Shown: positions 1 through 64,000 of the stretch, in pieces | Position numbering within the stretch: position 1 is the stretch's first letter | Layout of the letters: every line of letters starts with the position of its first letter | Assembly: GCF_003018255.1 (NCBI RefSeq) | Contig: NZ_CP027440.1 | Direction: 5' to 3' (one strand) | DNA: 64,000 bases | From: Escherichia coli | GTDB taxonomy: Bacteria > Pseudomonadota > Gammaproteobacteria > Enterobacterales > Enterobacteriaceae | Program-made: the position numbers and the translations under genes | The notes under the pieces: generated by a model | What the model was told of the DNA's origin: nothing | The model's input: only the letters and a program-made list of their open reading frames with translations | The model's database searches: none

Positions 1-581
1 CCAAGCGTCACAATGCCAATGGCAGCATCACCCACATTAATGGTCGGCAACGCCATAAATAATGCGCCGACTTTTTGTAGATAATGTTCAGGGACATGGG
101 CCATTTGCAGACCGAGAAAATCTTTAATCTGCATGGTACCGATGGTGATCCCGATACCGGAAGTAAAACCTAAGGTAACGGAAACCGGAATATATTCAAT
201 CAAGCGTCCAAAACGTGCCAGCCCCATCAGGATCAAAAAGACACCTGACATGAGTGTCGCGACCAGCAGTCCTGCCAGTCCAAACTGTTGCGAAACGGGA
301 TAGAGAATTACCACAAATGCCGCAGTCGGACCGGAAACGCTAAAGCGTGACCCACCCGTCAGAGCAATGACAATCCCCGCAACAGCTGCGGTATATAAAC
401 CGTACTGGGGTGCCACACCACTACCAATAGCCAACGCCATTGCCAGCGGGATAGCAATAATCCCGACGGTTATCCCGGCAATCAGGTCACGGGTAAACCG
501 TGCGGCAGTATATTTTTCTTTCCAGCAAGCGTCGATCAGAGCGCGGAAAGGCATCACATGTGAGGAAAATATTTTGTTCAC
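1..581 (-). CDS. dauA: SulP-family C4-dicarboxylate transporter DauA (YchM), N-terminal part; gene continues past window start
   Basis: Minus-strand frame from GTG at 579-581 reads [40 protein letters not shown]..., recognised as the DauA N-terminus; no stop before position 1. ORF-track + ORF 367-600 is its antisense. Confidence 0.8.
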
Positions 582-705
582 AATAATGTTTCATCCGTGA
601 GCGCATCATCTGTCAACTAAATGGCAGGTGAAGGAGGCATAGGTCATACAAATGGATATTACAGACAAAAAAACCCGCCGCAGCGGGTCTTTGAGCCGGG
701 TTCGA

Positions 706-1779
<1,074 letters not shown>

Positions 1780-1803
1780 TCACCGAAACTCAGCTTGCCC
1801 GGC

Positions 1804-2654
1804 TTAAAGCATGGCTCTGTGCAATGGGGAAAGATTAACGCCTTTCGCCACAAAGCCATTGAGCCATTCCGGGGCTTGCTCTAGCACCTGGCGGGCTTCA
1901 GACTCTGTATCAAATTCAGCAAAGACACAGGCCCCTGTCCCAGTCAGGCGCGACGGGGCGTATTCTAACAGCCAGGAAAGCACCGCATCAACCTCGCGAA
2001 AACGTTTTCTTGCGATAACCTCGCAATCATTGCTGAATTCACATTTTAGCAACGTTTCTATTGACCTTTTTGGCGTATTGCGCGGGAGTTCAGGATCTTT
2101 AAAAATCACCGGTGTCGGAATACTTACACCAGGGTGCGCCACCAAGTACCACTTCTCTGGCGGATCCACCGGCGTTAGTATTTCACCAACGCCTTCGGCA
2201 AACGCGGCATGCCCCCGAACAAAGACAGGAACATCTGCGCCCAGCGTCAGCCCCATTTCCGCCAGCTCATCCATGCTTAGCCCGCATTGCCAGAGATGGT
2301 TTAATGCCACCAGCACCGTCGCGGCATTGGATGAACCACCACCCAGACCGCCGCCCATCGGCAAACGCTTGTCAATACTGATTTCTGCACCGCTTCCCGT
2401 AGGAAGACGCCCGCTGTCTGCCGCTGTTTTCATCAGCAACCGTGCTGCGCGAACGATCAGGTTATCTTCATGTTCCACGCCTTCAACGGGTGTTAACAGA
2501 CGAATATCCCCATCGTCACGAAGCTCAATGCTGATGGTGTCGCCGTAATCCAGGAACTGAAACAGCGTTTGCAGCGTGTGGTAACCGTCCGCACGCTGAC
2601 CGGTAATGTATAAAAACAGATTAAGTTTTGCCGGAGAGGGCCACTGTGTCCGCA

Positions 2655-2655
<1 letters not shown>
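1804..2655 (-). CDS. ispE: 4-diphosphocytidyl-2-C-methyl-D-erythritol kinase
   Basis: ORF track 283 aa; GHMP-kinase glycine-rich motif [14 protein letters not shown] visible; position between lolB and prs as in K-12. Confidence 0.93.
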
Positions 2656-3347
<692 letters not shown>

Positions 3348-3491
3348 CTATGTTCAAGTTGTCTTAATTGCCAGAATCTAACGGCTTTCGGCAATTACTC
3401 CAAAAGGGGGCGCTCTCTTTTATTGATCTTACGCATCCTGTATGATGCAAGCAGACTAACCCTATCAACGTTGGTATTATTTCCCGCAGAC

Positions 3492-4748
3492 ATGACCCTT
3501 TTAGCACTCGGTATCAACCATAAAACGGCACCTGTATCGCTGCGAGAACGTGTATCGTTTTCGCCGGATAAGCTCGATCAGGCGCTTGACAGCCTGCTTG
3601 CGCAGCCGATGGTGCAGGGCGGCGTGGTGCTGTCGACGTGCAATCGCACGGAACTTTATCTTAGCGTTGAAGAGCAGGATAACCTGCAAGAGGCGTTAAT
3701 CCGCTGGCTTTGCGATTATCACAATCTTAATGAAGAAGACCTGCGTAAAAGCCTCTACTGGCATCAGGATAACGACGCGGTTAGCCATTTAATGCGTGTT
3801 GCCAGCGGCCTGGATTCACTGGTTTTGGGGGAGCCGCAGATCCTCGGTCAGGTTAAAAAAGCGTTTGCCGATTCGCAAAAAGGCCATATGAAGGCCAGCG
3901 AACTGGAACGCATGTTTCAGAAATCTTTCTCTGTAGCGAAACGTGTTCGCACTGAAACAGATATCGGTGCCAGCGCTGTTTCTGTCGCTTTTGCGGCTTG
4001 TACGCTGGCGCGGCAGATCTTTGAATCGCTCTCTACGGTGACGGTACTGCTGGTGGGTGCGGGCGAAACCATCGAGCTGGTGGCGCGTCATCTGCGCGAA
4101 CACAAAGTACAGAAGATGATTATCGCCAACCGCACTCGCGAACGTGCCCAAATTCTGGCAGATGAAGTCGGCGCGGAAGTTATTGCCCTGAGTGATATCG
4201 ACGAACGTCTGCGCGAAGCCGATATCATCATCAGTTCCACCGCCAGCCCGTTACCGATTATCGGGAAAGGCATGGTGGAGCGCGCATTAAAAAGCCGTCG
4301 CAACCAACCAATGCTGTTGGTGGATATTGCCGTTCCGCGCGATGTTGAGCCGGAAGTTGGCAAACTGGCGAATGCTTATCTTTATAGCGTGGACGATCTG
4401 CAAAGCATCATTTCGCACAACCTGGCGCAGCGTAAAGCCGCAGCGGTTGAGGCGGAAACTATTGTCGCTCAGGAAACCAGCGAATTTATGGCGTGGCTGC
4501 GTGCACAAAGCGCCAGCGAAACCATTCGCGAGTATCGCAGCCAGGCAGAGCACGTTCGCGATGAGTTAACTGCCAAAGCGTTAGCGGCCCTTGAGCAGGG
4601 CGGTGACGCTCAAGCCATTATGCAGGATCTGGCATGGAAACTGACTAACCGCCTGATCCATGCGCCAACGAAATCACTTCAACAGGCCGCCCGTGACGGG
4701 GATAACGAACGCCTGAATATTCTGCGCGACGGCCTCGGGCTGGAGTAG
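3492..4748 (+). CDS. hemA: Glutamyl-tRNA reductase
   Basis: ORF track 3294..4748; start moved to ATG 3492 ([15 protein letters not shown]..., 418 aa). Confidence 0.93.
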
Positions 4749-4789
4749 CAGTACATCATTTTCTTTTTTTACAGGGTGCATTTACGCCT

Positions 4790-5872
4790 ATGAAGCCTTC
4801 TATCGTTGCCAAACTGGAAGCCCTGCATGAACGCCATGAAGAAGTTCAGGCGTTGCTGGGTGACGCGCAAACTATCGCCGACCAGGAACGTTTTCGCGCA
4901 TTATCACGCGAATATGCGCAGTTAAGTGATGTTTCGCGCTGTTTTACCGACTGGCAACAGGTTCAGGAAGATATCGAAACCGCACAGATGATGCTCGACG
5001 ATCCTGAAATGCGTGAGATGGCGCAGGATGAACTGCGCGAAGCTAAAGAAAAAAGCGAGCAACTGGAACAGCAATTACAGGTTCTGTTACTACCAAAAGA
5101 TCCTGATGACGAACGTAACGCCTTCCTCGAAGTCCGTGCCGGAACCGGCGGCGACGAAGCGGCGCTCTTCGCTGGCGATCTGTTCCGTATGTACAGCCGT
5201 TACGCCGAAGCCCGCCGCTGGCGTGTAGAAATCATGAGCGCCAGCGAGGGTGAACATGGTGGTTATAAAGAGATCATCGCCAAAATTAGCGGTGATGGTG
5301 TATATGGTCGTTTGAAATTCGAATCTGGCGGTCATCGCGTGCAGCGTGTGCCTGCTACGGAATCGCAGGGTCGAATTCATACTTCCGCTTGTACCGTTGC
5401 GGTAATGCCAGAACTGCCTGACGCAGAACTGCCGGACATCAACCCAGCAGATTTGCGCATTGATACTTTCCGCTCGTCAGGGGCGGGTGGTCAGCACGTT
5501 AACACCACCGATTCGGCAATTCGTATTACTCACTTGCCGACCGGGATTGTTGTTGAATGTCAGGACGAACGTTCACAACATAAAAACAAAGCTAAAGCAC
5601 TTTCTGTACTCGGTGCTCGCATCCACGCTGCAGAAATGGCAAAACGGCAACAGGCCGAAGCGTCTACCCGTCGTAACCTGCTGGGGAGTGGCGATCGCAG
5701 CGACCGTAACCGTACTTACAACTTCCCACAGGGGCGCGTTACCGATCACCGCATCAACCTGACGCTCTACCGCCTGGATGAAGTGATGGAAGGTAAGCTG
5801 GATATGCTGATTGAACCGATTATCCAGGAACATCAGGCCGACCAACTGGCGGCGTTGTCCGAGCAGGAATAA
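4790..5872 (+). CDS. prfA: Peptide chain release factor 1
   Basis: ORF track 360 aa; GGQ motif ([10 protein letters not shown]) present. Confidence 0.95.
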
Positions 5873-6705
5873 TGGAATATCAACACTGGTTACGTGAAGC
5901 AATAAGCCAACTTCAGGCGAGCGAAAGCCCGCGGCGTGATGCTGAAATCCTGCTGGAGCATGTTACCGGCAGAGGGCGTACTTTTATTCTCGCCTTTGGT
6001 GAAACGCAGCTGACTGACGAACAATGTCAGCAACTTGATGCGCTACTGACGCGTCGTCGCGATGGTGAACCCATTGCTCATTTAACCGGGGTGCGAGAAT
6101 TCTGGTCGTTGCCGTTATTTGTTTCGCCAGCGACCTTAATTCCGCGCCCGGATACGGAGTGTCTGGTGGAGCAGGCACTGGCGCGGTTGCCTGAACAACC
6201 TTGCCGTATTCTCGATCTCGGGACGGGTACCGGGGCGATTGCGCTGGCGCTGGCCAGCGAGCGTCCGGACTGCGAAATTACCGCTGTAGATCGTATGCCA
6301 GATGCTGTCGCCCTGGCGCAACGTAATGCCCAGAATCTGGCGATCAAAAACATCCATATTCTGCAAAGCGACTGGTTTAGCGCGCTAGCCGGGCAGCAGT
6401 TTGCGATGATTGTCAGTAATCCGCCGTATATTGACGAGCAGGACCCACATCTTCAACAAGGCGATGTCCGCTTTGAGCCGCTCACTGCGCTGGTTGCGGC
6501 AGACAGTGGAATGGCAGACATCGTGCATATCATCGAACAGTCGCGTAACGCGCTGGTATCCGGCGGCTTTCTGCTTCTGGAACATGGTTGGCAGCAGGGC
6601 GAAGCGGTGCGACAGGCATTTATCCACGCGGGATATCATGACGTCGAAACCTGTCGGGACTATGGTGATAACGAGCGCGTAACGCTCGGCCGCTATTATC
6701 AATGA
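5872..6705 (+). CDS. prmC: Release factor glutamine N5-methyltransferase (HemK)
   Basis: ORF track 277 aa; NPPY motif (IVSNPPYI) and SAM-binding LDLGTGTG visible; start overlaps prfA stop. Confidence 0.93.
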   Translation: MEYQHWLREAISQLQASESPRRDAEILLEHVTGRGRTFILAFGETQLTDEQCQQLDALLTRRRDGEPIAHLTGVREFWSLPLFVSPATLIPRPDTECLVEQALARLPEQPCRILDLGTGTGAIALALASERPDCEITAVDRMPDAVALAQRNAQNLAIKNIHILQSDWFSALAGQQFAMIVSNPPYIDEQDPHLQQGDVRFEPLTALVAADSGMADIVHIIEQSRNALVSGGFLLLEHGWQQGEAVRQAFIHAGYHDVETCRDYGDNERVTLGRYYQ

Positions 6706-7094
6706 CAAGTTTTTCTACACTGCTTAGTGTTCATCTTATTAGTATCGCGCTTTCAGTTGGGCTATTAACCTTACGTTTCTGGCTACGTTATCAGAAGCAT
6801 CCACAGGCATTTGCGCGCTGGACGCGCATTGTGCCGCCGGTTGTCGATACGCTGTTATTGTTAAGCGGCATTGCGTTGATGGCTAAAGCGCACATCCTGC
6901 CATTTTCCGGGCAGGCACAGTGGCTGACTGAAAAGCTGTTTGGAGTTATCATTTATATCGTTTTGGGTTTTATTGCACTCGATTATCGTCGTATGCACAG
7001 TCAGCAGGCGCGCATTATTGCCTTCCCGCTGGCGTTGGTGGTGCTGTACATCATCATTAAACTCGCCACCACAAAAGTACCGTTACTGGGGTAA
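6702..7094 (+). CDS. ychQ: Small inner-membrane protein SirB2/YchQ
   Basis: ORF track 130 aa, hydrophobic; ATGA overlap with prmC stop; K-12 synteny. Confidence 0.85.
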   Translation: MTSFSTLLSVHLISIALSVGLLTLRFWLRYQKHPQAFARWTRIVPPVVDTLLLLSGIALMAKAHILPFSGQAQWLTEKLFGVIIYIVLGFIALDYRRMHSQQARIIAFPLALVVLYIIIKLATTKVPLLG

Positions 7095-7097
7095 GTC

Positions 7098-7907
7098 ATG
7101 AGATCGTTAGCTGATTTCGAATTTAATAAAGCGCCATTGTGCGAAGGCATGATCCTGGCTTGCGAAGCAATCCGCCGCGATTTTCCCTCGCAAGATGTTT
7201 ACGACGAACTGGAGCGTCTCGTTAGTCTGGCGAAGGAAGAAATCAGCCAGCTTCTGCCTTTAGAAGAGCAGCTGGAAAAACTGATCGCGCTGTTTTACGG
7301 CGACTGGGGATTTAAAGCCTCACGCGGCGTTTATCGTCTTTCCGATGCATTATGGCTGGACCAGGTGTTAAAGAATCGACAGGGCAGTGCGGTATCATTA
7401 GGTGCCGTTTTATTATGGGTCGCGAATCGTCTTGATTTGCCGCTGCTGCCGGTGATTTTCCCTACGCAGCTGATATTGCGCATTGAATGTCCGGATGGCG
7501 AAATTTGGCTGATTAATCCTTTTAACGGTGAATCGTTAAGCGAACATATGCTGGACGTATGGTTAAAGGGAAATATCAGCCCGTCGGCGGAACTGTTTTA
7601 TGAAGACCTTGATGAAGCTGATAACATTGAGGTAATCCGCAAATTGCTGGATACACTCAAAGCTTCGTTGATGGAAGAGAATCAGATGGAGCTGGCGTTA
7701 CGCACCAGCGAAGCTTTATTACAATTCAACCCGGAAGATCCCTATGAAATTCGCGATCGCGGGTTGATTTATGCGCAACTGGATTGCGAACACGTTGCGT
7801 TGAACGATTTAAGTTATTTCGTTGAACAGTGTCCGGAAGACCCGATCAGCGAAATGATCCGTGCGCAAATAAATAACATCGCGCATAAACATATTGTGCT
7901 GCATTAA
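7098..7907 (+). CDS. ychA: SirB1/YchA (transglutaminase-like/TPR protein)
   Basis: ORF track 269 aa; K-12 synteny between ychQ and kdsA. Confidence 0.85.
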   Translation: MRSLADFEFNKAPLCEGMILACEAIRRDFPSQDVYDELERLVSLAKEEISQLLPLEEQLEKLIALFYGDWGFKASRGVYRLSDALWLDQVLKNRQGSAVSLGAVLLWVANRLDLPLLPVIFPTQLILRIECPDGEIWLINPFNGESLSEHMLDVWLKGNISPSAELFYEDLDEADNIEVIRKLLDTLKASLMEENQMELALRTSEALLQFNPEDPYEIRDRGLIYAQLDCEHVALNDLSYFVEQCPEDPISEMIRAQINNIAHKHIVLH

Positions 7908-7933
7908 TTAATCGACATTTTACTCAAGATTAA

Positions 7934-8797
<864 letters not shown>

Positions 8798-8818
8798 TCT
8801 TTTTTGCCTGAAAACTAA

Positions 8819-8849
8819 AGCCTTAGCGTTCTGCGTTAAGGCTTTTTTC
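8819..8849 (+). terminator. Rho-independent terminator downstream of kdsA
   Basis: Hairpin aagccttagcg/cgttaaggctt (one G-U pair) followed by TTTTTT, 20 nt after the kdsA stop. Confidence 0.6.
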
Positions 8850-8864
8850 ATGGGGGCCGGATAC

Positions 8865-8896
8865 AAAAAGGGCCGCAGGCTGTTACCCCTGCGGCC
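8865..8896 (-). terminator. Rho-independent terminator downstream of ldr (minus strand)
   Basis: 8-bp stem ggccgcag/ctgcggcc with 10-nt loop; on the minus strand followed by CTTTTTG. Confidence 0.5.
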
Positions 8897-8945
8897 GGTT
8901 TCGGGCGCATATTGCCATCACGGCAGCCTGACGCCCGTTTTCGCC

Positions 8946-9053
8946 TTACTTCCGGTTACGCCACCAGCCGACAATCGCTGCGGTAATAATTCCCGCCAGG
9001 ATCGGTGCTGCCAGGTCGTGCCAGAAAATCACGGTAAACTGCGCGAGCGTCAT
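8946..9053 (-). CDS. ldr: Ldr-family type I toxin (35 aa)
   Basis: Minus-strand ORF not in the ORF track (<60 aa): MTLAQFTVIFWHDLAAPILAGIITAAIVGWWRNRK, near-identical to recalled K-12 LdrA/B/C. ORF-track + ORF 8850..9071 is its antisense. Confidence 0.85.
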   Translation of the reverse strand: MTLAQFTVIFWHDLAAPILAGIITAAIVGWWRNRK

Positions 9054-9099
9054 ATAGCCGCCTTGTTGTAATGACAACATTTTGCGGCTATTCTTGAAT

Positions 9100-9168
9100 T
9101 GTTCTGGTTCAAGATTAGCCCCCGTTCTGTTGTCAGGTTATACCTCTCAACGTGCGGGGGTTTTCTCT
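9100..9168 (+). ncRNA. rdl: Rdl antisense RNA (antitoxin of Ldr), approximate ends
   Basis: Segment caagattagcccccgttctgttgtcaggtt...cgtgcgggggttttctc matches my memory of RdlA and ends in a GC stem plus U-run; lies antisense to the ldr 5' leader. Boundaries not determined. Confidence 0.5.
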
Positions 9169-9420
9169 TTCCAGCAACCAATGCCACCAGGGATAAAGCC
9201 CCCGCAACATTGCGCCTCACCGGATAACGCCGGCTTGGTGTGGATACTACGACTCAATTCATCTTCACTTCATCCCTGAAATGTTTGCAATGAAGAGTGC
9301 ATTCCGGTTTTTCAACAGCTGTTACAGTCGTTTCGTGCAGGTTGTGGTTCAGGCTCGCAATTCTGATTAACAACCTGTCCAGGTAGTATGAAGAAATACA
9401 ATAAGCAGGAATTTATATTA

Positions 9421-9452
9421 TCTCCCCCGATTTCCGTCATCGGAGGAGATAT
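9421..9452 (-). terminator. Putative terminator downstream of chaA (minus strand)
   Basis: About 10-bp imperfect stem (tctcccccga/tcggaggaga) followed on the minus strand by an A/T-rich run, just after the chaA stop at 9458. Confidence 0.4.
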
Positions 9453-9457
9453 AACTG

Positions 9458-10558
9458 TCAGGCAAATATCGTCATCAAATAGGCGGCAAACAGTGCCAGA
9501 TGCGCTGCGCCATTGAGCACGTTAGTACGTCCGGTGGAGAAGGAGATATGACACAGCACTAAAGAGGCCACCATCACCACCATTTCTGGCGCACCAAGTG
9601 CAAACTGCAATTCGTTACCCGTCATAAAGGCAATTAGCGTGACGACAGGTACGGTAAGCGAAATGGTTGCTAACACTGAACCAAAGAACAGATTCATCGC
9701 GCGCTGGACCTGGTTGTTCAACACTGCTTTTAACGCACCTAAACCTTCCGGCGACAGAATCAACAGAGCCACCAGGAAGCCAGTAAAGGCGACAGGGGCA
9801 TTCATGCTGTCGAGCAATGTCTCCAGCGGGCTGGCGTTCATTTTGGTCACCGCAATAACGGCAATCAGATGGACAATCAACCAGATAGCATGCCACAGGC
9901 TGCTATGGGCAGACGGTTTACCGTGATGCGGGTCGTCGTCATCACTGTCATCTTCGTGCTCGTAGACAAACAAACTTTGATGCGTTTTGGTCTGGATCAG
10001 CAAAAATACGCCATACATTGCCGCAGAAATTAATGCTACCAGTAACGCCTGACCGGTTGAAAAATTCGCCGCAGGCAGAGCCATTGGAAATACCAGTACG
10101 ATTATCGCCAGGGGGAACAGCGCAATTAAATACTGCTTGATACCAAACAGATTCATATATTGGGTGGCAAACTTGCGTCCGCCCAACAATAATGAAAAGC
10201 CAACCAGCCCACCGGTAACAATCATAATGATTGAATAGAGCGTATCACGCATTAGCGTTGGCGCGGCGTCGCCGGTTGCCATTAAAGCTGAAATCAAACT
10301 GACTTCAAGAATAACCACTGAAAGGCTAAGAATAAGCGAACCGTAAGGCTCTCCCAGGCGATGGGCTAATACGTCCGCATGACGGACAACACTAAAGGCG
10401 CTACTTAAAATACCAATAAGAGCAAGAAGATTGATGGCAATGACCACTGGTAGTGTCTGGCTGCTTCCCCACAGGAACAGCACTACCAGCGCCAGAACCG
10501 GGAAAATAAGCGAAGTCTCCTTGTGGCGGGTTTTTACCGCCTCTTGAGCATTTGACAT
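9458..10558 (-). CDS. chaA: Na+/Ca2+/K+:H+ antiporter ChaA
   Basis: ORF track 9458..10645; start moved to ATG (plus 10556-10558, MSNAQEAVKTRHK..., 366 aa). Confidence 0.92.
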   Translation of the reverse strand: MSNAQEAVKTRHKETSLIFPVLALVVLFLWGSSQTLPVVIAINLLALIGILSSAFSVVRHADVLAHRLGEPYGSLILSLSVVILEVSLISALMATGDAAPTLMRDTLYSIIMIVTGGLVGFSLLLGGRKFATQYMNLFGIKQYLIALFPLAIIVLVFPMALPAANFSTGQALLVALISAAMYGVFLLIQTKTHQSLFVYEHEDDSDDDDPHHGKPSAHSSLWHAIWLIVHLIAVIAVTKMNASPLETLLDSMNAPVAFTGFLVALLILSPEGLGALKAVLNNQVQRAMNLFFGSVLATISLTVPVVTLIAFMTGNELQFALGAPEMVVMVASLVLCHISFSTGRTNVLNGAAHLALFAAYLMTIFA

Positions 10559-10827
10559 TATGGTTATCCCTTTGCAGATGAATTTATCGAAAATGTAAAA
10601 AATAGGTAGGAAAAATAACAGAAAGTGTCTGGATATCGGTAACATTTTACGAATTTTTACCCCGCTGTCGATTTTTTACTCATTTGGGCATAAAAATAAG
10701 TAATACGTTTAGACAATGTTTGTTTTAGCACTTCTTAAGAAGAGTCTGACATGAAAATTCTTATGTTTTGGCAAGAGTAGATATTGTTGACCACACTTAA
10801 TGTTCAACTTTGTAAAAGGAGTCAACG

Positions 10828-11058
10828 ATGCCGTATAAAACGAAAAGCGATCTGCCGGAAAGCGTAAAGCACGTGCTTCCGTCTCATGCCCAGGATATCT
10901 ATAAAGAAGCGTTCAACAGCGCATGGGATCAATATAAAGATAAAGAAGATCGGCGTGATGACGCCAGTCGCGAAGAAACAGCGCATAAAGTGGCCTGGGC
11001 TGCTGTGAAGCATGAATATGCCAAAGGGGATGATGATAAATGGCATAAAAAATCGTAA
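10828..11058 (+). CDS. chaB: Cation transport regulator ChaB
   Basis: ORF track 76 aa; SD aaaggag 6 nt upstream; K-12 synteny. Confidence 0.9.
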   Translation: MPYKTKSDLPESVKHVLPSHAQDIYKEAFNSAWDQYKDKEDRRDDASREETAHKVAWAAVKHEYAKGDDDKWHKKS

Positions 11059-11215
11059 AACCGGTAGCTTAGTTAAAGCTATTCGTGCGGTGTTGCCTTG
11101 CAAGTGGTCCGTGGATTGCATATTGTCCCGTTAGTGGTTTCAAAATGAGCAGTAAAAATGTCCGGAAGACACCAAAAAGTTGTCGCAGGGAAGTATGCAG
11201 TGGCGGAGGTGTAAG

Positions 11216-11911
11216 GTGATAACGCGTGATTTCTTGATGAATGCCGATTGTAAAACGGCATTTGGTGCCATTGAAGAATCACTCTTATGGTCAGCAGAAC
11301 AACGGGCGGCTTCGCTGGCGGCGACGCTGGCTTGTCGACCTGATGAGGGACCGGTGTGGATCTTCGGTTATGGATCGTTGATGTGGAATCCGGCACTGGA
11401 GTTTACCGAGTCGTGCACCGGTACACTGGTTGGATGGCATCGTGCGTTTTGCCTGCGCCTGACCGCCGGGCGCGGGACTGCGCACCAGCCGGGACGGATG
11501 CTTGCACTGAAAGAGGGCGGACGCACCACAGGCGTCGCCTATCGACTGCCAGAAGAGACGCTGGAGCAGGAACTAACCCTGTTGTGGAAGCGCGAGATGA
11601 TTACCGGCTGTTATCTGCCAACCTGGTGTCAGCTTGATCTTGATGATGGACGCACAGTAAACGCCATTGTGTTTATTATGGACCCGCGACATCCAGAATA
11701 TGAATCTGACACTCGCGCTCAGGTCATCGCGCCGTTGATTGCGGCGGCGAGCGGTCCACTGGGAACCAACGCACAATACCTGTTTTCACTGGAACAGGAG
11801 CTTATCAAACTGGGAATGCAGGACGATGGGCTGAATGATTTGCTGGTATCGGTAAAAAAACTGCTGGCGGAGAATTATCCGGATGGTGTGTTACGGCCGG
11901 GACTCGCCTGA
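11216..11911 (+). CDS. chaC: Gamma-glutamylcyclotransferase-family protein ChaC
   Basis: ORF track 11180..11911; start moved to GTG 11216 preceded by ggagg (VITRDF -> MITRDF, 231 aa). Confidence 0.85.
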   Translation: MITRDFLMNADCKTAFGAIEESLLWSAEQRAASLAATLACRPDEGPVWIFGYGSLMWNPALEFTESCTGTLVGWHRAFCLRLTAGRGTAHQPGRMLALKEGGRTTGVAYRLPEETLEQELTLLWKREMITGCYLPTWCQLDLDDGRTVNAIVFIMDPRHPEYESDTRAQVIAPLIAAASGPLGTNAQYLFSLEQELIKLGMQDDGLNDLLVSVKKLLAENYPDGVLRPGLA

Positions 11912-11954
11912 GTAAACTTCCCTCATAGTGGGGCGTCAGACGCCCCCTCAAACA

Positions 11955-12308
11955 TTAAAATGTGAGCACTTTATCGGCTGACAGCGTCCATTGCGCCAGT
12001 TCCACAAGCGTACCGATTTCCACCCCATCAATCAGAGGAAGTGTACTAATCCCGCGCCCGTCGGTACAGGTTTTGCACAATTTCACCGGTACATTCTGAG
12101 CGGTAAGGATCTCCAGCATTTGCTGAATGTTGTAGCCTTCCCCTGGTTTTTGCCCGCGCAACCCGGCTGTGACCGCATCAGACATCAGGAACAGACGCAG
12201 ATCCAGATTGCTCTCCTGCTCTCGTAACGCAATGGCCAGCCGCAAGCTGTTAAATAAGGATTCGCTCCCGTAAGGTGCGCCATTGGCAACGATCACGATT
12301 TTTTGCAT
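11955..12308 (-). CDS. ychN: DsrE/DsrF-like protein YchN
   Basis: ORF track 117 aa; K-12 synteny. Confidence 0.88.
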   Translation of the reverse strand: MQKIVIVANGAPYGSESLFNSLRLAIALREQESNLDLRLFLMSDAVTAGLRGQKPGEGYNIQQMLEILTAQNVPVKLCKTCTDGRGISTLPLIDGVEIGTLVELAQWTLSADKVLTF

Positions 12309-12325
12309 TATTTACTCCTGTATTC

Positions 12326-12429
<104 letters not shown>

Positions 12430-12457
12430 TTGCCAGTAATCGTTATTCTTTAGGGCT

Positions 12458-13888
12458 ATGGTTTTTCATTTTTTACCGGAAGTTACCGACGTTTTGAGCC
12501 GTTTCGTTCCTCGCATTATTCCGTTTTATTTACTCTTGCTGGCGGCAGGCGGTACAGCTAACGCACAATCTACCTTCGAGCAAAAAGCGGCAAATCCCTT
12601 TGATAATAACAATGATGGTCTGCCGGATTTAGGCATGGCACCTGAAAATCATGATGGGGAAAAACACTTTGCTGAAATTGTGAAAGATTTCGGCGAAACC
12701 AGTATGAATGATAACGGGCTGGATACTGGCGAGCAGGCAAAAGCTTTCGCATTGGGAAAAGTCCGCGACGCGTTTAGTCAACAGGTTAATCAGCACGTAG
12801 AGTCGTGGCTATCAGCGTGGGGAAATGCCAGTGTTGACGTCAAAGTGGATAACGAAGGACATTTCACCGGCAGTCGTGGAAGCTGGTTTGTGCCGTTACA
12901 AGATAATGATCGTTATCTCACCTGGAGCCAGCTTGGTCTTACTCAGCAGGATGATGGGCTGGTGAGCAATGTGGGCGTTGGGCAACGCTGGGCGCGCGGC
13001 AGCTGGCTGGTGGGTTATAACACTTTTTATGACAACTTGCTGGACGAAAATCTTCAGCGAGCGGGCTTCGGTGCCGAAGCGTGGGGCGAATATTTGCGAC
13101 TATCGGCAAACTTTTATCAGCCGTTTGCTGCATGGCATGAACAGACAGCCACGCAGGAACAACGGATGGCGCGCGGGTACGACCTGACAGCCCGGATGCG
13201 CATGCCGTTTTATCAACACCTCAATACCAGTGTCAGCGTAGAACAGTATTTTGGTGATCGTGTTGATTTGTTTAACTCTGGTACGGGTTATCACAATCCC
13301 GTCGCGTTGAGTCTGGGATTAAATTATACCCCAGTGCCATTAGTCACTGTGACGGCCCAGCATAAACAGGGTGAAAGTGGCGAAAATCAAAATAACCTCG
13401 GGCTGAATCTTAATTACCGCTTTGGTGTACCGCTCAAAAAACAACTTTCTGCGGGCGAGGTTGCCGAAAGTCAGTCGTTACGTGGTAGTCGCTATGACAA
13501 TCCGCAGCGAAATAATCTACCGACTCTTGAGTACCGACAGCGAAAAACGTTAACGGTGTTTCTGGCGACACCGCCGTGGGATCTAAAACCTGGCGAAACA
13601 GTGCCGCTGAAATTACAAATCCGCAGTCGTTACGGTATTCGGCAACTGATTTGGCAGGGCGATACGCAGATATTAAGTTTGACGCCGGGCGCACAAGCCA
13701 ACAGTGAGGAGGGCTGGACGCTGATCATGCCTGACTGGCAAAACGGGGAAGGCGCAAGCAATCACTGGCGATTGTCAGTGGTGGTGGAAGATAACCAGGG
13801 GCAGCGTGTCTCCTCCAATGAGATCACGCTAACGCTTGTCGAACCGTTCGACGCATTGTCAAACGACGAACTGCGCTGGGAACCGTAA
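12458..13888 (+). CDS. ychO: Invasin/intimin-family outer-membrane protein YchO
   Basis: ORF track 476 aa with signal-like N-terminus (LLLLAAGGTANAQ); start codon choice uncertain. Confidence 0.75.
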   Translation: MVFHFLPEVTDVLSRFVPRIIPFYLLLLAAGGTANAQSTFEQKAANPFDNNNDGLPDLGMAPENHDGEKHFAEIVKDFGETSMNDNGLDTGEQAKAFALGKVRDAFSQQVNQHVESWLSAWGNASVDVKVDNEGHFTGSRGSWFVPLQDNDRYLTWSQLGLTQQDDGLVSNVGVGQRWARGSWLVGYNTFYDNLLDENLQRAGFGAEAWGEYLRLSANFYQPFAAWHEQTATQEQRMARGYDLTARMRMPFYQHLNTSVSVEQYFGDRVDLFNSGTGYHNPVALSLGLNYTPVPLVTVTAQHKQGESGENQNNLGLNLNYRFGVPLKKQLSAGEVAESQSLRGSRYDNPQRNNLPTLEYRQRKTLTVFLATPPWDLKPGETVPLKLQIRSRYGIRQLIWQGDTQILSLTPGAQANSEEGWTLIMPDWQNGEGASNHWRLSVVVEDNQGQRVSSNEITLTLVEPFDALSNDELRWEP

Positions 13889-14539
13889 TCAGAAAATGCG
13901 CTCCTGATGCACCCATACCGCAGCTTCCACGCGAGACTTTAGCTTCATTTTCTTCAGCATGTGCTTGACGTGAACTTTTACTGTGCTTTCGGTGATGTCC
14001 AGGCGGCGGGCAATCATCTTGTTCGGCAAACCCTGGGCAATTAGCTTGAGAATATCGCGCTCGCGTGGGGTTAACTGGTTAACATCGCGCTCAGTAGTGG
14101 CACGGTTAGCGCGCAAGCTGGCGGCCAGAACAGGCGTTAATGCTTCGCTTAATACCATTTCGCCAGCAGCTGCCTGATGTAACGCTTTCAGCAGATCTTC
14201 CGGTTCCATATCTTTTAACAGATAGCCATCCGCGCCGCGTTTCAGTGCGGTGACCACATCTTCTTCATGGTTAGAGACGCTGAATACCACAATGCGCCCG
14301 GAGAGGGACTTTTCGCGCAGTTTATCCAGCGTTTCCAGACCGTTCATGCCGGGCATATTGAGATCTAACAGGATCAGATCGGGATCAAGAGACTCCGCCA
14401 GTTCAATACCCTGTTCGCCATTACTCGCTTCGCCAACCACGGTGATATCTGGTGCCATACTGATAAGCTGTTTTACGCCAGTTCGCAGCATCGGGTGATC
14501 GTCAATCAGCAGGATAGTAGCCGGTTCCTGATTACTCAT
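13889..14539 (-). CDS. narL: Nitrate/nitrite response regulator NarL
   Basis: ORF track 13889..14653; start moved to ATG (plus 14537-14539, [19 protein letters not shown]..., 216 aa); receiver domain plus LuxR-type HTH. Confidence 0.93.
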
Positions 14540-16328
14540 GGGTATCTCCTTGGACGTCTGTGAAAGTTTTTTCGGGAATAAAGGTGACCACCACTTCGGT
14601 GCCACCTGATTCACGACGGCGGACGCGGCAATCGCCCCGTAAACTTTGCGCACGGTCGCGCATTATTATCATGCCGTAGTGATTGCTGCGGATGGCATTT
14701 TCAGGCACGCCGCAGCCGTTATCCTGGACGGTCAGTTTGACCTGATTATCGTTTTGCGCCACTGTCACCACGACCTCACTCGCTTGCGAATGTTTGAGGG
14801 CGTTACTTAATGCCTCACGGGCAATTTGCAACAGATGGATTGCCTGATGCGAAGGCACCAGACGAGGCGGCAATTGATAATCCAGCTTCACCGGGAAGCC
14901 AAACCTGGCGCTGTACTCTTCGCAACTCGCCTCCAGCGCCGGACGTAATCCAGGCTCGGTGAGCTGCAAGCGGAATGTGGTGAGCAATTCACGCAACTGC
15001 GCCCAGGATGCATTCAGTTCGTTACGGATCTGACTTAACAGTTCGCGGCTGCTTTCTGGCAGCGCATCGCCCTGCATCTGTAAACAACTCACCTGCATCT
15101 TCATGCAAGAGAGAGATTGGGCAATAGAATCATGCAGTTCGCGCGCAATGGTGGCACGCTCTTCCATCACGATCAACTGTTGCTGACGTTCCTGATGGCG
15201 ATCCAGCGCAAGCGTGGCGGTGAGTTGTTCAACCAGGGTATCCACCAGTTGTTGTTGATCATGACTAAGATGACGCCCCTGCGGCAGGGTTGCCAGCAAA
15301 ATACCGTACTGCGTATGAGAGTCAGCCAGCCGCCACTTCAGGGTTGTGCCGCGATCGCCAACGGGGAGTACACCGCGCGGGCAGAGCTGACAGCCTTTAT
15401 CATCGCAGGTCATATCTGGCTGGCAGGTAAACTCCTGATGATTCTCTTCATCATCAGTGTCATACACCCGCAGTTCGATATCACGTAGCAGGGTTAAATT
15501 CTGTAAGCCGTTGAGTACAGGTGACAAGCGTTCACACAGCGGGGCGCGGGAATGCAAACGGCGGTTAGCCTGCCATAAAAAAGAGAGGATCTGATTTTTA
15601 TGCTCCAGCCCGGCGGTTTTCTCCTGAACCCGCTGCTCAAGTACGGCATAACTTTCGGCCAGTTCTGCAGACATATTGTTCAACGCAGTTCCAAGCATCG
15701 CCATTTCGTTGCGCCCGCTGATGTTCGCGCGTTGGGTAAAATCGCGATGACTGACGGCACTCGCCATTGCCAGCAATTGCCGCCACGGTTGTAGCAGTCG
15801 CGCCCGCAACCAGATAATAGTGAACACCAGTAAAAGTGCCATAAATACCGCCATTACCCGATGGACCAGTACCACTGTCTCAATGCGCATTTCCGTGGTG
15901 CGGTCAAAACCAGATACCAGCTGATCAAGCCCGGCAACAAACTGGCTGACATCCGCTGACACCGTTTCGCGGTTTTGAGCACGCATCAGCGTAGGGATCA
16001 GTTCATTACGCCAGTAATCTTGTAAACCCTGTAATTGCGCCAGTTGTCCGTCTCGTTCTGCTGCTCGGGTTAACTCGGCGCTAAATGCCGTTTGTTCCAT
16101 TTCTTTAATTAAGGGCTTGTCTTTCTCGCTTAATGGCACTGCTGCCAACAGACGGTAACTTTGCATGCGCAGCGATCCCGCTTTGTTGATCGCATGGGCG
16201 CTGCCCTGAACGCCTTGCACTAGCCAGCCAGAAACTGCCATCCCTGCCAGTCCAATAGCAGTAGAAAGCAACACAATAAGCGCAACCTGATTAACCAGGG
16301 TGAGCGGAGAGAGACAACGTTTAAGCAT
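14532..16328 (-). CDS. narX: Nitrate/nitrite sensor histidine kinase NarX
   Basis: ORF track 598 aa; H-box HDSIAQSL visible; 8-nt overlap with narL. Confidence 0.93.
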
Positions 16329-16593
16329 GTAAACCTCTTCCTTCAGGCTTTAAATGAGCAATAACCTTAATGAATGTGACGATACATTCTGGAATGGCAG
16401 TATTCTCGGCTATTGGCTGAAGTATACCCATACCCGGAAAGAGTTACTCCTTATTTGCCGTGTGGTTAGTCGCTTTACATCGGTAAGGGTAGGGATTTTA
16501 CAGCACCGTGAAAAATCTCATAATTTTTATGAAATCACTGTACTCACTATGGATAATGATAAATATCAATGATAGATAAAGTTATCTTATCGT

Positions 16594-16607
16594 TTGATTT
16601 ACATCAA
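16594..16607 (+). promoter_or_regulatory. FNR-type binding site upstream of narK
   Basis: Perfect TTGAT-N4-ATCAA (ttgatttacatcaa) about 60 bp upstream of the narK ATG. Confidence 0.6.
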
Positions 16608-16666
16608 ATTGCCTTTAGCTACAGACACTAAGGTGGCAGACATCGAAACGAGTATCAGAGGTGTCT

Positions 16667-18058
16667 ATGAGTCACTCATCCGCCCCCGAAAGGGCTACTG
16701 GAGCTGTCATTACAGATTGGCGACCGGAAGATCCTGCGTTCTGGCAACAACGCGGTCAACGTATTGCCAGCCGCAACCTGTGGATTTCCGTTCCCTGTCT
16801 GTTGCTGGCGTTTTGCGTATGGATGTTGTTCAGCGCTGTTGCGGTGAACTTACCGAAAGTCGGTTTTAATTTTACGACCGATCAGCTATTTATGTTGACT
16901 GCGCTGCCTTCGGTTTCTGGCGCGTTATTACGTGTTCCATACTCCTTTATGGTTCCTATCTTTGGTGGTCGTCGCTGGACGGCGTTCAGCACCGGTATTC
17001 TGATTATTCCTTGCGTCTGGCTGGGTTTTGCCGTGCAGGATACCTCCACGCCTTATAGCGTCTTCATCATCATTTCTCTGCTGTGCGGCTTTGCTGGCGC
17101 GAACTTCGCATCCAGTATGGCAAACATCAGCTTCTTCTTTCCGAAACAGAAGCAGGGTGGCGCGCTGGGTCTGAATGGTGGTCTGGGCAACATGGGCGTC
17201 AGCGTCATGCAGTTGGTTGCTCCGCTGGTGGTATCACTGTCGATTTTCGCAGTATTTGGTAGCCAGGGCGTCAAACAGCCGGATGGGACTGAGCTGTATC
17301 TGGCGAATGCGTCCTGGATATGGGTGCCGTTCCTTGCCATCTTCACCATTGCGGCGTGGTTTGGCATGAACGATCTTGCTACCTCGAAAGCCTCCATCAA
17401 GGAGCAGTTGCCGGTACTCAAACGGGGTCATCTGTGGATTATGAGCCTGCTGTATCTGGCAACCTTCGGCTCCTTCATCGGCTTCTCCGCGGGCTTTGCG
17501 ATGCTGTCAAAAACGCAGTTCCCGGATGTTCAGATTCTGCAATACGCTTTCTTCGGGCCGTTTATTGGTGCGCTGGCGCGTTCTGCAGGTGGTGCATTAT
17601 CTGACCGTCTGGGCGGAACTCGTGTCACTCTGGTGAACTTTATCCTGATGGCGATTTTCAGCGGCCTGCTGTTCCTGACCTTACCGACTGACGGACAGGG
17701 CGGAAGCTTCATGGCGTTCTTCGCAGTCTTCCTGGCGCTGTTCCTGACCGCTGGGCTGGGTAGTGGTTCCACTTTCCAGATGATTTCCGTGATCTTCCGT
17801 AAACTGACAATGGATCGTGTGAAAGCAGAAGGGGGTTCTGACGAACGTGCGATGCGTGAAGCGGCAACCGACACGGCGGCGGCGCTGGGTTTCATCTCTG
17901 CGATTGGCGCGATTGGTGGCTTCTTTATCCCGAAAGCGTTTGGTAGCTCGCTGGCATTAACGGGTTCGCCAGTCGGCGCAATGAAAGTATTTTTGATTTT
18001 CTATATCGCCTGCGTGGTGATTACCTGGGCGGTATATGGTCGGCATTCTAAAAAATAA
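16667..18058 (+). CDS. narK: Nitrate/nitrite antiporter NarK (MFS)
   Basis: ORF track 16661..18058; start moved to ATG 16667 (MSHSSAPERATG..., 463 aa). Confidence 0.92.
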   Translation: MSHSSAPERATGAVITDWRPEDPAFWQQRGQRIASRNLWISVPCLLLAFCVWMLFSAVAVNLPKVGFNFTTDQLFMLTALPSVSGALLRVPYSFMVPIFGGRRWTAFSTGILIIPCVWLGFAVQDTSTPYSVFIIISLLCGFAGANFASSMANISFFFPKQKQGGALGLNGGLGNMGVSVMQLVAPLVVSLSIFAVFGSQGVKQPDGTELYLANASWIWVPFLAIFTIAAWFGMNDLATSKASIKEQLPVLKRGHLWIMSLLYLATFGSFIGFSAGFAMLSKTQFPDVQILQYAFFGPFIGALARSAGGALSDRLGGTRVTLVNFILMAIFSGLLFLTLPTDGQGGSFMAFFAVFLALFLTAGLGSGSTFQMISVIFRKLTMDRVKAEGGSDERAMREAATDTAAALGFISAIGAIGGFFIPKAFGSSLALTGSPVGAMKVFLIFYIACVVITWAVYGRHSKK

Positions 18059-18345
18059 ATCGTAATATTTGATTATCCTTTGCGCGGCATGATGTCGCGC
18101 TTTTTTTATGCGTCATTTAGTTACAACATACTAATGTTGTATGGCTTATTTCGCTGGATTTCATTAAGAGTCATTAATATGTTACCCATGGGGAATACTC
18201 CTTAATACCCATCTGCATAAAAATCTTAATAGTTTAAATAACTACAGGTATAAAACGTCTTAATTTACAGCGTGTTATGCCGTAACCGCTAATTATCCTA
18301 AAGGGGTATCTTAGGAATTTACTTTATTTTTCATCCCCATCACTC

Positions 18346-18359
18346 TTGATCGTTATCAA
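18346..18359 (+). promoter_or_regulatory. FNR-type binding site upstream of narG
   Basis: Perfect TTGAT-N4-ATCAA (ttgatcgttatcaa) about 100 bp upstream of the narG ATG. Confidence 0.6.
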
Positions 18360-18450
18360 TTCTCACGCTGTTTCAGAGCGTTACCTTGCCCTTAAACATT
18401 AGCAATGTCGATTTATCAGAGGGCCGACAGGCTCCCACAGGAGAAAACCG

Positions 18451-21400
18451 ATGAGTAAATTCCTGGACCGGTTTCGCTACTTCAAACAGAAGGGTGAAAC
18501 CTTTGCCGATGGGCATGGCCAGCTTCTCAATACCAACCGTGACTGGGAGGATGGATATCGCCAGCGTTGGCAGCATGACAAAATCGTCCGCTCTACCCAC
18601 GGGGTAAACTGCACCGGCTCCTGCAGCTGGAAAATCTACGTCAAAAACGGTCTGGTGACCTGGGAAACCCAGCAGACTGACTATCCGCGTACTCGCCCGG
18701 ACCTGCCAAACCATGAACCTCGCGGCTGCCCGCGCGGTGCCAGCTACTCCTGGTATCTTTACAGCGCCAACCGCCTGAAATACCCAATGATGCGCAAACG
18801 CCTGATGAAAATGTGGCGTGAAGCGAAGGCGCTGCATAGCGATCCGGTTGAGGCATGGGCTTCTATCATTGAAGACGCCGATAAAGCGAAAAGCTTTAAG
18901 CAGGCGCGTGGACGCGGTGGTTTTGTTCGTTCTTCCTGGCAGGAAGTGAATGAACTGATCGCCGCCTCTAACGTTTACACCATCAAAAACTACGGCCCGG
19001 ACCGCGTCGCTGGCTTCTCGCCAATTCCGGCAATGTCGATGGTTTCTTACGCATCGGGTGCACGCTATCTTTCGCTGATTGGCGGTACTTGCTTAAGCTT
19101 CTACGACTGGTACTGCGACCTGCCTCCTGCGTCTCCGCAAACCTGGGGCGAGCAAACTGACGTACCGGAATCTGCTGACTGGTACAACTCCAGCTACATC
19201 ATCGCCTGGGGTTCAAACGTGCCGCAGACGCGTACCCCGGATGCTCACTTCTTTACTGAAGTGCGTTACAAAGGCACCAAAACTGTTGCCGTCACACCAG
19301 ACTACGCTGAAATCGCCAAACTGTGCGATCTGTGGCTGGCACCGAAACAGGGCACCGATGCGGCAATGGCGCTGGCGATGGGCCACGTAATGCTGCGTGA
19401 ATTCCACCTCGACAACCCAAGCCAGTATTTCACCGACTATGTGCGCCGCTACACCGACATGCCGATGCTGGTGATGCTGGAAGAGCGCGACGGTTACTAC
19501 GCTGCGGGTCGTATGCTGCGCGCTGCTGATCTGGTGGATGCGCTGGGCCAGGAAAACAATCCGGAATGGAAAACTGTCGCCTTTAATACCAATGGCGAAA
19601 TGGTTGCGCCGAACGGTTCTATTGGCTTCCGCTGGGGCGAGAAGGGCAAATGGAATCTTGAGCAGCGCGACGGCAAAACTGGCGAAGAAACCGAGCTGCA
19701 ACTGAGCCTGCTGGGTAGCCAGGATGAGATCGCTGAGGTGGGCTTCCCGTACTTTGGTGGCGATGGCACGGAACACTTCAACAAAGTGGAACTGGAAAAC
19801 GTGCTGCTGCATAAGCTGCCGGTGAAACGCCTGCAACTGGCTGATGGCAGCACCGCCCTGGTGACCACCGTTTATGATCTGACGCTGGCAAACTACGGTC
19901 TGGAACGTGGCCTGAACGACGTTAACTGTGCAACCAGCTATGACGATGTGAAAGCTTACACCCCTGCCTGGGCAGAGCAGATTACCGGCGTTTCTCGCAG
20001 CCAGATTATTCGCATCGCCCGTGAATTTGCCGATAACGCTGATAAAACGCACGGTCGTTCGATGATTATCGTCGGCGCTGGGCTGAACCACTGGTATCAC
20101 CTGGACATGAACTATCGTGGTCTGATCAACATGCTGATTTTCTGCGGTTGTGTCGGTCAGAGCGGGGGCGGCTGGGCGCACTATGTAGGTCAGGAAAAAC
20201 TGCGTCCGCAAACCGGCTGGCAGCCGCTGGCGTTTGCCCTCGACTGGCAGCGTCCGGCGCGTCACATGAACAGTACCTCTTATTTCTATAACCACTCCAG
20301 CCAGTGGCGTTATGAAACCGTGACTGCGGAAGAACTGCTGTCGCCGATGGCGGATAAATCTCGCTATACCGGACACTTGATCGACTTTAACGTCCGTGCA
20401 GAACGCATGGGCTGGCTGCCGTCTGCGCCGCAGTTAGGCACTAACCCGCTGACTATCGCTCGCGAAGCAGAAAAAGCCGGGATGAATCCGGTGGACTATA
20501 CGGTGAAATCCCTGAAAGAGGGTTCTATCCGTTTCGCTGCGGAACAGCCGGAAAACGGTAAAAACCACCCGCGTAATCTGTTCATCTGGCGTTCTAACCT
20601 GCTCGGTTCTTCCGGTAAAGGTCATGAGTTTATGCTCAAGTACCTGCTGGGGACGGAGCACGGTATCCAGGGCAAAGACCTGGGGCAGCAGGGCGGCGTG
20701 AAGCCGGAAGAAGTGGACTGGCAGGACAACGGTCTGGAAGGCAAGCTGGATCTGGTGGTGACGCTGGACTTCCGTCTGTCGAGCACCTGTCTCTATTCCG
20801 ACATCATTTTGCCGACGGCGACCTGGTACGAAAAAGACGATATGAATACTTCGGATATGCATCCGTTTATTCACCCGCTGTCTGCGGCGGTCGATCCGGC
20901 CTGGGAAGCGAAAAGCGACTGGGAAATCTACAAAGCCATCGCGAAGAAATTCTCCGAAGTGTGCGTTGGTCATCTGGGTAAAGAAACTGACATCGTCACG
21001 CTGCCTATCCAGCACGACTCTGCCGCTGAACTGGCGCAACCGCTGGATGTGAAAGACTGGAAAAAAGGCGAATGCGACCTGATCCCAGGTAAAACTGCAC
21101 CGCACATTATGGTCGTAGAGCGCGATTATCCAGCAACTTACGAACGCTTTACCTCTATCGGCCCGCTGATGGAGAAAATCGGTAACGGCGGTAAAGGGAT
21201 TGCCTGGAACACCCAGAGCGAGATGGATCTGCTGCGTAAGCTCAACTACACCAAAGCGGAAGGTCCGGCAAAAGGCCAGCCGATGCTCAATACCGCAATT
21301 GATGCGGCAGAGATGATCCTGACGCTGGCACCGGAAACCAATGGTCAGGTAGCTGTAAAAGCCTGGGCTGCCCTGAGCGAGTTTACCGGCCGTGACCATA

Positions 21401-22194
21401 CGCATCTGGCGCTGAATAAAGAAGACGAGAAGATTCGCTTCCGCGATATTCAGGCACAGCCGCGCAAAATCATCTCCAGCCCGACATGGTCTGGCCTTGA
21501 AGATGAACACGTTTCTTACAACGCCGGTTACACCAACGTTCACGAGCTGATCCCGTGGCGTACGCTCTCTGGCCGTCAGCAGCTGTATCAGGATCACCAA
21601 TGGATGCGTGATTTCGGTGAAAGCCTGCTGGTTTATCGTCCGCCGATCGACACCCGTTCGGTGAAAGAAGTGATGGGCCAGAAATCCAATGGCAACCCGG
21701 AAAAAGCGCTCAACTTCCTGACGCCACACCAGAAGTGGGGTATCCACTCCACCTACAGCGACAACCTGCTGATGCTGACTTTAGGTCGCGGTGGTCCGGT
21801 GGTCTGGCTGAGTGAAGCCGATGCCAAAGAGCTGGGTATCGCCGATAACGACTGGATTGAAGTCTTCAACAGCAACGGTGCACTGACTGCCCGTGCGGTT
21901 GTCAGCCAGCGTGTTCCGGCAGGGATGACCATGATGTACCACGCGCAGGAACGTATCGTTAACCTGCCTGGTTCGGAAATTACCCAACAGCGTGGTGGTA
22001 TCCATAACTCGGTCACCCGTATCACGCCGAAACCGACGCATATGATCGGCGGCTATGCCCATCTGGCATATGGCTTTAACTACTACGGCACCGTAGGTTC
22101 TAACCGCGATGAGTTTGTTGTAGTGCGTAAGATGAAGAACATTGACTGGTTAGATGGCGAAGGCAATGACCAGGTACAGGAGAGCGTAAAATGA
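18451..22194 (+). CDS. narG: Respiratory nitrate reductase alpha subunit
   Basis: ORF track 1247 aa; Mo-bisMGD enzyme with N-terminal Cys cluster (HGVNCTGSCSWK). Confidence 0.96.
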   Translation: MSKFLDRFRYFKQKGETFADGHGQLLNTNRDWEDGYRQRWQHDKIVRSTHGVNCTGSCSWKIYVKNGLVTWETQQTDYPRTRPDLPNHEPRGCPRGASYSWYLYSANRLKYPMMRKRLMKMWREAKALHSDPVEAWASIIEDADKAKSFKQARGRGGFVRSSWQEVNELIAASNVYTIKNYGPDRVAGFSPIPAMSMVSYASGARYLSLIGGTCLSFYDWYCDLPPASPQTWGEQTDVPESADWYNSSYIIAWGSNVPQTRTPDAHFFTEVRYKGTKTVAVTPDYAEIAKLCDLWLAPKQGTDAAMALAMGHVMLREFHLDNPSQYFTDYVRRYTDMPMLVMLEERDGYYAAGRMLRAADLVDALGQENNPEWKTVAFNTNGEMVAPNGSIGFRWGEKGKWNLEQRDGKTGEETELQLSLLGSQDEIAEVGFPYFGGDGTEHFNKVELENVLLHKLPVKRLQLADGSTALVTTVYDLTLANYGLERGLNDVNCATSYDDVKAYTPAWAEQITGVSRSQIIRIAREFADNADKTHGRSMIIVGAGLNHWYHLDMNYRGLINMLIFCGCVGQSGGGWAHYVGQEKLRPQTGWQPLAFALDWQRPARHMNSTSYFYNHSSQWRYETVTAEELLSPMADKSRYTGHLIDFNVRAERMGWLPSAPQLGTNPLTIAREAEKAGMNPVDYTVKSLKEGSIRFAAEQPENGKNHPRNLFIWRSNLLGSSGKGHEFMLKYLLGTEHGIQGKDLGQQGGVKPEEVDWQDNGLEGKLDLVVTLDFRLSSTCLYSDIILPTATWYEKDDMNTSDMHPFIHPLSAAVDPAWEAKSDWEIYKAIAKKFSEVCVGHLGKETDIVTLPIQHDSAAELAQPLDVKDWKKGECDLIPGKTAPHIMVVERDYPATYERFTSIGPLMEKIGNGGKGIAWNTQSEMDLLRKLNYTKAEGPAKGQPMLNTAIDAAEMILTLAPETNGQVAVKAWAALSEFTGRDHTHLALNKEDEKIRFRDIQAQPRKIISSPTWSGLEDEHVSYNAGYTNVHELIPWRTLSGRQQLYQDHQWMRDFGESLLVYRPPIDTRSVKEVMGQKSNGNPEKALNFLTPHQKWGIHSTYSDNLLMLTLGRGGPVVWLSEADAKELGIADNDWIEVFNSNGALTARAVVSQRVPAGMTMMYHAQERIVNLPGSEITQQRGGIHNSVTRITPKPTHMIGGYAHLAYGFNYYGTVGSNRDEFVVVRKMKNIDWLDGEGNDQVQESVK

Positions 22195-23729
22195 AAATTC
22201 GTTCACAAGTCGGCATGGTGCTGAATCTCGATAAGTGCATCGGCTGCCACACCTGTTCAGTGACCTGTAAAAACGTCTGGACCAGCCGTGAAGGCGTGGA
22301 ATACGCGTGGTTCAACAACGTGGAAACCAAGCCGGGCCAGGGCTTCCCGACTGACTGGGAAAACCAGGAAAAATACAAAGGCGGCTGGATCCGTAAAATC
22401 AACGGCAAACTGCAGCCGCGCATGGGTAACCGTGCCATGCTGCTGGGTAAAATCTTCGCTAACCCGCATCTGCCGGGGATCGACGATTATTACGAGCCGT
22501 TCGATTTTGATTATCAGAACCTGCATACCGCGCCGGAAGGCAGCAAATCACAGCCGATTGCCCGTCCGCGTTCACTGATTACCGGCGAACGGATGGCGAA
22601 AATCGAAAAAGGGCCGAACTGGGAAGATGACCTGGGCGGTGAGTTTGACAAGCTGGCGAAAGACAAGAACTTCGACAACATCCAGAAGGCGATGTATAGC
22701 CAGTTCGAAAACACCTTCATGATGTATTTGCCGCGCCTGTGCGAACACTGTCTGAACCCGGCATGTGTGGCGACCTGCCCGAGCGGTGCGATTTACAAGC
22801 GTGAAGAAGATGGCATCGTCCTGATCGACCAGGATAAATGCCGTGGCTGGCGTATGTGCATCACCGGATGCCCGTACAAAAAAATCTACTTCAACTGGAA
22901 GAGCGGTAAGTCTGAGAAGTGCATCTTCTGCTATCCGCGTATTGAAGCCGGCCAGCCGACAATATGTTCAGAAACCTGTGTCGGTCGTATCCGTTATCTT
23001 GGCGTGCTGCTGTACGATGCCGACGCGATTGAACGTGCGGCAAGTACCGAGAACGAGAAAGATCTCTACCAGCGTCAGCTGGATGTGTTCCTCGATCCGA
23101 ACGATCCGAAAGTCATCGAGCAGGCGATTAAAGACGGTATTCCGCTGAGCGTTATTGAGGCTGCACAGCAGTCGCCAGTTTATAAAATGGCGATGGAATG
23201 GAAACTGGCGCTGCCGCTGCATCCGGAATATCGCACACTGCCGATGGTCTGGTACGTGCCGCCTCTGTCGCCGATTCAGTCTGCGGCAGACGCGGGTGAA
23301 CTGGGCAGCAACGGCATTCTGCCAGACGTCGAAAGCCTGCGTATTCCGGTACAGTATCTGGCGAATCTGCTGACCGCCGGTGATACCAAACCGGTACTGC
23401 GCGCGCTGAAACGTATGCTGGCGATGCGTCATTACAAACGTGCTGAAACCGTTGACGGTAAAGTCGATACCCGTGCGCTGGAAGAGGTCGGTCTGACCGA
23501 AGCCCAGGCACAGGAGATGTATCGTTATCTGGCTATTGCCAACTACGAAGATCGCTTTGTGGTGCCGAGCAGTCATCGTGAACTGGCGCGGGAAGCCTTC
23601 CCGGAGAAAAATGGCTGCGGCTTTACCTTTGGTGATGGCTGCCACGGTTCAGATACCAAATTCAATCTGTTTAACAGCCGTCGTATCGATGCCATCGACG
23701 TGACCAGTAAAACGGAGCCGCACCCATGA
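22191..23729 (+). CDS. narH: Respiratory nitrate reductase beta subunit (Fe-S)
   Basis: ORF track 512 aa; multiple Cys clusters (CIGCHTC..., CEHCLNPAC...); ATGA overlap with narG. Confidence 0.96.
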   Translation: MKIRSQVGMVLNLDKCIGCHTCSVTCKNVWTSREGVEYAWFNNVETKPGQGFPTDWENQEKYKGGWIRKINGKLQPRMGNRAMLLGKIFANPHLPGIDDYYEPFDFDYQNLHTAPEGSKSQPIARPRSLITGERMAKIEKGPNWEDDLGGEFDKLAKDKNFDNIQKAMYSQFENTFMMYLPRLCEHCLNPACVATCPSGAIYKREEDGIVLIDQDKCRGWRMCITGCPYKKIYFNWKSGKSEKCIFCYPRIEAGQPTICSETCVGRIRYLGVLLYDADAIERAASTENEKDLYQRQLDVFLDPNDPKVIEQAIKDGIPLSVIEAAQQSPVYKMAMEWKLALPLHPEYRTLPMVWYVPPLSPIQSAADAGELGSNGILPDVESLRIPVQYLANLLTAGDTKPVLRALKRMLAMRHYKRAETVDGKVDTRALEEVGLTEAQAQEMYRYLAIANYEDRFVVPSSHRELAREAFPEKNGCGFTFGDGCHGSDTKFNLFNSRRIDAIDVTSKTEPHP

Positions 23730-24436
23730 TCGAACTCGTGATTGTATCGCGTCTCCTTGAATATCCGGATGCTGCCTTATGGCAGCATCAACAAGAGATG
23801 TTTGAGGCGATTGCCGCGTCGAAAAATCTGCCAAAAGAGGATGCCCATGCGCTGGGCATTTTCCTGCGCGATTTAACGACGATGGATCCGCTCGATGCCC
23901 AGGCGCAGTACAGCGAACTGTTCGACCGTGGCCGCGCCACGTCACTGTTGCTATTTGAACATGTTCACGGTGAATCCCGTGACCGCGGCCAGGCGATGGT
24001 GGATCTGCTGGCGCAGTACGAGCAGCACGGCTTGCAGTTAAACAGCCGCGAATTGCCCGACCATCTGCCGCTGTATCTGGAGTACCTGGCGCAGCTGCCG
24101 CAAAGCGAAGCCGTGGAGGGTTTGAAAGATATTGCGCCGATTCTGGCATTGCTGAGCGCGCGTCTGCAACAGCGTGAAAGCCGTTATGCCGTGCTGTTTG
24201 ATCTGCTGCTGAAACTGGCGAATACCGCCATCGACAGCGACAAAGTGGCGGAAAAAATTGCCGATGAAGCGCGCGACGATACGCCGCAGGCGCTGGATGC
24301 AGTCTGGGAAGAAGAGCAGGTTAAATTCTTTGCTGAAAAAGGCTGCGGTGATTCAGCAATCACTGCTCATCAGCGTCGCTTTGCCGGTGCCGTCGCGCCG
24401 CAATATCTGAATATCACCACCGGAGGACAGCACTAA
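23726..24436 (+). CDS. narJ: Nitrate reductase assembly chaperone NarJ
   Basis: ORF track 236 aa; operon position. Confidence 0.93.
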
Positions 24437-25113
24437 TGCAATTCCTGAATATGTTCTTCTTTGATATCTACCCGTACATAGCCGGGGCGGTCTTCCTGAT
24501 TGGTAGCTGGCTGCGTTATGACTACGGGCAGTACACCTGGCGCGCGGCGTCCAGCCAGATGCTGGATCGCAAAGGGATGAACCTGGCGTCGAACCTGTTC
24601 CATATCGGTATTCTGGGGATTTTTGTTGGTCACTTCTTCGGTATGCTGACGCCGCACTGGATGTATGAAGCCTGGCTGCCGATTGAAGTGAAACAGAAAA
24701 TGGCGATGTTTGCTGGTGGTGCCAGCGGTGTGCTGTGTCTGATTGGCGGCGTGCTGTTGCTGAAGCGTCGTCTGTTCAGCCCACGCGTGCGTGCAACCAC
24801 TACCGGAGCGGATATCCTGATCCTGTCGCTGCTCGTTATCCAGTGCGCGCTGGGCCTGTTGACCATTCCGTTCTCCGCCCAACATATGGACGGTAGCGAG
24901 ATGATGAAACTGGTTGGCTGGGCGCAGTCGGTAGTGACCTTCCACGGTGGCGCTTCTCAACACCTTGATGGTGTGGCGTTTATCTTCCGTCTGCACCTGG
25001 TGTTGGGGATGACGTTATTCCTGCTGTTCCCGTTCTCGCGTCTGGTGCACATCTGGAGCGTACCGGTGGAGTATCTGACACGTAAGTATCAGCTGGTGCG
25101 CGCTCGTCACTAA
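24436..25113 (+). CDS. narI: Respiratory nitrate reductase gamma subunit (cytochrome b)
   Basis: ORF track 225 aa, polytopic membrane protein; operon position. Confidence 0.94.
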
Positions 25114-25133
25114 GCGAATTTTAGTTTGCATAG

Positions 25134-25158
25134 ACCCCGCTTCGGCGGGGTTTTTTTA
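25134..25158 (+). terminator. Rho-independent terminator of the narGHJI operon
   Basis: accccgc-ttcg-gcggggt hairpin followed by TTTTTTT, 20 nt after the narI stop. Confidence 0.85.
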
Positions 25159-25179
25159 TGGGCACGGTACGGGGTGAGT

Positions 25180-25246
25180 TGTCGGATGCGCTTCGCTTAT
25201 CCGACCTACAGGGGAGGATATTGTAGGTCCGGTAAACGCGGTGCCA
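25180..25246. repeat. REP/BIME-like palindromic element
   Basis: Nested inverted repeats gtcggat...atccgac and gacctaca...tgtaggtc typical of enterobacterial REP units. Confidence 0.45.
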
Positions 25247-25295
25247 TTGGGCAGAATTAGCTCGGAGTAACAGGTTTTGAGTATTTACAGGAAGT

Positions 25296-25475
25296 GATGG
25301 TGGTGGAGGAAGGATTACTCAGCGCTGCGCGCTTCGCCCTTCGGGTCGTTGCCTGCGGCCACGCTCTCTCGCTGGCGCTCGAGTCGAACCCTGGTCGAAG
25401 CTTCTCATCCTTCCCCGCTTGGGCAGAATATTTAATCGCGGATTCGTTTGAGAGTTCACGGACTTTTGAAAGTGA
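25296..25475 (-). repeat. tyrT-distal rtT/tpr-type repeat unit (about 180 bp) starting with a degenerate copy of the tRNA-Tyr 3' end
   Basis: Unit begins tggtggtggaggaaggatt, one mismatch from the tRNA 3' end tggtggtgggggaaggatt; lies transcriptionally downstream of the tRNA array on the minus strand. Confidence 0.55.
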
Positions 25476-25560
<85 letters not shown>

Positions 25561-25594
25561 AGGGGTAATTCAAATTTTGAGGTAATGCTTGAGA

Positions 25595-25679
<85 letters not shown>

Positions 25680-25713
25680 AGGGGTAATTCAAATTTTGAG
25701 GTAATGCTTGAGA

Positions 25714-25798
<85 letters not shown>

Positions 25799-25957
25799 AC
25801 GGGGTAATGCTTTTTACTAGCCTGCTCCCTTATCGGGAAGCGGGGCGCATCATATCAAATGACGCGCCGCTGTAAAGTGTTACGTTGAGAAAAATGAACT
25901 GGTTGCGTAATTTTCACCCGTAACGGATTAAAGGTAACCAGTTATTTTTGCTGGCGA

Positions 25958-26800
25958 TTAAAGAATAATCGTCCGATTACCGTAAACAAAGACGCGCTGC
26001 GCCAGTACTTTGTAGAGTGCGCGACTTAAGACGTTTTTCTCGACGTCACGACCTGCGCGCATCATATCTTCAGCTGTGTAGGTATGATCGACATGAATAA
26101 CGTCCTGCATGATGATTGGACCTTCGTCCAGATTGTCATTCACATAGTGAGCGGTAGCGCCAATAATCTTCACGCCACGTTCATAGGCCTGGTGATAAGG
26201 ACGTGCGCCGATAAACGCTGGCAGGAATGAATGGTGAATATTGATGATCTTATTCGGGAAGCGTGCCACAAATTCTGGCGTTAATACCCGCATATACTTC
26301 GCCAGCACCACGTAGTCAGGCTGATAAGCATCAATGGCATCCGCCATCTTTTGATCGTGCTCGTTGCGGCTTAACCCTTCATGGCTTACCAGCTCAAACG
26401 GAATATCAAAACGCTCAACCAGAGAACGTAAAGTATCGTGGTTACCAATAACTGCCGCGATTTCGACATCCAGGCCGCCGTAATTGGCTTTCATCAACAA
26501 ATCGCCAAGGCAATGCGCCTCTTTAGTGACCAGAATCACTATCCGGCGACGACCGGCAGGATTCAGCTCACGTACGGAGCCTTCTGGCAATGCGCTGTCG
26601 AGATCCGCCAGCAGGGTGGAATCATTAAAAATTCCTTCCAGTTCCGTGCGCATAAAAAAGCGCCCGGTACGGTGATCAACAAATTCATTGTTCTGTACGA
26701 TATTTAACTCGTGCTTGTAGCAAATATTGGTAATACGTGCGATCAGACCTTTTTGGTCCGGACAAATAGTACGCAGAACTTTACGTTGGAGTGAATGCAT
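25958..26800 (-). CDS. purU: Formyltetrahydrofolate deformylase
   Basis: ORF track 280 aa; K-12 synteny next to tyrT. Confidence 0.93.
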   Translation of the reverse strand: MHSLQRKVLRTICPDQKGLIARITNICYKHELNIVQNNEFVDHRTGRFFMRTELEGIFNDSTLLADLDSALPEGSVRELNPAGRRRIVILVTKEAHCLGDLLMKANYGGLDVEIAAVIGNHDTLRSLVERFDIPFELVSHEGLSRNEHDQKMADAIDAYQPDYVVLAKYMRVLTPEFVARFPNKIINIHHSFLPAFIGARPYHQAYERGVKIIGATAHYVNDNLDEGPIIMQDVIHVDHTYTAEDMMRAGRDVEKNVLSRALYKVLAQRVFVYGNRTIIL

Positions 26801-26849
26801 TGCTGGAAAAACCTTGTTGAGAGTGTTTGCTAAACCGTACCGTCAACCA

Positions 26850-27308
26850 TTATTGGCCGCAGCACTTTTTAAATTTTTTACCTGAACCACAAGGGCAGGG
26901 ATCGTTGCGGCCAAACTGCGGACGTGTACCGTCAATATAGTACCATTGACCGTTTTCTTTCAAAAATCGCGAACGTTCAATTATTGCACCTGTTTTGCTA
27001 CCTTCGGTAAATCGCGCAACAAAACTGACAAATCCGATATTGTCGACGTCCTGCCAACAATGTTCAAATACGGTCAATCCCAACCATTCAGTATGCGCAA
27101 ATCCGGCAATCAATTCGGCACGTAACGTCGCCGCTCCACAAGATGGATGCCAGGTCTTTATTAAATAATCTGCGTCTTTCATCACAAAAGCGCAGTAACG
27201 CGAACGCATGAGATGTTCTGGATCAGGTGCAACCTTTTCACCAGACACATAAGGGTGGCAACATAGGCTATACTCGACAGCACTACCACAGGGACAAAGC
27301 TGAGACAC
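26850..27308 (-). CDS. ychJ: SEC-C motif protein YchJ
   Basis: ORF track 26850..27329; start moved to GTG (plus 27306-27308, MSQLCPCGS..., 152 aa); Cys-rich motifs at both ends. Confidence 0.85.
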
Positions 27309-27420
27309 AAATAATCTCCCTGGAAACAATAACGGCGTATTAACCGCCTGAGTAGCACTATGTTAACCGAGCAGTAGCGATGTTGCTACGATTGCATTCC
27401 AGGGGAATCTTGCGGGAATA

Positions 27421-28326
27421 ATGAGAAAGATAAAAATAGGGCTGGCGCTGGGATCTGGCGCGGCGAGAGGTTGGTCGCATATTGGCGTTATTAATGCGCT
27501 AAAAAAAGTGGGTATTGAAATTGATATCGTTGCAGGATGTTCAATTGGTTCGCTGGTGGGCGCTGCCTATGCATGCGATCGACTATCTGCGCTGGAAGAT
27601 TGGGTGACCTCTTTCAGTTATTGGGATGTTTTACGCCTGATGGATCTCTCCTGGCAGCGCGGTGGGTTACTGCGCGGCGAGCGTGTCTTCAATCAATATC
27701 GCGAAATAATGCCGGAAACAGAGATCGAAAATTGTTCCCGTCGCTTCGCGGCTGTTGCCACCAATTTAAGTACTGGGCGCGAATTATGGTTTACTGAAGG
27801 CGATCTCCATCTTGCTATTCGTGCATCATGCAGTATTCCAGGACTAATGGCACCCGTTGCGCATAACGGCTACTGGCTGGTTGATGGCGCTGTAGTTAAC
27901 CCAATTCCTATTTCCCTCACGCGTGCATTGGGGGCTGATATTGTGATAGCGGTCGACCTGCAGCACGATGCTCATTTGATGCAACAAGATTTGCTCTCCT
28001 TTAATGTCAGTGAAGAAAATAGCGAGAATGGTGATTCTCTGCCGTGGCATGCGCGTCTGAAAGAAAGGTTAGGCAGCATAACGACACGTCGGGCGGTGAC
28101 AGCGCCAACGGCAACAGAGATTATGACCACTTCTATCCAGGTGCTGGAGAACCGCCTTAAAAGGAACCGCATGGCAGGTGATCCGCCCGATATTCTGATT
28201 CAACCTGTTTGCCCGCAAATATCTACGCTTGATTTCCATCGCGCGCACGCTGCCATTGCGGCCGGGCAGCTGGCAGTGGAAAAGAAAATGGACGAACTTT
28301 TGCCGTTGGTACGCACCAACATTTGA
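27421..28326 (+). CDS. rssA: Patatin-like phospholipase RssA
   Basis: ORF track 301 aa; patatin motifs GCSIG (GxSxG) and DGA visible. Confidence 0.88.
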   Translation: MRKIKIGLALGSGAARGWSHIGVINALKKVGIEIDIVAGCSIGSLVGAAYACDRLSALEDWVTSFSYWDVLRLMDLSWQRGGLLRGERVFNQYREIMPETEIENCSRRFAAVATNLSTGRELWFTEGDLHLAIRASCSIPGLMAPVAHNGYWLVDGAVVNPIPISLTRALGADIVIAVDLQHDAHLMQQDLLSFNVSEENSENGDSLPWHARLKERLGSITTRRAVTAPTATEIMTTSIQVLENRLKRNRMAGDPPDILIQPVCPQISTLDFHRAHAAIAAGQLAVEKKMDELLPLVRTNI

Positions 28327-28417
28327 CCAGAATTTTTATCTACACTTAAGTTAATTCTGACAGGCGCAGGTGGCAATAGCATGCCACTATTGAGTAAAGC
28401 CAGTCAGGGGAGAGAAC

Positions 28418-29431
28418 ATGACGCAGCCATTGGTCGGAAAACAGATTCTCATTGTTGAAGATGAGCAGGTATTTCGCTCGCTTCTGGATTCGTGGTTTTC
28501 CTCATTGGGAGCGACAACGGTACTGGCGGCTGATGGGGTGGATGCCCTTGAGTTGCTGGGAGGTTTCACTCCAGACCTGATGATATGTGATATCGCGATG
28601 CCACGAATGAACGGGCTTAAACTGCTGGAGCATATACGTAACAGAGGCGACCAGACCCCAGTTCTGGTGATATCTGCCACTGAAAATATGGCAGATATTG
28701 CCAAAGCGTTACGTCTGGGCGTTGAAGATGTTTTGCTGAAACCAGTTAAAGATCTGAATCGCTTGCGCGAGATGGTTTTTGCCTGTCTCTATCCCAGCAT
28801 GTTTAATTCCCGCGTTGAGGAAGAGGAAAGGCTTTTTCGCGACTGGGATGCAATGGTTGATAACCCTGCCGCAGCGGCGAAATTATTACAGGAATTGCAA
28901 CCGCCGGTTCAGCAGGTGATTTCCCATTGCCGGGTTAATTATCGTCAATTGGTTGCCGCGGACAAACCCGGCCTGGTGCTTGATATTGCCGCACTTTCGG
29001 AAAACGATCTGGCATTTTACTGCCTTGATGTCACCCGAGCTGGACATAATGGCGTACTTGCTGCCTTGTTATTACGCGCATTGTTTAACGGATTATTACA
29101 GGAACAGCTTGCACACCAAAATCAACGTTTGCCAGAGTTGGGCGCGTTATTGAAGCAGGTAAACCATTTACTCCGTCAGGCCAATCTGCCGGGGCAGTTT
29201 CCGCTATTAGTTGGCTATTATCATCGCGAACTGAAAAATCTCATTCTGGTTTCTGCGGGTCTGAATGCGACGTTAAATACCGGCGAACACCAGGTGCAAA
29301 TCAGTAATGGTGTTCCGTTAGGCACTTTAGGTAACGCTTATTTGAATCAATTGAGCCAGCGATGCGATGCCTGGCAATGCCAAATATGGGGAACCGGTGG
29401 TCGGCTTCGCTTGATGTTGTCTGCAGAATGA
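28418..29431 (+). CDS. rssB: RpoS-degradation adaptor response regulator RssB
   Basis: ORF track 337 aa; receiver domain (ILIVEDEQ...); K-12 synteny. Confidence 0.92.
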   Translation: MTQPLVGKQILIVEDEQVFRSLLDSWFSSLGATTVLAADGVDALELLGGFTPDLMICDIAMPRMNGLKLLEHIRNRGDQTPVLVISATENMADIAKALRLGVEDVLLKPVKDLNRLREMVFACLYPSMFNSRVEEEERLFRDWDAMVDNPAAAAKLLQELQPPVQQVISHCRVNYRQLVAADKPGLVLDIAALSENDLAFYCLDVTRAGHNGVLAALLLRALFNGLLQEQLAHQNQRLPELGALLKQVNHLLRQANLPGQFPLLVGYYHRELKNLILVSAGLNATLNTGEHQVQISNGVPLGTLGNAYLNQLSQRCDAWQCQIWGTGGRLRLMLSAE

Positions 29432-29632
29432 GCAAACGATAACGCGGGCTAAATTTGCATTACCTGCTAATGTCGGCTGGTGGTACTATCGTCGCCATTC
29501 GTATAAGTAATTGTCTTAATTATGCTAACTCGCCTCCTTTTCAGAACTTAGCCCCTTCGGGGTGCTGATATACTGGGATGCGATACAGAAATATGAACAC
29601 GTTCAAAACACGAACAGTCCAGGAGAATTTAA

Positions 29633-30541
29633 ATGGCTGCCATTAATACGAAAGTCAAAAAAGCCGTTATCCCCGTTGCGGGATTAGGAACCAGGATGTT
29701 GCCGGCGACGAAAGCCATCCCGAAAGAGATGCTGCCACTTGTCGATAAGCCATTAATTCAATACGTCGTGAATGAATGTATTGCGGCTGGCATTACTGAA
29801 ATTGTGCTGGTTACTCACTCATCTAAAAACTCTATTGAAAACCACTTTGATACCAGTTTTGAACTGGAAGCAATGCTGGAAAAACGTGTAAAACGTCAAC
29901 TGCTTGATGAAGTGCAGTCTATTTGTCCGCCGCACGTGACTATTATGCAAGTTCGTCAGGGGCTGGCGAAAGGCCTGGGACATGCGGTATTGTGTGCTCA
30001 CCCGGTAGTGGGTGATGAACCTGTGGCTGTTATTTTGCCTGACGTTATTCTGGATGAATATGAATCCGATTTGTCACAGGATAACCTGGCAGAGATGATC
30101 CGCCGCTTTGATGAAACGGGTCATAGCCAGATCATGGTTGAACCGGTTGCTGATGTGACCGCATATGGCGTTGTGGATTGCAAAGGCGTTGAATTAGCGC
30201 CGGGTGAAAGCGTACCGATGGTTGGCGTGGTTGAAAAACCAAAAGCGGATGTTGCGCCGTCTAATCTCGCTATTGTGGGTCGTTACGTACTCAGCGCGGA
30301 TATTTGGCCGTTGCTGGCAAAAACCCCTCCGGGAGCTGGTGATGAAATTCAGCTCACCGACGCAATTGATATGCTGATCGAAAAAGAAACGGTTGAAGCC
30401 TATCATATGAAAGGGAAGAGCCATGACTGCGGTAATAAATTAGGTTACATGCAGGCCTTCGTTGAATACGGTATTCGTCATAACACCCTTGGCACGGAAT
30501 TTAAAGCCTGGCTTGAAGAAGAGATGGGCATTAAGAAGTAA
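29633..30541 (+). CDS. galU: UTP-glucose-1-phosphate uridylyltransferase
   Basis: ORF track 302 aa; nucleotidyltransferase N-terminus [19 protein letters not shown]. Confidence 0.95.
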
Positions 30542-30565
30542 CATCCGTATCGGTGTTATCCACGA

Positions 30566-30597
30566 AACGGCGTTGAGCAATCGACGCCGTTTTTTTA
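30566..30597 (+). terminator. Rho-independent terminator of galU
   Basis: 8-bp stem aacggcgt/acgccgtt with 10-nt loop followed by TTTTTTT. Confidence 0.75.
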
Positions 30598-30635
30598 TAG
30601 CTTATTCTTATTAAATTGTCTTAAACCGGACAATA

Positions 30636-30662
30636 AAAAATCCCGCCAATGGCGGGATTTTA
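30636..30662. terminator. Bidirectional hairpin terminator between galU and hns
   Basis: tcccgcc/ggcggga stem flanked by AAAAAA upstream and TTTT downstream; serves the hns 3' end on the minus strand. Confidence 0.65.
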
Positions 30663-30684
30663 AGCAAGTGTCATCTACAAAAGA

Positions 30685-31098
30685 TTATTGCTTGATCAGG
30701 AAATCGTCGAGGGATTTACCTTGCTCATCCATTGCTTTTTTGATTACAGCTGGAGTACGACCCTGGCCAGTCCAGGTTTTAGTTTCGCCGTTTTCGTCAA
30801 CGTAGCTATATTTTGCCGGACGCTGAGCACGTTTAGCTTTGGTGCCAGATTTAACGGCAGCAAGGCTATTCAGCAGTTCGTTCGGGTCAATACCGTCAGC
30901 GATCAGCATTTCGCGATATTGCTGCAGTTTACGAGTGCGCTCTTCAACTTCAGCAGCAGCCGCGCTTTCTTCTTCGCGACGTTCGTTAACAACAACTTCT
31001 AATTTTTCCAGCATTTCTTCCAGCGTTTCAAGTGTACATTCTCTTGCCTGCGCACGAAGAGTACGGATGTTGTTCAGAATTTTAAGTGCTTCGCTCAT
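30685..31098 (-). CDS. hns: Nucleoid-associated protein H-NS
   Basis: ORF track 137 aa [20 protein letters not shown]...; AT-rich 600-bp upstream region. Confidence 0.96.
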
Positions 31099-31701
31099 TG
31101 TAGTAATCTCAAACTTATATTGGGGTGGTTTGTTGAGGTAATAATAGAGCCTTAAATTCAGTTGTGCAATAGCCAGGAATGTAAGGAATTCAAAATTGTT
31201 CTTTATTTTGTGCCGCCAATAAATATCTTTTCATAAAATTAGCCAGAAAAGACGCGGCATATAGCCCTATTTGCGCCGATGATTTCGCAGCACGTGAGGT
31301 TAAAACTTCCTGATTCATGTCACATTTTATGGGGAGATTATCGTAGGCTGACGACCTTTCAGTCTTCTGTATTAGTCGTGTTTACAAGAATTCCCTATTA
31401 AGCGAATGATGAAAAGTAGAACAGTCGCAATAAGAGCAGGGACTTAGTATTGCACTATCTCCTGGAGGTCAACAGAGGGCTATTACTTGCGCAACAGGTT
31501 AAAGATTGTGAATAGTTACCAGCAGTCATTTACCCGCTTATAACAAGCGAGGCAGTTGTAATGATAGCTCAGAAGGATTATGCAAGGCTTCGTAAGGGAG
31601 AACGCATATACCACTTCTGTGCATACTGTTGAGCTGAAAAACTGACGAATTATGATAAACTCCAGCCAACTTTAATTCATATCATTGAGGGCCTGTGGCT
31701 G

Positions 31702-32319
31702 ATGGCACAGCTATATTTCTACTATTCCGCAATGAATGCGGGTAAGTCTACAGCATTGTTGCAATCTTCATACAATTACCAGGAACGCGGCATGCGCACT
31801 GTCGTATATACGGCAGAAATTGATGATCGCTTTGGTGCCGGGAAAGTCAGCTCGCGTATAGGTTTGTCATCGCCTGCAAAATTATTTAACCAAAATTCAT
31901 CATTATTTGATGAGATTCGTGCGGAACATGAACAGCAGGCAATTCATTGCGTACTGGTTGATGAATGCCAGTTTTTAACCAGACAACAAGTATATGAATT
32001 ATCGGAGGTTGTCGATCAACTCGATATACCCGTACTTTGTTATGGTTTACGTACCGATTTTCGAGGTGAATTATTTATTGGCAGCCAATACTTACTGGCA
32101 TGGTCCGACAAACTGGTTGAATTAAAAACCATCTGTTTTTGTGGCCGCAAAGCAAGCATGGTGCTGCGTCTTGATCAAGCAGGCAGACCTTATAACGAAG
32201 GTGAGCAGGTGGTTATTGGTGGTAATGAACGCTACGTTTCTGTATGCCGTAAACACTATAAAGAAGCGTTAGAAGTCGGCTCATTAACGGCTATTCAGGA
32301 AAGGCATCGCCACGATTAA
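31702..32319 (+). CDS. tdk: Thymidine kinase
   Basis: ORF track 205 aa; P-loop NAGKST and zinc-binding Cys pairs. Confidence 0.94.
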
Positions 32320-32587
32320 TAAGAATTTCTTTACTGACAGGGTGAGCAGGGCGCTTTTATCCTGTCAGTTCGTTTTACTCACTTTATCCGGTGTATATAC
32401 CCTTCTCGACAGTTCTTTAACGCCGCTATACCCCTCACAGAGCGCTTTTACAGTGACGTTGACTTGTGACCTGTAAAGTACAATATCGCTGTGTGTAGGC
32501 GTTATACATCGCCGTAAATATGATGCAGGCAAATGCTGTCGGTTTATGGGAAAGTTGCTTTGGGTAAAAAAAACGGCCCCAGAAGGG

Positions 32588-34013
32588 ATAATGCCAGTCA
32601 GTTAAGCAACTGACTGGCTCTTTTTCGGGGCTGTGGGGTATTTCCAGGGCCTCTCCTTTACCACTCTCGGGAAGGCACTTTCCCTTCTTGTCGGTAATTT
32701 CACAAGTTGTCCCATACTTGCAAGATCGCGCATCAGCTCCGGTATACGTCCCGGTGAAGCGCCCTGCAATGTCATCAGCATTCTCATCACCATTCCGCAT
32801 GATTCTGAGAAACTCAGTTGATTCGGCCAGTAACCTTTCAGATGTTCCGCCATTTTAATCATCTGATATCTCACCAGATTATAAGCCAGTAAGACACCCC
32901 ACAGCTCTTGCTCCACAAGCTCCGGCTTTTTACTTCTCAGCGTCAGCCTGCTCAGTTGCATCGTCTGTTTTATCTCCCTGTATCCCAGTTCGATTTCCCA
33001 GCGATGACTGTACAGATCCGCCATTTCTCCTCCGGGGAAGCGCATGGCGTCCGTCATCGACGTCAGCAGATGGCAGACTTTTCCTTTGCGCGTCACGGTC
33101 AGCAGGCGGGCTGTCACTTCATTTCCCAGTCCCGGCCACTTTTTTCGTGCCTGCGGGCTGATGTTCAGCTTCACCAGATGCTCGCCTTTACCCAGTTTTC
33201 TGATCTCTTCATATTGCGCTCCCTTTCTGAGAGGGATCATCCAGTGGCGGTGTTCTCCCGCCTGGCTCCAGGCATTTAACAGTCCTGGTGAGTAATAACC
33301 TTTATCCATTAACGTCAGAGTGTTATCGTCGGTTTGTTCTATAAGTTGCTCAGCAAGCTCATTTTCGCTGTTCTTCATCGTGCCGAAGGCTGCAGTCGTC
33401 AGCAGATGGCTGGTCAGTTCCATCTGGCAGACCATTTTGACCTGCGGGTAGAGCGCCGGGTTCCCGGCATGTGTCTGGCGGGGGAAGGCTGCATTGTTCT
33501 CTGGTGTATCCGGTGTGCGCCAGAACACACCATCGATGGCCAGCAGGGTCAGGCCGCACCAGTGCGGATGCGGCGTGGCGTTATGTCAGAGCTGCGCTGT
33601 TTTCGTGAACACGCGGCGGACAGCCTCAATTCCCAGACGCTGGCGGGTCTGAATAACGGCACTGGGGCAACGAAGGGGCGATTGCCCGGCAGCATGATGT
33701 CCAGGCGATTCACAATCTGGTGAAGAGGTTCTTTACGCTCAAGCGCCATGCCAACAATACACCAGACCATCATTTCGAGGGGAAGACGGCGCTTGCGTAG
33801 CGTTACAGTACCTGATTCGGCAAGGCAACGAGAGATGAGTTCGGGGTCGAGGTAATCCCCCAGAGAAGTCAGTGGGTTACGCAGAGAATCGTAACGGGAT
33901 ACCAGATCAAGAGCCTGTCCAATGTGCATAAAAAAATCCGGAAACAAGTGAGCGTTTCCGGATTCTTACACAGCCACTGGATCGGTCAACTGATCCTTAA
34001 CTGATCGGCATTA
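32588..34013 (-). mobile_element. IS4 insertion sequence with inactivated transposase
   Basis: Terminal imperfect inverted repeats (left taatgccagtcagttaag..., right end reverse complement taatgccgatcagttaag...), flanked by an 11-bp direct repeat ccccagaaggg (32577-32587 and 34014-34024); left boundary uncertain by 1 bp. Confidence 0.85.
32602..33929 (-). pseudogene. insZ: IS4 transposase (InsG-like), disrupted by a frameshift and an in-frame stop
   Basis: Two minus ORFs (33549..33947 and 32602..33528) together cover the IS4 transposase; the first runs out of frame after PFVAP and ends at a TGA where I recall TGG in intact IS4. Confidence 0.8.
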
Positions 34014-34054
34014 CCCCAGAAGGGGCCGTTTATGTTGCCAGACAGCGCTACTGA

Positions 34055-36730
34055 TTAAGCGGATTTTTTCGCTTTTTTCTCAGCTTTAGCCGGAGCGGCT
34101 TCTTTCTTCGCTGCAGTTTCGCCTTCTACATAATCACGACCGTAGTAAGTATCCAGCAGAATCTGTTTCAGCTCGGAGATCAGCGGGTAACGCGGGTTAG
34201 CGCCGGTGCACTGGTCATCGAATGCATCTTCAGACAGTTTATCCACGTTCGCCAGGAAGTCTGCTTCCTGAACGCCAGCTTCACGGATAGATTTCGGAAT
34301 ACCCAGTTCAGCTTTCAGCGTTTCCAGCCATGCCAGCAGTTTCTCGATCTTAGCAGCAGTACGGTCGCCCGGTGCGCTCAGACCCAGGTGGTCAGCAATT
34401 TCAGCATAACGACGGCGAGCCTGCGGACGGTCATACTGGCTGAATGCAGTCTGCTTGGTCGGGTTGTCATTCGCGTTGTAGCGAATAACGTTACAAATCA
34501 GCAGGGCGTTTGCCAGACCGTGCGGAATATGGAACTGGGAACCCAGTTTGTGCGCCATTGAGTGACATACACCCAGGAAGGCGTTCGCAAACGCGATACC
34601 CGCGATAGTTGCTGCACTGTGAACACGTTCACGCGCTACCGGATTTTTAGATCCTTCGTGGTAGGACGCTGGCAGATATTCTTTCAGCAGTTTCAGTGCC
34701 TGCAGTGCCTGACCATCAGAGAACTCAGATGCCAGTACAGAAACATAAGCTTCCATGGCGTGAGTTACTGCGTCCAGACCACCGAAAGCACACAGGGACT
34801 TCGGCATGTCCATAACCAGGTTGGCATCGACAATCGCCATATCCGGGGTCAGCGCATAGTCTGCCAGCGGATATTTCTGACCAGTAGCGTCGTCAGTTAC
34901 AACCGCAAACGGAGTGACTTCAGAACCTGTACCAGAAGTGGTGGTGACAGCGATCATTTTCGCTTTCACGCCCATTTTCGGGAACTTGTAGATACGTTTA
35001 CGGATATCCATAAAGCGCAGCGCCAGTTCTTCGAAGTGAGTTTCTGGATGCTCGTACATCACCCACATGATCTTCGCGGCATCCATCGGGGAACCACCAC
35101 CCAGCGCGATAATCACGTCTGGTTTGAAGGAGTTTGCCAGTTCTGCACCTTTACGAACGATGCTCAGGGTCGGGTCAGCTTCTACTTCGAAGAAGACTTC
35201 AGTTTCAACGCCTGCTGCTTTCAGTACGGAAGTGATCTGATCAGCATAACCATTGTTGAACAGGAAGCGGTCAGTCACGATGAGCGCACGTTTGTGGCCA
35301 TCAGTAATCACTTCATCCAGCGCGATTGGCAGAGAGCCACGGCGGAAGTAGATAGATTTCGGAAGTTTGTGCCACAACATGTTTTCAGCTCGCTTAGCAA
35401 CGGTTTTCTTGTTGATCAGGTGTTTCGGACCAACGTTTTCAGAGATGGAGTTACCACCCCAGGAACCACAACCCAGAGTCAGGGAAGGTGCGAGTTTGAA
35501 GTTATACAGGTCACCGATACCACCCTGAGAAGCCGGGGTGTTAATCAGGATACGAGCCGTTTTCATTTTCTGACCGAAGTAAGAAACGCGAGCCGGTTGG
35601 TTATCCTGGTCAGTGTACAGGCAAGAGGTATGACCGATACCGCCCATAGCTACCAGTTTCTCTGCTTTTTCTACCGCGTCTTCGAAATCTTTAGCGCGAT
35701 ACATTGCCAGAGTTGGGGACAGTTTTTCATGTGCGAACGGTTCGCTTTCATCAACAACGGTCACTTCACCGATCAGAATCTTGGTGTTTTCTGGTACAGA
35801 GAAGCCTGCCAGTTCAGCAATTTTATAGGCTGGCTGACCAACGATAGCCGCGTTCAGCGCACCGTTTTTCAGGATAACATCCTGAACAGCTTTCAGCTCT
35901 TTACCCTGCAACAGATAGCCGCCGTGGGTTGCGAAACGTTCACGTACTGCGTCATAAACAGAGTCAACAACAACAACAGACTGTTCAGACGCACAGATTA
36001 CGCCGTTGTCGAAGGTTTTGGACATCAGCACAGATGCAACTGCACGTTTGATATCAGCAGTTTCATCGATGACAACTGGAGTGTTGCCCGCGCCTACGCC
36101 GATAGCTGGTTTACCGGAGCTGTATGCGGCTTTAACCATGCCCGGACCACCAGTCGCGAGGATCAGGTTGATGTCTGGGTGGTGCATCAGTGCGTTAGAC
36201 AGTTCAACAGAAGGTTGATCGATCCAGCCGATCAGATCTTTCGGAGCACCGGCAGCGATAGCAGCCTGCAGAACGATATCAGCCGCTTTGTTGGTTGCAT
36301 CTTTTGCACGCGGGTGCGGGGAGAAGATAATGGCGTTACGGGTCTTCAGGCTGATCAGCGATTTGAAGATAGCAGTTGAAGTCGGGTTAGTGGTCGGAAC
36401 GATACCGCAAATAATACCGATTGGTTCAGCGATAGTGATGGTACCAAAAGTGTCGTCTTCAGACAGAACACCACAGGTTTTTTCATCTTTATAGGCGTTA
36501 TAGATATATTCAGAAGCAAAGTGGTTTTTGATCACTTTATCTTCGACGATACCCATGCCGGATTCGGCAACGGCCATTTTCGCGAGTGGGATTCGAGCAT
36601 CTGCAGCAGCCAGAGCGGCGGCGCGGAAGATTTTGTCTACTTGCTCTTGAGTGAAACTGGCATATTCACGCTGGGCTTTTTTTACACGCTCTACGAGTGC
36701 GTTAAGTTCAGCGACATTAGTAACAGCCAT
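34055..36730 (-). CDS. adhE: Bifunctional aldehyde/alcohol dehydrogenase
   Basis: ORF track 891 aa [20 protein letters not shown]...; the long + ORF 34562..36379 is its antisense. Confidence 0.96.
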
Positions 36731-37206
36731 AATGCTCTCCTGATAATGTTAAACTTTTTTAGTAAATCATCTGCTCGAATACGAGAGTATAGTCAGTGCG
36801 GTGATGATTTGCTTAACCGATGAAAATCAAAAGCTTACTCGCGCTCACACTCACTGTGATTTACTAAAAGAGTTTAAACATTAGAGTTATTATCTCTAAT
36901 GCGTCACTTCCAGGTGGCGTAAGCAAGATTACTCACTTCTGGGTACTGATTACGTGATCCAAATCAAATTTTTGCAAAGCTGATACCTTTCAGCATCGCT
37001 TTTCGCCATTATAGCTAACAGTTAATAAATTGTAGTATGATTTGTTGGCTACATTAGCATGTTTTGCACAACCAGATAACAATAACGAATGATAGCAATT
37101 TTAAGTAGTTAGGAGGTGAAAAATGCTGTCAAAAGGCGTATTGTCAGCGCGTCTTTTTAACCTTATTTATGGCTAACATTATCCGGCTTTTGCTTCGGAG
37201 CTAACC

Positions 37207-37854
37207 GTGATTCAGACCCTTTTTGATTTTCCCGTTTACTTCAAATTTTTCATCGGGTTATTTGCGCTGGTCAACCCGGTAGGGATTATTCCCGTCTTTA
37301 TCAGCATGACCAGTTATCAGACAGCGGCAGCGCGAAACAAAACGAACCTTACAGCCAACCTGTCTGTGGCCATTATCTTGTGGATCTCGCTTTTTCTCGG
37401 CGACACGATTCTACAACTTTTTGGTATATCAATTGATTCATTCCGTATCGCCGGTGGCATCCTGGTGGTGACGATAGCGATGTCGATGATCAGCGGCAAG
37501 CTTGGCGAGGATAAACAGAACAAGCAAGAAAAATCAGAAACCGCGGTGCGTGAAAGCATTGGTGTGGTGCCATTGGCGTTGCCGTTGATGGCGGGGCCAG
37601 GGGCGATCAGTTCTACCATCGTCTGGGGGACGCGTTATCACAGCATTAGCTATCTGTTTGGTTTCTTTGTGGCTATTGCATTGTTCGCTTTATGTTGCTG
37701 GGGATTGTTCCGCATGGCACCGTGGCTGGTACGGGTTTTACGCCAGACCGGCATCAACGTGATTACGCGTATTATGGGGCTATTGCTGATGGCATTGGGG
37801 ATTGAATTTATCGTTACTGGTATTAAGGGGATTTTCCCCGGCCTGCTTAATTAA
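37207..37854 (+). CDS. ychE: MarC-family inner-membrane protein YchE
   Basis: ORF track 215 aa, GTG start, polytopic hydrophobic; K-12 synteny. Confidence 0.88.
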   Translation: MIQTLFDFPVYFKFFIGLFALVNPVGIIPVFISMTSYQTAAARNKTNLTANLSVAIILWISLFLGDTILQLFGISIDSFRIAGGILVVTIAMSMISGKLGEDKQNKQEKSETAVRESIGVVPLALPLMAGPGAISSTIVWGTRYHSISYLFGFFVAIALFALCCWGLFRMAPWLVRVLRQTGINVITRIMGLLLMALGIEFIVTGIKGIFPGLLN

Positions 37855-38591
37855 TTCCTTTCAAATGAAACGGAGCTGTCATGCTCCGTTTACTTCGTCA
37901 TTATTTTTACTTTGTTCCCGCGCAGTTATCAAAAGCAAAAGGAATGGGTGAAAATATTCTTCTCAAATTACAGTTAGTTATAAGGATTTCCTTAACTGCT
38001 TCTCCTCACCATCATGTTATTTTCGCCACATCATAATCCTGGGCTTGCTGAAGAATAATTGAAATGATATTAGTAATTCCACTGCCTTTGGTAGAGGAAA
38101 GTGCTAAATAATAATCAATTGTTAAATTATTGTGCATTTCACTACTGGAACTGTAATCAGAAAAGAGAGACATGCTTAACCAATCTCTATTTGATTGAAT
38201 TGAAAGATGTTTGTTAAGACATGGATGCAAGCTATAGATTCTGATGCGGTCAATAAAAGAGAATTGCTTAACAATTTTGCAAAATGTATTGGCGAGTAAG
38301 AAGCGCATTTGGTACTTTCCGGGCAACCGCCAGGCGATTCTTTATTGGTAATGAGAATAATTAACAATTAAAGAGCGTCGCGAAAGAATAATGTGTCTCG
38401 ACAGGGGAGACACAGTACGAATCGACATAAGGTGATCGTCTGAATCACCAGAATAAATAAAGTCGGTGATAGCAATCCGTAACGATAAAGTAACCTGACA
38501 GCAGAAAGTCTCCGAGCCTGTGCAGGGTCCCAATCCGGGATTACACATGCTGGTTAATACCAGTAATTATAATGAGGGAGTCCAAAAAACA

Positions 38592-40223
38592 ATGACCAAC
38601 ATCACCAAGAGAAGTTTAGTAGCAGCTGGCGTTCTGGCTGCACTAATGGCAGGGAATGTCGCGCTGGCAGCTGATGTACCCGCAGGCGTCACACTGGCGG
38701 AAAAACAAACGCTGGTACGTAACAATGGTTCAGAAGTTCAGTCATTAGATCCGCATAAAATTGAAGGTGTTCCGGAGTCTAATATCAGCCGAGACCTGTT
38801 TGAAGGCTTACTGGTCAGCGATCTTGACGGTCATCCGGCACCTGGCGTCGCTGAATCCTGGGATAATAAAGACGCGAAAGTCTGGACCTTCCATTTGCGT
38901 AAAGATGCGAAATGGTCTGATGGCACGCCAGTCACAGCACAAGACTTTGTGTATAGCTGGCAACGTTCTGTTGATCCAAACACCGCTTCTCCGTATGCCA
39001 GTTATCTGCAATATGGGCATATCGCCGGTATTGATGAAATTCTTGAAGGGAAAAAACCGATTACCGATCTCGGCGTGAAAGCAATTGATGATCACACATT
39101 AGAAGTCACCTTAAGTGAACCTGTTCCGTACTTCTATAAATTACTTGTTCACCCATCAACTTCACCGGTGCCAAAAGCCGCTATCGAGAAATTCGGCGAA
39201 AAATGGACCCAGCCTGGTAATATCATCACCAACGGTGCCTATACCTTAAAAGATTGGGTCGTAAACGAACGAATCGTTCTTGAACGCAGCCCAACCTACT
39301 GGAACAACGCGAAAACCGTTATTAACCAGGTAACCTATTTGCCTATTGCTTCTGAAGTTACCGATGTCAACCGCTACCGTAGTGGTGAAATCGACATGAC
39401 GTATAACAACATGCCGATCGAATTGTTCCAGAAGCTGAAAAAAGAGATCCCGGACGAAGTTCACGTTGATCCATACCTGTGCACTTATTATTACGAAATT
39501 AACAACCAGAAACCGCCATTCAACGATGTACGTGTGCGTACCGCACTGAAACTGGGTATGGACCGCGATATCATTGTTAATAAAGTGAAAGCGCAGGGCG
39601 ACATGCCCGCCTATGGTTACACTCCACCGTATACTGATGGCGCAAAATTGACTCAGCCGGAATGGTTTGGCTGGAGCCAGGAAAAACGTAACGAAGAAGC
39701 GAAAAAACTGCTGGCTGAAGCGGGTTATACCGCAGACAAACCGTTGACCATCAACCTGTTGTATAACACCTCCGATCTGCATAAAAAGCTGGCGATTGCT
39801 GCCTCTTCATTGTGGAAGAAAAACATTGGTGTAAACGTCAAACTGGTTAACCAGGAGTGGAAAACGTTCCTCGACACCCGTCACCAGGGCACTTTTGATG
39901 TGGCCCGTGCAGGCTGGTGTGCAGACTACAACGAACCAACTTCCTTCCTGAACACCATGCTGTCGAACAGCTCGATGAATACCGCGCATTATAAGAGCCC
40001 GGCCTTTGACAGCATTATGGCGGAAACGCTGAAAGCGACTGACGAGGCGCAGCGCACAGCTCTGTACACTAAAGCAGAACAACAGCTGGATAAGGATTCG
40101 GCCATTGTTCCTGTTTATTACTACGTGAATGCGCGTCTGGTGAAACCGTGGGTTGGTGGCTATACCGGCAAAGATCCGCTGGATAATACCTACACCCGGA
40201 ATATGTACATTGTGAAGCACTAA
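38592..40223 (+). CDS. oppA: Oligopeptide ABC transporter periplasmic binding protein
   Basis: ORF track 38520..40223; start moved to ATG 38592 (MTNITKRSLVAAGVLAALMAGNVALA, 543 aa). Confidence 0.95.
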   Translation: MTNITKRSLVAAGVLAALMAGNVALAADVPAGVTLAEKQTLVRNNGSEVQSLDPHKIEGVPESNISRDLFEGLLVSDLDGHPAPGVAESWDNKDAKVWTFHLRKDAKWSDGTPVTAQDFVYSWQRSVDPNTASPYASYLQYGHIAGIDEILEGKKPITDLGVKAIDDHTLEVTLSEPVPYFYKLLVHPSTSPVPKAAIEKFGEKWTQPGNIITNGAYTLKDWVVNERIVLERSPTYWNNAKTVINQVTYLPIASEVTDVNRYRSGEIDMTYNNMPIELFQKLKKEIPDEVHVDPYLCTYYYEINNQKPPFNDVRVRTALKLGMDRDIIVNKVKAQGDMPAYGYTPPYTDGAKLTQPEWFGWSQEKRNEEAKKLLAEAGYTADKPLTINLLYNTSDLHKKLAIAASSLWKKNIGVNVKLVNQEWKTFLDTRHQGTFDVARAGWCADYNEPTSFLNTMLSNSSMNTAHYKSPAFDSIMAETLKATDEAQRTALYTKAEQQLDKDSAIVPVYYYVNARLVKPWVGGYTGKDPLDNTYTRNMYIVKH

Positions 40224-40308
40224 TGGCAATACGTGGGGCAGGCGTGTACTGCTCCACGGTGTCTGATTTTTATCGCATTACAGAAGGCACAGGCCAGAAG
40301 GTAGGGCA

Positions 40309-41229
40309 ATGTTAAAATTTATTCTACGTCGCTGTCTGGAAGCGATTCCGACGCTATTTATTCTTATTACTATTTCGTTCTTCATGATGCGCCTCGCGCC
40401 GGGAAGCCCTTTTACCGGCGAACGTACTTTACCGCCAGAAGTGATGGCCAATATCGAAGCGAAATATCATCTTAATGATCCGATCATGACACAGTATTTC
40501 AGCTACCTGAAACAACTGGCGCATGGCGATTTCGGTCCATCGTTTAAATATAAAGATTATTCGGTCAACGACCTGGTTGCATCCAGTTTTCCCGTTTCTG
40601 CCAAACTGGGAGCCGCAGCATTTTTCCTTGCGGTAATACTGGGTGTTAGTGCTGGCGTTATTGCCGCATTAAAACAAAACACCAAATGGGACTATACCGT
40701 GATGGGGCTGGCAATGACCGGGGTTGTTATCCCCAGTTTTGTGGTTGCGCCATTATTAGTCATGATATTTGCGATCATTTTGCATTGGCTGCCGGGCGGT
40801 GGCTGGAATGGTGGTGCGCTTAAATTCATGATACTGCCAATGGTGGCGTTGTCACTCGCCTATATCGCCAGTATTGCGCGTATTACCCGTGGCTCTATGA
40901 TTGAAGTATTACACTCCAACTTTATTCGTACTGCCCGGGCGAAAGGGTTACCTATGCGGCGGATCATTTTACGCCACGCATTAAAACCTGCTCTGTTACC
41001 CGTGCTCTCCTATATGGGCCCCGCATTTGTCGGCATTATTACCGGTTCTATGGTCATCGAAACCATTTATGGTTTGCCGGGGATTGGGCAACTGTTCGTT
41101 AATGGCGCATTGAACCGTGACTATTCCTTAGTGTTAAGCCTGACTATCCTGGTTGGTGCGTTAACCATTTTGTTTAATGCCATTGTCGATGTGCTATATG
41201 CGGTTATCGACCCGAAAATCCGTTACTGA
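40309..41229 (+). CDS. oppB: Oligopeptide ABC transporter permease
   Basis: ORF track 306 aa, membrane protein; operon order. Confidence 0.94.
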   Translation: MLKFILRRCLEAIPTLFILITISFFMMRLAPGSPFTGERTLPPEVMANIEAKYHLNDPIMTQYFSYLKQLAHGDFGPSFKYKDYSVNDLVASSFPVSAKLGAAAFFLAVILGVSAGVIAALKQNTKWDYTVMGLAMTGVVIPSFVVAPLLVMIFAIILHWLPGGGWNGGALKFMILPMVALSLAYIASIARITRGSMIEVLHSNFIRTARAKGLPMRRIILRHALKPALLPVLSYMGPAFVGIITGSMVIETIYGLPGIGQLFVNGALNRDYSLVLSLTILVGALTILFNAIVDVLYAVIDPKIRY

Positions 41230-41243
41230 TACTGGAGCTCGCG

Positions 41244-42152
41244 ATGATGTTAAGTAAGAAAAACAGCGAGACGCTGGAAAATTTCAGTGAAAAGCTGGAG
41301 GTCGAAGGGCGCAGCTTGTGGCAGGACGCACGTCGACGTTTTATGCATAACCGTGCGGCGGTTGCCAGTCTGATAGTGCTGGTGCTAATCGCGTTATTTG
41401 TAATCCTGGCACCGATGCTTTCGCAGTTTGCCTATGACGATACTGACTGGGCGATGATGTCCAGCGCCCCGGATATGGAGTCCGGTCACTACTTTGGTAC
41501 TGACTCATCCGGTCGCGACTTGCTTGTGCGTGTTGCGATTGGCGGGCGTATCTCACTCATGGTCGGTGTTGCTGCGGCACTGGTGGCAGTGGTCGTGGGG
41601 ACACTTTATGGTTCGCTTTCCGGTTATCTGGGCGGTAAAGTGGATTCGGTAATGATGCGTCTGCTGGAAATCCTCAACTCCTTCCCATTCATGTTCTTCG
41701 TCATTTTGCTGGTGACCTTTTTCGGTCAAAACATCCTGCTGATTTTCGTGGCGATTGGCATGGTTTCCTGGCTGGATATGGCTCGTATTGTGCGTGGGCA
41801 AACCCTGAGTCTGAAGCGCAAAGAGTTTATTGAGGCGGCACAAGTTGGCGGTGTATCGACGTCGGGCATTGTTATTCGCCACATTGTGCCGAATGTACTC
41901 GGTGTGGTGGTGGTCTACGCATCACTTCTGGTGCCCAGCATGATCCTCTTTGAATCTTTCCTTAGCTTCCTGGGGTTGGGGACGCAAGAGCCGTTAAGCA
42001 GCTGGGGCGCATTGCTGAGTGATGGCGCGAACTCGATGGAAGTCTCTCCATGGTTACTGTTGTTCCCAGCGGGATTCCTCGTGGTGACGCTATTTTGTTT
42101 CAACTTTATAGGCGATGGCTTGCGTGATGCCCTCGACCCGAAAGATCGTTAA
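41244..42152 (+). CDS. oppC: Oligopeptide ABC transporter permease
   Basis: ORF track 302 aa, membrane protein; operon order. Confidence 0.94.
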
Positions 42153-42163
42153 GGAGTGCAGCC

Positions 42164-43177
42164 ATGAGCGTAATTGAAACTGCAACTGTGCCGCTCGCAC
42201 AACAACAGGCTGACGCACTGCTGAACGTGAAAGATTTGCGTGTCACCTTTAGTACCCCGGACGGCGACGTCACGGCGGTCAATGATTTGAATTTTTCCCT
42301 ACGTGCCGGAGAAACGCTGGGCATTGTAGGTGAGTCTGGTTCGGGTAAATCGCAAACTGCATTTGCGTTGATGGGCCTGCTGGCTGCCAACGGACGTATT
42401 GGCGGATCGGCAACCTTCAATGGGCGTGAAATCCTCAATTTGCCAGAGCGTGAACTCAATAGACTGCGCGCTGAACAAATCTCAATGATTTTTCAGGACC
42501 CAATGACTTCGTTGAATCCCTATATGCGCGTCGGTGAGCAGTTGATGGAAGTGCTGATGCTGCATAAGAACATGAGCAAAGCTGAGGCGTTTGAAGAGTC
42601 GGTGCGGATGCTCGATGCGGTAAAAATGCCGGAAGCGCGTAAACGCATGAAAATGTACCCGCACGAATTTTCTGGTGGCATGCGTCAGCGAGTTATGATT
42701 GCGATGGCATTGCTATGTCGACCTAAGCTGCTGATTGCGGATGAACCCACTACTGCGCTGGACGTCACCGTACAGGCGCAGATCATGACGCTATTGAATG
42801 AACTGAAGCGGGAATTTAATACCGCCATCATTATGATTACCCACGATCTTGGCGTGGTGGCGGGGATCTGCGACAAAGTGCTGGTAATGTACGCCGGGCG
42901 CACGATGGAATATGGCAACGCGCGCGATGTCTTTTATCAACCCGTTCATCCTTATTCTATCGGTTTGCTCAACGCGGTGCCGCGTCTCGATGCGGAAGGT
43001 GAAACAATGTTGACCATCCCTGGTAATCCGCCAAACCTGCTGCGATTACCGAAAGGTTGCCCGTTCCAGCCACGTTGTCCGCATGCGATGGAAATTTGTA
43101 GTAGCGCACCGCCGCTGGAAGAGTTTACGCCTGGCCGTCTGCGTGCTTGCTTTAAACCGGTGGAGGAACTGTTATGA
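42164..43177 (+). CDS. oppD: Oligopeptide ABC transporter ATP-binding protein
   Basis: ORF track 337 aa; Walker A GESGSGKS and ABC signature FSGGMRQR. Confidence 0.95.
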
Positions 43178-44178
43178 ATGCTGTAACCGAAGGAAGAAAA
43201 GTCCTCCTCGAAATCGCCGATCTGAAAGTGCACTTTGAAATCAAAGATGGCAAACAGTGGTTCTGGCAACCTCCGAAAACGCTCAAAGCCGTAGATGGTG
43301 TCACTCTTCGCCTGTATGAAGGGGAAACATTAGGTGTGGTAGGGGAATCGGGATGCGGTAAGTCCACCTTTGCTCGCGCCATCATCGGTTTGGTCAAGGC
43401 GACCGACGGTCATGTTGCCTGGTTAGGTAAAGAGTTGCTGGGCATGAAGCCCGATGAATGGCGTGCCGTTCGCAGTGATATTCAGATGATTTTCCAGGAT
43501 CCGTTGGCATCGCTTAACCCGCGTATGACCATCGGCGAGATCATCGCTGAACCACTGCGTACTTATCATCCGAAAATGTCACGCCAGGAAGTTCGCGAGC
43601 GCGTGAAGGCGATGATGCTGAAAGTCGGTTTGTTGCCTAATCTGATTAACCGCTATCCGCATGAGTTCTCCGGTGGGCAGTGCCAGCGTATCGGGATTGC
43701 TCGTGCTCTTATTCTTGAACCGAAGCTGATTATCTGTGATGAGCCGGTGTCGGCGCTGGACGTGTCAATTCAGGCGCAGGTGGTCAACCTGCTCCAGCAG
43801 TTGCAACGTGAGATGGGATTGTCGTTAATTTTTATCGCTCACGACCTGGCCGTGGTAAAACACATTTCCGATCGTGTGCTGGTGATGTATCTCGGCCATG
43901 CGGTAGAACTGGGGACCTATGATGAGGTCTACCACAATCCGCTACATCCTTACACCAGGGCATTGATGTCGGCAGTCCCCATACCTGATCCGGATCTGGA
44001 GAAGAACAAAACCATCCAGTTACTGGAAGGGGAATTACCGTCGCCGATCAACCCGCCTTCCGGTTGTGTTTTCCGTACCCGTTGTCCGATTGCCGGTCCG
44101 GAGTGCGCCAAAACACGTCCTGTGCTGGAAGGGAGTTTCAGACACGCCGTTTCTTGCCTGAAAGTCGATCCGCTTTAA
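43174..44178 (+). CDS. oppF: Oligopeptide ABC transporter ATP-binding protein
   Basis: ORF track 334 aa; Walker A GESGCGKS and signature FSGGQCQR; ATGA overlap with oppD. Confidence 0.95.
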
Positions 44179-44230
44179 AAGCAATAAGGGCTGACAGTTG
44201 TCAGCCCTTATTCACGCCAAAAGCGATTAT

Positions 44231-46055
<1,825 letters not shown>

Positions 46056-46197
46056 AGATTAGAAATCCTTTTGAAAGCGCATTGTTATGAGTTTACGCAT
46101 ATGGATTCATCTGGCAAATAAAAACGCGGGAAAAGCACTGGTCAGCGTCGGGGGCGGGGGTATAATGACCATTCTGTTATTGCATAGAGTAGTTAAC

Positions 46198-46371
46198 ATG
46201 AAGCGGAGTAGAACGGAAGTGGGGCGCTGGCGCATGCAGCGTCAGGCTAGCCGACGTAAATCGCGTTGGCTTGAGGGGCAGTCGCGCCGAAATATGCGTA
46301 TCCACAGCATCAGGAAGTGCATTCTAAACAAACAGCGTAACTCGTTATTGTTTGCGATCTACAATATCTAA
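46198..46371 (+). CDS. yciY: Small basic protein YciY (57 aa)
   Basis: Internal ATG of ORF 46087..46371; MKRSRTEVGRWRMQRQASRRKSRW... matches my memory of K-12 YciY between cls and kch. Confidence 0.6.
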   Translation: MKRSRTEVGRWRMQRQASRRKSRWLEGQSRRNMRIHSIRKCILNKQRNSLLFAIYNI

Positions 46372-46425
46372 ATGTACTGGGCACCATTGCGGTGCCCAAT
46401 AAGTTTACTCTTCCCTCTTTAAACT

Positions 46426-47679
46426 CTATTTTTGCGCCGATTCTTTACTGTCAGCTTTCGTTTCTTGTTCATCGTTATCGCTGAAAATGCCATGACCGGA
46501 GTTCAACAACATTGAAACGAGCATATCATTATTAATCTCTTCACCATTTAAAACTCGCGCCAGAATTTCGCTGCCAAACAGTTGCGGCGAGAGAATGATA
46601 TCCGGATGTACCATCTTAATCTTATTCAGGTTTTTGCTATCACTGACGGCGAGAACTGTTTTGACATCACTGCTCATATCTTTTGCCGAGAGTACAACAA
46701 ACGCGTTATCTGCATCGTTATCACTCAGCGCCAGAATGGCCCGGCATCGATCAATTCCTGCTTTCTTTAATACTGAACTGTCATTACTGTCACCGGGGAT
46801 AACATCAGCGTTATCGCCTAAGCGTTGCTCAAGTTGCTTGATATCATCTTCAGGCAAGTTGCTGATAACCGTTACGTTTTGTCCGCGTTGATTCAGTTGC
46901 AGGATCGTATTGATGGCGAGAATCGAATGTCCGCAAACAATAAAATGATCTTTACGATGCATTGTATGATTGTTTCCTTTTACAAGTTTGTTGAATCCCC
47001 CGCGGATAAGCGGACCAAAAATTGAGGTCATAGATGTGGCAAAAACGGTAATGCCGGAAATAATGACCGAAATAGTGAACAATCGTGCTGATTCAGAAAC
47101 AGGGACAATATCGCCATAGCCGACGGTTGACATGGTTTCTATCGAAAAATAGAACGCGGTCATCAAACTTTCTATTCGCGGATTAAAACCTTCGCTTAAA
47201 TAAAGCGCACCGTAGGTGGAGTAAAACAGTAACGTCGTGAAACTAATAAATGCGAAAATTGTCCCGGCTGCGGCGCTACTGTGGGAGAAGTCTTTGCGCA
47301 GTATCAGCAAAAACACCAGCGTAAAAATGCAAAATCCAATACTAAATTTCAGCCAGGGATAAAAATGCAGGGTGTAAATTAGCGCTATCAACAACAAAAT
47401 GATACTGATTGCCCATGCGAGCTTTGCCCGGAACAGTAAGCCAATGGAGTTCAGGACAAGAAAGACGCCGAGCATAAAGAGTGGGGCGTTTGCCAGCAAG
47501 GAGAGATCCAACTCTGAAAATGCTTTGATATGGAAAATATCTAGCAAATTGACCGACATACCATAGATTGTTTTAAAAATAAGCAATCCATTTAAAAAGA
47601 CGGCCAGCGCGAGAATGTCGTGCCGTAGGGTCACCCATAAATTAGTTGCTGTTTGTTTGAATGTAGCCCAGTGACTCAC
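46426..47679 (-). CDS. kch: Voltage-gated K+ channel Kch
   Basis: ORF track 46426..47697; start moved to GTG (MSHWATF..., 417 aa); selectivity filter TVGYGD present. Confidence 0.92.
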   Translation of the reverse strand: MSHWATFKQTATNLWVTLRHDILALAVFLNGLLIFKTIYGMSVNLLDIFHIKAFSELDLSLLANAPLFMLGVFLVLNSIGLLFRAKLAWAISIILLLIALIYTLHFYPWLKFSIGFCIFTLVFLLILRKDFSHSSAAAGTIFAFISFTTLLFYSTYGALYLSEGFNPRIESLMTAFYFSIETMSTVGYGDIVPVSESARLFTISVIISGITVFATSMTSIFGPLIRGGFNKLVKGNNHTMHRKDHFIVCGHSILAINTILQLNQRGQNVTVISNLPEDDIKQLEQRLGDNADVIPGDSNDSSVLKKAGIDRCRAILALSDNDADNAFVVLSAKDMSSDVKTVLAVSDSKNLNKIKMVHPDIILSPQLFGSEILARVLNGEEINNDMLVSMLLNSGHGIFSDNDEQETKADSKESAQK

Positions 47680-47979
47680 TGATACCTCTGTAACCACAAT
47701 TTTGTTTAATTATCTTAGCGTGCACATTTTCTGAACATACATGCAGCGCGTGAATGTGTTAAACAATAGTAGATGACTTTATCCGCAGTAATCAAAGGTT
47801 TTGAGTGAGCAACTCTGCGTCAGGAAAGGGCATTTTTCCTGAATATGCTCACATCATATAAAGAAATACAGATAAAGTTATTATCTGCTTGTGGTGGTAA
47901 ATGCAATGACTGACCTATAAGGAAAGGCCAAACAAGAACACGGTTGCTAAAACCGTGCCCTTAAATATTGAATTTCTAT

Positions 47980-48276
47980 TCAGAACACTTTCTTAAATGG
48001 TTTCACTGAAACGTGTTCATAGACTCCTGCCGCTACGTACGGGTCAGCATCGGCCCAGGCCTGAGCTGCTTCCAGCGATTCAAATTCAGCAATAACGGTT
48101 GAGCCAGTAAATCCCGCAGCCCCTGGATCGTTACTGTCTACTGCTGGCATTGGACCGGCGGTCAACAATCGACCTTCATCATGCAGTAACTGTAAACGTG
48201 CTAAATGTGCCGGACGAACGGAAAGGCGTTTTTCGAGGCTATCAGCTTTGTCTTGAGCGTAAATAACATACAACAC
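47980..48276 (-). CDS. yciI: YciI-like protein
   Basis: ORF track 47980..48339; start moved to GTG ([10 protein letters not shown]..., 98 aa). Confidence 0.85.
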
Positions 48277-48499
48277 GGGCACAACTCCTTGTTCGGGAAA
48301 GTTGTAAAGTACGTTATTTGAAAGGGCGAAGATCTGCAACGGAAAGATGATGTCTTTGTTAAGACCATTTAAAAAGTAAGGTCAATTACGCCAAAAATGA
48401 CATTTTCACTGATCCTGATCGTCTTGCCTTATTGAATATGATTGCTATTTGCATTTAAAATCGAGGCCTGGTTTTTCTACTGAAATGATTATGACTTCA

Positions 48500-49219
48500 A
48501 TGACCCTTGATTTACCTCGCCGCTTCCCCTGGCCGACGTTACTTTCGGTCTGCATTCATGGTGCTGTTGTGGCGGGTCTGCTCTATACCTCGGTACATCA
48601 GGTTATTGAACTACCTGCGCCTGCGCAGCCAATTTCTGTCACGATGGTTGCGCCTGCGGATCTCGAACCGCCACAAGCCGTTCAGCCGCCACCGGAGCCG
48701 GTGGTAGAGCCAGAACCGGAACCTGAGCCGATCCCCGAACCGCCAAAAGAAGCACCGGTGGTCATTGAAAAGCCGAAGCCGAAACCTAAGCCAAAACCGA
48801 AGCCGGTGAAAAAGGTACAGGAGCAGCCAAAACGCGATGTCAAACCCGTAGAGTCGCGTCCGGCATCACCGTTTGAAAATACTGCACCCGCGCGCCCTAC
48901 ATCAAGTACGGCAACGGCTGCAACCAGCAAGCCGGTTACCAGTGTGGCTTCAGGACCACGCGCATTAAGCCGCAATCAGCCGCAGTATCCGGCACGAGCA
49001 CAGGCATTGCGCATTGAAGGGCAGGTTAAAGTTAAATTTGATGTCACGCCGGATGGTCGCGTGGATAACGTACAAATCCTCTCAGCCAAGCCTGCGAACA
49101 TGTTTGAGCGTGAGGTGAAAAATGCGATGCGCAGATGGCGTTATGAGCCGGGTAAGCCAGGCAGTGGGATTGTGGTGAACATCCTGTTTAAAATTAACGG
49201 CACCACCGAAATTCAGTAA
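48500..49219 (+). CDS. tonB: TonB energy transducer
   Basis: ORF track 48449..49219; start moved to ATG 48500 ([14 protein letters not shown]..., 239 aa); Pro-Glu and Lys-Pro repeats. Confidence 0.95.
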
Positions 49220-49230
49220 GCAGAAAGTCA

Positions 49231-49256
49231 AAAGCCTCCGACCGGAGGCTTTTGAT
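49231..49256. terminator. Bidirectional terminator between tonB and yciA
   Basis: 9-bp stem aaagcctcc/ggaggcttt with loop gacc, T-run on the + strand; sits between convergent tonB and yciA. Confidence 0.7.
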
Positions 49257-49258
49257 TA

Positions 49259-49657
49259 TTACTCAACAGGTAAGGCGCGAGGTTTTCCTTCAGGATCAAC
49301 CGCGACATACTTAAATAATGCTTCTGTCGCTTTATAGCGTTGCCCGATGGGTTCAGACGCGACTTTTTTCACCCACACTTCAATATTAATGCTAACCGAT
49401 GTCGTCCCTTTCTGGACACAGCGTGCATAGCAGCACACCACATCGCCGACCGCAACCGGTCGTAAGAAAGTCATTCCTTCAACCCGCACGGTCACTACGC
49501 GACCGTGGGCAATTTCTTTCGCCAGAATAGCGCCGCCAATATCCATTTGTGACATTAACCAACCACCAAAGATGTCACCATTGGCATTGGTATCGGCGGG
49601 CATGGCTAAAGTACGTAAAACAAGATCGCCCTGAGGGACGTTATGTGTTGTAGACAT
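49259..49657 (-). CDS. yciA: Acyl-CoA thioesterase YciA
   Basis: ORF track 132 aa; hotdog-fold thioesterase; K-12 synteny. Confidence 0.92.
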   Translation of the reverse strand: MSTTHNVPQGDLVLRTLAMPADTNANGDIFGGWLMSQMDIGGAILAKEIAHGRVVTVRVEGMTFLRPVAVGDVVCCYARCVQKGTTSVSINIEVWVKKVASEPIGQRYKATEALFKYVAVDPEGKPRALPVE

Positions 49658-49761
49658 GGTAAAACCGACTTAAAAGGAAAATCACAGGCGCGATGCTACT
49701 ATGATTTTCCTGAGGAGAACAGAGGAGATACAGCGCCAGCCCCGAAGGACTGGCAGTCTGG

Positions 49762-50301
49762 TTAGGATTTATCTTCCTGCGGCATGTGGCGGTAGATATA
49801 GATACCGCTTAACAATGTGAAGATTAAGGTAAGGGCGGTCAGGCCAAAGACTTTAAAGTTGACCCAAATATTTTGCGGCAGCCAGAATGCGATGTAGATG
49901 TTTGCCAGACCGCAAAGGATAAAGAAAACAGCCCAGGCCAGATTCAGCTTCGACCATACCGGTTGCGGCAGCGTGAGTTCTTTACCCAGCATCCGCTGAA
50001 TTAGCGGCTTTTTCATCACCCATTGGCTGACTAACAGGGCACCCGCAAACAGGGCATAAATGACAGTAACCTTCCATTTAATAAACTCATCATTGTGGAA
50101 GAACAGGGTCAAGCCACCGAAGACGACCACCAGAACAAAAGTGATCAGGGCCATCTTCTCAACCTTACGAAAGCGAACCCAGCTATATATAAGCACAATC
50201 GCCGTGGCGACGATCAGCGCCGCAGTAGCCGCATAGATGTCATAAATCTTGTAAAACGCGAAAAAGACAACCAGCGGTAAAAAATCAAGAAACTGCTTCA
50301 T
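49762..50301 (-). CDS. yciB: Inner-membrane protein YciB (IspZ)
   Basis: ORF track 179 aa, hydrophobic; K-12 synteny. Confidence 0.92.
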
Positions 50302-50330
50302 TTTACGATTCCGTAATCAAATGCTTAAGG

Positions 50331-51074
50331 TTATTGGCGAATCAACATATACAGGCGGAACAGATAGATGAGCAGTACGGCTGAAATCAGGTTGCTCAAG
50401 GTGTTCGCCAGTACGGCACCAATTTCCGGGGTTAATGCGGCAAAAGAAGAGGCAAAAAGCAGCAACAGTGTCTTTGCCAGCAACCAGCTCAGTACTGCGG
50501 GTGCCACCAGACGCATATTCGCCCAAGTCAGCCGCATACTGCTACGCATCGAGGCAAAAACGCCCATTTTGTCCTGTACCAACATCACCGGTGCCAGGGC
50601 CAGTAAAATGGCCATGATAATTCCCGGAACGACCACCAGCATGATGCCAATCTGTACTAAAAGGGTAGTCAGAAAAATCAGAATAAATAACTTTGGCAAT
50701 ATCGGCGCACTGGCACCAATAGCTCGCAGCGCACTGACTCTCTGACCCGCAGACACCAGCTGGATAATTAATATTACGCCTCCGGCGAGAATGGCGTTAC
50801 CGATTAATCCTGAAAAAGTGGACGCCGCTGAAGCCTGCAGCAAAATTTGTTGCTGTTCCGGTGACATATTCTGAACCAGGTCGAACAACCCACTACTGCC
50901 GCTAACGGGCACGCCGTCATTGAGCTGCGCAAGCTGTGCATCACTGGGTGAGAAAACATGCCCTAACACCACTGTGATAAACGCACATAGCAACGATACC
51001 AACAGAATGGTCATAAATTGATTACGGAAGAAATTTCCGGTGTCACGGTATACGGACTGCGCCGTGATAGACAT
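50331..51074 (-). CDS. yciC: UPF0259 membrane protein YciC
   Basis: ORF track 247 aa, polytopic; K-12 synteny. Confidence 0.9.
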
Positions 51075-51430
51075 GCACTCTCCTTGAGTTTTATGCAGGT
51101 GTTAATTAGCGGGTAATTGTACCCTGGTTAAGCCTCGGGTGGCAGCATCAGGTCTTGTATGGAAAAGCATATCTTTGTAAAGCGGAGGTAATTGCTGGCC
51201 TTCAGACGTGGGCAAATCGCGGCAAGTGGCGATCGAGTTAATATTTGCGTAGCGAAAATATTTAAAAATTGATTTAAATCACATTAACCAGGATTCTCAA
51301 TGCAACTTCTAAATTAATCCAGATCAATAAATGGTGAATTATCATATGTAATGTGATCTATGTAGGATCATTTGTTACTCCAATGTAGGTATATTCGTCA
51401 CGTTTTTATAACCATAACGACGGAGCGGAT

Positions 51431-52069
51431 ATGAAAAAGTTAACAGTGGCGGCTTTGGCAGTAACAACTCTTCTCTCTGGCAGTGCCTTTGCGCATGAAG
51501 CAGGCGAATTTTTTATGCGTGCAGGTTCTGCAACCGTACGTCCAACAGAAGGTGCTGGTGGTACGTTAGGAAGTCTGGGTGGATTCAGCGTGACCAATAA
51601 TACGCAACTGGGCCTGACGTTTACTTATATGGCGACCGATAACATTGGTGTGGAATTGCTGGCAGCGACGCCGTTCCGCCATAAAATCGGCACCCGGGCG
51701 ACCGGCGATATTGCAACCGTTCATCATCTGCCGCCAACACTGATGGCGCAGTGGTATTTTGGTGATGCCAGCAGCAAATTCCGTCCTTACGTTGGGGCAG
51801 GTATTAACTACACCACCTTCTTTGATAATGGATTTAACGATCATGGCAAAGAGGCGGGGCTTTCCGATCTCAGTCTGAAAGATTCCTGGGGAGCTGCCGG
51901 GCAGGTGGGGGTTGATTATCTGATTAACCGTGACTGGTTGGTTAACATGTCAGTCTGGTACATGGATATCGATACAACGGCTAAGTATAAATCTGGTGTT
52001 ACTACCGTGAAAGACTCGGTACGACTGGATCCGTGGGTGTTTATGTTCTCTGCCGGATATCGCTTTTAA
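51431..52069 (+). CDS. ompW: Outer-membrane protein OmpW
   Basis: ORF track 212 aa with signal peptide (MKKLTVAALAVTTLLSGSAFA) and C-terminal aromatic residue. Confidence 0.95.
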   Translation: MKKLTVAALAVTTLLSGSAFAHEAGEFFMRAGSATVRPTEGAGGTLGSLGGFSVTNNTQLGLTFTYMATDNIGVELLAATPFRHKIGTRATGDIATVHHLPPTLMAQWYFGDASSKFRPYVGAGINYTTFFDNGFNDHGKEAGLSDLSLKDSWGAAGQVGVDYLINRDWLVNMSVWYMDIDTTAKYKSGVTTVKDSVRLDPWVFMFSAGYRF

Positions 52070-52072
52070 TTT

Positions 52073-52107
52073 TCTCTGCAAAATCTCTGCAAAACTCCTC
52101 TGCAAAA
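52073..52107 (+). repeat. Three tandem direct repeats (tctctgcaaaa x2, ctcctctgcaaaa) between ompW and the prophage integrase
   Basis: Read directly from sequence; located where integrase arm-type binding sites of an attL are expected. Confidence 0.5.
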
Positions 52108-52132
52108 CTGGTCATCAAATGACCAGTTTTTT
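52104..52132. terminator. Palindromic bidirectional terminator overlapping the integrase stop codon
   Basis: aaaa-ctggtcat-caa-atgaccag-tttttt; perfect 8-bp inverted repeat flanked by A-run and T-run. Confidence 0.65.
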
Positions 52133-53245
52133 CCACTCTTTACCGCGTACATCGTTGTAAATATCGGTCATTTTTTGATTCGAATGACCCAGCAAAATTT
52201 GGGTATCAATTCCCTGCTCCCTGAACAATCGCTCTGATAAAGATCTCTGCTCATGGAAAGAGGGTGGAGTGCCATTAGCGCGCCAGTTGTAATCCACAGA
52301 ATCCCGGGCTTTTTTAAATGCAACTGTCAACGTTGCTGGCTTAACCATCCCGCCGCGCTTAGCTGTCCCTTTAGCATGATGGTGGTGCAATAACCACGGA
52401 CTAAGAACGCAATCGCGACAGGATGACACTACATCATCCAGGGTGAGATTTAATTTATCGCAACGCAGAGCCAGAGGGATGGCAATCCGGGTTCCTGTTT
52501 TTTGCTGTTCGACATGAAGATAACCATCCCTGATATCCGAAAATTTCATTTTGCAAATATCTGAAAGGCGCTGGCCTGTCATCAGCGCCAGCAGCATACC
52601 ACGTTGTAAAAAGTAACCATCCTTTTCCGCTGCATTATAAATCATCATCCACTCATCAAAGGTCAGTCGTTGCCGTGATATCCGTACCTGTGGTTTTTTT
52701 GCCGATTCTGCAGGGTTAAAGCCTGGCGAGACATCGCCCGTTTGCTGGGCCTCCCGGAAAACATCAATCAGTACTTTCCTGAAAATTTGTCCCATTCTGT
52801 TATGTCCTTTTGCCTTGTAATCTTCCAGCACCGATACCACATCTTTTACGGTTATGGCATCTAATGGTCTGGTACCAAAACGTTCATCAAATACCCTGAG
52901 AGGGGATGCTTTCTGTTTCAGTGTGTTGAGTTTGATCTCTCCGTTTTCATATCTTTCCTGTTGAATTTTTCGGTAACTATTCAGAAAAACAGAAACGGTT
53001 GATGAACCACCGGTATCACGAATAATTTTCTCCTGCAGAGTGAGCATTTGTTCCATTTGTTGCCTGGCAAGACGGCTGTTCGCTTCTGCTGCAATAGCTT
53101 CTGCCTGTTTCTGGTCAATACTGCCGAGCCCGTGATTTTTTCCTGTTATGGGATGCCTGTAACGCCAGTAAACTTTGTTATTTCTTTTGTCAAAATACGG
53201 AGATAATCCCGGAACTTCAGTTTTATATTTTCGTGGGCGCGCCAT
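52115..53245 (-). CDS. int: Phage integrase (tyrosine recombinase, lambda Int family)
   Basis: ORF track 376 aa; C-terminal LLGHSNQKMTDIYNDVRGKEW resembles the lambda Int active-site region (H, R, catalytic Y). Confidence 0.9.
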   Translation of the reverse strand: MARPRKYKTEVPGLSPYFDKRNNKVYWRYRHPITGKNHGLGSIDQKQAEAIAAEANSRLARQQMEQMLTLQEKIIRDTGGSSTVSVFLNSYRKIQQERYENGEIKLNTLKQKASPLRVFDERFGTRPLDAITVKDVVSVLEDYKAKGHNRMGQIFRKVLIDVFREAQQTGDVSPGFNPAESAKKPQVRISRQRLTFDEWMMIYNAAEKDGYFLQRGMLLALMTGQRLSDICKMKFSDIRDGYLHVEQQKTGTRIAIPLALRCDKLNLTLDDVVSSCRDCVLSPWLLHHHHAKGTAKRGGMVKPATLTVAFKKARDSVDYNWRANGTPPSFHEQRSLSERLFREQGIDTQILLGHSNQKMTDIYNDVRGKEWKKLVI

Positions 53246-53471
53246 CTTCCAGTATCCTCTTCAAAGCAGGGTGATCTGTGGCGATCACTTCCGGCTTGTT
53301 TACCATTCCGACAAAGCGAGCTCGAGGATCCACTCGCCAGTGTCTTCCAACTTTTTTGGGGAGAGGAAATATCATTCCGGCTTTAGCGTATTTACTTAAC
53401 GTGCCCGGAGTAGGGACCGGTTCACTGAATTCCTCTTTTGCCCACTCAGTGAGCAGAATAAGTCTTGCCAT
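53223..53471 (-). CDS. xis: Excisionase (lambda Xis-like)
   Basis: ORF track 82 aa; LILLTEW...GMIFPLPKKVGRHWRV resembles lambda Xis; overlaps int start by 23 nt. Confidence 0.7.
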   Translation of the reverse strand: MARLILLTEWAKEEFSEPVPTPGTLSKYAKAGMIFPLPKKVGRHWRVDPRARFVGMVNKPEVIATDHPALKRILEDGAPTKI

Positions 53472-53535
53472 GAACGTTGTTCGCTAATCATGGTCGCCGC
53501 CACTATAGCTTGCGGGCGACGACCGGGGTTGAACA

Positions 53536-56007
53536 TTAAAAATCAGCCTGACTCGGGATCAGTTTTTGCCAGATGGCTGAAACGTATTTTGCCTGGTAAC
53601 GCGCATCGTGCAGCGCGTTATGGCGTTCACCTTCGAATGGAATAGTCGTTCTTGCGTCGAAATCCATCACCAGTCCCAGAGCAACCATCGTTCTTACATC
53701 GCGATCATTGGTGTAACGCCACGGGCAGGGGATCCCCTGCCGTTCATATGAACGGCGTAAAATCACGTTGTCGAAAGTTGCACCGTTACCCCAGACCTGA
53801 ACAAAAAATTCACCGGAGTTTTCGTCGATAAATTCCCGGAATTGCAGCAGTGCATCATCCAACGGGATTTCATCGGTCAGAATGGCGGATTGTGCTTCGC
53901 GTGACTGTTTCAGCCACCACTTAATGGTGCCCCGATCGATGACCCCGCCTGCGGTTTCCAGATCGATAGTTTTGCTGAATTCTGGCCCCATCTCTCCGGT
54001 TGCCGGATCAAAAAACTTACCGGCTATAGAGTTTATTGGCGCATCAGGATTTTTTCCCATTGTTTCAAGGTCAATCATCAGATGGTGCCACAACCTGCTG
54101 GTGGATGTGATTTCATGATGACCGTTCACTTTAATTAAGGGATTTGCTGTCTCGCCAGTTTTATTATCGCTGGCGTGATACTGATCGCTGACAGTGTTCT
54201 CCTTGTGCAGATGTTCAGTGCCTTCCATTTCCTCCGGATCATTTTCCTGAGCTTCAGCCTGATTCTCTTCATCGAATGTTTCCTGGTTGGTTGCGTTCCC
54301 CATCACCGCACCACAGTCAGGACAGTTGCCGCCACCGGTCTGACCGCATGCGGTGCAAACTTTTTCCGGTTCTTGTTGCACTTCTGGTTCAGGCAGTTTC
54401 GTTTCTGGCTCGTTTTGTAACGCATTTGGACTGTTTTGTTCCGCTTTCTGGTCGTTTTGTTCCGATTCGGGCTGGTTCTGGTTCACAGAATCGCGGGTTT
54501 CAATCCCCTTAACCCATTTCGGATCATTCGGGTCGCTAATCCCTTCAACAAATTCACCACGTGATGCAGCAAGCAATTTATCGGTGTCAGGCTGGCTGAT
54601 ATTGGCTGCCTGCATAATTTTGTTTACTTCGTCAGCGGTAACTTTTACCGGCTCTGGTTGTTCTGAATCTTCTGCGGTATCTGTATTTTGCTGTAAGCCC
54701 GTATATGTGCCATTTTTTCGGGCAAAATATTCTTCTTTTGAGATTTCGGTACCACCGGCAGCCAGCGCCTTGTCCAGGCCAGAAAGTTTGTTTGCCCTGC
54801 CGTATTTTTCCCCGTCCTTATCGGTAAAGACGAAATAAAACGGTCCTTCACGCTCTACAGATGGTTCAGCTTCCACCAGGATTTCATTTTTTTGAGAATT
54901 GGATTCCGCCGTCTCCACTGGATCAGTTTGTGCTGCTGACGACAGGATAGCATCAGCAGAGCTCTGGTCTGTTTCTTCATGTTCAAACACGCCCTTTGTC
55001 GTCAGGTATTCGCTGATGTATTTGTTCAGTGCAACGGGATCTTTGTGAATGTCGATCGGGCGCTCACGAACAAGGCCAAAAATAGTCTGACGGTCATAGC
55101 GAAGCGCATCAGGCTGTTTGCGCATTGATGCAGAGATACGCTTCCAGTCTTCGCGATCCTTGTCGATAACCTCATTTTTAGCCCAGCGATGGATGGTACC
55201 GTCAATGTTTCCGGCATCAATATCACCAGGCCAGAGAGCGTAAGCCAGCTCTTCATCCAGGGTTTTCCATGTCTGCTTGTATTCGCGACGAATGGCAGTA
55301 GTGACAGGGTTGATTTTTGCTGCTGAGTTTTCAGTGTGCTGTTGGTTGACTCTGGCGCGGGCCAGCTCAACAACAGAAGTATGTTTCCCGGTTTCTTTTC
55401 GTTCTGCTTCGCGACGTTTTTTCCAGGTGCGCATCTCTGCCTGAATTTCTGGCCATTTGGCACCAGGCTTACATTTATGCTTAACCCACCCGATGGCATG
55501 CAGTTTAATCTCCGGATACATGGCGTTAACTTCTGGCATTTTCATCAACGCTTCAACGATATGTCCGTCGAAGGTTGCCATGTCTTCCTGCAACAATTCC
55601 TGTGCGCTAATCACCATATCAACGGTGATGTTTTCACATGTGTCGAACTTAACCATGACAGCGTTCTGTACTTCAGGGGACAGCTTGTCAAAAGTGACGT
55701 TCATCGGATCTGATTCAGTCTCAACCGGGACAAAGGAAGCAGACGCCTCATCCCAGCGGTTTTCCAGCATATATTCAGCATCCCAGGAGTCGAGGGCTGG
55801 GCGGGGTGTACCGGGTTTATCCTCACAGACAAGAAATTTATAAGCGCAGTCCTGAGCAGCCGGATAATGTTCAAGGAATTGCCAGTGAAATTTTGCGCGG
55901 GCGCGACGTTCATCACCGGCTTCAATGGCTGTGGCCACAGCAACAGCGCCCTCGTTTTTTATTGCCTGTTCGTCAGGAATGGCGGCGCAAATAAATATTT
56001 TACTCAT
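53536..56007 (-). CDS. Large prophage exonuclease-like protein with C-terminal DnaQ-like (DEDDh) 3'-5' exonuclease domain
   Basis: ORF track 823 aa; C-terminus has motifs in order DLETMG, FDNVIL, HNALHDARY; CxxC...CxxC (CTACGQTGGGNCPDCG) mid-protein; acidic Q/E/N/P-rich linker. Sits in the exo/recE position after xis. Confidence 0.75.
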   Translation of the reverse strand: MSKIFICAAIPDEQAIKNEGAVAVATAIEAGDERRARAKFHWQFLEHYPAAQDCAYKFLVCEDKPGTPRPALDSWDAEYMLENRWDEASASFVPVETESDPMNVTFDKLSPEVQNAVMVKFDTCENITVDMVISAQELLQEDMATFDGHIVEALMKMPEVNAMYPEIKLHAIGWVKHKCKPGAKWPEIQAEMRTWKKRREAERKETGKHTSVVELARARVNQQHTENSAAKINPVTTAIRREYKQTWKTLDEELAYALWPGDIDAGNIDGTIHRWAKNEVIDKDREDWKRISASMRKQPDALRYDRQTIFGLVRERPIDIHKDPVALNKYISEYLTTKGVFEHEETDQSSADAILSSAAQTDPVETAESNSQKNEILVEAEPSVEREGPFYFVFTDKDGEKYGRANKLSGLDKALAAGGTEISKEEYFARKNGTYTGLQQNTDTAEDSEQPEPVKVTADEVNKIMQAANISQPDTDKLLAASRGEFVEGISDPNDPKWVKGIETRDSVNQNQPESEQNDQKAEQNSPNALQNEPETKLPEPEVQQEPEKVCTACGQTGGGNCPDCGAVMGNATNQETFDEENQAEAQENDPEEMEGTEHLHKENTVSDQYHASDNKTGETANPLIKVNGHHEITSTSRLWHHLMIDLETMGKNPDAPINSIAGKFFDPATGEMGPEFSKTIDLETAGGVIDRGTIKWWLKQSREAQSAILTDEIPLDDALLQFREFIDENSGEFFVQVWGNGATFDNVILRRSYERQGIPCPWRYTNDRDVRTMVALGLVMDFDARTTIPFEGERHNALHDARYQAKYVSAIWQKLIPSQADF

Positions 56008-56102
56008 TGTGTTTAAACCTCATTACAGATTTCAGGGTGAACGAATCCCTGCCATTGCTGGCATTTTTAATCCGTTGGTATGGCGTTAATATGGCTGGCG
56101 GG

Positions 56103-56291
56103 TTATCCAGCCGGTGTTTCGTTATTCAGGTACAGCGATACTTTGTTTAACGGGAGACATTCACCGGAAATTTTTTGCTCGTCTCTTGCCTGATGGCAGG
56201 ATTCTTTACTGGCATAAATTCCGGTAATCACATTCTGTGGCTCACCCGTTATAAGAAAAACCGTCATTACCAGTGCAAATGCAGAAGTCAC
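56103..56291 (-). CDS. Small prophage early protein with N-terminal hydrophobic segment (62 aa), function unknown
   Basis: ORF track; GTG start preceded by SD ggaggg; start overlaps the upstream gene stop as GTGA; N-terminus MTSAFALVMTVFLITG. Confidence 0.55.
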   Translation of the reverse strand: MTSAFALVMTVFLITGEPQNVITGIYASKESCHQARDEQKISGECLPLNKVSLYLNNETPAG

Positions 56292-56476
56292 TGCTGCCCT
56301 CCGAAAATGCCAAGTTTAAGAAGGGCAATTCTGGAGAGTATGGAATTATCATTGAGAAGATAAGGCTCATATTTTCTCATCCTGATGGCGTCCTCAGTAA
56401 ACTCCCGGTTACTGAGCAGAATACCAATATTAAAACACCCTTCAGACGTATTAACGTTTGGTAGTGACGTTTCCAT
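56288..56476 (-). CDS. Small prophage early protein (62 aa), function unknown
   Basis: ORF track; ATG preceded by SD gagga at 7-nt spacing; coupled to the downstream gene. Confidence 0.55.
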   Translation of the reverse strand: METSLPNVNTSEGCFNIGILLSNREFTEDAIRMRKYEPYLLNDNSILSRIALLKLGIFGGQQ

Positions 56477-56650
56477 TATCGCGTCCTCAACAATGAATTT
56501 TGTGATGTGGTGCCTGGTGCCTCCAGGTGACGTTAACCAGTTAACAATTAACGCCGGATTGTTAGTTGATGTCTGTTACGCCAGTAAAAGACCGCTTGTT
56601 TTAACTGTTCCGCGTGCGCTTAGCCGCATTCACCGCATCACAAAATACAC

Positions 56651-56680
56651 TTTAAAAATGGCGGATATCCATTTCCGCCG
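56651..56680 (-). terminator. Putative rho-independent terminator (minus strand)
   Basis: Stem ggcgga/tccgcc with 8-nt loop, followed on the minus strand by ATTTTTAAA. Confidence 0.45.
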
Positions 56681-57004
56681 AATCACCAGAAAAGTGATAA
56701 CAGAGGTTGTTGTGGCGGTGTTGTCACTCAGGCGTATGGTCAACCTGACAACCCGGTGCATTTTCTGGAGCAATGGAGGAAGCCCCAGCCATACTTACCG
56801 CCGCGCCATTTCGCGGATTGCCACAACCGGAAGCGCACGATCGAATTACATTTAACGACGACATATACAGAGAGACTAACTTCGCCGAGCGCTTTCGTGT
56901 TGTGTGCCTGCTTTTAACCACGTCAGGCGAGGTGGACCTGTTATTCCCCAACAACAAGGAGCTTGTTAATCTGGATATCCCCAACAACAATAAGAGTATT
57001 GAAT

Positions 57005-57448
57005 GTGATCGCTGAATTAACGGCAGCAATGACGGCTATTCGTGAAACCGCTCAGATTACAAAACTAATGAACGAGGCAAAAACTCAAGCTGAAGTAAAT
57101 GCGGCTATTGGTGAACTGAACTCAAAGCTTGCATCTATTCAGCACGAATGCGTGTCTCTCGTTGAGCTGGTGAGCACTTATCAAGAAATAAATGCTTCTC
57201 TCAAAGCTAAAATTGCAGAATTTGAAAACTTTGAGGCTCAGACGGAAGGTTATATCCTTAACCAACTTGAGTCGGGAACTTTTGTGTACTCGAAGGAGGT
57301 AACCGTGAACGGCGGCAGCATAATCATGCATCTTTGTCCAAAATGTTTTGGACAAAAGATAGTATCGATACTTCAACCATTCCCGGTTAGAGAACATGAG
57401 TTTTTCATAAAAGCAGGTGCCTCTACTGTGAAAATCAGTTTCTTATGA
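57005..57448 (+). CDS. Hypothetical prophage protein on the opposite strand to flanking early genes; predicted coiled-coil N-terminal half, Cys-containing C-terminal region
   Basis: ORF track 56963..57448; protein-like composition while overlapping minus ORFs look antisense-like (L/S/R/F-rich). Start uncertain (GTG 57005 with weak SD aagag; alternatives TTG 56963, ATG 57029). Confidence 0.5.
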   Translation: MIAELTAAMTAIRETAQITKLMNEAKTQAEVNAAIGELNSKLASIQHECVSLVELVSTYQEINASLKAKIAEFENFEAQTEGYILNQLESGTFVYSKEVTVNGGSIIMHLCPKCFGQKIVSILQPFPVREHEFFIKAGASTVKISFL

Positions 57449-57632
57449 ATAAAAATCCGGATTATGTATCGCCTCCATCTATTGAGGAGTTGGCCAGAAA
57501 ACTGAACGGCAATCTGTAGATTGTTACTGTTATGGATATCCAGATTGTTAAAGAGCATGCCGGATGCTTGCTTGTGTCCGGCGCGTGTGCACCAGTTCTC
57601 CCCGTGGAGGATTCCTTAACTACCAGACTTCA

Positions 57633-57785
57633 TTAGTCAGAGTTTCTTGCTAACCAGCGACGCGCGCCAGCTTCAGTTTTAAACGTTTTGCTTCTGGTAT
57701 ACGTCATCGCGGTAAACGTGCCGTCCTGGTTGGGGAATACTCCGCATACCAGAGATTCGTTGTTGCCAAGATTGAGCGTATCCAT
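57633..57785 (-). CDS. Small prophage protein (50 aa), function unknown
   Basis: Not in ORF track (<60 aa). Minus ORF MDTLNLGNNESLVCGVFPNQDGTFTAMTYTRSKTFKTEAGARRWLARNSD with SD tgaggt 4 nt upstream of ATG. Confidence 0.5.
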   Translation of the reverse strand: MDTLNLGNNESLVCGVFPNQDGTFTAMTYTRSKTFKTEAGARRWLARNSD

Positions 57786-58080
57786 GTTGACCTCATTTGC
57801 CCTTAACGCCGGGTCGCGGAACTAAAAACCTGCTGCGCTGTTATACAAAGTGTTCCCGCCGTCATGTTCATACGCCTCGGGCTGGCTACTTAACCCCTGA
57901 CCACTGCCTGGTAACTCGAAGTATTGCCTGGCGTTCTGTGGGGCGGGGTGGGTTGGTGATATAATGTACCTGCTGTTCATTAATGTAAAGTACTTTTAGT
58001 ACATTTTTGTGAGAGGTAAAATATCAGGAGGGGATGAGAGGAGCATAAACCCGGAGGGAAGCTACCGGATTTATGCAGAT

Positions 58081-58500
58081 TCAGGAGGCTTTTTGTTTTT
58101 TCTTTCGCGCTAATTCTTCATAAATTGCGTTGTACTTCTGTTTTTTCTCCTCAAGAGTTTTTAAAAGTTCATCAGTTTCACTGTCAGGGAGTTCATCAAG
58201 AAGTTCAATGATGATTTTTTGCTTCGGACTTAACTCCTGATAGAAACGCAGGCTTCCGCTTTCTTCAGTGTCCTCCCCCAGAAGGTAAGTTGGTGTTGTT
58301 CCGATAAGTGCTGCCAATTCTTTCAGTTTCTCTCGACGGGGAATTGCCTCTCCATTAAACCATTTACTAACCGCTTTGGGTGTTAGCTTCATTCGACGGG
58401 CAATTTCTGCCTGCCTTCCGTGTTGTTCAAAGCCAGCATTTTCACAGGCTAGCGCAAGCCTGCTGGCGAACTCTTTACGCGCTTCATCTTCATGAACCAT
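58081..58500 (-). CDS. Prophage repressor (CI functional analogue, XRE-type HTH, no S24 peptidase domain)
   Basis: ORF track 139 aa; HTH region RRMKLTPKAVSKWFNGEAIPRREKLKELAALIG; divergent from a cro-like gene; acidic C-terminal half. Confidence 0.75.
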   Translation of the reverse strand: MVHEDEARKEFASRLALACENAGFEQHGRQAEIARRMKLTPKAVSKWFNGEAIPRREKLKELAALIGTTPTYLLGEDTEESGSLRFYQELSPKQKIIIELLDELPDSETDELLKTLEEKKQKYNAIYEELARKKKQKAS

Positions 58501-58579
58501 AAGTTCAATGATATTTGCTATTGAATGTACTGTCAGTTCTGTTATATTGTGTACTCAAAGTTCACATTGTGAGGGTGAT
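58501..58579. promoter_or_regulatory. Divergent promoter/operator region of the immunity module (pRM-like and pR-like)
   Basis: Palindrome TTCAAT-N10-ATTGAA at 58504-58525; + strand -35 ttgaat (58521-26) and -10 tatatt (58543-48); minus strand -35 ctgaca and -10 tatcat placing the start within a few nt of the repressor ATG (leaderless). Confidence 0.55.
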
Positions 58580-58846
58580 ATGAGCCATACAACACTTGCA
58601 GATGTAATCAAAGCAGTTCGCGTTTCTGTTGTAGCCGATGTTTGCGGTGTCAGCCAAAGAGCAATCTACAAATGGATGAATAATGGAAAATTACCGCGCA
58701 CAGAATATACAGGCGAAACAAATTACGCTGAAAAAATTGCTCTGGCATCAAACGGATTATTTTCTGCTGATGCGGTTTTGACTATTGGCAGGATTAAGCC
58801 TACAGCGAATGAATCACTGGCGGTGAACAATGAAAATCACCCCTGA
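58580..58846 (+). CDS. Cro-like HTH regulator (YdaS-like)
   Basis: Internal ATG of ORF 58508..58846 with SD gagggtg; HTH ADVCGVSQRAIYKWMNNGKLP; divergent from the repressor. Confidence 0.7.
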   Translation: MSHTTLADVIKAVRVSVVADVCGVSQRAIYKWMNNGKLPRTEYTGETNYAEKIALASNGLFSADAVLTIGRIKPTANESLAVNNENHP

Positions 58847-59381
58847 ACAGGTTTGTGAGGCTCTGGATGCCTGGGTATGCCGACCAGGAATGACACAGGA
58901 GCAGGCGACGATATTAATCACGGAAGCATTCTGGGCTCTGAAAGAACGCCCGAACATCGATGTTCAACGCGTCACGTTTAATGATGGCGAGGTTGATCAA
59001 CGGGCGCTGGGCGTTAATCGAGTGAAGATATTCGAACGCTGGAAGGCTATCGACACCAGGGATAAGCGTGAAAAATTCACGGCGCTGATTCCGGCAATTA
59101 TGGAGGCTATCCGGGTAAGTGATTTCAGGTTGTATTGTGAAATTACTGACGGAAAAAGCATTACGTACATGATCGCCGGGTTAAACAAAGAGTATGGCGA
59201 TGTGGTGGAGTCCGGGCTGCTTTTTGCGGATCCAGTTGTTGTGGAACGTGAGACTGATGAGCTTATAGAAAAAGCCATTGCTTTCAAGCGTGCGTATCGT
59301 CAGCAATACCAACATTACTTTGCAGATAAACAAATATCTGTCTGGGGTTCGTATGAGTATCGATGCACTACGATGGGCTAA
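58830..59381 (+). CDS. Hypothetical protein in the CII position of the early-right operon
   Basis: ORF track 183 aa; overlaps the cro-like gene end by 17 nt; family not recognised. Confidence 0.6.
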   Translation: MKITPEQVCEALDAWVCRPGMTQEQATILITEAFWALKERPNIDVQRVTFNDGEVDQRALGVNRVKIFERWKAIDTRDKREKFTALIPAIMEAIRVSDFRLYCEITDGKSITYMIAGLNKEYGDVVESGLLFADPVVVERETDELIEKAIAFKRAYRQQYQHYFADKQISVWGSYEYRCTTMG

Positions 59382-60390
59382 AAAGGTGAAAACCGGCAGT
59401 TCATCCAGTAAGTCAGTATTGACCTGGCTTGCTGATATGTGCGGTGCCGATTTGTGCGCATACCCGTCTATATCTGCACTGGCAGAAGTAACGGAACTGA
59501 ACAAAAAGACTGTGCAGGACAGTTTACGACACCTGATGGAGATTGGGTTAATTGTTGATACTGGTGAGAGAAAAGGCAGAACAAAGCAAATTGTGGTGTA
59601 CCGACTTATCGGTGTAGAAGAAAGTGTTGCCGAGCCTGAATACACCCAAAAACGGGAGTCTTTAAAGGTGGGTAAAATTGGTACTGTTAATAAAAATAGT
59701 ACCGAAAATGGTTATGTTTCAGCACAAAACAGACCCAAAAACGGAACTCTTAGCTGCATGGAAAATAACCAAAGACACCCAAATTTTCCATCAAAGACAC
59801 CCAAAAACGGATCACGGAACCCAAAGGAACCCAAAGATCTAAACCCCACACATAACGCACGCGAGAGTGCTCCGACCAGTGAGCAGGAAGTTTTGTCGTT
59901 ACAGGCAGCGCCCCCTGTATTCTTGGATGGCCTGAGCGAACCCATCGGGAAATTTTCGATGACTACTGTCTGGCAGCCGTCGCTGGATTTTCGACAACGG
60001 GCAGTAGTGTGGGGTATGGCTCTGCCTGAGCCGGAATTTACACCTGCTGAGCTTGCCGCATTCCGGGATTACTGGATGGCGGAGGGGAAGGTTTTCACGC
60101 AGGTTCAGTGGGAGCAGAAATTTGCCCGTCACGTGCAGCACGTCAGGGCACAGGTAAAACCAGTCAGCAAGGGGGTAAGCCATGCAGCATCAGGTGGCAC
60201 GGCATCACGGGCAGTTCAGGAAATCCGGGCAGCACGCGAACAGTGGGAACGTGAAAACGGATTTATCAGCAACGGAAACGGCCTGGAAGCTGTGGGAGCT
60301 TATGGGGGAGGTGTATTCGAACCGCTGGACTCAGAAGAATGGGGCCGCACCTTCGAAGCTCTGGATTGCCCAGATTGGTGCGATGACTGA
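59353..60390 (+). CDS. Phage replication initiation protein (lambda O functional position; HTH N-terminus)
   Basis: Internal ATG 59353 of ORF 59278..60390 with SD gggg; N-terminus MSIDALRWAKKVKTG... typical of phage replication-initiator HTH domains. Confidence 0.65.
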   Translation: MSIDALRWAKKVKTGSSSSKSVLTWLADMCGADLCAYPSISALAEVTELNKKTVQDSLRHLMEIGLIVDTGERKGRTKQIVVYRLIGVEESVAEPEYTQKRESLKVGKIGTVNKNSTENGYVSAQNRPKNGTLSCMENNQRHPNFPSKTPKNGSRNPKEPKDLNPTHNARESAPTSEQEVLSLQAAPPVFLDGLSEPIGKFSMTTVWQPSLDFRQRAVVWGMALPEPEFTPAELAAFRDYWMAEGKVFTQVQWEQKFARHVQHVRAQVKPVSKGVSHAASGGTASRAVQEIRAAREQWERENGFISNGNGLEAVGAYGGGVFEPLDSEEWGRTFEALDCPDWCDD

Positions 60391-60844
60391 ACAGCAAATC
60401 CGTCTGGTCTGCCGTCAGTGCATGGACCGCTGCCGGGCGGGTGAAACGTGGCCCCCGGACCTGGCTGAGTTTGTTGCGCTGATTTCGGAGAGTGGGGCAA
60501 ATCCATTTGGTCTTACGGTGGATGCCGTGATGGAAGAGTACCGGCGCTGGCGCAATGAATCCTGGCGATACGACGGGAGTGATAAATACCCGTGGCCACA
60601 GCCTGTGCTGTACCACATCTGCCTCGAAATGCGTACCAGAGGGATTGAGCGCCAGATGACGCAGGGTGAGTTAAAACGACTTGCGGAACGGCAACTGACG
60701 AAATGGGCAAAGCATGTTGGTAACGGGATGAGTGTTCCGCCAGTGCGACGACAACTGGAAGGGGCGAAACACCCGAAAGGGCCAACGCCAATTGAACGGC
60801 TGAAACAGGAATACGAACGCCGGAAGGCTGCTGGTTTTGTTTGA
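60182..60844 (+). CDS. Lambda P-like replication protein (helicase loader)
   Basis: ORF track 220 aa; segments WIAQIGAMTEQQIRLVCRQ, PDLAEFVALI, YPWPQPVLYHI, MTQGELKRLAERQL parallel my memory of lambda P; ATG 60182 has SD aagggggt. Alternative starts 60302 or 60383. Confidence 0.6.
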   Translation: MQHQVARHHGQFRKSGQHANSGNVKTDLSATETAWKLWELMGEVYSNRWTQKNGAAPSKLWIAQIGAMTEQQIRLVCRQCMDRCRAGETWPPDLAEFVALISESGANPFGLTVDAVMEEYRRWRNESWRYDGSDKYPWPQPVLYHICLEMRTRGIERQMTQGELKRLAERQLTKWAKHVGNGMSVPPVRRQLEGAKHPKGPTPIERLKQEYERRKAAGFV

Positions 60845-60877
60845 ATCTGGGAAACGATTTTGTCGGAGGAAATTTTA

Positions 60878-61594
60878 ATGGAAACCGTATTTGACGCACT
60901 GAAAGCACTGAAAAGAGCCTCTTCACAGGTAGTGGCGGCCCGCCTTGGAATCAGCCGTGAAGATGCGGTCAACGAACTGTGGAAACTGAAGCGCCGTGGT
61001 GAAGCGGATAACAAGGGGTCGATGTGGTGGCTGACTCAGGCAGGTGAAAGTGAACCAGTGTCACCGGTACCGAAAGTGACAGCGCAAATGCTGACTGAGG
61101 CGATTGAACAACATGGCCCACAAACGGCGGATGAGCTGGCACTTATGTTCGGGATTACCTCCCGCCGGGCGAATTCATCGCTGGCCATGGCAATCAGCAA
61201 AGGGCGTCTGATTCGCGTAAATCAGGGCGGTAAATTTCGTTACTGCATACCGGGCGCTGATTTACCGGCAGAGCCGGAAGCTGCATCCGTAGCGGAAACC
61301 GATGGTAAAGCCTTTCCTCAGCCAGCAGGTGTTGCGTTACCAGTCCAGGAAACGACGACACAGGAAGAAATGAAAACAGAAATCGTGGAAGACATTGTGA
61401 AGTTACAGCCATCGGTCACCGAAACGAAAGCAGATGACCTGATTCTACCATCGCTGCATGTGGCTAACCGCGAGCTGCGCCGGGCAAAAGGTCAGGTTCA
61501 GAAGTGGGAGCGAGTCTGCGCCGCGCTGCGGGAGCTGAACAAGTGCCGGGATATTCTCCGGGATATTACCGCCACCAGAGAACAGCAGCGGTGA
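60878..61594 (+). CDS. Hypothetical prophage protein with two winged-helix-like segments
   Basis: ORF track 60860..61594; ATG 60878 preceded by SD ggagga at 7-nt spacing. Confidence 0.6.
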
Positions 61595-61908
61595 GTGGGT
61601 GGAAGACGTGGTGCCGGGCTGAAATTCTGATACTCCGGCAGTGCGCGGGAACAATGAAGGTAAAAAGCATTGGCGCACTTATCGGACGAACTGAAGCGGC
61701 AGTGAGAACGAAGGCACGGGAGTTGGGCATCAGCATGATGTTACGTGGTGATTTTCACCCGTCGGCAAAATATTCTCAGCGTGATATTGAGCTGGCGCGG
61801 CAACTGCATCAGAGAGGCATGCAAAGAAGGGAAATTGCCAGAAAATTAGGCATGCCGCTGCGCATAGTGAATAACTACGTTTATTTCGACAGGAGGGTTC
61901 AGGCGTGA
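61591..61908 (+). CDS. Hypothetical HTH DNA-binding protein
   Basis: ORF track 61504..61908; GTG 61591 overlaps the upstream stop (GTGA); HTH-like segments [20 protein letters not shown] and [15 protein letters not shown]; start uncertain. Confidence 0.5.
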
Positions 61909-62210
61909 GGGTGAGCATTTATATCGCCGGTCCAATGACGGGATATGAAAATTTCAACCGCGAGGCGTTTCACAGGGCGGAAGAAGCACTGAAACGGGAA
62001 GGGCATACCGTTTTAAACCCGGCAGTACTTCCGGACGGGCTGACTCAGCCGCAGTACATGGATATTTGCATGGCAATGATTCGTTGTGTGGATGCGGTTT
62101 ATATGCTGAAAGGCTGGCAGCGATCGGCAGGCGCTAAGGCAGAACTGGCACTGGCGGAGAAACTGGGACATGCGGTTATTTTCCAGGAGGCAACCAGTGA
62201 GCGAAATTAA
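61905..62210 (+). CDS. Nucleoside 2-deoxyribosyltransferase-like protein (DUF4406-type)
   Basis: ORF track 101 aa; N-terminus [13 protein letters not shown]...NPA fits the Rossmann-like IYxAGP signature of that superfamily; GTG start with SD aggaggg, GTGA-coupled to the upstream gene. Confidence 0.5.
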   Translation: MRVSIYIAGPMTGYENFNREAFHRAEEALKREGHTVLNPAVLPDGLTQPQYMDICMAMIRCVDAVYMLKGWQRSAGAKAELALAEKLGHAVIFQEATSERN

Positions 62211-62359
62211 TTACCAGGAGCTACGGCAGGTGAAAGAGAAAGCATAATCCAGATCTGAATAATTAAAATCAGCACTGTAAATAAAATTTAATCCTTAACC
62301 GGAGGGATTTCTGCACCCTCAGAACATCAGGAGACCGCCAGAAAGGGCGGTAATGAAAA

Positions 62360-62728
62360 ATGACTGAATTAACAAAAGAGCAATTAATCAAAGAAGCCAA
62401 ATTAAAAATAGCGGTTGCGAAATGTTACCCTAATTCAGAGATGGCCAGGGTAGAGGGAGAGCTATTCAAAATTGCACTGGCATCGCTGGAGGCGGTTCCG
62501 GTGGCATGGCTGCATTCAGACAATGGCCTGGGTATTCCAGCAATAACCAGGAGTAAAAACGTTGCTGATAGTTGGTTATCAAAGGGCTGGTATGTTCAGC
62601 CGTTATATGTAGCCCAACCTGTACCGGTGGTGCCGGATGCTCGTCCATCTTTAAATAATGGCATTGTCGGATTTGATGAAGGCTGGAATGCCTGCCGGGA
62701 TGCCATGCTTAATGGAGATAAATCATGA
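62360..62728 (+). CDS. Hypothetical protein (122 aa), first gene of a coupled three-gene cassette
   Basis: ORF track; no recognisable motif; stop overlaps the next start (ATGA at 62725-62728). Confidence 0.6.
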   Translation: MTELTKEQLIKEAKLKIAVAKCYPNSEMARVEGELFKIALASLEAVPVAWLHSDNGLGIPAITRSKNVADSWLSKGWYVQPLYVAQPVPVVPDARPSLNNGIVGFDEGWNACRDAMLNGDKS

Positions 62729-63426
62729 TTAATCGTATCAAACTGGAGCACATCCTCGAATATGCCGGGCAGCAGAGGCATATTGGTCAGCATTGTAAAA
62801 TTCCACCAGGAGATATGGTTGAAATCATGGAGATTGCCATGCGCAAGGCTGGCAACCCTCCGGTAACTCCGGGGCGTTTGCCTGGCGGTTTCACCATTGA
62901 GGAGGCGAAGGAGTTACATGAAGACCTGGTGCGCAGCCACATAAGCAAGGCTTTAAGTGGCGAAAAGATGAAGAAGAAGGATCTCGATGCTGATTTGCGC
63001 TGGATCCATGGGGTTATAGTCCAGGCCGCTTGGTTTGTAAAAGCATCACTGGAGCAGAATGTGCTAACGGGTAACTCTCAGGTAATCCCTGATGACGGTC
63101 GCGAACAGTTTGAAACACTTATCAGGTTCCATGCAGATGATAAAAACCATGAAACATTATTGCTTCGTGCTAACGAAGGGATGAATTACCGGGATCCAAA
63201 TGTGGATTTGGCATGGATATTCTGGAAATCCAGTCGAGAGCACATATTGCCTGGAAAAAGCGACAATAATCCAGCATCAGGCGATCAGGTAAGTGAATTA
63301 ACAATGTGGGTGAAGCGGTTATCTCATTCCTTAAAAAGCGTTAATAAATCAAGCAAACTACCGGATAAAGCGATGGACTACCTGAAGCGAAACGGACTGA
63401 TAAACGAGGAGAATATTTTACGATGA
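62725..63426 (+). CDS. Hypothetical protein (233 aa), second gene of the cassette
   Basis: ORF track; SD ggaga 6 nt upstream; no recognisable motif; stop overlaps the next start (ATGA at 63423-63426). Confidence 0.65.
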   Translation: MINRIKLEHILEYAGQQRHIGQHCKIPPGDMVEIMEIAMRKAGNPPVTPGRLPGGFTIEEAKELHEDLVRSHISKALSGEKMKKKDLDADLRWIHGVIVQAAWFVKASLEQNVLTGNSQVIPDDGREQFETLIRFHADDKNHETLLLRANEGMNYRDPNVDLAWIFWKSSREHILPGKSDNNPASGDQVSELTMWVKRLSHSLKSVNKSSKLPDKAMDYLKRNGLINEENILR

Positions 63427-63506
63427 CCTGGCCTGAAGCGTTCATAACGGTAGGAATTGCAATGGCGGTGGCGCTGGTGGTGTATTCGATTTGCCGCTGG
63501 GGATAA
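63423..63506 (+). CDS. Small hydrophobic peptide (27 aa), third gene of the cassette
   Basis: Not in ORF track (<60 aa): MTWPEAFITVGIAMAVALVVYSICRWG; SD gaggag upstream; single predicted transmembrane helix. Confidence 0.4.
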   Translation: MTWPEAFITVGIAMAVALVVYSICRWG

Positions 63507-63659
63507 AAACGGTTTGCGGGGAAAGAAGAGTTAAGTAGAATTGCTGCGGGTGCTTGAGGCTGTCTGCCTCGGGCATGCCGCCGTAAGGCAGACAGAGAAA
63601 AGCCCCAGTTAACATTACGCGTCTTGCAGGACGCTTAACATTAATCTGAGGCCCAATCT

Positions 63660-63872
63660 ATGCTTCACAAACGTAGGTTAGCCTCTTACGTGCCGAAAGG
63701 CAAGGAGAAGCAGGCTATGAAGCAGCAAAAGGCGATGTTAATCGCCCTGATCGTCATCTGTATTACCGTTGTTGTGACGGCACTGGTAACGAGGAAAGAC
63801 CTCTGCGAGGTACGAATCCGAACCGGCCAGACGGAGGTCGCTGTCTTCGTAGACTACGAATCTGAGAAGTAA
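63660..63872 (+). CDS. mok: Mok-like reading frame (N-terminally extended frame required for hok translation)
   Basis: ORF track 70 aa MLHKRRLASYVPKGKEKQAMKQQKAM..., parallel to recalled K-12 MokC; same frame as hok. Confidence 0.5.
   Translation: MLHKRRLASYVPKGKEKQAMKQQKAMLIALIVICITVVVTALVTRKDLCEVRIRTGQTEVAVFVDYESEK
63717..63872 (+). CDS. hok: Hok/Gef-family type I toxin (HokD/RelF-like, 51 aa)
   Basis: MKQQKAMLIALIVICITVVVTALVTRKDLCEVRIRTGQTEVAVFVDYESEK is near-identical to recalled HokD/HokC; SD aaggagaag upstream of ATG 63717. Confidence 0.85.
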   Translation: MKQQKAMLIALIVICITVVVTALVTRKDLCEVRIRTGQTEVAVFVDYESEK

Positions 63873-64000
63873 GAGTGACCAAGCGAGGGAGAAATCCCTC
63901 GCCACCTCTGATGTGTCAGGCATCCTCAACGCACCCGCACTTACCCCGTTCGGCAGACTTTGTTTTTTCCTGGCATTCTGGTTTACAATTCGCACGTCAG

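Follow-up and report, generated by a model that had tools for sequence, protein, structure and literature searches.

Perfect FNR palindromes at the narK and narG promoters of an Escherichia coli nar locus, and their setting compared across genera

The DNA analysed here, which we call the window, is a stretch of 64,000 nucleotides from the Escherichia coli contig NZ_CP027440.1 (assembly GCF_003018255.1). On its minus strand lie narL (13889–14539), encoding the nitrate/nitrite response regulator that binds heptamers, and narX (14532–16328), encoding the nitrate sensor kinase and divergent from narK. The plus strand carries narK (16667–18058) for the nitrate/nitrite antiporter, narG (18451–22194) for the alpha subunit of nitrate reductase A, and, after narG, narH (22191–23729). 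All five products scored above the curated cut-offs of NCBIfam equivalog or subfamily models: NarL against NF007935 (equivalog, 422 bits with a cut-off of 250), NarX against NF007896 (equivalog, 1209.7 bits, full length), NarK against TIGR00886 (NarK family, 394.9 bits), NarG against TIGR01580 (equivalog, 2597.5 bits) and NarH against TIGR01660 (1024.6 bits). We set the narL start at 14539 because the NF007935 match begins at residue 39 of the listed open reading frame. RefSeq annotation of near-identical genomes concurs for narK, and the names narK and narG, which a preliminary description had assigned from the letters alone, agree with the NCBIfam models and with RefSeq.

A 2.4-kb region of the locus was found in 5415 of 5426 complete E. 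coli genomes, with a best identity of 99.4%. Compared with K-12, the narL-narX, narK and narGHJI region is 97.9–98.5% identical and has the same gene order. The window is an unremarkable stretch of E. coli chromosome that surrounds the nar locus familiar from K-12.

Palindromes. A pattern search of the 64-kb window for TTGAT-N4-ATCAA gave exactly two perfect matches (10/10 positions), TTGATTTACATCAA at 16594–16607 (centre 16600.5) before narK and TTGATCGTTATCAA at 18346–18359 before narG, which are the coordinates that the preliminary description had reported. Both lie within the intergenic spacers immediately 5' of these genes, the first with its centre 66.5 bp from the narK ATG at 16667 and the second with its centre 98.5 bp from the narG ATG at 18451. 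Of the other FNR-type sites in the window, those with one mismatch, three coincide with known FNR sites of adhE/ychE and ompW that appear in the ChIP list of Myers 2013.

The simplest objection is that both palindromes are chance matches with no regulatory role. Dinucleotide-preserving shuffles gave a mean of 0.18 perfect boxes per window, and at least two in 4 of 100 shuffles, so the count by itself is only modestly significant; one-mismatch sites at 3120 and 26321, inside coding open reading frames, are probably chance themselves. It is placement and conservation, not the count, that decide the case for real sites. Both boxes sit in promoter spacers, each followed by a conserved -10 hexamer (described below) at the spacing of class II promoters, and the identical sites of K-12 are bound by FNR in ChIP (PMC3688515).

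For conservation, we used NarK as a query to collect 80 loci from species-representative genomes and counted as orthologous the 42 loci, from about 20 genera, in which NarK is at least 80% identical. A perfect box precedes narK in all 42, at 64.5–68.5 bp from the gene, in genera that include Escherichia, Citrobacter, Pseudocitrobacter, Trabulsiella, Kluyvera, Enterobacter, Lelliottia, Leclercia, Klebsiella, Raoultella, Pluralibacter, Kosakonia, Silvania, Pseudescherichia, Entomohabitans, Cedecea and Phytobacter. A perfect box also follows narK in 38 of 40 loci, 93.5–113.5 bp before narG. The two exceptions have no adjacent narG, the gene being missing or lying elsewhere; the narG that lies elsewhere has a perfect box of its own. 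More distant narK genes (Rahnella, Limnobaculum, Erwinia) have a perfect box too.

The narU-narZYWV locus resembles narK-narG in having a NarK-family transporter followed by a nitrate reductase alpha subunit, and its NarU-type proteins are 70–77% identical to NarK. In all 27 narU-narZ loci, neither the 300 bp before narU nor the narU-narZ spacer held an FNR-like site with fewer than two mismatches. These 27 loci are a natural negative control for the boxes. The narU-narZYWV paralogue is not known to be induced by FNR, and the absence of boxes there fits this. Perfect boxes in 42/42 and 38/40 orthologous loci amid diverging spacer, against 0/27 paralogous loci, already refute the chance reading, to which we give next to no credence.

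Evidence from K-12. We converted the window coordinates to MG1655 and subtracted 777 bp, which we take to be the offset between two K-12 genome sequence versions; the results, 1277107 and 1278982, are exactly the published positions, and this agreement corroborates the offset. The motif matches listed under FNR ChIP peaks are '1277107 TTGATTTACATCAA narX/narK' and '1278982 TTGATCGTTATCAA narG' (PMC3688515 suppl. file 6). Both narK and narGHJI are given as directly activated by FNR from a site at -41.5 (Myers 2013 Table 1, PMC3688515, a second-hand source for the start mapping). The expression ratios are 0.068 for narK and 0.020 for narG (PMC3688515 suppl. file 12), which we take to be fnr mutant over wild type; read in this way, they mean that narK and narG drop 15- to 50-fold in the K-12 fnr mutant. 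Anaerobic activation of both operons by FNR, as first proposed for these palindromes, is thus backed by the identity of the sites with K-12, by ChIP, by the -41.5 positions and by the fnr ratios. On comparison with the mapped K-12 promoters, the boxes fall at the published -41.5, and we found no mapped start incompatible with them.

A different protein of the CRP/FNR family, such as CRP, could in principle be the main binder of the boxes in place of FNR. CRP sites are related to those of FNR, being 5-bp inverted repeats used at the same class II position. The core of a CRP site is TGTGA/TCACA, whereas the half-sites here are TTGAT/ATCAA, which is the FNR consensus. A narG derivative does work with CRP, but after replacement of its FNR site (PMC9314961), and at the identical K-12 sites there are both FNR ChIP signal and fnr dependence (PMC3688515). 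We regard binding mainly by CRP or another relative as extremely improbable, and FNR as the protein for which both boxes are operators.

The narK promoter. Counting back from the published -41.5 and the centre of the box, we infer a plus-strand transcription start at 16642 (A), which would leave a 25-nt leader. The probable -10 hexamer, chosen by its spacing, is TAAGGT at 16629–16634 on the plus strand, 28 bp from the box centre; most genera have TAATGT. Because this -10-like hexamer is 28 and not 29 bp from the centre, the start could equally be 16641, with FNR then at -40.5. An alignment of 20 species conserves the T, the A and the final T of the hexamer.

Upstream of the box, a motif scan found two distal NarL-type heptamers on the plus strand (16425–16451), TACCCAT at 16425–16431 (centre -214) and TACTCCT at 16445–16451 (centre -194). 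These are two TACYYMT heptamers in the 338 bp of the spacer, compared with 0.67 per kb in the window (P = 0.022). In the 20-species alignment, the blocks that contain them, TATACCCATACC (16423–16434) and TTACYYCT (16444–16451), are invariant or nearly so. A proximal NarL-type pair occupies 16541–16555 and consists of TACTCAC (16541–16547, -98) and ATGGATA (-90). The same alignment also keeps a GTGAAAAA block near 16508, the TACTCAC heptamer, the FNR box and the Shine-Dalgarno region.

There is a second FNR-like site in this spacer, ATGATAAATATCAA at 16556–16569, with one mismatch; it is centred at -79.5, 38 bp upstream of the main narK box. It may correspond to a second FNR site known at narK. 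A literature search for tandem FNR sites at narK gave nothing specific, and one FNR site is given for narK in Myers 2013 (PMC3688515). In the 20-species alignment, the -79.5 site is found in E. coli and E. albertii only, which suggests at most a lineage-specific accessory site.

The narX-narK spacer is common to both genes, and the ChIP peak is labelled narX/narK (PMC3688515), so one may ask if the main target of the box, acting by itself or together with the -79.5 site, is the divergent narXL operon and not narK. The geometry argues for narK: the centre of the box lies 272 bp away from the ATG of narX and 66.5 bp from that of narK, the distance to narK is constant within about 2 bp across genera of Enterobacteriaceae, and the conserved -10 hexamer 28 bp downstream of the box is on the narK strand. 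In K-12, narK is 15-fold fnr-dependent (PMC3688515). We find a box that serves mainly narXL very hard to credit, and treat it as the operator of narK.

The narG promoter. Here the start calculated back from the published -41.5 would be 18394 (A) on the plus strand, with a 57-nt leader. The -10 hexamer TACCTT (18382–18387, plus strand) then falls at -12 to -7; its distance from the centre of the box, 29 bp, is the optimal spacing for class II activation of the CRP/FNR type (PMC9314961). In the alignment of 20 species, the box and its flanks are conserved as CTTGATC..ATCAATTC, there is no gap between box and -10 hexamer, and positions 1, 2 and 6 of the hexamer (T18382, A18383 and T18387) are invariant.

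On the plus strand, a distal cluster of NarL heptamers spans 18183–18212, with TACCCAT at 18183–18189 (-208), TACTCCT at 18196–18202 (-195) and TACCCAT at 18206–18212 (-185). A proximal heptamer, AGGGGTA on the minus strand (18302–18308), is centred at -89, in the region of the high-affinity footprint of phosphorylated NarL (NarL-P). DNase I footprints of NarL-P at narG are published for two regions, one of high affinity at -89 and another at -195 (PMC4549865), and with +1 at 18394 the AGGGGTA centred at -89 and the TACTCCT centred at -195 coincide with them. This start is therefore supported by three independent published coordinates (FNR at -41.5, NarL at -89 and -195), which all fit it. The narK-narG spacer has 10.2 TACYYMT heptamers per kb (4 in 392 bp), compared with 0.67 per kb in the window (Poisson P ~1.6e-4). 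The preliminary description had pointed to heptamers upstream of narG, with TACCCAT near 18200 as its example. That example is real, since the motif occurs at 18183 and 18206, but the list was incomplete and lacked the -89 site, the narK heptamers and the FNR-like site at -79.5.

Across the 20 species, the distal and proximal heptamers of narG differ in how well they are kept. The -195/-185 pair, TACYCCTTAATACC, is nearly invariant, and the GGTA core of the -89 heptamer is conserved, with a perfect inverted repeat at -89 in other genera. The TACCCAT at -208 is found only in Escherichia.

We also looked for features that might be expected at such promoters. The window has no 7-2-7 inverted heptamer pair at narG; since narG is described as being without 7-2-7 sites as well (PMC4549865), this pair is not a defining feature of narG-type activation. 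Activation of narG requires FNR, NarL and IHF (PMC3688515, PMC4549865), and a search upstream of narG for the IHF consensus WATCAANNNNTTR with up to one mismatch gave no site. A scan for the sigma-70 consensus found a promoter at neither the narK nor the narG box, which is expected because class II promoters are activator-dependent.

Differences from K-12. These are small. Relative to MG1655, the 338-bp narX-narK spacer differs at two bases, A for G at 16534 and at 16553. All of the spacer from the FNR box onwards, with the -10 hexamer and the Shine-Dalgarno sequence, is unchanged, and so are the second FNR-like site and the distal heptamers. The change at 16553 turns the perfect NarL heptamer ATGGGTA of K-12 into ATGGATA at -90 of narK; several other genera also have A in this column of the 20-species alignment. 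Before narG, the sequence is identical to K-12 from -104 (18290) to the ATG, except for a C to T change at 18363, which is at -31 of the narG promoter, four bases 3' of the FNR box. The box itself, the -10 TACCTT, the -89 heptamer, the leader and the heptamers at -208, -195 and -185 are unchanged.

Most of the divergence before narG is in a short patch at 18271–18289 (-123 to -105), with 8 substitutions in 19 bp compared with K-12, and four further SNPs lie upstream of it at 18139, 18145, 18155 and 18171. The patch is hypervariable within Escherichia. The allele of the window has no exact match among 5,426 complete E. coli genomes, and only 44 of the 5426 have even a 28-mer in common with it. 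We considered a small inversion of the K-12 allele as the origin of the patch and rejected it on inspection.

Leader. The part of the narG leader at 18413–18445 (plus strand) contains GCAATGTCGATTT, then GAGCC-loop-GGCTC, then the Shine-Dalgarno sequence CAGGAGA, and across the 20 species it varies less than most of the promoter does. In all 22 sequences a 5-bp hairpin (GAGCC/GGCUC) was predicted. We did not accept the leader as a structured RNA: there were 0 compensatory changes and two one-sided changes, and the fold z-score was -0.63. We also rejected an upstream open reading frame, which would begin with the ATG at 18416 and, in E. coli and Klebsiella, runs without a stop as far as the start of narG. 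Four genera (Lelliottia, Enterobacter, Silvania and Leclercia) have a 3-nt deletion that makes the fourth codon a stop, and what is conserved is the nucleotide sequence, third positions included. A search of 16200–18600 against Rfam at a permissive E-value gave nothing credible: the only hits, L20_leader and KCNQ1OT1, had E = 0.17 and fell far short of their gathering scores. Neither NarS nor the narG leader has a curated Rfam family.

It is conceivable, but in our judgement doubtful, that the variants (the -123 to -105 patch, -31 and narK -90) retune nitrate or anaerobic induction relative to K-12, or that the narG leader is an undescribed post-transcriptional element.

The 3' end of narK and NarS. 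An intrinsic terminator lies at 18082–18107 on the plus strand, with an 8-bp stem that includes 6 GC pairs, followed by a T-run. K-12 has an extra 123 bp directly after the narK stop that the window lacks. We found this segment in 2457 of 5416 E. coli genomes, so the window has the slightly commoner, insertion-free allele; extra matches elsewhere point to its repeated nature. We take the segment to resemble ERIC/IRU. An insertion close to the stop codon of narK makes the NarS sRNA of K-12 long, while that of Salmonella is 63 nt (Wang et al. 2020, PMC7038943). Because the insertion is absent, NarS in the window should be short and Salmonella-like, with its predicted 3' end at the 18082–18107 terminator.

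Taken across genera, the alignments give a compact picture of which promoter parts are under constraint. The conserved parts are the FNR box and the bases that flank it directly, three positions of the -10 hexamer, the heptamers at -89 and at -195/-185, and the leader of narG. The -208 heptamer, the FNR-like site at -79.5 of narK and the -123 to -105 spacer are lineage-specific.

We conclude with very high confidence that the two boxes are the FNR operators of narKp and narGp, both of them sigma-70 promoters of the class II, activator-dependent kind. Our own analysis supplies the identity with K-12, the -10 spacing, the enrichment and positions of the heptamers, the conservation in orthologues and the absence from paralogues. 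The K-12 literature supplies the occupancy by FNR, the -41.5 position from mapped starts, the fnr dependence, the NarL footprints and the IHF requirement, and from the sequence we infer that this strain behaves like K-12. Without oxygen, an FNR dimer with its [4Fe-4S] cluster would bind both palindromes, centred at -41.5. Each site overlaps a poor -35 position, and direct contact with FNR would recruit RNA polymerase. A nitrate signal passing through NarX and NarL would place phospho-NarL on the upstream TACYYMT heptamers, at about -89 and at -208/-195/-185 for narG and at about -98/-90 and -214/-194 for narK. NarL-P together with bending by IHF would then raise FNR-dependent initiation.

Both FNR sites and their regulation are already known and are textbook biology; narG and narK are among the founding examples of promoters that depend on FNR and NarL. 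We see the result as a useful positive control, in which motif calls, coordinates and interpretation made from sequence only have held.

The promoters of dmsA, nirB, nrfA and ydfZ are of the same class II kind as those of narG and narK, with an FNR dimer at -41.5, a weak -35 and direct contact with RNA polymerase (PMC3688515). Their co-regulators set them apart from narG and narK: dmsA is repressed by NarL, and 7-2-7 sites are used at nirB and nrfA. The boxes of narG and narK match the consensus perfectly, whereas many FNR sites are partial matches (PMC3688515).

Up to a point just past ompW the window is collinear with K-12. Beyond it, at 52072-64000, lies a lambdoid prophage segment with integrase, exonuclease, YdaT-like and DnaT-like genes, and at 80% coverage or more this segment occurs in only 11 complete E. 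coli genomes, which are mostly STEC-type strains. The window has an intact IS4-family transposase gene at 32607-33978, in the tdk/adhE interval; the insZ pseudogene (ISZ) occupies this place in K-12. The window does not have the IS5U that K-12 carries between ychE and oppA (window 38104-38107). The tyrT/tyrV tRNA-Tyr repeat region (25292-25808) broke into several overlapping pieces when aligned to K-12, which suggests from the alignment that the tandem repeat units differ in number or arrangement.

The narK-narG region itself was matched on plasmid-labelled records in 14 of 5422 cases among complete E. coli assemblies; such records may reflect large plasmids that carry a piece of chromosome, or replicons given the wrong label.

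Immediately 3' of the narK stop, K-12 has a 123-bp repeat-like insertion (NC_000913.3 1279349-1279471), which we take to be ERIC/IRU-like. The window does not have it, with the junction at 18058/18059, and the insertion is polymorphic in the species, being present in 2457 of 5416 E. coli genomes. Because the insertion falls within the annotated narS sRNA of K-12 and is missing from the window, we predict that the window should encode a short Salmonella-type NarS of about 63 nt, with its 3' end at the terminator at 18082-18107.

Apart from the FNR and FNR-like sites at narK and narG, the window has five FNR-like sites with one mismatch. One, GTGATCCAAATCAA at 36954-36967, is in the adhE/ychE spacer, and two more, TTGATTTAAATCAC at 51269-51282 and TTAATCCAGATCAA at 51314-51327, are upstream of ompW; all three are ChIP-supported FNR sites in supplementary file 6 of Myers 2013 (PMC3688515). 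The remaining two, at 3120 and 26321 (purU), fall within coding ORFs. In the narU-narZ paralogue loci retrieved with NarK as the query (L041-L044, L046-L051, L053-L066, L068, L070 and L071), where the NarU-type proteins have 70-77% identity to NarK, there was no FNR-like site with fewer than two mismatches upstream of narU or narZ. What recurs at these loci is GTGATGCACACCAA, just inside narZ or just 5' of it.

The narG 5' leader, at 18413-18445, is near-invariant in about 20 genera and is more conserved than most of the promoter. It runs from GCAATGTCGATTT through GAGCC, a variable loop and GGCTC to the Shine-Dalgarno sequence. The cross-genus alignment of about 20 genera had no compensatory changes in the predicted GAGCC/GGCTC hairpin, and Rfam had no match to the leader. 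We also considered an upstream ORF, which we rejected as the reading frame is not kept across genera.

The promoter itself has a hypervariable patch at 18271-18289 (-123 to -105 of narG), between both NarL regions, with 8 substitutions in 19 bp relative to K-12, while divergence nearby is 1-2%. Across 5426 complete E. coli genomes, the window allele of the patch shares a 28-mer with just 44 and is identical in none. Each allele keeps a short dyad, which is AGCG..CGCT in the window and ACAG..CTGT in K-12.

Two single-base differences from K-12 also fall within or next to regulatory motifs. At 16553, G->A turns the perfect NarL heptamer ATGGGTA (narK -90) into ATGGATA; at 18363 (narGp -31), four bases past the 3' end of the narG FNR box, there is a C->T that is also found in E. 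coli strain 2A and E. albertii.

The -89 site of narG aligns in many other genera as a perfect inverted repeat whose halves are 2 bp apart (seen, for instance, around 4487-4510 of L015, another NarK-retrieved locus), such as TACCACC-TT-GGTGGTA in Kluyvera, whereas E. coli retains the right half alone (TTATCCT-AA-AGGGGTA, window 18293-18308). As read from the alignment, this half site fits the published description of E. coli narG as having no 7-2-7 sites (PMC4549865).

Follow-up and report, generated by a model that had tools for sequence, protein, structure and literature searches.

The window (the whole 64-kb stretch of Escherichia coli DNA that we analysed) carries, between tdk and adhE, a decayed copy of IS4 inserted into the intrinsic terminator hairpin of adhE, and we consider it highly probable that this insertion, the decay of its transposase gene and an IS4-borne hairpin serving as a surrogate adhE terminator together explain the locus. 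The feature itself is an ordinary, decayed IS4 copy and already known, the insertion being annotated in hundreds of RefSeq genomes; as a genome feature it is routine, the IS and its target preference being likewise known. To a joint reading, in which IS4-subgroup elements across the species use the adhE terminator as a landing pad, IS-donated terminator included, we give about even chances.

Identity and decay of the IS4 copy

The element is 1425 bp long (canonical IS4 length, 1426 bp) and aligns over its full length (1426 bp aligned) with the IS4 copy of K-12 (insG, b4278; MG1655 4502090-4503515) at 98.7% identity; end to end, the alignment shows 18 substitutions and one 1-bp deletion. The two copies are alike in length, terminal repeats, gene organisation and 12-bp target duplication, and differ in their site (yjgZ/nanX in K-12, tdk/adhE in the window) and in the 1-bp deletion, the stop codon at W115 and 12 missense changes of the window copy. 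The terminal inverted repeat pattern TAATGCCRRTCAGTTAAG has exactly two matches in the 64-kb window, one at each end of the element (Table 1), with 0 expected by chance in shuffles of the window, and this search found no second IS4 copy in the window. As the original prediction had it, the repeats are imperfect, the two 18-bp arms differing at 2/18 positions (AG vs GA). The end signature of the IS4 subgroup, -AATR... (PMC2266710, Table 1), is present in TAATGCCAGTCAGTTAAG and TAATGCCGATCAGTTAAG at the element ends. Both minus-strand open reading frame fragments (33549-33947 and 32602-33528) match the equivalog NF033592 of NCBIfam, IS4 family transposase (201.7 bits vs a cutoff of 115), and the YREK motif, Y(2)R(3)E(6)K, is found in the repaired translation, its coding sequence being retained beyond the lesions; a single open reading frame for a DDE transposase is indicated at the level of NF033592 and the YREK motif. 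The predicted IS4 identity is borne out, and the idea that the repeats are chance matches, or that the element belongs to another IS family, has next to no probability and is already refuted at the level of sequence by the 98.7% end-to-end identity, the expectation of 0 repeat matches and the score of 201.7 bits against 115.

From the ATG at 33929 (-) the transposase frame reads normally through ...LPGNRPFVAP and is then shifted: past R-P-F-V-A-P (codons 84-89), GCCCCAGT stands in place of GCC CCC AGT, the C5 run having lost one base to give C4, which appears as a run of G on the + strand. Once the deleted base is restored, codon 115 reads TGA, for which K-12 has TGG. A 1-bp deletion after PFVAP and a TGA in place of TGG had both been foreseen, and both lesions are seen in the alignment with intact IS4. 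Relaxed selection is suggested by the proportion of substitutions that alter the protein (13/18), 12 of the changes being missense and additional to the frameshift and the W115 stop. With its frame shifted at codons 88-90 and codon 115 turned into TGA, the copy lacks an intact, potentially active transposase gene and is, judging from its reading frame, unable to make transposase. Since both ends match the 18-bp repeat pattern, mobilisation in trans by an intact IS4 at another genomic site is possible. The earlier view of the element as probably immobile is thus right as regards self-mobilisation, which both lesions abolish, but the ends are intact, and the copy would better be called non-autonomous, not necessarily immobile, as it could be mobilised in trans.

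Among the copies compared, the frameshift is also present in Rb-50, DETEC-S792 and E2348/69 and absent in JNE23-011, CE10, GPEC464 and UTI89, while the TGA at codon 115 occurs in the window and DETEC-S792 only; the DETEC-S792 copy is 99.9% identical to that of the window, with both lesions alike, and its locus is labelled 'IS4 family transposase; frameshifted; internal stop' in RefSeq. The closest genome, JNE23-011 (99.2% over 24 kb), has identical junctions and an intact transposase gene, and the IS4 copies of CE10, IAI39, GPEC464 and JNE23-011 are, unlike that of the window, intact. A further internal deletion, of 281 bp, marks the B2 copies (UTI89, ST131) and UPEC957C, and this gap recurs in E2348/69. 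In other E. coli the same insertion is labelled 'IS4 family transposase' by PGAP. The SNPs of the IS4 copies form a mosaic pattern, suggestive of gene conversion between copies.

Table 1. Features of the tdk-adhE interval, in window coordinates.
Feature	Position	Strand	Remarks
tdk coding sequence	31702..32319	+	convergent with adhE; own terminator-like hairpin at ~32334-32373
Orphaned 3' part of adhE terminator	32566..32576	-	U8 tract (A8 on +) plus CGG of stem base
Left (tdk-side) 12-bp target duplication copy, CCCCAGAAGGGA	32577..32588	.	one mismatch, A at 32588
IS4 element, 1425 bp	32589..34013	-	transposase co-directional with adhE; 98.7% to K-12 IS4; NF033592
IS4 terminal inverted repeat, transposase 3' end, TAATGCCAGTCAGTTAAG	32589..32606	+	0 chance matches expected
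IS4-internal 11-bp hairpin plus TCTTTTTC	32593..32626	+	terminator-like; faces inward from tdk side
Transposase (InsG-type) pseudogene	32602..33929	-	ATG at 33929; original stop 32602-32604
Premature stop, W115 TGG to TGA	33586..33588	-	translation after one-base repair
Frameshift site, C5 run to C4, codons 88-90 after PFVAP	33664..33667	-	K-12 IS4 alignment, translation
IS4-internal hairpin AGAAUCCGGAAAC / GUUUCCGGAUUUU plus U7	33930..33969	-	ends at transposase ATG; predicted surrogate adhE terminator and insulator
Promoter-like site TTGACC-16-TG-AAGAAT in IS end	33962..33989	-	consensus match only; candidate transposase promoter
IS4 terminal inverted repeat, transposase 5' end, TAATGCCGATCAGTTAAG	33996..34013	-	pattern match
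Right (adhE-side) 12-bp target duplication copy, CCCCAGAAGGGG	34014..34025	.	strain comparison
Retained 5' stem base of adhE terminator	34026..34034	-	AAACGG on adhE strand
adhE coding sequence, 891 aa	34055..36730	-	stop codon 41 bp from IS4 end

The adhE terminator as the target of insertion

The element is flanked by a direct repeat, CCCCAGAAGGG (11 bp; 32577-32587 and 34014-34024), and as the IS4 end begins at 32589, an A at 32588 is left over if the duplication is read as 11 bp. Extended by one position, the left and right copies match at 11/12 bases. In other strains the duplication is a perfect 12 bp: UTI89 (B2) has CCCCAGAAGGGG on both sides (G/G at the twelfth position, as in B2 strains), CE10 and IAI39 have CCCCAGAAGGGA on both sides (A/A), and the window, JNE23-011, DETEC-S792 and Rb-50 have ...GGGA on the left and ...GGGG on the right. 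Because the B2 and the CE10/IAI39 copies show perfect 12-bp repeats, we take the duplication in the window to be 12 bp with one mismatch, within the 10-13 bp expected of IS4, and reject a length of 11 bp, which would leave the A at 32588 unexplained; the 11-bp repeat that had been described is present at both ends but is not the whole duplication. The hybrid A/G duplication of the window lineage may be due either to a point mutation or to recombination between the A/A and G/G alleles.

When the element and one repeat copy are removed, the adhE strand reads AAACGGCCCC-UUCU-GGGGCCGUUU followed by a U-run. The full reconstructed stem, AACAUAAACGGCCCC-UUCU-GGGGCCGUUUUUUUU, is 10 bp long and GC-rich (-19.5 kcal/mol, z -5.1) and starts ~22 nt past the adhE stop codon, so that the site before insertion had the make-up of an intrinsic terminator, a GC-rich hairpin and then a U-tract past the stop codon. 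Natural empty sites agree: O157:H7 and BL21 read ...AAAAAAACGGCCCCAGAAGGGGCCGTTTAT..., identical to the predicted hairpin and T-run, and the empty-site strain 19KM1831 carries the GGGA allele. The comparison with strains lacking the insertion thus upholds the original placement of IS4 within the adhE terminator hairpin, split from its U-tract. The centre of the 12-bp duplication coincides with the exact dyad of the hairpin, and IS4 transposed into the terminator through staggered cuts 12 bp apart, centred on this dyad. Because the cuts were so centred, the adhE side keeps the 5' arm and loop, with the 3' stem base and U-tract 1.4 kb away on the tdk side. On the adhE side there is now a CCCC/GGGG stem of 4-5 bp and no U-tract; the U8 tract lies on the tdk side.

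Seven independent IS4 target sites (adhE, raiA/bamD, the K-12 resident site and four more) share an order of A-run, 3-5 bp, a duplicated segment of 11-14 bp, 3-4 bp and T-run, a pattern in support of which De Palmenaer et al. are quoted. The raiA/bamD site, AAAAAAACGG[CAGCTCAAGGGCTG]CCGTTTT, is a second terminator-like palindrome, and the adhE site fits the pattern because a hairpin with an A run on one side and a T run on the other has the motif built in. The case makes plain what draws IS4 to terminators, namely the A-run and T-run on either side, which serve as target arms. The classical target specificity of IS4 (galT, the pheST attenuator and the K-12 resident site) is said to follow 'AAA-N20-TTT', and one classical site is reportedly a terminator/attenuator hairpin too. 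The seven sites compared here show no difference in kind from the classical ones, with an A-run, about 18-20 bp and a T-run, and the 11-14 bp duplication midway.

Occupants of the site across E. coli

Junction queries against 5,426 complete E. coli genomes found the tdk-adhE interval uninterrupted in 2,206 and IS4 at the exact same site and orientation in about 1,137. A further state, named here after the ISZ element of K-12, accounts for up to 1,992 genomes (counted by >=80% of K-12 ISZ, the position behind adhE being checked in MG1655 only). The three states sum to 5,335/5,426, and the uninterrupted site is missing in about 59% of genomes (3,220/5,426). In K-12 MG1655 the occupant is ISZ', with the insZ pseudogene (b4573), which resembles the window IS4 in lying in the exact same hairpin, in the same orientation, as a dead element; it likewise belongs to the IS4 subgroup (-AATG... 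ends) and has a hairpin and U-tract just before its ATG. It differs in its ends (CAATGCC/GGCATTG), in its 10-bp duplication (CCCAGAAGGG), in an internal deletion to about 989 bp and in a highly divergent interior, most of which aligns only with many gaps. We therefore reject K-12 ISZ as a truncated copy of the same IS4, the divergent interiors marking different elements. A full-length ISZ relative on plasmid pJNE21-009_1 has a 10-bp duplication too, so the 10-bp junction of K-12 can be read as the product of an ISZ insertion. The locus also offers an origin for the ISZ' remnant of K-12.

A third length of duplication, 13 bp (CCCCAGAAGGGAC), flanks the IS4 copy of GPEC464. The lengths of 10, 12 (with two target alleles) and 13 bp point, at the level of sequence, to several independent hits on one hairpin, and there appear to have been at least three or four of them: ISZ with 10 bp, IS4 with 12 bp in two target alleles and IS4 with 13 bp. 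It is also conceivable, though we judge it unlikely, that the site is not a hot spot and that a single IS4-family element entered the hairpin once in the distant past, IS4, ISZ and the 10-, 12- and 13-bp junctions having arisen by divergence in place, by small indels and by gene conversion or replacement mediated by the conserved IS ends. All occupants compared share one orientation, ISZ and IS4 have ~94% identity over the 35 bp nearest adhE despite highly divergent interiors, the IS4 copies are visibly mosaic and the window lineage has its hybrid A/G duplication, all of which such a history would accommodate. Against it, however, the plasmid-borne full-length ISZ-type element makes its own 10-bp duplication (ends CAATGCC...GGCATTG), the A/A and G/G duplications each equal an existing empty-site allele, and intact elements are found with 12-bp and with 13-bp duplications.

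We thus prefer repeated insertion to a single ancient event: the locus has the look of a hot spot for recurrent insertion, and a terminator may be supplied by the elements there. Both points go mildly beyond annotation and fit long-known IS4 biology. Among the papers searched, none was found to describe IS4 or ISZ at tdk-adhE, a hot spot there or an IS-supplied terminator.

The IS4-borne hairpin and the predicted ends of adhE transcripts

Directly upstream of the transposase ATG, the adhE strand can fold into AGAAUCCGGAAAC-GCUCACUU-GUUUCCGGAU, a 14-bp stem followed by U7 and AUG; the fold is stable (-23.3 kcal/mol, z -7.0) and is joined to a U-tract. A simple terminator scan called no other terminator-like site on the adhE strand in 32200-34300 and left the IS4 hairpin itself uncalled on the minus strand, which we read as the first U residues being swallowed by maximal stem extension. 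The hairpin would be formed by outside transcripts alone, because the candidate promoter would start transcripts within its 5' arm. IS10/IS50-type elements are reportedly protected from outside transcription by an end hairpin that only outside transcripts form. IS4 is like them in that its own candidate promoter (33989-33962) would start transcripts inside the 5' arm of the hairpin, and unlike them in the U7 that follows, by which the structure would resemble a full intrinsic terminator and not sequestering of the ribosome-binding site alone.

An analogous hairpin coincides with a mapped transcript end in K-12. Within the part of the Term-seq data of Adams et al. (2021, PMC7815308, supplementary file 1) that covers this region, a strong minus-strand 3' end at MG1655 1295324 appears three times with different scores and is classed as 'orphan'; this position falls in the U-tract of the ISZ hairpin, 2 nt before the insZ ATG and 122 nt past the adhE stop. 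The same part of the data (PMC7815308) lists no 3' end in 1295400-1295499. It lists none at the K-12 IS4 copy (45034xx/45035xx) either, an absence that would be informative only if transcripts from outside run into that copy. From these entries we infer that the ISZ-borne hairpin terminates adhE in K-12 and that 1295324 belongs to adhE transcripts, a suggested explanation of the strong 'orphan' 3' end behind adhE.

By the same logic, adhE transcripts in the window lineage would pass the crippled hairpin (a 4-5 bp stem, no U-tract) and run into the IS in sense orientation, and most would stop ~85 nt inside IS4, at the hairpin and U7 before the transposase ATG, with a predicted 3' end about 121-125 nt past the stop codon. 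The read-through into the IS that the original prediction proposed is therefore likely past the split hairpin but, to judge by the IS4 hairpin and the K-12 ISZ 3' end, probably extends over ~85 nt only. The IS4 hairpin would have a double role, insulating the transposase from outside transcription and serving adhE as a surrogate terminator. The insertion would thus swap one terminator for another and is presumed nearly neutral; this would account for the persistence of IS4-type elements at the site in most E. coli.

Two other fates of the transcripts that enter the IS have to be weighed. Rho terminates untranslated RNA, and the RNA of the pseudogene would go untranslated because of its frameshift and stop codon, so transcripts might be stopped mainly by Rho and not by the IS4 hairpin; we regard this as quite unlikely, as the K-12 3' end in the Term-seq entries available for the region is sharp and lies on a hairpin U-tract, as is typical of intrinsic termination. 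Rho might still remove transcripts that escape the hairpin, Rho-dependent and intrinsic termination not being mutually exclusive. Similarly unlikely is full read-through, in line with the original suggestion of read-through into the IS, with adhE transcripts crossing the whole of IS4, sense to the dead transposase gene, and ending at a composite terminator on the tdk side made up of the IS4 end hairpin, residual CCC/GGG pairing and the orphaned U8. The minus strand of 32540-32640 does fold into a compound hairpin directly before U8 (-29.7 kcal/mol), but transcripts would meet the stronger IS4 hairpin and U7 first, and the strong K-12 3' end in the Term-seq entries for this region lies at the analogous ISZ hairpin.

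If termination at the IS-borne hairpin and recurrent insertion both hold, most of the ~59% of genomes whose site is not uninterrupted, K-12 included, would end adhE at an IS hairpin. The 'orphan' 3' end at 1295324 of MG1655, as it stands in the part of the Term-seq record for this region, would then be an IS-donated adhE terminator, and the insertion of an IS4-type element would be a near-neutral 'terminator-swapping' event that makes the adhE 3' UTR ~75 nt longer. The three natural alleles (empty, IS4 and ISZ) provide a test of a native against an IS-borne terminator for adhE mRNA ends, stability and expression, in a gene that is a frequent manipulation target in fermentation engineering.

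An Rfam scan of 31000-37500 returned nothing relevant, with one chance match to SCARNA7 (E 0.28). We also considered that the adhE terminator might be bidirectional and serve tdk as well. Little is likely to hang on this, as tdk is followed ~15-50 nt past its stop codon by a separate hairpin and T-tract, and the portion of the K-12 Term-seq data covering this locus lists a 3' end behind tdk at 1294198 (+) (Adams et al. 2021, PMC7815308).

Transcript ends around the insertion site

In K-12 MG1655, whose adhE terminator hairpin is occupied by ISZ (the insZ pseudogene), the Term-seq data of Adams et al. (2021; PMC7815308) place a strong 3' end, labelled 'orphan', at NC_000913 1295324 (-), which is position 4325 of our MG1655 locus (L003). 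Because this end, within the U-tract of a hairpin internal to ISZ, sits 122 nt past the adhE stop and 2 nt upstream of the insZ ATG, we reasoned that the ISZ-internal hairpin is probably the working K-12 adhE terminator; by analogy, the counterpart of the end in the window would be 33930-33934 (-). On the tdk side, the same data give a K-12 3' end at 1294198 (+), homologous to the tdk hairpin of the window (see table).

Lineages differ unusually strongly in the spacer between tdk and the IS (window 32385-32540): the window and B2 strains are 93% identical there, SNPs are clustered, and E2348/69 has a 19-bp deletion. Identity on the adhE side is 97-100%.

Features on the tdk side, within adhE and at raiA/bamD
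Feature	Location	Strand
tdk terminator-like hairpin, CTGACAGG...CCTGTCAG + TTCGTTTT	window 32334-32373	+
IS4 copy in the raiA/bamD intergenic region	L002 (strain 200164) 4001-5425	
605-aa ORF, GTG start, antisense inside adhE	window 34562-36379	+

Mosaic structure of the IS4 copy

The window IS4 is a mosaic. Its first 330 bp are canonical IS4, over which seven variants are common to the Rb-50 and B2 copies. We compared segment 33396-33663 with JNE23-011 (L021), Rb-50 (L008) and UTI89 (L005): the 1-bp deletion is common to the window and Rb-50, the SNPs at 33629, 33637 and 33648 are common to the window, Rb-50 and UTI89, and the IS4 of JNE23-011, the closest genome, is intact and canonical there. 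This distribution of variants across copies suggests gene conversion among them.

Positions 8-9 of the terminal repeats also vary, reading AG or GA. The window copy is mixed: its two ends (32596-32597 and 34005-34006) differ, one reading AG and the other GA; the B2 and Rb-50 copies carry AG at both ends, and the raiA/bamD copy GA at both.

Targets and orientation

The target of the raiA/bamD copy is another terminator-like palindrome, AAAAAAACGGCAGC-TCAAGG-GCTGCCGTTTT, with a duplication of unusual length (14 bp, CAGCTCAAGGGCTG). Wherever an IS occupies tdk/adhE (window, L001, L003, L005-L009, L014-L016 and L021), the transposase of every IS4 or ISZ occupant is co-directional with adhE, despite a nearly palindromic target. 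Chance, which would give such uniformity about once in 8 for four events, is one possible cause; the others are an asymmetry of the target and selection. The antisense ORF in adhE most likely represents a spurious shadow ORF.

Follow-up and report, generated by a model that had tools for sequence, protein, structure and literature searches.

A candidate distal P' arm of attL, with putative arm-type integrase sites and a putative hairpin terminator, in a lambda-like prophage integrated in ompW of Escherichia coli

Background

Bacteriophage lambda carries three tandem direct arm sites, spaced by ~10–13 bp, that lie right before the int stop codon or overlap it. One copy in the same orientation is found ~130–140 bp away across the core and is followed by an IHF site; the lambda integrase (Int) has an arm-binding domain, and the xis gene is located upstream of int. 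The lambda sites P'1–P'3 are as defined by Ross and Landy and by Landy (1989). Phage 21, like e14, integrates within a gene (icd) and carries a substitute 3' end for it. In the annotation of phage 21, the icd 3' pseudogene is followed by a terminator, by "3 subsites P1P2P3, consensus YYTTCCCCAAAA" and then by the int stop codon; the P arm of this phage contains a single dodecamer (−131) together with a perfect match to the IHF consensus (~−99). The long attP of phage 21 has reportedly been delimited and is said to be bounded by the outermost dodecamers, its length being reportedly linked to preservation of the icd transcript.

Prophages in the ompW gene are known as well. The PPompW prophages of Shiga-toxin-producing E. 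coli (STEC) O145:H28 and O157:H7 have been described, with a 121-bp attL/attR duplication in ompW and with attP detected by PCR (Nakamura et al. 2021, PMC8112680). PPompW relatives carry the type III effector genes espO, nleG and espM and contain internal attB sites where Stx2a phages integrate (L005, PMC8112680). That study treats the whole 121-bp imperfect duplication as att and nowhere mentions the term "arm-type". A literature search combining ompW with arm-type found no papers.

Here we analyze an attachment site of this kind in a stretch of 64,000 nucleotides from E. coli (contig NZ_CP027440.1), hereafter the window. The segment 52073–52132 is likely to be the distal portion of the attL P' arm in a lambda-like prophage integrated inside ompW, comprising putative arm sites and a putative hairpin terminator, as judged from comparisons of attachment sites and related phages. 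The design is already known from the lambda and phage 21 paradigm, and ompW prophages are already described; the ompW phage shares with lambda the three tandem sites at the int stop, the distant copy in the same orientation with an IHF-like site behind it, the arm-binding domain of Int and the position of xis, and with phage 21 the substitute gene end and the single distant copy.

Repeat cluster and integrase gene downstream of ompW

The ompW stop codon (52067–52069) is located just 5' of two units tctctgcaaaa (52073–52083 and 52084–52094) and a third unit, ctcctctgcaaaa (52095–52107). Within both strands of the 64-kb window, CTCTGCAAAA is present in three tandem exact copies, starting at 52074, 52085 and 52098, and a fourth exact copy is absent. 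With one mismatch allowed, five matches were found versus 6.3 expected, and there is no enrichment elsewhere in the window. A chance origin of the three-repeat cluster is excluded.

The repeats are followed by a perfect inverted repeat with arms at 52104–52115 and 52119–52130 (12 + 12 nt, 100% complementary) and a T run that extends to 52132. The stop codon of int, tca on the plus strand (52115–52117), straddles the border between the left arm, which contributes its final base, and the hairpin loop, which contributes its first two. An earlier note on this DNA, made from the sequence alone, had reported three tandem direct repeats beside int and a perfect palindrome overlapping the int stop, and both descriptions agree with the counts and coordinates given here. 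Its layout of the hairpin is also accurate, except that the opening "aaaa", which it listed as separate bases, forms the tail of the third repeat.

We designate three putative arm-type Int sites on the plus strand, with the consensus YYYCTGCAAAAY. The candidate site P'1, TCTCTGCAAAAT (52073–52084), contains CTGCAAAA, which is invariant in 13 haplotypes. The candidate P'2, TCTCTGCAAAAC (52084–52095), is defined by its sequence, the motif count and the haplotype comparison. The same evidence, together with the inverted repeat, defines the candidate P'3, CCTCTGCAAAAC (52097–52108), whose A run is the base of the hairpin.

The int gene (52115–53245, minus strand) encodes a lambda-family tyrosine integrase of 376 aa. 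It contains an N-terminal arm-binding domain (Pfam PF09003, Arm-DNA-bind_1, residues 2–71, E = 7.1e-22) and a PF00589 domain, and keeps the residues that align with lambda R212, K235, H308, R311, H333 and Y342. The protein is 51% identical to the Int of phage 21 and 37% identical to that of lambda. The start of int is overlapped by xis (53223–53471, minus strand), which matches PF07825 (Exc, E = 3.6e-7) and corresponds to a gene annotated as excisionase in RefSeq lysogens. The likeness to the lambda P' arm-type sites that the earlier note had seen in the repeats is supported at the sequence level by their position at the int stop, the arm-binding domain, the copy of the motif in the P arm, and the layout in phage 21 and other Int relatives. 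Int is a two-handed recombinase; it would grip the arm sites with the N-terminal domain, and the C-terminal domains would cut and rejoin DNA at the core ~120 bp away. After integration, host ompW is resealed with a phage-borne 3' end.

Core and probable strand exchange inside ompW

The ompW coding sequence of the window (51431–52069, plus strand) is intact (212 aa) and chimeric, with a host part up to the core and a phage 3' end beyond it. The Pfam OmpW match is full-length (model positions 1–195 of 195, E = 1.6e-80). The alignment with E. coli K-12 shows near-identity to ~51975, a diverged ompW end from 51976 to the stop codon, and nothing alike after the stop. In prophage-free complete E. 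coli genomes, similarity to the window stops at 52071. The earlier note had proposed an alignment with the empty ompW-yciE site as a check, and its result identifies the repeats and the hairpin as phage DNA, since both are absent from prophage-free strains.

The attR site of this prophage lies beyond the end of the window, and attR was therefore taken from JNE120442, a strain with 99.8% identity to a 2-kb ompW–int query (window 51300–53300), and from other lysogens. The JNE120442 sequence is identical to the window over 51855–52734, so the attL region is identical. The other end of the JNE120442 prophage, 54 kb away, consists of a phage arm and a 126-nt ompW 3' remnant, followed by yciE.

The sequence CAGTNTGGTACATGGATATNGATAC (window 51951–51975) is the sole block common to attL, attR of JNE120442, K-12 attB and free attP. 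It is the common core of 25 bp, of which CAGTCTGGTACATGGATATCGATAC is the attL copy. The core boundary is sharp on the left; on the right, the flanking sequences are merely similar, the phage having its own version of the ompW end. Since the shared block is limited to 51951–51975, integration takes place within ompW, and the gene is completed again by the phage copy of the last 31 codons, stop included (51976–52069, plus strand). These codons form part of the P' arm, as indicated by their divergence from K-12 and by the contiguity of attP: in free attP the substitute ompW end adjoins the P arm via the core, and the original 3' end is the 126-nt remnant at attR. Their phage origin was overlooked in the earlier note, which had placed the attL junction itself at 52073–52132; the core is located 98–122 bp upstream of the first repeat.

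The same comparisons bear on the suggestion that the 8-bp palindrome next to int is the recombination core or the crossover site. A perfect dyad beside int would fit such a role, and this reading nevertheless has next to no probability. The hairpin is found only in attL and attP, at ~150 bp from the core in free attP; a core would also have to be present in attR and attB, and both lack the hairpin. It is likewise missing from the P arm, and the only block in common remains 51951–51975. The palindrome was rejected as the core on these attL, attR, attB and attP comparisons. At the other prophage end, where the earlier note had proposed to look for the core, one copy of the repeat motif is present in the P arm and the palindrome is missing from attR.

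Allele differences at the edges of the core suggest where the strands are exchanged. The attL site has C at 51955 and C at 51970, JNE120442 attR has G and T, and G and C are present in every typical free attP. The attB predicted from these alleles (C and T; the left part from the window and the right part from JNE120442) is found with 100% identity over 243 nt, in an intact ompW, in three genomes. The simplest reading is that strand exchange would take place within TGGTACATGGATAT (51956–51969).

Two variations of the junction were observed. The P arms of L049 and L093 have ATGTCGGTC to the left of the core, as in the variant ompW allele of the lysogen L089; with these P arms the identity between attP and attB is lengthened to ~30 bp. 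In place of ompW, the locus IMGVR_UViG_643886067_000001 has the same P' arm and int adjoining, at GGTCTGGTACATGG, the N-terminal portion of an open reading frame that, judging from its translation, looks like a fimbrial usher. This junction is a secondary insertion site or a rearrangement.

Organization and conservation of intact attP

A contiguous attP was found in phage 204576 (CP025907.1) and in the IMG/VR loci L043, L063, L064, L065, L068, L073 and L049. The IMG/VR search for Int relatives yielded 80 loci, most of which are prophage predictions trimmed at the int stop; ten of them are informative. The elements of attP are arranged in the order P1, IHF-like site, 25-bp core, phage ompW end, P'1–P'3 (YYYCTGCAAAAY), hairpin and int stop. 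Counted from the core start, P1 (YYYCTGCAAAAC) is at −131, P'1 at +122, P'2 at +133 and P'3 at +146. P1 is the single copy of the YYYCTGCAAAAY motif in the P arm and has the same orientation as the P' repeats. Both attP arms thus carry a motif distinct from the core, which does not contain CTGCAAAA.

The IHF-like sequence AATCA[AG]NCAGTTA is located in the P arm at −101, directly after P1, in the form AATCAGGCAGTTA or, in other variants, as the perfect AATCAATCAGTTA. No match to the H'-like IHF consensus with up to one mismatch is present in the P' arm. All sequence-level features of the arm-site class that were tested are found at this locus, with this P'-arm IHF site as the exception. A search of attP for an inverted arm site resembling P2 found none; a weak match in direct orientation, TCTCAATAAAAT at −110, was left out of the count, as it overlaps the IHF-like site. 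Because neither element was found, the lambda intasome is not simply transferable to the ompW phage.

Besides these two elements, the ompW phage differs from lambda in its arm motif (C/AAGTCACTAT in lambda versus YYYCTGCAAAAY here), in the Int sequence, and in the target, which is intergenic in lambda and inside a gene for the ompW phage. The lambda P' sites begin at ~+60, in contrast to +122 here, because the corresponding arm of the ompW phage carries 94 bp of ompW coding sequence.

Both arms were compared between phages. Eleven P-arm haplotypes fall into four unrelated classes of left flank, and the similarity between them begins exactly at the motif. The longest invariant run in the P arm is the 9-nt CTGCAAAAC, in a region where 64 of 132 columns vary (48%). 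On the P' side, 13 haplotypes have no variable position among the 24 positions of CTGCAAAA, versus three among the 15 other intergenic positions, all three changes being pyrimidine-to-pyrimidine (Fisher p = 0.05, a weak test on related sequences). The neighboring substitute ompW end varies in 35 of 94 columns.

The number of repeats is itself variable. It equals two, five, five and six in E. coli 20AR0300, 2013C-3342, O157:H7 E32511 and ERL03-1416 (L087, L219, L220 and L221, respectively), compared to three in the window, and all four strains have the Int protein WP_000113674.1. Three repeats nevertheless appear to be the common state, since 1367 of 1729 records that match a two-copy query fall in the identity band expected for a single 11-nt gap.

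Related integrases at other target genes

To extend the comparison beyond ompW, IMG/VR was scanned with the pattern CTGCAAAA-N(1-6)-CTGCAAAA, which gave at least 120 stretches. Among the matches listed, an Int-linked triple repeat occurs only in IMGVR_UViG_3300031418_000728 (L187) and IMGVR_UViG_3300035562_000124 (L189), and the others look like chance or coding repeats. The Int of L187 is 54% identical to that of the window and is located at the 3' end of a gene that we read as ushA-like from its C-terminal translation. L189 is at icd, and its Int is 49% identical to that of the window. Both loci have the order target-gene 3' end, terminator hairpin, three tandem YYCTGCAAAAY, and int stop codon.

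Phage 21, with icd as its target and the dodecamer YYTTCCCCAAAA, differs from the ompW phage in the placement of the terminator: its terminator precedes the repeats, whereas the hairpin of the ompW phage follows the repeats and spans the int stop. L187 and L189 use the CTGCAAAAC arm motif like the ompW phage, and phage 21 at icd uses TTCCCCAAAAC. As one motif is shared across different targets and two motifs are found at icd, arm specificity and target specificity seem to be shuffled independently. Some residues of the N-terminal domain are common to the three Int proteins with the CTGCAAAAC motif and different in phage 21 Int, which is suggestive only.

An alternative explanation is that the repeats are a functionless tandem array of 11- and 13-bp units that arose by replication slippage in a spacer, with their nearness to int being incidental. 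The strictly tandem arrangement and the range of two to six copies among lysogens with one Int accession are in line with slippage. We nevertheless regard this origin as improbable. Every P-arm lineage has a solitary copy of the motif 131 bp beyond the core, precisely where the similarity of attP begins; Int relatives at 49–54% identity, integrated in other target genes, retain three copies of the motif at the int stop; the layout recurs in phage 21 with another dodecamer; and three copies are apparently the common state, as judged from the identity band. That the motif is conserved on both sides of the core and that the design recurs in relatives favors the reading of the repeats as arm-type sites that Int would bind.

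Hairpin at the end of int

The hairpin AAAACTGGTCAT-caa-ATGACCAGTTTT with its T run (52104–52132) is a putative two-way intrinsic terminator, recognized by the inverted repeat and by folding. In an 81-nt context it folds at −17 kcal/mol (z = −5.2), and none of 200 shuffled sequences is as stable; the 8-bp stem alone has −9.4 kcal/mol and the 12-bp stem −13.8 kcal/mol. The 8-bp stem lies 40 nt past the ompW stop codon and is followed by U6 in the ompW direction and by U4 in the int direction. The hairpin is invariant across haplotypes except for a C-to-T change in the loop, by which the int stop TGA becomes TAA. The stem includes only four G-C pairs and has no variation on which covariation could be assessed. 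A terminator and promoter scan of the region did not call the hairpin, whose stem reaches into the T run, the probable reason for the miss, and detected no promoter of note. The region matched no Rfam family.

In phage 21, L187 and L189 the terminator is located between the target-gene end and the repeats. Here, the sole hairpin follows the repeats, so it is likely to be the ompW terminator. We consider it fairly likely that the phage provides the rebuilt ompW with its terminator in this form; the arm sites would then fall within the ompW 3' UTR. The hairpin with its U run would end the ompW transcript and, in the opposite direction, possibly also that of int.

The hairpin could instead serve mainly as a protein-binding palindrome, or as an RNA processing site that controls int in the manner of lambda sib. 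The stem is modest (−9.4 kcal/mol, four G-C pairs), the scan made no terminator call, and the overlap with the int stop could affect the stability of int mRNA. Such a role is unlikely given a textbook stem followed by U6 straight after the rebuilt gene, and given that phage 21, L187 and L189 each supply a clear terminator at this place, for which this is the only available hairpin here; no Rfam family was matched.

The native 3' UTR of ompW is entirely replaced. With the hairpin as terminator, transcription of ompW would run through the three A-rich repeats, and they would form the new 3' UTR. The repeats might then also act at the RNA level, by binding Hfq or small RNAs or by influencing transcript stability, and so change the regulation of ompW. 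We give this proposal very little weight: no Rfam family was matched, and in the relatives the terminator comes before the repeats, which leaves them outside the transcript of the target gene.

Variation of the phage-borne ompW end

The phage versions of the ompW end differ mainly in 51976–52030, as seen in the comparison of L073, L075 and L088; these are the codons just before the final conserved segment. The encoded variants are TTAKYKSGVTTVKDS in the window, TTASYKFNGTPVKDA, TKASYKLNGAPVKDS and TTAKYKSDGRKLAKGSYSDN, the last being five residues longer; the K-12 counterpart is TTANYKLGGAQQHDS. The C-terminal segment VRLDPWVFMFSAGYRF of OmpW is conserved, with DNA changes in the last codons at every third base. 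In the last 20 nt of the substitute end, this pattern is the one expected of sequence kept coding.

We take the variable codons to encode the last surface loop of OmpW. As these codons are phage-borne, lysogeny swaps a part of OmpW that is likely to be surface-exposed. One could speculate that lysogeny in this way re-tailors ompW, exchanging the presumed last-loop codons (at least four protein variants) and replacing the 3' UTR and the terminator; we hold this to be doubtful. If it were true, sensitivity to OmpW-dependent phages or colicins, or the regulation of ompW, could change, and lysogenic conversion would be built into the attachment site itself.

Distribution and significance

The int gene adjoins ompW in 1706 of 5426 complete E. 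coli genomes (1706–1740 by two counts; ~32%). The hallmarks of an ompW lysogen are present: int and xis stand beside the resealed ompW, and an ompW 3' remnant precedes yciE (JNE120442; PPompW_132418 annotation). The prophage of the window shares with PPompW_132418 (L005) the integrase family, the integration site, the repeats and the hairpin. It is a mosaic relative of the PPompW prophages, 93% identical to their records across the 330 nt that span the core through the 3' end of int, and different elsewhere. Mosaicism is also seen relative to JNE120442, to which the window prophage is near-identical up to ~55.5 kb and from which it diverges from ~56.1 kb. The best match over window 51400–64000 is strain 05-3629 (98.8%).

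The att map leaves the understanding of site-specific recombination unchanged. It provides a base-level description (core, probable crossover interval, arm consensus and attP limits) for a very common E. coli prophage family, among whose members are prophages that bring effector genes into Shiga-toxin-producing strains. The map may be used for precise delimitation of prophages and for engineering of site-specific integration at ompW, and, since the copy number of the arm sites varies from two to six, it helps to predict which prophages are still excisable. It also shows a design that recurs in this Int subfamily, in which the substitute gene end is combined with a terminator, a set of three arm sites and the int stop codon.

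Follow-up and report, generated by a model that had tools for sequence, protein, structure and literature searches.

The window analysed here is a stretch of 64,000 nucleotides from Escherichia coli (GCF_003018255.1, NZ_CP027440.1). The ORF listing of the window gives a reading frame for an 823-aa protein with an ATG start on the minus strand at 53536..56007, exactly where the first-pass annotation had placed a prophage gene. The same ORF was called by PGAP in a 99.6%-identical E. coli locus, where it is named 'exonuclease'. The gene has xis/int on one side and ydfD-dicB on the other, within a lambdoid prophage whose insertion site adjoins ompW:

51431..52069, ompW, abutted by the end of the prophage
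52115..53245, minus strand, integrase (ORF listing, PGAP)
53223..53471, minus strand, excisionase, immediately downstream of the exonuclease gene (ORF listing, PGAP of the 99.6%-identical locus)
53536..56007, minus strand, the whole gene, a YdfE-type exonuclease of 823 aa (ORF listing, PHROG 2082, ydfE identity, PGAP)
56103..56476, minus strand, upstream operon partners, a ydfD-like DUF1482 gene (56103-56291) and dicB (56288-56476)

The PHROG 2082 profile covers residues 1-823 of the 823-aa protein, and residues 1-255 are 90% identical to the product of ydfE, a pseudogene in the Qin prophage of K-12. The gene is an intact ortholog of that pseudogene. The K-12 copy has the same neighbours (dicB-ydfD-ydfE-int) but is cut by IS2 and lacks everything past about residue 255, including the nuclease. 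Membership in the Pfam families YdfE_N (PF27430) and YdfE_C (PF27432) was read from precomputed labels on homologs, namely the 99%-identical P0001 and 119 others, together with the identity to ydfE. The family is already catalogued under PHROG 2082, under Pfam YdfE_N/YdfE_C and Rv2179c-like, and as 'exonuclease' in PGAP, and the gene itself is no discovery. A search with the full-length protein was swamped by near-identical E. coli proteins and added mainly names and Pfam labels. YdfE-type proteins are at times labelled 'exonuclease VIII' in databases, often mistakenly. The first-pass annotation had left room for a common, annotated exodeoxyribonuclease VIII family with a nearby annealase that it had missed; the family is indeed common and annotated, sometimes under that name, but no annealase was found. 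A literature search on the function of ydfE gave nothing relevant.

DNA encoding the nuclease domain was found in 4060 of 5426 complete E. coli genomes (about 75%), with up to seven copies per genome, which places the YdfE-type gene among the most widespread E. coli prophage genes of putative function. The E. coli loci number about 10,600 in all. The gene is present in a complete-looking prophage of 49 kb and in the sequenced phage Tritos. Many of its database entries are fragments or frameshifted.

Neighbouring genes and recombination partners

The gene was directly upstream of xis/int in all nine inspected contexts. The ydfD-like DUF1482 gene and dicB adjoined it in six of six inspected E. 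coli chromosomal contexts and in phage Tritos. In K-12, ydfD carries the annotation 'lysis protein'. A scan for a promoter or terminator of the gene's own gave no clear signal, with counts below the shuffled expectation, and DicF, which is expected upstream of dicB, was not found at the Rfam threshold.

The lack of an adjacent annealase of the recT or bet type had been remarked on at first pass, with the suggestion that homologues be surveyed for one. A PHROG scan of every ORF found no annealase between the gene and the repressor, and tblastn gave no match to RecT, Erf, a Rad52-like domain, Gam-like, Mu-Gam-like, Abc2 or the RecE nuclease domain across the entire window and eight related loci, one of them a 49-kb prophage that is almost identical and likewise has no annealase, Gam or Abc2. 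Both searches uphold the remark.

The locus differs from the lambdoid Rec module as defined in PMC12315714 in that the window has no SAP, SSB, Gam or Abc2 and the gene lies directly beside xis/int. DnaQ-like nucleases do occur in lambdoid Rec modules, and the sporadic ones very near int share the position of the window gene; those beside int are explicitly not counted as Rec-module proteins (PMC12315714). A stand-alone homolog, the 182-aa exonuclease of phage mEpX2, is 54% identical to the C-terminal domain and sits inside an Erf-SSB-exo-Abc2 module, packed between SSB and Abc2. Both genes are part of a lambdoid early-left operon. The mEpX2 enzyme, however, stands alone with SSB and Abc2 as neighbours and Erf next to them, whereas in the window the nuclease forms one protein with a 630-aa scaffold, and neither an annealase nor an SSB nor an anti-RecBCD gene lies beside it.

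Recombinases are missing from about half of the lambdoid phages. In the locus that contains the 49-kb prophage nine Chi sites were observed against 2.3 expected from composition; within the 49-kb prophage there were eight, split 3/5 between the strands. Assignment to the strongly Chi-rich LLS class was rejected because this excess is modest and the eight sites are split. Chi over-representation has also been described in recombinase-less lambdoids (Bobay et al., PMC3784561).

Scaffold modules and kinship with RecE

The part of the protein that precedes the nuclease is a series of folded modules joined by linkers:

55708..56007, minus strand, module N1 (aa 1-100), small alpha/beta domain, YdfE_N region
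55393..55695, minus strand, module N1b (aa 105-205), helical, YdfE_C region, dN/dS 0.13
54988..55275, minus strand, module N2 (aa 245-340), helical, common to the RecE N-terminal region, dN/dS 0.06
54712..54846, minus strand, module N3 (aa 388-432), beta-hairpin and helix (GPFYF...GRANK), dN/dS 0.04, the lowest in the protein
54373..54612, minus strand, 'Mid' region (aa 466-545) with the family-wide motif RGEFVEGISDPNDPKW (alignments, dN/dS 0.11)
54310..54357, minus strand, CxxC-x7-CxxC zinc knuckle, C551/C554/C562/C565 (motif inspection, dN/dS 0.05)
54088..54309, minus strand, acidic, fast-evolving linker (aa 567-640) at the joint of scaffold and nuclease, dN/dS 0.81

Structure prediction had been proposed earlier, and AF2 gives a pLDDT >90 for modules N1b, N2 and N3. 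Fold searches with the scaffold returned no informative relative. What had been read as a zinc ribbon is a CxxC-x7-CxxC knuckle of sequence CTACGQTGGGNCPDCG at residues 551-566, which also occurs in K-12 RecE and is absent from several relatives. The acidic character noted for the linker was likewise found, with a net charge of -12 over residues 567-640 and of -55 for the whole 823-aa protein.

Against relatives at a dS of about 0.4-0.6, dN/dS was 0.04-0.13 in the folded modules and 0.10 in the nuclease domain, compared with 0.4-0.9 in the linkers. The folded modules are under purifying selection, and the gene is a maintained and functional one.

BLASTP aligned residues 262-625 with residues 278-591 of K-12 RecE at 37% identity over 369 alignment columns. 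Similarity begins within module N2 (RecE 278-337 onward), module N3 is a gap in the alignment, and identity rises to about 80% over residues 466-625; the 'Mid' region, which contains GISDPNDPKW at 54514-54543, is about 80% identical to RecE 446-520. The homology stops at RecE residue 591, ahead of the PDDEXK-like match (DUF3799) of RecE at residues 615-850. K-12 RecE also has Exonuc_VIII (PF06630) at residues 2-178. A Pfam scan of the window protein found neither the DUF3799 PD-(D/E)XK domain nor a match to Exonuc_VIII, and the NCBIfam RecE equivalog (PRK09709/NF007259) scored 265.9 bits, below its cut-off of 1269. Identity with RecE was rejected on these three grounds, in line with the earlier view that the protein is 'not simply RecE'. 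The C-terminal DEDDh assignment made alongside that view stood, while the kinship of the non-catalytic two thirds with RecE had gone unseen.

The two proteins are of similar size (823 aa against 866 aa for RecE), and recE in the Rac prophage of K-12 is, like the window gene, upstream of xis/int in a Rac/Qin-like prophage. They share a homologous non-catalytic region that includes the zinc knuckle, GISDPNDPKW and the acidic linker. In contrast, the N-terminal 260 residues are of the YdfE type here but Exonuc_VIII in RecE, the catalytic domain is DEDDh, for which 3'-5' polarity is expected, instead of the 5'-3' PD-(D/E)XK domain, and recT adjoins K-12 recE whereas the window gene has no recT partner. 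The only known effect of full-length RecE is a boost to linear-linear recombineering. The most fitting description of the protein is a scaffold of the RecE type on which the nuclease has been swapped.

Other combinations of the same parts were found. A sister variant in E. coli (locus L004) joins a RecE N-terminus with Exonuc_VIII to the mid region and a DEDDh domain. The YdfE scaffold bears three alternative C-termini elsewhere: PD-(D/E)XK, where an overlapping RecT-like gene follows in the same locus; a Rad52-like annealase, where a Mu-Gam-like gene follows; and DEDDh, with no partner gene. The scaffold-annealase fusions (PHROG 2489; P0131, P0134 and others) have the YdfE_N/YdfE_C scaffold and are found before xis/int as here, but they end in a Rad52-like annealase and a coiled coil instead of a nuclease and, unlike the window gene, have the Mu-Gam-like gene downstream. 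They are possibly the 'RecE-2' proteins of PMC12315714.

The DEDDh nuclease domain

The C-terminal domain had been proposed to be DnaQ-like on the strength of three motifs in canonical order:

53569..54087, minus strand, DEDDh 3'-5' exonuclease domain, Rv2179c-like, DexA-related (Pfam, PDB match, invariant columns)

Pfam Rv2179c-like (PF16473) matches residues 641-813 over the full model (1-177 of 177) with an E-value of 2.9e-61 and 206.7 bits. The motifs DLETMG (aa 646-651, nt 54055-54072), FDNVIL (aa 745-750, nt 53758-53775) and HNALHDARY (aa 796-804, nt 53596-53622) all lie within this match in the Exo I/II/III order, so their resemblance to DnaQ-like exonucleases is not due to chance. The DEDDh residues are D646 and E648 (DxE), D746, and H796 and D801 (Hx4D). 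In an alignment of seven sequences (A3) D646, H796 and D801 were invariant, and E648 and D746 were kept in six, being K and A only in P0265.

The only sequence matches in the PDB were 8KEL/8KEN, a 227-aa 'Exodeoxyribonuclease' (8kel_A: E-value 3.9e-6, residues 643-790, 28.6 bits), and no structure of an RNA exonuclease was found under an E-value of 1. These entries are taken to be the T4 DexA structure of PMC12153337, since its catalytic D119 and its S87A/D90A changes fall at matching positions of the alignment. The Pfam and PDB matches both uphold the DnaQ-like proposal, and from sequence the domain is assigned to the DexA/DnaQ family of DEDDh enzymes, with an expected 3'-5' polarity. T4 DexA is, like the window protein, a phage-encoded member of the DEDDh subfamily, and the catalytic residues are conserved between them. 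However, the similarity is low, and DexA, apparently like its E. coli homologue EcD, is a stand-alone protein of some 200 aa that lacks a scaffold.

Possible roles of the enzyme

Our preferred reading, to which we give a probability of about 0.45, is that the enzyme is a DNA 3'-end trimmer carried on a RecE-type scaffold, encoded in the early-left operon and cooperating with host recombination. The nuclease follows a scaffold of roughly 630 residues, a 'beads-on-a-string' array that shares homology with RecE outside its catalytic domain. As the last gene of the early-left (pL-type) operon, the gene would be expressed during lytic growth or induction. The scaffold would most likely bring the nuclease to where RecE and the scaffold-linked annealases act, putatively the ends of linear DNA and the intermediates of recombination or replication, and the nuclease may there trim 3' single-stranded tails or flaps. 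What the N-terminal region of RecE does is itself described as unknown (PMC11611040), which makes this targeting conjecture.

The absence of an annealase and of a RecBCD inhibitor, together with the Chi excess, points to cooperation with host RecBCD/RecA and not with a phage partner. The enzyme might, for example, blunt 3'-tailed ends and so allow RecBCD to load, or trim 3' flaps to leave a paired primer end. The end-blunting role is drawn from background on E. coli single-stranded DNA exonucleases. A dedicated 3'-end trimmer could belong to the way in which recombinase-less lambdoids use host RecBCD. On the other hand, 3'-5' exonucleases mostly inhibit homologous recombination and do not promote it (PMC12315714), which counts against a trimming role.

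Prophage defence or superinfection exclusion is an unlikely alternative, in which the exonuclease would degrade foreign DNA such as the 5hmC DNA of T-even phages, as in the HREX strategy. The plasmid-borne E. coli DexA homologue EcD digests T4 DNA, spares unmodified DNA and protects against T4, and homologues of DexA reach their highest prevalence in Escherichia, although K-12 has none (PMC12153337). That distribution fits the YdfE-type family, given its presence in 4060 of 5426 genomes and the K-12 copy that IS2 cuts before the nuclease domain, and the many copies in possibly cryptic prophages also agree with defence. However, the likeness to EcD is one of description and not of EcD sequence (HAK9828821.1), and EcD is apparently a small stand-alone protein, in contrast to the 823-aa fusion. 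W152 and D169 of DexA are proposed to recognise 5hmC, and D90, the loss of which was looked for as a mark of the EcD type, is a tetramer contact (PMC12153337). The phmmer alignment is weak in this region; in it W152 corresponds to Thr, with an invariant Trp three residues earlier, D169 to an Asp that is Gly in most relatives, and D90 to Asp. The proposed recognition residues are not clearly kept. A repressed early-left operon beside xis/int is an atypical position for a moron, PADLOC gave no match for the gene or its small neighbours, and defence leaves unexplained why the scaffold also bears RecE-type nucleases and annealases.

Less likely again is that the enzyme, like T4 DexA, serves scavenging of host DNA or takeover of the host, degrading oligonucleotides and DNA fragments to mononucleotides in lytic growth as a supply for phage DNA synthesis. 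DexA is the closest solved relative and scavenging of host DNA is one of its stated roles (PMC12153337). The gene would also be co-transcribed with dicB and ydfD, both of them host-directed. A conserved 630-aa scaffold common to recombination proteins would nevertheless be needless for such a task, and the stand-alone relatives are found within recombination modules. Lambdoid phages are not known to take apart the host chromosome as a source of nucleotides.

An anti-defence function is improbable. The nuclease would here remove 3'-ended immune nucleic acids, such as retron msDNA, Argonaute guides or linear oligonucleotide signals, or else phage 3' single-stranded DNA that triggers a sensor. 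A phage nuclease that is probably expressed early and has no phage partner would suit this role, its highly acidic linkers could mimic nucleic acid, and some DEDD enzymes are known to degrade short nucleic acids (PMC11706625). Nevertheless, the sequence analysis yielded no specific support for it, and the other effectors on the scaffold are recombination proteins. Cyclic signalling nucleotides, moreover, have no 3' end that a DEDDh enzyme could attack.

The substrate is probably DNA, and an RNA 3' exonuclease for the processing or degradation of transcripts or small RNAs of the phage or the host is quite improbable. Rv2179c, after which the Pfam family is named, has been described as an exoribonuclease. 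The family itself is called '3'-5' exoribonuclease Rv2179c-like', many database entries are named '3'-5' exoribonuclease', and the TONDOs, which are other DEDDh enzymes, act on RNA phage genomes (PMC13344964). According to the same authors, however, the sequences of the TONDOs set them apart from other DEDDh domains associated with defence (PMC13344964). The sole PDB matches are, moreover, taken to be a DNase, T4 DexA, and relatives of both kinds, those with the scaffold and those that stand alone, occur in DNA recombination contexts.

That the gene is a decaying remnant of a domain-shuffled recE in defective prophages, as the fragmentary and frameshifted database entries, the K-12 pseudogene and the loss of two catalytic residues in P0265 might suggest, is close to refuted by the selection data; the ORF is also intact, every folded module is constrained, and the gene is present in a complete-looking prophage and in phage Tritos and conserved in thousands of genomes.

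The 3'-end-trimming reading can be extended to the scaffold itself, in a proposal that is doubtful as yet. In Enterobacterales prophages the RecE/YdfE N-terminal region may act as a modular platform that delivers interchangeable DNA-end effectors, and its DEDDh version may be a previously unrecognised, annealase-independent pathway of 3'-end trimming or a barrier of cryptic prophages to phages. If so, one site would receive a 5'-3' PD-(D/E)XK nuclease, a 3'-5' DEDDh nuclease or a Rad52-like annealase. Recombinase-less lambdoid phages would then exploit host RecBCD/RecA through 3'-end trimming, or else cryptic prophages would hold a widespread barrier against other phages that is based on DNA ends. 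RecE's nuclease has been exchanged cleanly for one whose polarity is expected to be opposite, and the shared scaffold bears a Rad52-like annealase elsewhere. This suggests that the RecE N-terminal region might be a general tether for DNA-end enzymes, and a platform of this kind would offer a way into the N-terminal 600 residues of RecE, which have long lacked an explanation.

The ydfE gene and its RecE-like scaffold

The gene belongs to a lambdoid prophage beside ompW, and its ORF had been delimited exactly in the first-pass annotation. According to the ORF listing, the local gene order starts with yciB, yciC and ompW and continues as follows.

52115-53245: int
53223-53471: xis
53536-56007 (-): exonuclease gene, ATG start, 823 aa
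next in order: DUF1482/ydfD-like gene, then dicB, then several small ORFs
58081-58500: cI-like repressor
next in order: cro
58830-59381: YdaT-like/CII-like gene, then replication genes

The first 255 residues of the protein share 90% identity with ydfE of K-12, a Qin-prophage pseudogene that IS2 truncates at the point corresponding to residue ~255. The gene order around ydfE in Qin also agrees (dicB-ydfD-ydfE-intQ), so the window carries ydfE in its intact form. YdfE_N (PF27430) and YdfE_C (PF27432) in newer Pfam releases both match close homologs, and literature searches found no paper on ydfE function.

The protein had been held to be not simply RecE, and it scores 265.9 bits with the NCBIfam RecE equivalog, whose cut-off is 1269. 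K-12 RecE has an Exonuc_VIII domain (aa 2-178) as well as a PDDEXK-like DUF3799 domain (aa 615-850); a Pfam-A scan found neither in the window protein. Judging from alignment, the remainder of the protein outside the nuclease is RecE-like, which the first-pass annotation missed. Residues 262-625 align with K-12 RecE 278-591 (BLASTP, E 3e-60), with ~80% identity from residue 466 on, covering GISDPNDPKW, the zinc knuckle and the acidic linker. Beyond RecE residue 591 the similarity is lost, shortly before the PDDEXK-like domain match begins at 615.

The suspected zinc-binding cysteines form a zinc knuckle, CTACGQTGGGNCPDCG (aa 551-566), with strongly acidic flanks, in keeping with the proposed acidic stretch; the net charge of the whole protein is -55. 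AlphaFold2 predicts four confident small modules within aa 1-470 (1-100, 105-205, 245-340 and 388-432) separated by disordered acidic linkers, and fold searches with the scaffold modules gave no informative structural relative. The distribution of the scaffold is narrow: aa 1-640 match only 244 clusters (50% identity) among 1.84 billion representatives, and the AFDB50 relatives among the matches listed are from Enterobacterales.

Several other elements were seen in this prophage. A 161-aa ORF on the opposite strand within the early-left region (56963-57448 (+); PHROG 1244, no assigned function) has a helical region and a CPKC motif. It lies in a position analogous to Rac sieB, similar plus-strand ORFs are annotated in relatives, and it could be a moron or exclusion gene. 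In the dicB region (56444-56661 (-)) the dicB gene is present, but no DicF sRNA reached the Rfam threshold; an STnc100 match overlapping the dicB start is sub-threshold (33 bits vs gathering score 47, E 6.7e-5), and there is a terminator-like hairpin at 56679-56660. In the right arm, a strong match to sok antitoxin RNA (63548-63722 (+), 117.7 bits) overlaps a 70-aa ORF (63660-63872) and is a hok/sok-type toxin-antitoxin locus, comparable to Qin hokD.

Active site of the nuclease domain

The C-terminus is DnaQ-like, as first interpreted: Rv2179c-like (PF16473, a DEDDh 3'-5' exonuclease family) spans aa 641-813 and is the single significant Pfam-A match (E 2.9e-61, whole model covered). The motifs DLETMG (aa 646-651), FDNVIL (745-750) and HNALHDARY (796-804) are present in Exo I/II/III order, with all five catalytic residues (D646, E648, D746, H796 and D801). 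In a seven-sequence nuclease-domain alignment, D646, H796 and D801 are invariant across fused and stand-alone relatives, and E648 and D746 are replaced solely in P0265. This DEDDh-type relative has substituted the Exo I Glu and Exo II Asp (DLKTM, FANVIL) and is possibly a catalytically dead variant.

The only solved structures similar in sequence to the window protein (E 3.9e-6) are 8KEL and 8KEN, deposited as a 227-aa 'Exodeoxyribonuclease'. We read them as the structures of T4 DexA in PMC12153337, since the alignment matches up both the catalytic D119 and the S87A/D90A changes. Besides T4 DexA, that paper deals with a homologue from E. coli, 'EcD', for which it claims a role in anti-T4 defence. 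A defence role of this kind (HREX, the anti-T4 exonuclease strategy of that paper) seems unlikely for the window gene, though it is the foremost of the alternatives.

Exchange of C-terminal modules and partner genes

Modules were mapped onto representative proteins of the scaffold family. The N-terminal scaffold is of two kinds, YdfE-type or RecE-type, and the C-termini are of at least four kinds.

C-terminal types of the scaffold family
a: DEDDh; includes an E. coli protein with RecE N-terminus, mid region and DEDDh
b: PD-(D/E)XK, as in RecE
c: ~260-aa domain with the motif KKSLTDAxKKALSxLGFSADV
d: short 'LTIAALQGLCANPA' tail, conserved as 'YQQQLTIAALQGLCANPA...' in P0126, P0243, P0138, P0256, P0263 (e.g. 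L014:5001-7109)

The tail of type d belongs to PHROG 26058, which has no assigned function, and no recognisable enzyme domain was found in this variant; P0126 had no partner gene at the two loci inspected (L014, L015).

Modules have been swapped, and partner genes vary with the effector type at the scaffold C-terminus. In the PD-(D/E)XK version the next gene is RecT-like and overlaps it. A 'Mu Gam-like end protection' gene comes after the version with a Rad52-like annealase C-terminus, which at one locus has a Gam-like gene before it as well. The DEDDh version has xis/int or int directly after the gene in all nine contexts inspected, and no annealase or RecBCD inhibitor in any of them. Six of the nine are chromosomal loci of E. 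coli, spread over three integration sites; the others are phage Tritos, a prophage in the chromosome of GCA_029873235.1 and a short contig from a read archive. The reported lack of an adjacent annealase was borne out by tblastn, in which RecT, Erf and the Rad52-like domain gave nothing across the window; nor was any phage SSB, Abc2, Gam-like, Mu-Gam-like or RecE nuclease-domain match found there. The same queries were empty in eight related loci, including the near-identical 49.9-kb prophage L008.

Within the tail genes of L008 (NZ_CP067426.1 3072500-3122400) there is an ompC-like porin gene; the prophage also has two tRNA genes, a RelE/ParE toxin-antitoxin pair and an IS3 insertion, and RusA is its sole annotated recombination-related gene. 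In P0194 (703 aa), a RecE N-terminal region is joined in frame to RecT sequence (Pfam RecT, E 2e-42) just past the zinc knuckle's first CxxC pair; the join may have arisen by a natural deletion between recE and recT, or it may be an artefact of assembly.

Phage mEpX2 differs in having a stand-alone nuclease-domain homolog (54% identity) inside its recombination module, between SSB and Abc2 and next to Erf. PMC12315714 (Genome Research, 2025) reports that Rec modules of lambdoids contain DnaQ-like 3'-5' nucleases and remarks that nucleases of this sort usually inhibit recombination. The same study reports 'sporadic' DnaQ-type genes 'very near int', which it does not count as Rec-module genes, and it assigns no role to 'RecE-2' proteins without a nuclease domain. 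A DnaQ-type nuclease next to int is thus a class that has been published before.

Possible role beside host recombination

About half of the lambdoids lack recombinases, and Chi is over-represented in those (PMC3784561). The near-identical prophage locus has 9 Chi sites vs 2.3 expected from composition. The window has 13 where shuffles predict 1.8, a usual level in E. coli DNA. One Chi octamer, GCTGGTGG (54097-54104 (+)), lies within the exonuclease gene at the scaffold/nuclease boundary.

At a probability of about 0.45, the favoured reading is a 3'-5' DNA exonuclease of the early-left operon, presumably expressed with it and held on a RecE-type tether. The scaffold would do the targeting, and the nuclease would cut back 3' tails or flaps, both at DNA ends and at recombination or replication intermediates. 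Its partner would be host RecBCD/RecA and not a phage annealase, because the prophage is without annealase and RecBCD inhibitor and is Chi-enriched. Exonucleases that act on 3' ssDNA may make ends blunt for RecBCD, which is one way in which the two might cooperate.

Nucleotide scavenging appears slightly less plausible than phage defence, and anti-defence a little less again. An RNA exonuclease is improbable, the substrate more probably being DNA. With relatives at dS 0.36-0.40, the folded modules each have dN/dS 0.04-0.18 (0.04-0.13 against the related locus L005) and the linkers 0.26-0.93. The whole protein is under purifying selection, which contradicts the very improbable reading as a decaying remnant.

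The gene is ordinary in being abundant and already catalogued. Its full-length DNA has matches in 4802 of 5426 complete E. coli genomes (in 3533 of the 4802 the match spans 80% of the gene or more), and the nuclease-domain DNA alone in 4060 of the 5426, with at most 7 copies per genome. PGAP labels it 'exonuclease' or '3'-5' exonuclease', PHROG 2082 'exonuclease' at full length, and some phage records name the family 'exonuclease VIII'. The first-pass observation and its structural interpretation were correct. The finding is of mild interest for the putative function of the gene, and for the RecE/YdfE scaffold, which the evidence assembled here suggests may be a common tether for alternative DNA-end effectors.

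What the first reader, a model, noticed from the sequence alone, without database searches (positions are those of the whole stretch)
56650..57640. Opposite-strand insert between the early-left genes and the repressor
All flanking early genes (int, xis, exonuclease, two small genes, 50-aa gene, repressor) are on the minus strand, but 57005-57448 carries a + strand ORF with protein-like composition (heptad-like N-terminal half, then HLCPKCF). The overlapping minus ORFs (56724-57029, 57122-57397) are L/S/R/F-rich as expected for antisense of real coding sequence. Its stop overlaps the ATG of a further + frame (57445-57636) that contains one in-frame TAG at 57517-57519 (MNKNPDYVSPPSIEELARKLNGNL*IVTVMDIQIVKEHAGCLLVSGACAPVLPVEDSLTTRLH). 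A minus-strand hairpin plus U-tract at 56651-56680 would stop leftward transcription just past the insert. This is the position where lambdoid phages carry exclusion genes such as rexAB or sieB, so a moron with defence or superinfection-exclusion function is plausible.
Basis: partly seen in the sequence, partly recalled or inferred. Interest (0 to 1): 0.55.

Follow-up and report, generated by a model that had tools for sequence, protein, structure and literature searches.

The report
Frameshifted Rip1-type anti-phage gene cassette
The opposite-strand insert is a portable prophage gene cassette encoding a relative of Rip1, a recently described protein that detects an invading phage's small-terminase ring, but this copy is broken by a one-base deletion.

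Summary
The window is an E. coli lambdoid prophage at ompW. Its early-left arm is a dicB/DicF-type operon on the minus strand.

A 659-bp cassette (56898-57556, + strand) sits in the slot where the Rac prophage carries sieB. All 42 complete E. coli genomes carrying this allele have a T6 run and an intact 171-aa protein. The window has T5 at 57401-57405, a frameshift that removes two of four invariant cysteines. The same truncated product occurs in several independent public assemblies, so it is probably a real allele.

The intact protein has a coiled coil plus a CxxC…CxxC zinc ribbon. It is a distant but clear homologue of Rip1 ("ring interacting pore 1") of phage HK446:
- family profile against PDB 9oox: E 2.6e-23;
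- Foldseek: E 6e-7;
- same PHROG family (phrog_1244);
- same antisense position.

The minus-strand hairpin with a U-tract is the terminator of a shortened DicF-like sRNA. It belongs to the backbone, not the insert.

Verdict: a new, inactivated member of a known defence family. The more unusual material is the cassette's conserved leader and its flanking inverted repeat.

The parts
56898..57556 (+). Mobile cassette (leader + rip1-like ORF + short conserved 3' element). It is inserted antisense into the dicBF-type early-left operon.
   Evidence: The same block, with the same ends, occurs in E. coli phage PhiR49_1, Salmonella L004, Citrobacter L008 and Klebsiella L015. Phage Tritos has about 30 bp where the window has 56916-57557.
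57005..57519 (+). rip1-like gene, disrupted. The intact allele encodes 171 aa (GTG start, TAG stop) with a coiled coil and a C4 zinc ribbon.
   Evidence: Intact in STEC435 (WP_033885209.1). phrog_1244, E 1.9e-57. Profile against PDB 9oox Rip1, E 2.6e-23. Foldseek 9oox_M, E 6.3e-7, TM 0.72. AF2 model pLDDT 91.
57401..57405 (+). Frameshift site: a T5 run where every intact allele has T6.
   Evidence: Alignment A1. All 42 complete E. coli genomes matching 57365-57435 differ by this one gap. The exact 147-aa truncated product is on record from an NCBI 4.9-Mb contig and from several independent SRA assemblies.
57005..57448 (+). Truncated reading frame actually open in the window: 132 native residues, then 15 out-of-frame residues (IKAGASTVKISFL... 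tail).
   Evidence: It lacks C139 and C142, which are invariant in 47 family members.
57406..57519 (+). Displaced C-terminal coding remnant (HKSRCLYCENQFLMNKNPDYVSPPSIEELARKLNGNL*).
   Evidence: Read from the sequence and compared with the intact translation.
56906..56935 (+). Conserved leader element GCCTG-CTTTTAA-CCAC-GT-CAGGC-GAG-GTGG, with two interleaved stems: S1 56906-10/56924-28 and S2 56918-21/56932-35.
   Evidence: One copy in the window and none in shuffles. It lies upstream of HK446 rip1, HK620 hkaP and Rac sieB. It heads at least 25 unrelated cargo families. Both stems show compensatory variants.
56946..56990 (+). Two direct copies of CCCCAACAACAA (56946-56957 and 56979-56990). 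The second lies just before the Shine-Dalgarno-like AAGAG (56992-56996).
   Evidence: The class C leaders of HK446, HK620 and sieB have the analogous ACCCCTACAG pair.
56968..56993 (+). Left arm of the inverted repeat that brackets the ORF.
   Evidence: Pairs with 57521-57546 (26 nt, 81% complementary). The same repeat occurs in the Salmonella and Citrobacter cassettes.
57521..57546 (+). Right arm of the inverted repeat, starting 2 nt after the stop codon.
56654..56692 (-). Shortened DicF-like sRNA with its terminator hairpin (stem 56679-56660, U-run 56658-56654). It belongs to the backbone, not the insert.
   Evidence: Aligned with the annotated DicF of phage Tritos, it keeps the TTTCTGGTGA 5' end and the GGCGG/CCGCC stem but lacks 19 internal nt. 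No Rfam DicF hit. Terminator scan and fold.

Best explanation
The insert is a self-contained moron cassette carrying a member of the Rip1 family, placed antisense in the early-left (dicB/DicF-type) operon of an ompW-integrated lambdoid prophage. It occupies the slot that holds sieB in Rac and rip1 in HK446.

How the intact form most likely works (inferred from the family):
1. The 171-aa protein is made in the lysogen, independently of the lytic operon.
2. Its long N-terminal helices and C-terminal four-cysteine zinc-ribbon domain recognise the oligomeric ring of small terminase made late by an infecting phage.
3. The ring templates assembly of about 12 protomers into a pore-like cap.
4. That cap kills or disables the cell before progeny are released (abortive infection).

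In this window a 1-nt deletion in a T-run shifts the frame after residue 132. This removes the second CxxC pair and the C-terminal tail, so this copy is most probably an inactive pseudogene fixed in one E. coli lineage.

Shown here: homology, fold, conserved cysteines, the frameshift, the cassette boundaries and the antisense context.

Inferred: expression in the lysogen, terminase sensing, pore formation, and loss of function.
For: - Gene identity: the intact allele sits at the same place in 70 E. coli genomes at 99% or higher identity. The alignment shows a single T missing in the window, and the translations join the two ORFs into one 171-aa protein.
- Family: 118 full-length homologues, all in Enterobacterales. 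C111, C114, C139 and C142 are invariant. There are 3212 cluster representatives in the wider superfamily.
- Link to Rip1: the family profile hits PDB 9oox 'ring interacting pore 1 (Rip1)' at E 2.6e-23 over residues 6-156. BLASTP gives 27% identity, E 2e-12. The AF2 model (pLDDT 91) has 9oox as its only significant PDB fold match (E 6.3e-7, probability 1.0, TM 0.72 on the target). Rip1, HK620 HkaP and this protein all score E < 1e-50 on phrog_1244.
- What Rip1 does: the PDB title is 'HK446 Rip1 in complex with T6 small terminase'. PMC12908700 describes a prophage protein that blocks incoming phage, with an 11-mer terminase capped by 12 Rip1 monomers and a proposed pore-based mechanism. bioRxiv 10.64898/2026.04.30.721860 lists Rip1 among sensors of the small terminase.
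- Context: the gene is antisense to its neighbours in every background examined, namely the window, PhiR49_1, Salmonella, a second E. coli allele, Citrobacter, Edwardsiella, Arsenophonus, Klebsiella, HK446 and HK620.
- Frameshift is real: 0 of 42 complete genomes carry it. The exact truncated protein is nevertheless found in an NCBI chromosome-size contig and in assemblies of SRR7947255, SRR30416638 and SRR13088289, the last contig seen in 6 samples. A one-residue variant carries the same frameshift.
- Selection elsewhere: 83 of 86 other copies are intact.
Against: - Identity to the characterised Rip1 is only 27%. The trigger (which terminase, or even whether it is a terminase) and the effector step are extrapolated.
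- The primary Rip1 paper was not in the searchable library. The mechanism rests on a PDB title, a molecule name, a meeting report and one sentence in a preprint.
- PADLOC-DB 2.0 and Pfam give no hit. This is expected for a family described after 2023, but it adds no support.
- No consensus sigma-70 promoter was found upstream. No expression data were available.
- The frameshift lies in a homopolymer, a classic site for sequencing error. A low level of -1 ribosomal slippage on U UUU UC could in principle restore the native frame.
Confidence: 0.72

Rival explanations
1. The gene is intact and functional in the source strain, and the missing T is a homopolymer assembly error.
For: The lesion is a single base in a T5/T6 run. 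None of the 42 complete genomes with this allele has it. 83 of 86 other copies are intact.
Against: The identical 147-aa product was called in several unrelated sequencing runs and in a chromosome-scale NCBI contig. A variant with one extra substitution carries the same frameshift. That pattern indicates an inherited allele.
Confidence: 0.1
2. The protein shares ancestry and fold with Rip1 but does something else. It might sense a different ring-shaped phage protein (portal, for example), or act as a coiled-coil plus zinc-ribbon regulator of the resident prophage.
For: Only 27% identity to Rip1. The C-terminal tail and N-terminal extension vary between subfamilies. The superfamily is very large and diverse. 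One member sits between the lysis and terminase genes rather than near immunity.
Against: Full-length colinear homology, the same PHROG, the same length and the same four cysteines. The same slot, orientation and leader as rip1 itself. No match to DksA/TraR or any regulatory Pfam family.
Confidence: 0.13
3. The truncated 147-aa product keeps a function, for example as a coiled-coil-only inhibitor of related Rip1 proteins encoded by other prophages. P22 Esc, which antagonises SieB, would be the analogy.
For: The frameshift allele persists in a lineage and has picked up a further substitution. The whole helical N-terminal half and the first CxxC are retained.
Against: Both lost cysteines are invariant in the family, so the zinc-ribbon domain cannot fold. 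Nothing indicates selection on the truncated form. The 15 out-of-frame residues are arbitrary.
Confidence: 0.04
4. It is a SieB-type or Rex-type superinfection-exclusion membrane protein, as its position suggests.
For: It occupies the same slot and has the same upstream leader element as Rac, P22 and lambda-type sieB.
Against: SieB proteins form a separate, unrelated cargo cluster with hydrophobic segments. This protein is a soluble-looking helical plus beta zinc-ribbon fold and matches Rip1.
Confidence: 0.01

Closest known systems
Rip1 (ring interacting pore 1), gene HK446_037 of Escherichia phage HK446; PDB 9oox
   Same: Same PHROG (phrog_1244). Colinear over about 150 residues. Long helical N-terminal half followed by a beta-rich domain with CxxC…CxxC. 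Size 164 against 171 aa. Encoded on the strand opposite to the early-left operon. The same upstream leader element (GCCTG…CAGGC…GGTGG plus two CCCC-ACA repeats).
   Different: Only 27% identity. It lacks Rip1's roughly 14-residue N-terminal extension and has a different, longer C-terminal tail. It sits in a dicB/DicF-type operon between the sRNA and ydfA rather than between N and cIII. The window copy is frameshifted. Target specificity is unknown.
HkaP of phage HK620 (annotated 'putative superinfection exclusion protein'), with homologues in HK629/HK630 and in Pseudomonas Mu-like phages (DMS3, JBD30, D3112 orf25)
   Same: Same PHROG and the same architecture, about 30% identity. Same antisense placement.
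   Different: A different subfamily. None has been characterised experimentally as far as these records show.
SieB of Rac, lambda and P22
   Same: Same genomic slot, same antisense orientation and the same portable leader element. The Rac layout kilR - KilS sRNA - sieB(+) - ydaF(DUF1391) - repressor mirrors the window's dicB - DicF-like sRNA - rip1-like(+) - ydfA(DUF1391) - repressor.
   Different: The proteins are unrelated. SieB is a membrane protein, and its exclusion mechanism and the Esc/sas self-immunity are specific to sieB.
Other prophage defences that act on packaging or assembly proteins (TerI, Tab; Avs1-3 for the large terminase)
   Same: Defence triggered by, or aimed at, conserved late phage proteins (titles).
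   Different: No sequence or fold relationship. Avs proteins are large STAND NTPases, whereas this is a 171-aa single-domain-pair protein.
dicBF operon of the Qin prophage (ydfABC-dicF-dicB-ydfD)
   Same: The backbone around the insert is this operon: ydfA-like, a DicF-position sRNA, the dicB leader (STnc100 match), dicB and ydfD-like.
   Different: ydfB and ydfC are absent. The DicF copy is shortened by 19 nt and no longer matches the Rfam model. A foreign antisense cassette is inserted.

Membership tests
Rip1 family (phrog_1244) | Significant full-length sequence similarity to HK446 Rip1 | tested here: met
   Family profile against 9oox_L: E 2.6e-23, residues 6-156 against 16-160. BLASTP: 27% identity, E 2e-12. 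All three proteins hit phrog_1244 at E < 1e-50. This was tested on the intact allele.
Rip1 family (phrog_1244) | Same fold as the solved Rip1 chain | tested here: met
   The AF2 model (pLDDT 91.2) against PDB: 9oox_M E 6.3e-7, probability 1.00, TM 0.72 (target-normalised), 120 columns. The next hit has E 0.13.
Rip1 family (phrog_1244) | Four-cysteine zinc ribbon (CxxC…CxxC) present in this copy | tested here: not met
   The cysteines are invariant in the family and present in Rip1 and HkaP. The window's frameshift at 57401-57405 removes C139 and C142. The locus is therefore a disrupted member, not a functional one.
Rip1 family (phrog_1244) | Encoded antisense to the surrounding phage operon, near the immunity region | tested here: met
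   One exception in location, though not in orientation: Arsenophonus, between the lysis and terminase genes.
Rip1 family (phrog_1244) | Binds the small-terminase ring of an invading phage and assembles on it (12 Rip1 on an 11-mer) | not testable with these tools
   Known only for HK446 Rip1 with T6 TerS (PDB 9oox title; PMC12908700).
Rip1 family (phrog_1244) | Protects the lysogen against superinfecting phage | not testable with these tools
   This needs plaque assays. No data are available for this subfamily.
Moron (Juhala et al. 2000 sense: an independently transcribed insert with its own promoter and terminator) | Discrete insert, absent from otherwise homologous phages | tested here: met
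   Tritos lacks 56916-57557. The boundaries are identical in four other backgrounds.
Moron (Juhala et al. 2000 sense: an independently transcribed insert with its own promoter and terminator) | Own promoter | tested here: inconclusive
   The consensus scan finds no + strand promoter. The cassette does carry a conserved leader about 100 nt long. In 67 of 121 other cassettes that leader reads as TTnACC-16-TGgTATnCT, but the window's version does not.
Moron (Juhala et al. 2000 sense: an independently transcribed insert with its own promoter and terminator) | Own terminator | tested here: not met
   Other cassettes end with AAGCGTCC…GGGCGCTTTTTT. In the window, backbone sequence follows directly at 57557, and no + strand terminator is found.
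SieB | Homology to SieB, or a membrane-protein character | tested here: not met
   SieB forms a separate cargo cluster behind the same leader. There is no similarity, and the fold is different.
DicF sRNA (Rfam RF00039), for the hairpin at 56651-56680 | Match to the DicF covariance model | tested here: not met
   No hit at E <= 1 in 3.5 kb, nor at E <= 10 in 161 nt. The equivalent Rac locus scores E 3e-7.
DicF sRNA (Rfam RF00039), for the hairpin at 56651-56680 | Positional and sequence homology to an annotated DicF gene | tested here: met
   It aligns with Tritos DicF. The 5' TTTCTGGTGA, the GGCGG/CCGCC stem and the T-run are kept, but 2 + 17 nt are deleted. It is a truncated derivative.

The most novel reading that the evidence does not exclude
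The rip1-like gene is only one cargo of a standardised, exchangeable 'antisense moron' platform in lambdoid prophages.

The platform has two parts:
- A leader element of about 30 nt with two interleaved, covarying stems. It heads at least 25 unrelated cargo families, including sieB and rip1.
- An inverted repeat that brackets the ORF.

The non-Watson-Crick positions are mostly A·C on the cargo strand, which is G·U on the opposite strand. That pattern suggests these structures act in the read-through transcript of the surrounding early operon. They could be a processing signal, or an antisense signal that silences the defence gene during the resident phage's own lytic growth. That would be a built-in self-immunity device comparable to P22 sas/sieB.
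Probability: 0.25. Interest if true: 0.65.

Novelty: new member of a known kind. Interest (0 to 1): 0.36.

Why it matters
For the finding itself the value is in annotation. A protein labelled 'hypothetical' in hundreds of E. coli, Salmonella, Citrobacter, Klebsiella and other genomes has no Pfam, NCBIfam or PADLOC model. It can now be assigned to the Rip1 small-terminase-sensing defence family. The family is large, with more than 3000 clusters at 50% identity.

The frameshifted allele is a natural loss-of-function control. It sits next to near-identical intact alleles in STEC strains.

The broader point is that the slot and its conserved leader mark a hotspot where lambdoid prophages swap small lysogeny-expressed genes. 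Most of the 25 or more cargo families found behind the same leader are uncharacterised, and they are candidate defence or exclusion genes.

Tried and rejected
- Pfam, NCBIfam and PADLOC gave only sub-threshold coiled-coil noise or nothing.
- A DksA/TraR-like reading (coiled coil plus C4 zinc finger at similar positions) was considered. It was dropped because there was no Pfam match and the fold search pointed only to Rip1.
- Recoding at the TAG (a programmed frameshift or stop read-through making a longer product) was rejected. Intact alleles end at that TAG, and the sequence beyond it is unconserved.
- The minus-strand ORFs 56724-57029 and 57122-57397 and the + ORF 56773-57015 were treated as mechanical. 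They are not annotated in RefSeq, and the first lies in the conserved non-coding stretch upstream of DicF.
- The primary Rip1 paper could not be found in the library. Searches on the sieB promoter and on KilS were uninformative.
- RNAalifold on the leader gave only a weak consensus hairpin.
- MAFFT split stem S1, so the count of structure pairs could not be applied. Stem statistics were computed with a script instead.
- Rfam has no family for the leader.
- No intrinsic terminator for the + strand was found downstream of the gene.
- Several weak sigma-70 candidates in the leader were inspected by eye. None was convincing.
Full report
**Setting.** The window carries ompW (51431-52069, +) followed by a lambdoid prophage. 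Its left arm lies entirely on the minus strand:
- integrase 52115-53245;
- excisionase 53223-53471;
- an 823-aa exonuclease 53536-56007;
- a DUF1482/ydfD-like gene 56103-56291;
- dicB 56288-56476;
- a DUF1391/ydfA-like gene 57633-57785;
- a DicA-like HTH repressor 58081-58500.

These come and from the RefSeq annotation of a 99.9% identical locus in strain STEC435. The backbone is therefore a Qin-type dicBF operon. Rfam places the dicB leader (STnc100, E 1e-4, below the gathering score) at 56444-56661 on the minus strand.

**Checking the observation.** The key correction comes from comparison with relatives.
- 70 complete E. coli genomes carry the same 1.3 kb at 99% identity or higher. They annotate one + strand CDS of 171 codons there.
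- The alignment shows that the window lacks a single T in a T-run: T5 at 57401-57405 against T6.
It ends at the TAG at 57517-57519.
- Beyond that TAG, similarity to other phages ends within about 40 nt, so the rest of the 'further frame' is not coding.
- None of the 42 complete genomes matching a 71-nt probe across the site has T5.
- The exact 147-aa truncated product is nevertheless on record from a 4.9-Mb NCBI contig and from assemblies of at least three unrelated sequencing runs. A variant with one extra substitution shares the frameshift.

I conclude that the frameshift is an inherited allele in one lineage, not a lone assembly error. Direct re-sequencing would settle it.

**What the gene is.** The intact protein has no Pfam, NCBIfam or PADLOC match. 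It fits phrog_1244 ('unknown function') end to end at E 1.9e-57.
- 118 close homologues, all in Enterobacterales and all labelled 'hypothetical', are 160-175 aa long. They share a strongly conserved helical N-terminal half and four invariant cysteines: C111, C114, C139 and C142.
- An AlphaFold2 model built on this alignment is confident (pLDDT 91). It has two helices (2-24 and 28-79), then a beta-rich zinc-ribbon domain and a short C-terminal helix.
- Its only significant match among solved structures is PDB 9oox, 'Escherichia phage HK446 Rip1 in complex with the Enterobacteria phage T6 small terminase' (E 6.3e-7, probability 1.0, TM 0.72 normalised on the target).
- Sequence alone gives the same answer. 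The family profile hits the 9oox chain named 'ring interacting pore 1 (Rip1)' at E 2.6e-23 over nearly its full length. Pairwise BLASTP gives 27% identity, E 2e-12.
- Rip1 is gene HK446_037. Rip1 and HK620 HkaP fall in the same PHROG.
- The wider superfamily is large: 3212 cluster representatives at E <= 1e-3. It includes homologues in Pseudomonas Mu-like phages.

**What is known about Rip1.** I could not find the primary paper in the library. The accessible sources are these:
- the PDB title and molecule name;
- a preprint that lists Rip1 among systems sensing the small terminase subunit (10.64898/2026.04.30.721860).

The mechanism I assign to the intact allele is therefore an inference by homology at 27% identity. 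The steps are expression in the lysogen, recognition of the invader's small-terminase ring, ring-templated assembly of a pore, and abortive infection.

**Consequence of the frameshift.** The window's product keeps residues 1-132 and then reads 15 unrelated residues. It loses C139 and C142, both invariant, and the whole C-terminal tail. The zinc-ribbon domain cannot form, so this copy is very probably inactive. 83 of 86 other copies examined are intact, so the family as a whole is under selection. A -1 slip of tRNA-Phe from UUC to UUU at the T-run would restore the native frame. I regard this as a minor caveat, not as evidence of programmed recoding.

**The insert as a cassette.** BLAST against loci from other hosts gives the same block with the same ends, window 56898/56899 to 57554-57556. 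It appears in E. coli phage PhiR49_1 (between a yfdP-like gene and cI), a Salmonella prophage (between cro and the replication genes), a Citrobacter prophage (between xis and cI) and a Klebsiella prophage (next to kil). Phage Tritos shares both flanks but has about 30 bp in place of 56916-57557. It has ydfB/ydfC-like genes that the window lacks. In every background the gene is antisense to its neighbours.

E. coli K-12 Rac has the same layout with different cargo: kilR, the KilS sRNA (a DicF-family match, E 3e-7), then sieB on the opposite strand, then ydaF (DUF1391), ydaG and racR.

**The minus-strand hairpin.** The hairpin at 56679-56660 with its U-run aligns with the terminator of the DicF gene annotated in Tritos. 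The window's copy keeps the 5' TTTCTGGTGA and the GGCGG/CCGCC stem but lacks 2 + 17 internal nucleotides. It no longer matches the Rfam DicF model. It belongs to the backbone operon and is present where the insert is absent, so it did not arrive with the insert.

**Expression signals.**
- The consensus scan finds no + strand promoter or terminator near the gene.
- The start is GTG at 57005, as in almost all family members. It is preceded by AAGAG at 56992-56996.
- In most other contexts the cassette ends with a strong intrinsic terminator (AAGCGTCC…GGGCGCTTTTTT). In the window that terminator is missing, and backbone sequence follows at 57557.

**Unexpected features of the cassette (partly followed up).**

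1. *Leader conservation.* The 107 nt upstream of the start are more conserved than the protein. They are nearly identical between cassettes whose proteins share 52-55% identity. The first part, GCCTG(T)CTTTTnACCACnTCAGGC…GGTGG, is also present upstream of HK446 rip1, HK620 hkaP and, with changes, Rac sieB.

2. *Many cargoes.* An exact-pattern scan of viral contigs found at least 121 instances heading at least 25 unrelated cargo families. These include Rip1-type proteins, SieB, many proteins of 50-200 aa and some apparently non-coding cargo. The sequence upstream of the element is variable.

3. *Two interleaved stems.* I collected instances without using the stems, anchoring on downstream words. 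These show two interleaved stems with several fully compensated variants each:
   - S1: GCCTG/CAGGC, GCCCGG/CCGGGC, GCCGGG/CCCGGC, ACCCGG/CCGGGT;
   - S2: ACCAC/GTGGT, CCACC/GGTGG, CTACC/GGTAG, CCACG/CGTGG and others.

   In 78 of 79 distinct cores, 9-10 of 10 positions are Watson-Crick, against a mean of 6.5 in shuffles.

4. *A flanking inverted repeat.* A 26-nt inverted repeat brackets the ORF (56968-56993 and 57521-57546). It recurs in the Salmonella and Citrobacter cassettes.

5. *Strand asymmetry.* Across 149 cassettes, the non-Watson-Crick positions of the repeat's 13-nt core are about 20 A·C against 4 G·T on the cargo strand, after I removed reverse-orientation duplicates by hand. The stems show the same tendency. 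A·C on the cargo strand is G·U on the other strand. This hints that the pairing is kept in the antisense read-through RNA of the surrounding operon. Strand-biased mutation is an alternative explanation.

Rfam has no family for this element. I do not know its function. A promoter-plus-operator, a processing signal and an antisense self-immunity device are all open.

**Comparison with the known, and verdict.** The locus works like Rip1 and is homologous to it. In its intact form it meets every family criterion that can be tested in silico. The window copy fails the zinc-ribbon criterion because of the frameshift. I file it as a disrupted new member of a known and only recently described defence family. 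It is not a new kind of system. For a specialist the gene itself is of modest interest. The conserved leader and flanking repeat shared by many cargoes are the part that may repay further work.

Noticed in passing
window 56654-56692 (-), with upstream sequence to about 56723: The DicF-position sRNA is a shortened variant. It keeps the 5' UUUCUGGUGA and the terminator stem but lacks 19 internal nt of canonical DicF, and it gives no Rfam DicF hit. The stretch just upstream (CAACACCGCCACAACAACC) gives a weak, sub-threshold match to the prophage anti-GcvB sRNA AgvB (15 bits against a gathering score of 56, E 0.99).
   Followed up: partly
window 56906-56935 (+); also L016 3341-3375, L017 2898-2932, L221 about 2065-2105: A leader element of about 30 nt with two interleaved, covarying stems lies at the 5' edge of the cassette. 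In viral contigs it heads at least 25 unrelated cargo families, including sieB and rip1. There is no Rfam family for it. In 67 of 121 instances the sequence after it reads as an extended -10 promoter (TGgTATnCT), but not in the rip1/sieB-type leaders.
   Followed up: partly
window 56968-56993 and 57521-57546: A 26-nt inverted repeat brackets the ORF from just before the Shine-Dalgarno region to 2 nt after the stop. It is conserved in the Salmonella and Citrobacter cassettes. Mismatches are mostly A·C on the cargo strand (about 20 against 4 G·T), as if the pairing were maintained in the antisense transcript.
   Followed up: partly
window 57557 onward; compare L002 about 4165-4195 and L015, L088, L089 just after the gene: In most backgrounds the cassette ends with GTTAAAGAGC plus an intrinsic terminator (AAGCGTCCnnnnGGGCGCTTTTTT). 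In the window, and in the related 65%-identity allele (L007), this terminator is absent and the backbone hairpin GCCGGATG…TGTCCGGC (57559-57581, no T-run) follows.
   Followed up: partly
window 57625-57640 against L003 3045-3421: The window lacks the ydfB- and ydfC-like genes that lie between ydfA and DicF in phage Tritos and in K-12 Qin. The operon here runs repressor - ydfA - [antisense cassette] - DicF-like - dicB - ydfD-like.
   Followed up: partly
window 56601-56638; L002 3438-3465; L015 4842-4879: A 28-38-nt piece of the dicB leader (CGCGTGCGCTTAGCCGCATTCACC) lies immediately upstream of the cassette in PhiR49_1 and in a Klebsiella prophage that have no dicB. This suggests the cassette was picked up from a dicBF-type context, with a deletion in between.
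   Followed up: no
L106, L113, L114, L175, L176, L178, L194, L196 (downstream of the leader element): Several leader instances are followed by a GC-rich, apparently structured sequence (GGTAGGTATCTTCGGGCGGGG…) rather than an obvious ORF. This may be a non-coding RNA cargo.
   Followed up: no
L011/L012 (Edwardsiella prophages), about 5960-9800: The rip1-like gene is followed on the same strand by two unannotated genes (228 and 175 aa). Between N and cI there are alternative inserts, a DnaB-like helicase in one strain and a GmrSD_N protein plus a 208-aa partner in another. This looks like a pair of adjacent defence hotspots.
   Followed up: no
window 57333-57356 (+): A perfect 11-nt palindrome, TTTGTCCAAAA/TTTTGGACAAA, lies inside the ORF at the CPKCFGQK codons. 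It is also present in the 65%-identity allele (L007 5329-5352).
   Followed up: no
L040 and L081 (viral contigs): Two other copies of the gene are independently disrupted: a premature stop at codon 59 and a truncation at codon 146. Occasional loss of this gene is therefore not unique to the window.
   Followed up: no

Follow-up and report, generated by a model that had tools for sequence, protein, structure and literature searches.

The region at approximately 56–60 kb of the window (the whole 64,000-nucleotide stretch of E. coli DNA analyzed here) constitutes the immunity region of a lambdoid prophage of the Qin/Rac type. Its minus strand carries, in order, a gene for a 139-aa repressor, a 295-bp gap, ydfA (encoding a DUF1391 protein), dicB and a recE-like exonuclease gene; cro-like, ydaT-like and replication (O/P) genes are transcribed divergently on the plus strand (Table 1). 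The gap holds the site at which a preliminary description of this DNA had proposed an antisense promoter directed at the 3′ end of the repressor gene. Strain OkiPb01694 is 100% identical over 1.1 kb spanning this site, and thousands of E. coli genomes contain sequence similar to that 1.1 kb.

Several other features were recorded in the window. A hypothetical plus-strand gene (57005..57448) lies between ydfA and dicB, opposite to the leftward operon; it is shortened by a 1-bp deletion in a T-run (~57401) relative to NZ_AP042564, in which it measures 516 nt. Just upstream of dicB, a minus-strand match to STnc100 (56444-56661) fell below the Rfam threshold (33 bits against a gathering score of 47, E 9e-5). 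No match to DicF was returned anywhere in the window by the Rfam scan; K-12 Qin and phage Tritos have dicF at that location. Full-score Rfam matches, all unrelated to the flagged site, were obtained for the sok antitoxin RNA (63548-63722, plus strand), the rdlD antitoxin RNA (9101-9166, plus strand) and RtT RNA with three tandem tRNA genes (25298-25798, minus strand).

Table 1 Features assigned in the immunity region, with positions in the window. Promoter, operator and stem-loop assignments are predictions.
Feature	Position	Strand	Remarks
dicB	56288..56476	-	Leftward operon
ydfA (DUF1391)	57633..57785	-	First gene of the leftward operon, which leads to dicB
ydfA leader downstream of PL	57786..57954	-	C-rich 5′ end, without significant fold
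Extended -10 TGATATAAT	57957..57965	+	Without -35; predicted start near 57972, inside OL1
PL -10 CATTAT	57961..57966	-	In 41 of 45 distinct relatives; CATCAT in 4, as in HK022
OL1 TGTACCTGCTGTTCA	57965-57979	.	Fills the PL spacer; covers the predicted plus-strand start; counterpart of HK022 oL TGTACTTAAAGTTCA
PL -35 TTTACA	57984..57989	-	In 44 of 45 distinct relatives; identical to the HK022 pL -35
OL2 AGTACTTTTAGTACA	57989-58003	.	Abuts the PL -35; counterpart of HK022 oL AGTACCAATAGTACA
Pyrimidine-rich, G-poor tract	58004..58042	-	Clade-specific sequence after the hairpin
12-bp stem with 10-nt loop	58043..58076	-	Begins 5 nt past the repressor stop codon
Repressor gene, 139 aa	58081..58500	-	HTH_3 N-terminal domain, DicA-like C-terminal part
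A-rich Lys codons KKKQK	58088..58105	-	Repressor C terminus (CDS ends KKKQKAS-stop); invariant in relatives
OR region, three operators	58493..58564	.	Overlaps PRM-like and PR-like promoters
OR3 TGAACCATAAGTTCA	58493-58507	.	Identical to HK022 oR3
PRM-like promoter CTGACA-17-TATCAT	58536..58508	-	Promoter scan
PR-like promoter	58521-58548	+	Promoter scan
OR2	58526-58540	.	GWAC-N5-GTWC match
OR1	58550-58564	.	GWAC-N5-GTWC match

Repressor, operators and leftward promoter

Residues 1–75 of the repressor are 59% identical to the DNA-binding domain of HK022 CI, and the rest of the protein resembles DicA (30% identity). A domain search gave the HTH alone, with no S24 peptidase domain in the repressor. 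Judged by its sequence, the protein is chimeric, joining an HK022-CI-like DNA-binding domain to a DicA-like remainder; at the DNA level, the match to HK022 covers the N-terminal half of the repressor gene and the repressor/cro intergenic region. Given the 59% identity of the DNA-binding domains, the repressor is predicted to bind the OL and OR sites and to repress leftward transcription. Because an autocleavage domain is absent, derepression would need an antirepressor instead of RecA-stimulated cleavage, as described for DicA and Rem (PMC10448788).

The three OR operators have centre spacings of 33 and 24 bp, as in HK022. The PRM-like promoter ends 7 nt before the repressor ATG (58500), so a leaderless repressor mRNA is predicted, for which lambda cI and PaaR2 provide precedents (PMC8630535). 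In view of the chimeric repressor and an OR3 identical to HK022 oR3, prophages of this kind might show cross-immunity with HK022.

The suggestion in the preliminary description that recurrent GTAC motifs could be operator half-sites was borne out by comparison with the HK022 GenBank record X16093, which annotates the pL -10, the pL -35, two oL and three oR sites: the motifs match the annotated oL and oR sites in sequence, number and spacing. Each operator is 15 bp long with the core GWAC-N5-GTWC. This core has seven matches in the 64 kb compared to 2.28 expected, a count reached by none of 100 shuffles, and five of the seven fall in the two regions flanking the repressor gene (two in OL and three in OR). 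A third OL operator was not found in 57780-58120 even with one mismatch allowed, save for a weak site at 57843.

A promoter scan identified TTTACA-17-CATTAT on the minus strand (57989..57961), pointing toward ydfA...dicB, and returned the same site in one relative. The promoter lies directly 3′ of the repressor gene and is directed away from it into the early-left operon, with a predicted start near 57954. From TATAATGTAC to AGTACATTTT, the window aligns almost base for base with HK022 pL/oL. The centres of OL1 and OL2 are 24 bp apart, covering the PL spacer and the edge of the -35.

Conservation was assessed in 45 distinct variants drawn from E. coli genomes, phage Tritos and 80 viral contigs; the viral-contig scan gave close relatives only, with repressors 93–100% identical. 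Among these 45, GWAC was retained in 178 of 180 half-sites and the central pentamer took 15 forms, while the -10 read CATTAT or CATCAT in every case. Preserved half-sites and promoter together with variable centres form the pattern predicted by operator and promoter constraint. The module thus presents, at the sequence level, each of the properties that can be checked for an HK022-type OL/PL, and we regard it as an ordinary member of that type that would be expected to function like HK022 OL/pL. In such a scheme, a repressor dimer on each of OL1 and OL2 would occlude PL, which would otherwise drive ydfA...dicB, and repressor bound at both OL and OR would silence the toxic leftward operon in the lysogen.

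The ydfA leader is kept in ~3,750 of 5,426 complete E. coli genomes, and its homology to these genomes breaks at 57953-57969, that is, at the predicted PL start. The break is probably a mosaic joint, as expected for an exchangeable immunity module. The leader has 19 C, 5 G and no T among its initial 34 nt, and its predicted fold is not more stable than those of its shuffles (z +1.2); the C-rich 5′ end may be a Rho-loading region. A putL-like antitermination RNA in the leader was discarded on the basis of the same fold score and the lack of similarity to the putL sequences of HK75 and HK022. A 52-aa minus-strand ORF (57822..57980) was likewise not taken as a gene, as its start lies upstream of the one predicted for PL and it crosses indel-rich sequence.

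Stem-loop after the repressor gene

The inverted repeat reported between the repressor gene and PL is real, although the coordinates first given for it (58046-58076) begin about 2 nt late and one mismatch had been left out. Its 12-nt arms (58043-58054 and 58065-58076) are 92% complementary, with one mismatch and 10 nt between them. Compared to shuffles, the fold has z scores of -5.5 on the minus strand and -4.1 on the plus strand, and the 12-bp stem in the minus-strand RNA has a predicted energy of -18.5 kcal/mol. In all 10 distinct hairpin variants, the minus-strand RNA (-15.8 to -18.0 kcal/mol) is more stable than the plus-strand RNA (-8.4 to -14.7 kcal/mol), which argues for a hairpin of the repressor transcript rather than of a plus-strand RNA. 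The stem is conserved in the variants and the loop varies in sequence and length (10–12 nt). All stem differences are transitions, which leave G.U pairs in the minus-strand RNA but produce C.A mismatches in the plus-strand RNA; the covariation consists of no more than three such events, among relatives that are all close (repressors 93–100% identical).

The repeat could also be read at the DNA level, as a protein-binding palindrome serving as an extra operator or as the site of another regulator. The arms are constant in 46 variants while the spacer varies, and a third OL site is located close to the end of cI in HK022 (PMC8053113). We consider this reading highly improbable, since the arms do not resemble GWAC-N5-GTWC even with one mismatch, a spacer ranging from 10 to 12 nt would shift the phasing of the half-sites, and arm variants that are all transitions pairing as G.U on one strand are the signature of an RNA. 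The preferred assignment is a 3′ stem-loop of the repressor mRNA, from which we infer a role as a terminator, insulator or stabilizer. Most likely, it would end or stabilize the repressor mRNA, thereby preventing read-through across PL into ydfA-dicB.

The term terminator is the weakest step in this assignment. A terminator scan of both strands in the window and in one relative returned no site, in part because the loop is longer than the 8 nt that the scan allows. The stem is followed by UCCUCUCAU in the window, with no adjacent U-run, and by UUCACUUUAU in the main clade, whose copy is found in O104:H4 and in O157:H7 Sakai/EDL933. The hairpin could instead be a stabilizing or processing 3′ end, with Rho-dependent termination taking place in the C-rich, G-poor tract downstream and in the PL leader. 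Beyond the missing U-run and the negative scan, the base composition agrees with such a role: the 41 nt past the hairpin (58004-58044, minus strand) contain 16 C, 13 T and 2 G, and the PL leader combines its C-rich first 34 nt with a lack of structure. Set against this is UUCACUUUAU in the main clade, which right after the stem could allow weak intrinsic termination. We view Rho-dependent termination as a serious possibility, while leaning against it; the tract after the hairpin is possibly either a Rho-loading or a weak U-tract region.

Taken together, the homology to HK022, the motif statistics, the conservation pattern and the strand asymmetry of the hairpin lead us to read 57955-58080 as an OL/PL control module, belonging to a lambdoid prophage of the Qin/Rac type, and next to it the 3′ end of the repressor mRNA, with a probability of roughly 85%. 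Repressor binding, promoter activity, termination and control by an antirepressor are what we infer from this reading.

Plus-strand TATAAT and proposed antisense transcription

The extended -10 TGATATAAT named in the preliminary description is present on the plus strand at exactly the position reported. The motif TGNTATAAT occurs once in the window compared to 1.73 expected by chance, and at least one copy was found in 81 of 100 shuffles, so the motif alone is not above chance. Its TATAAT (57960-65) overlaps the minus-strand CATTAT (57966..57961) with a 1-bp offset as a near-palindromic mirror image, and the proposed antisense promoter is probably the reflection of the PL -10. The TG extension was found in 6 of the 45 distinct variants, all from the small clade of the window; the others read GTATATAAT or GCATATAAT. 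No plus-strand -35 accompanies TGATATAAT, and the terminator scan gave zero terminator-like sites after it.

Only four of the six PL -10 positions match the consensus, whereas on the plus strand the hexamer TATAAT is perfect and carries the TG; in the clade of the window, the plus orientation may therefore not be negligible. Since a perfect TGnTATAAT is a credible promoter, a plus-strand transcript may appear upon derepression. Relative to the hypothetical plus-strand start, OL1 spans positions -1 to about +8, so this promoter should be shut in the lysogen too, and, where TG is present, some divergent initiation would be possible once the repressor leaves OL1. The overlapping opposite-strand -10 elements have the geometry of symmetric promoters and predict starts ~18 bp apart.

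A plus-strand RNA running from ~57972 into the 3′ end of the repressor gene could lower repressor expression by antisense pairing or transcriptional interference; in a refined version, with OL1 over the start, the promoter would be active only upon derepression, as a commitment lock. Besides the perfect TGnTATAAT, this proposal can draw on the correctly spaced TG in six of six clade variants despite nearby indels and -10 changes, on a plus-strand TATAAT or TATGAT also in the main clade and in HK022, and on the 1-bp offset, because starts ~18 bp apart are the commonest bidirectional geometry (PMC12825309). We nevertheless consider it unlikely. Chance alone yields one TGnTATAAT per 64 kb, the TG is missing in 39 of the 45 distinct relatives in addition to the absent -35, and conservation of the hexamer is already accounted for by the overlapping PL -10 and OL1. 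No plus-strand terminator is present, the hairpin is weaker on the plus strand, and the fold of the 139-nt plus-strand sequence is marginal (z -1.95). The Rfam scan of the whole window at gathering threshold placed no RNA family in the flagged region, and at E<=10 the sole overlapping match in 55800-58700 was a chance snoRNA (E 1.4). A literature search for antisense RNA opposite a lambdoid repressor gene found no relevant report.

The T-rich run and the small ORFs noted downstream of the plus-strand -10 are both present. The run, at about 58090-58105, sits within the repressor CDS, 13 nt from the stem, as the complement of the Lys codons, and its invariance in relatives follows from its being coding sequence. 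Both the 4-codon and the 16-codon ORF described as the only ones to follow exist (ATG 58034 and ATG 58073), but so does a 34-aa GTG-start ORF (58009..58113). The latter was rejected as a small protein because its frame is broken by 2- and 3-nt indels in relatives; the 4-codon mini-ORF with its SD motif was set aside as unconserved even within the clade and absent from phage contig L015.

Antisense RNA or interference as the main reading of the site therefore gives way to the leftward PL, homologous to HK022 pL, as the principal promoter: the TG is confined to 6 of 45 variants, a plus-strand terminator is lacking and the hairpin favors the minus-strand RNA. For the clade of the window, a more specific scenario can be formulated, in which a 3-bp deletion made TGnTATAAT and the resulting bidirectional PL serves as a repressor-gated antisense lock. 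Once the repressor is off OL1, RNA polymerase would proceed rightward through the whole repressor gene in antisense toward cro, as there is no terminator in its path; less repressor would be resynthesized, committing the prophage switch. We judge it quite improbable that this is a regulatory device, and, to our knowledge, no repressor-gated antisense lock has been reported in immunity regions of the HK022 or DicA type.

Implications and comparison with known systems

The result mainly corrects annotation, in that a gap left unannotated in about a thousand E. coli genomes holds the switch element of ydfA-dicB. The pairing of HK022-type operators with a short, DicA-like non-cleavable repressor represents clear domain shuffling between immunity systems, and the site illustrates that a -10 box, when nearly palindromic, may be assigned to the wrong strand. 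Divergent firing in the TG clade, if it occurs, would be a natural case in which promoter symmetry gives rise to a repressor-gated antisense transcript.

Lambda OOP is antisense to the 3′ end of cII (PMC7067206) and resembles the arrangement originally proposed here, in which a short-range antisense RNA would be directed against the 3′ end of a regulator gene. Whereas OOP is transcribed from a promoter of its own to a defined terminator, a plus-strand terminator and a conserved plus-strand structure are missing at this site. Symmetric bidirectional sigma-70 promoters (Warman et al.; PMC12825309) share the opposite-strand -10 elements with a 1-bp offset. Bidirectional promoters are reported to account for 19% of detected RNAs in E. 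coli, the commonest class having starts ~18 bp apart (PMC12825309). This geometry at PL makes divergent initiation mechanistically possible, although here the plus side lacks a -35, has TG in a minor clade only and, like the minus side, has a predicted start.

The closest counterpart in promoter and operator DNA is HK022, which has the same -35 (TTTACA), two 15-bp oL operators 24 bp apart (TGTACTTAAAGTTCA and AGTACCAATAGTACA), oR spacings of 33 and 24 bp and an identical oR3. HK022 CI reportedly binds OL and OR cooperatively and loops between them (PMC8053113). The two systems differ in the -10 (CATCAT in HK022 and CATTAT here) and in the repressor (a CI ORF of 235 aa compared to 139 aa with a DicA-like C-terminal part). 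The OL3 of HK022 has no counterpart here and a stem-loop occupies that space; PL leads into ydfA-dicB and not nun, with no putL-like sequence.

In gene organization, the closest parallel is K-12 Qin, in which DicA represses dicBp, described as lambda-PL-like, at the same position (PMC10448788). There, the order is dicA, dicBp and ydfA-ydfB-ydfC-dicF-dicB. Both loci have a short non-cleavable repressor whose C-terminal parts are homologous and without a cleavage site, then a short gap with a PL-like promoter and operators, a homologous ydfA leader and the ydfA...dicB operon; dicF is missing in the window. In K-12 dicA (L003, about 1880-1915), an AT-rich hairpin, AAAAGATAAC...GTTATCTTTT, is visible by eye in the alignment shortly past the stop codon. 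DicA-type modules may generally have a stem-loop separating the repressor gene from PL. A direct alignment of the window to dicA-ydfA of K-12 Qin was confined to ydfA and its leader, the promoter-operator DNA being unalignable, so data on dicBp are not transferable base by base. The K-12 operator Oc is TTGTTAGTCATAACTAACAA, compared to GWAC-N5-GTWC here, and by analogy the PL of this prophage would be the functional counterpart of K-12 dicBp with a different operator specificity.
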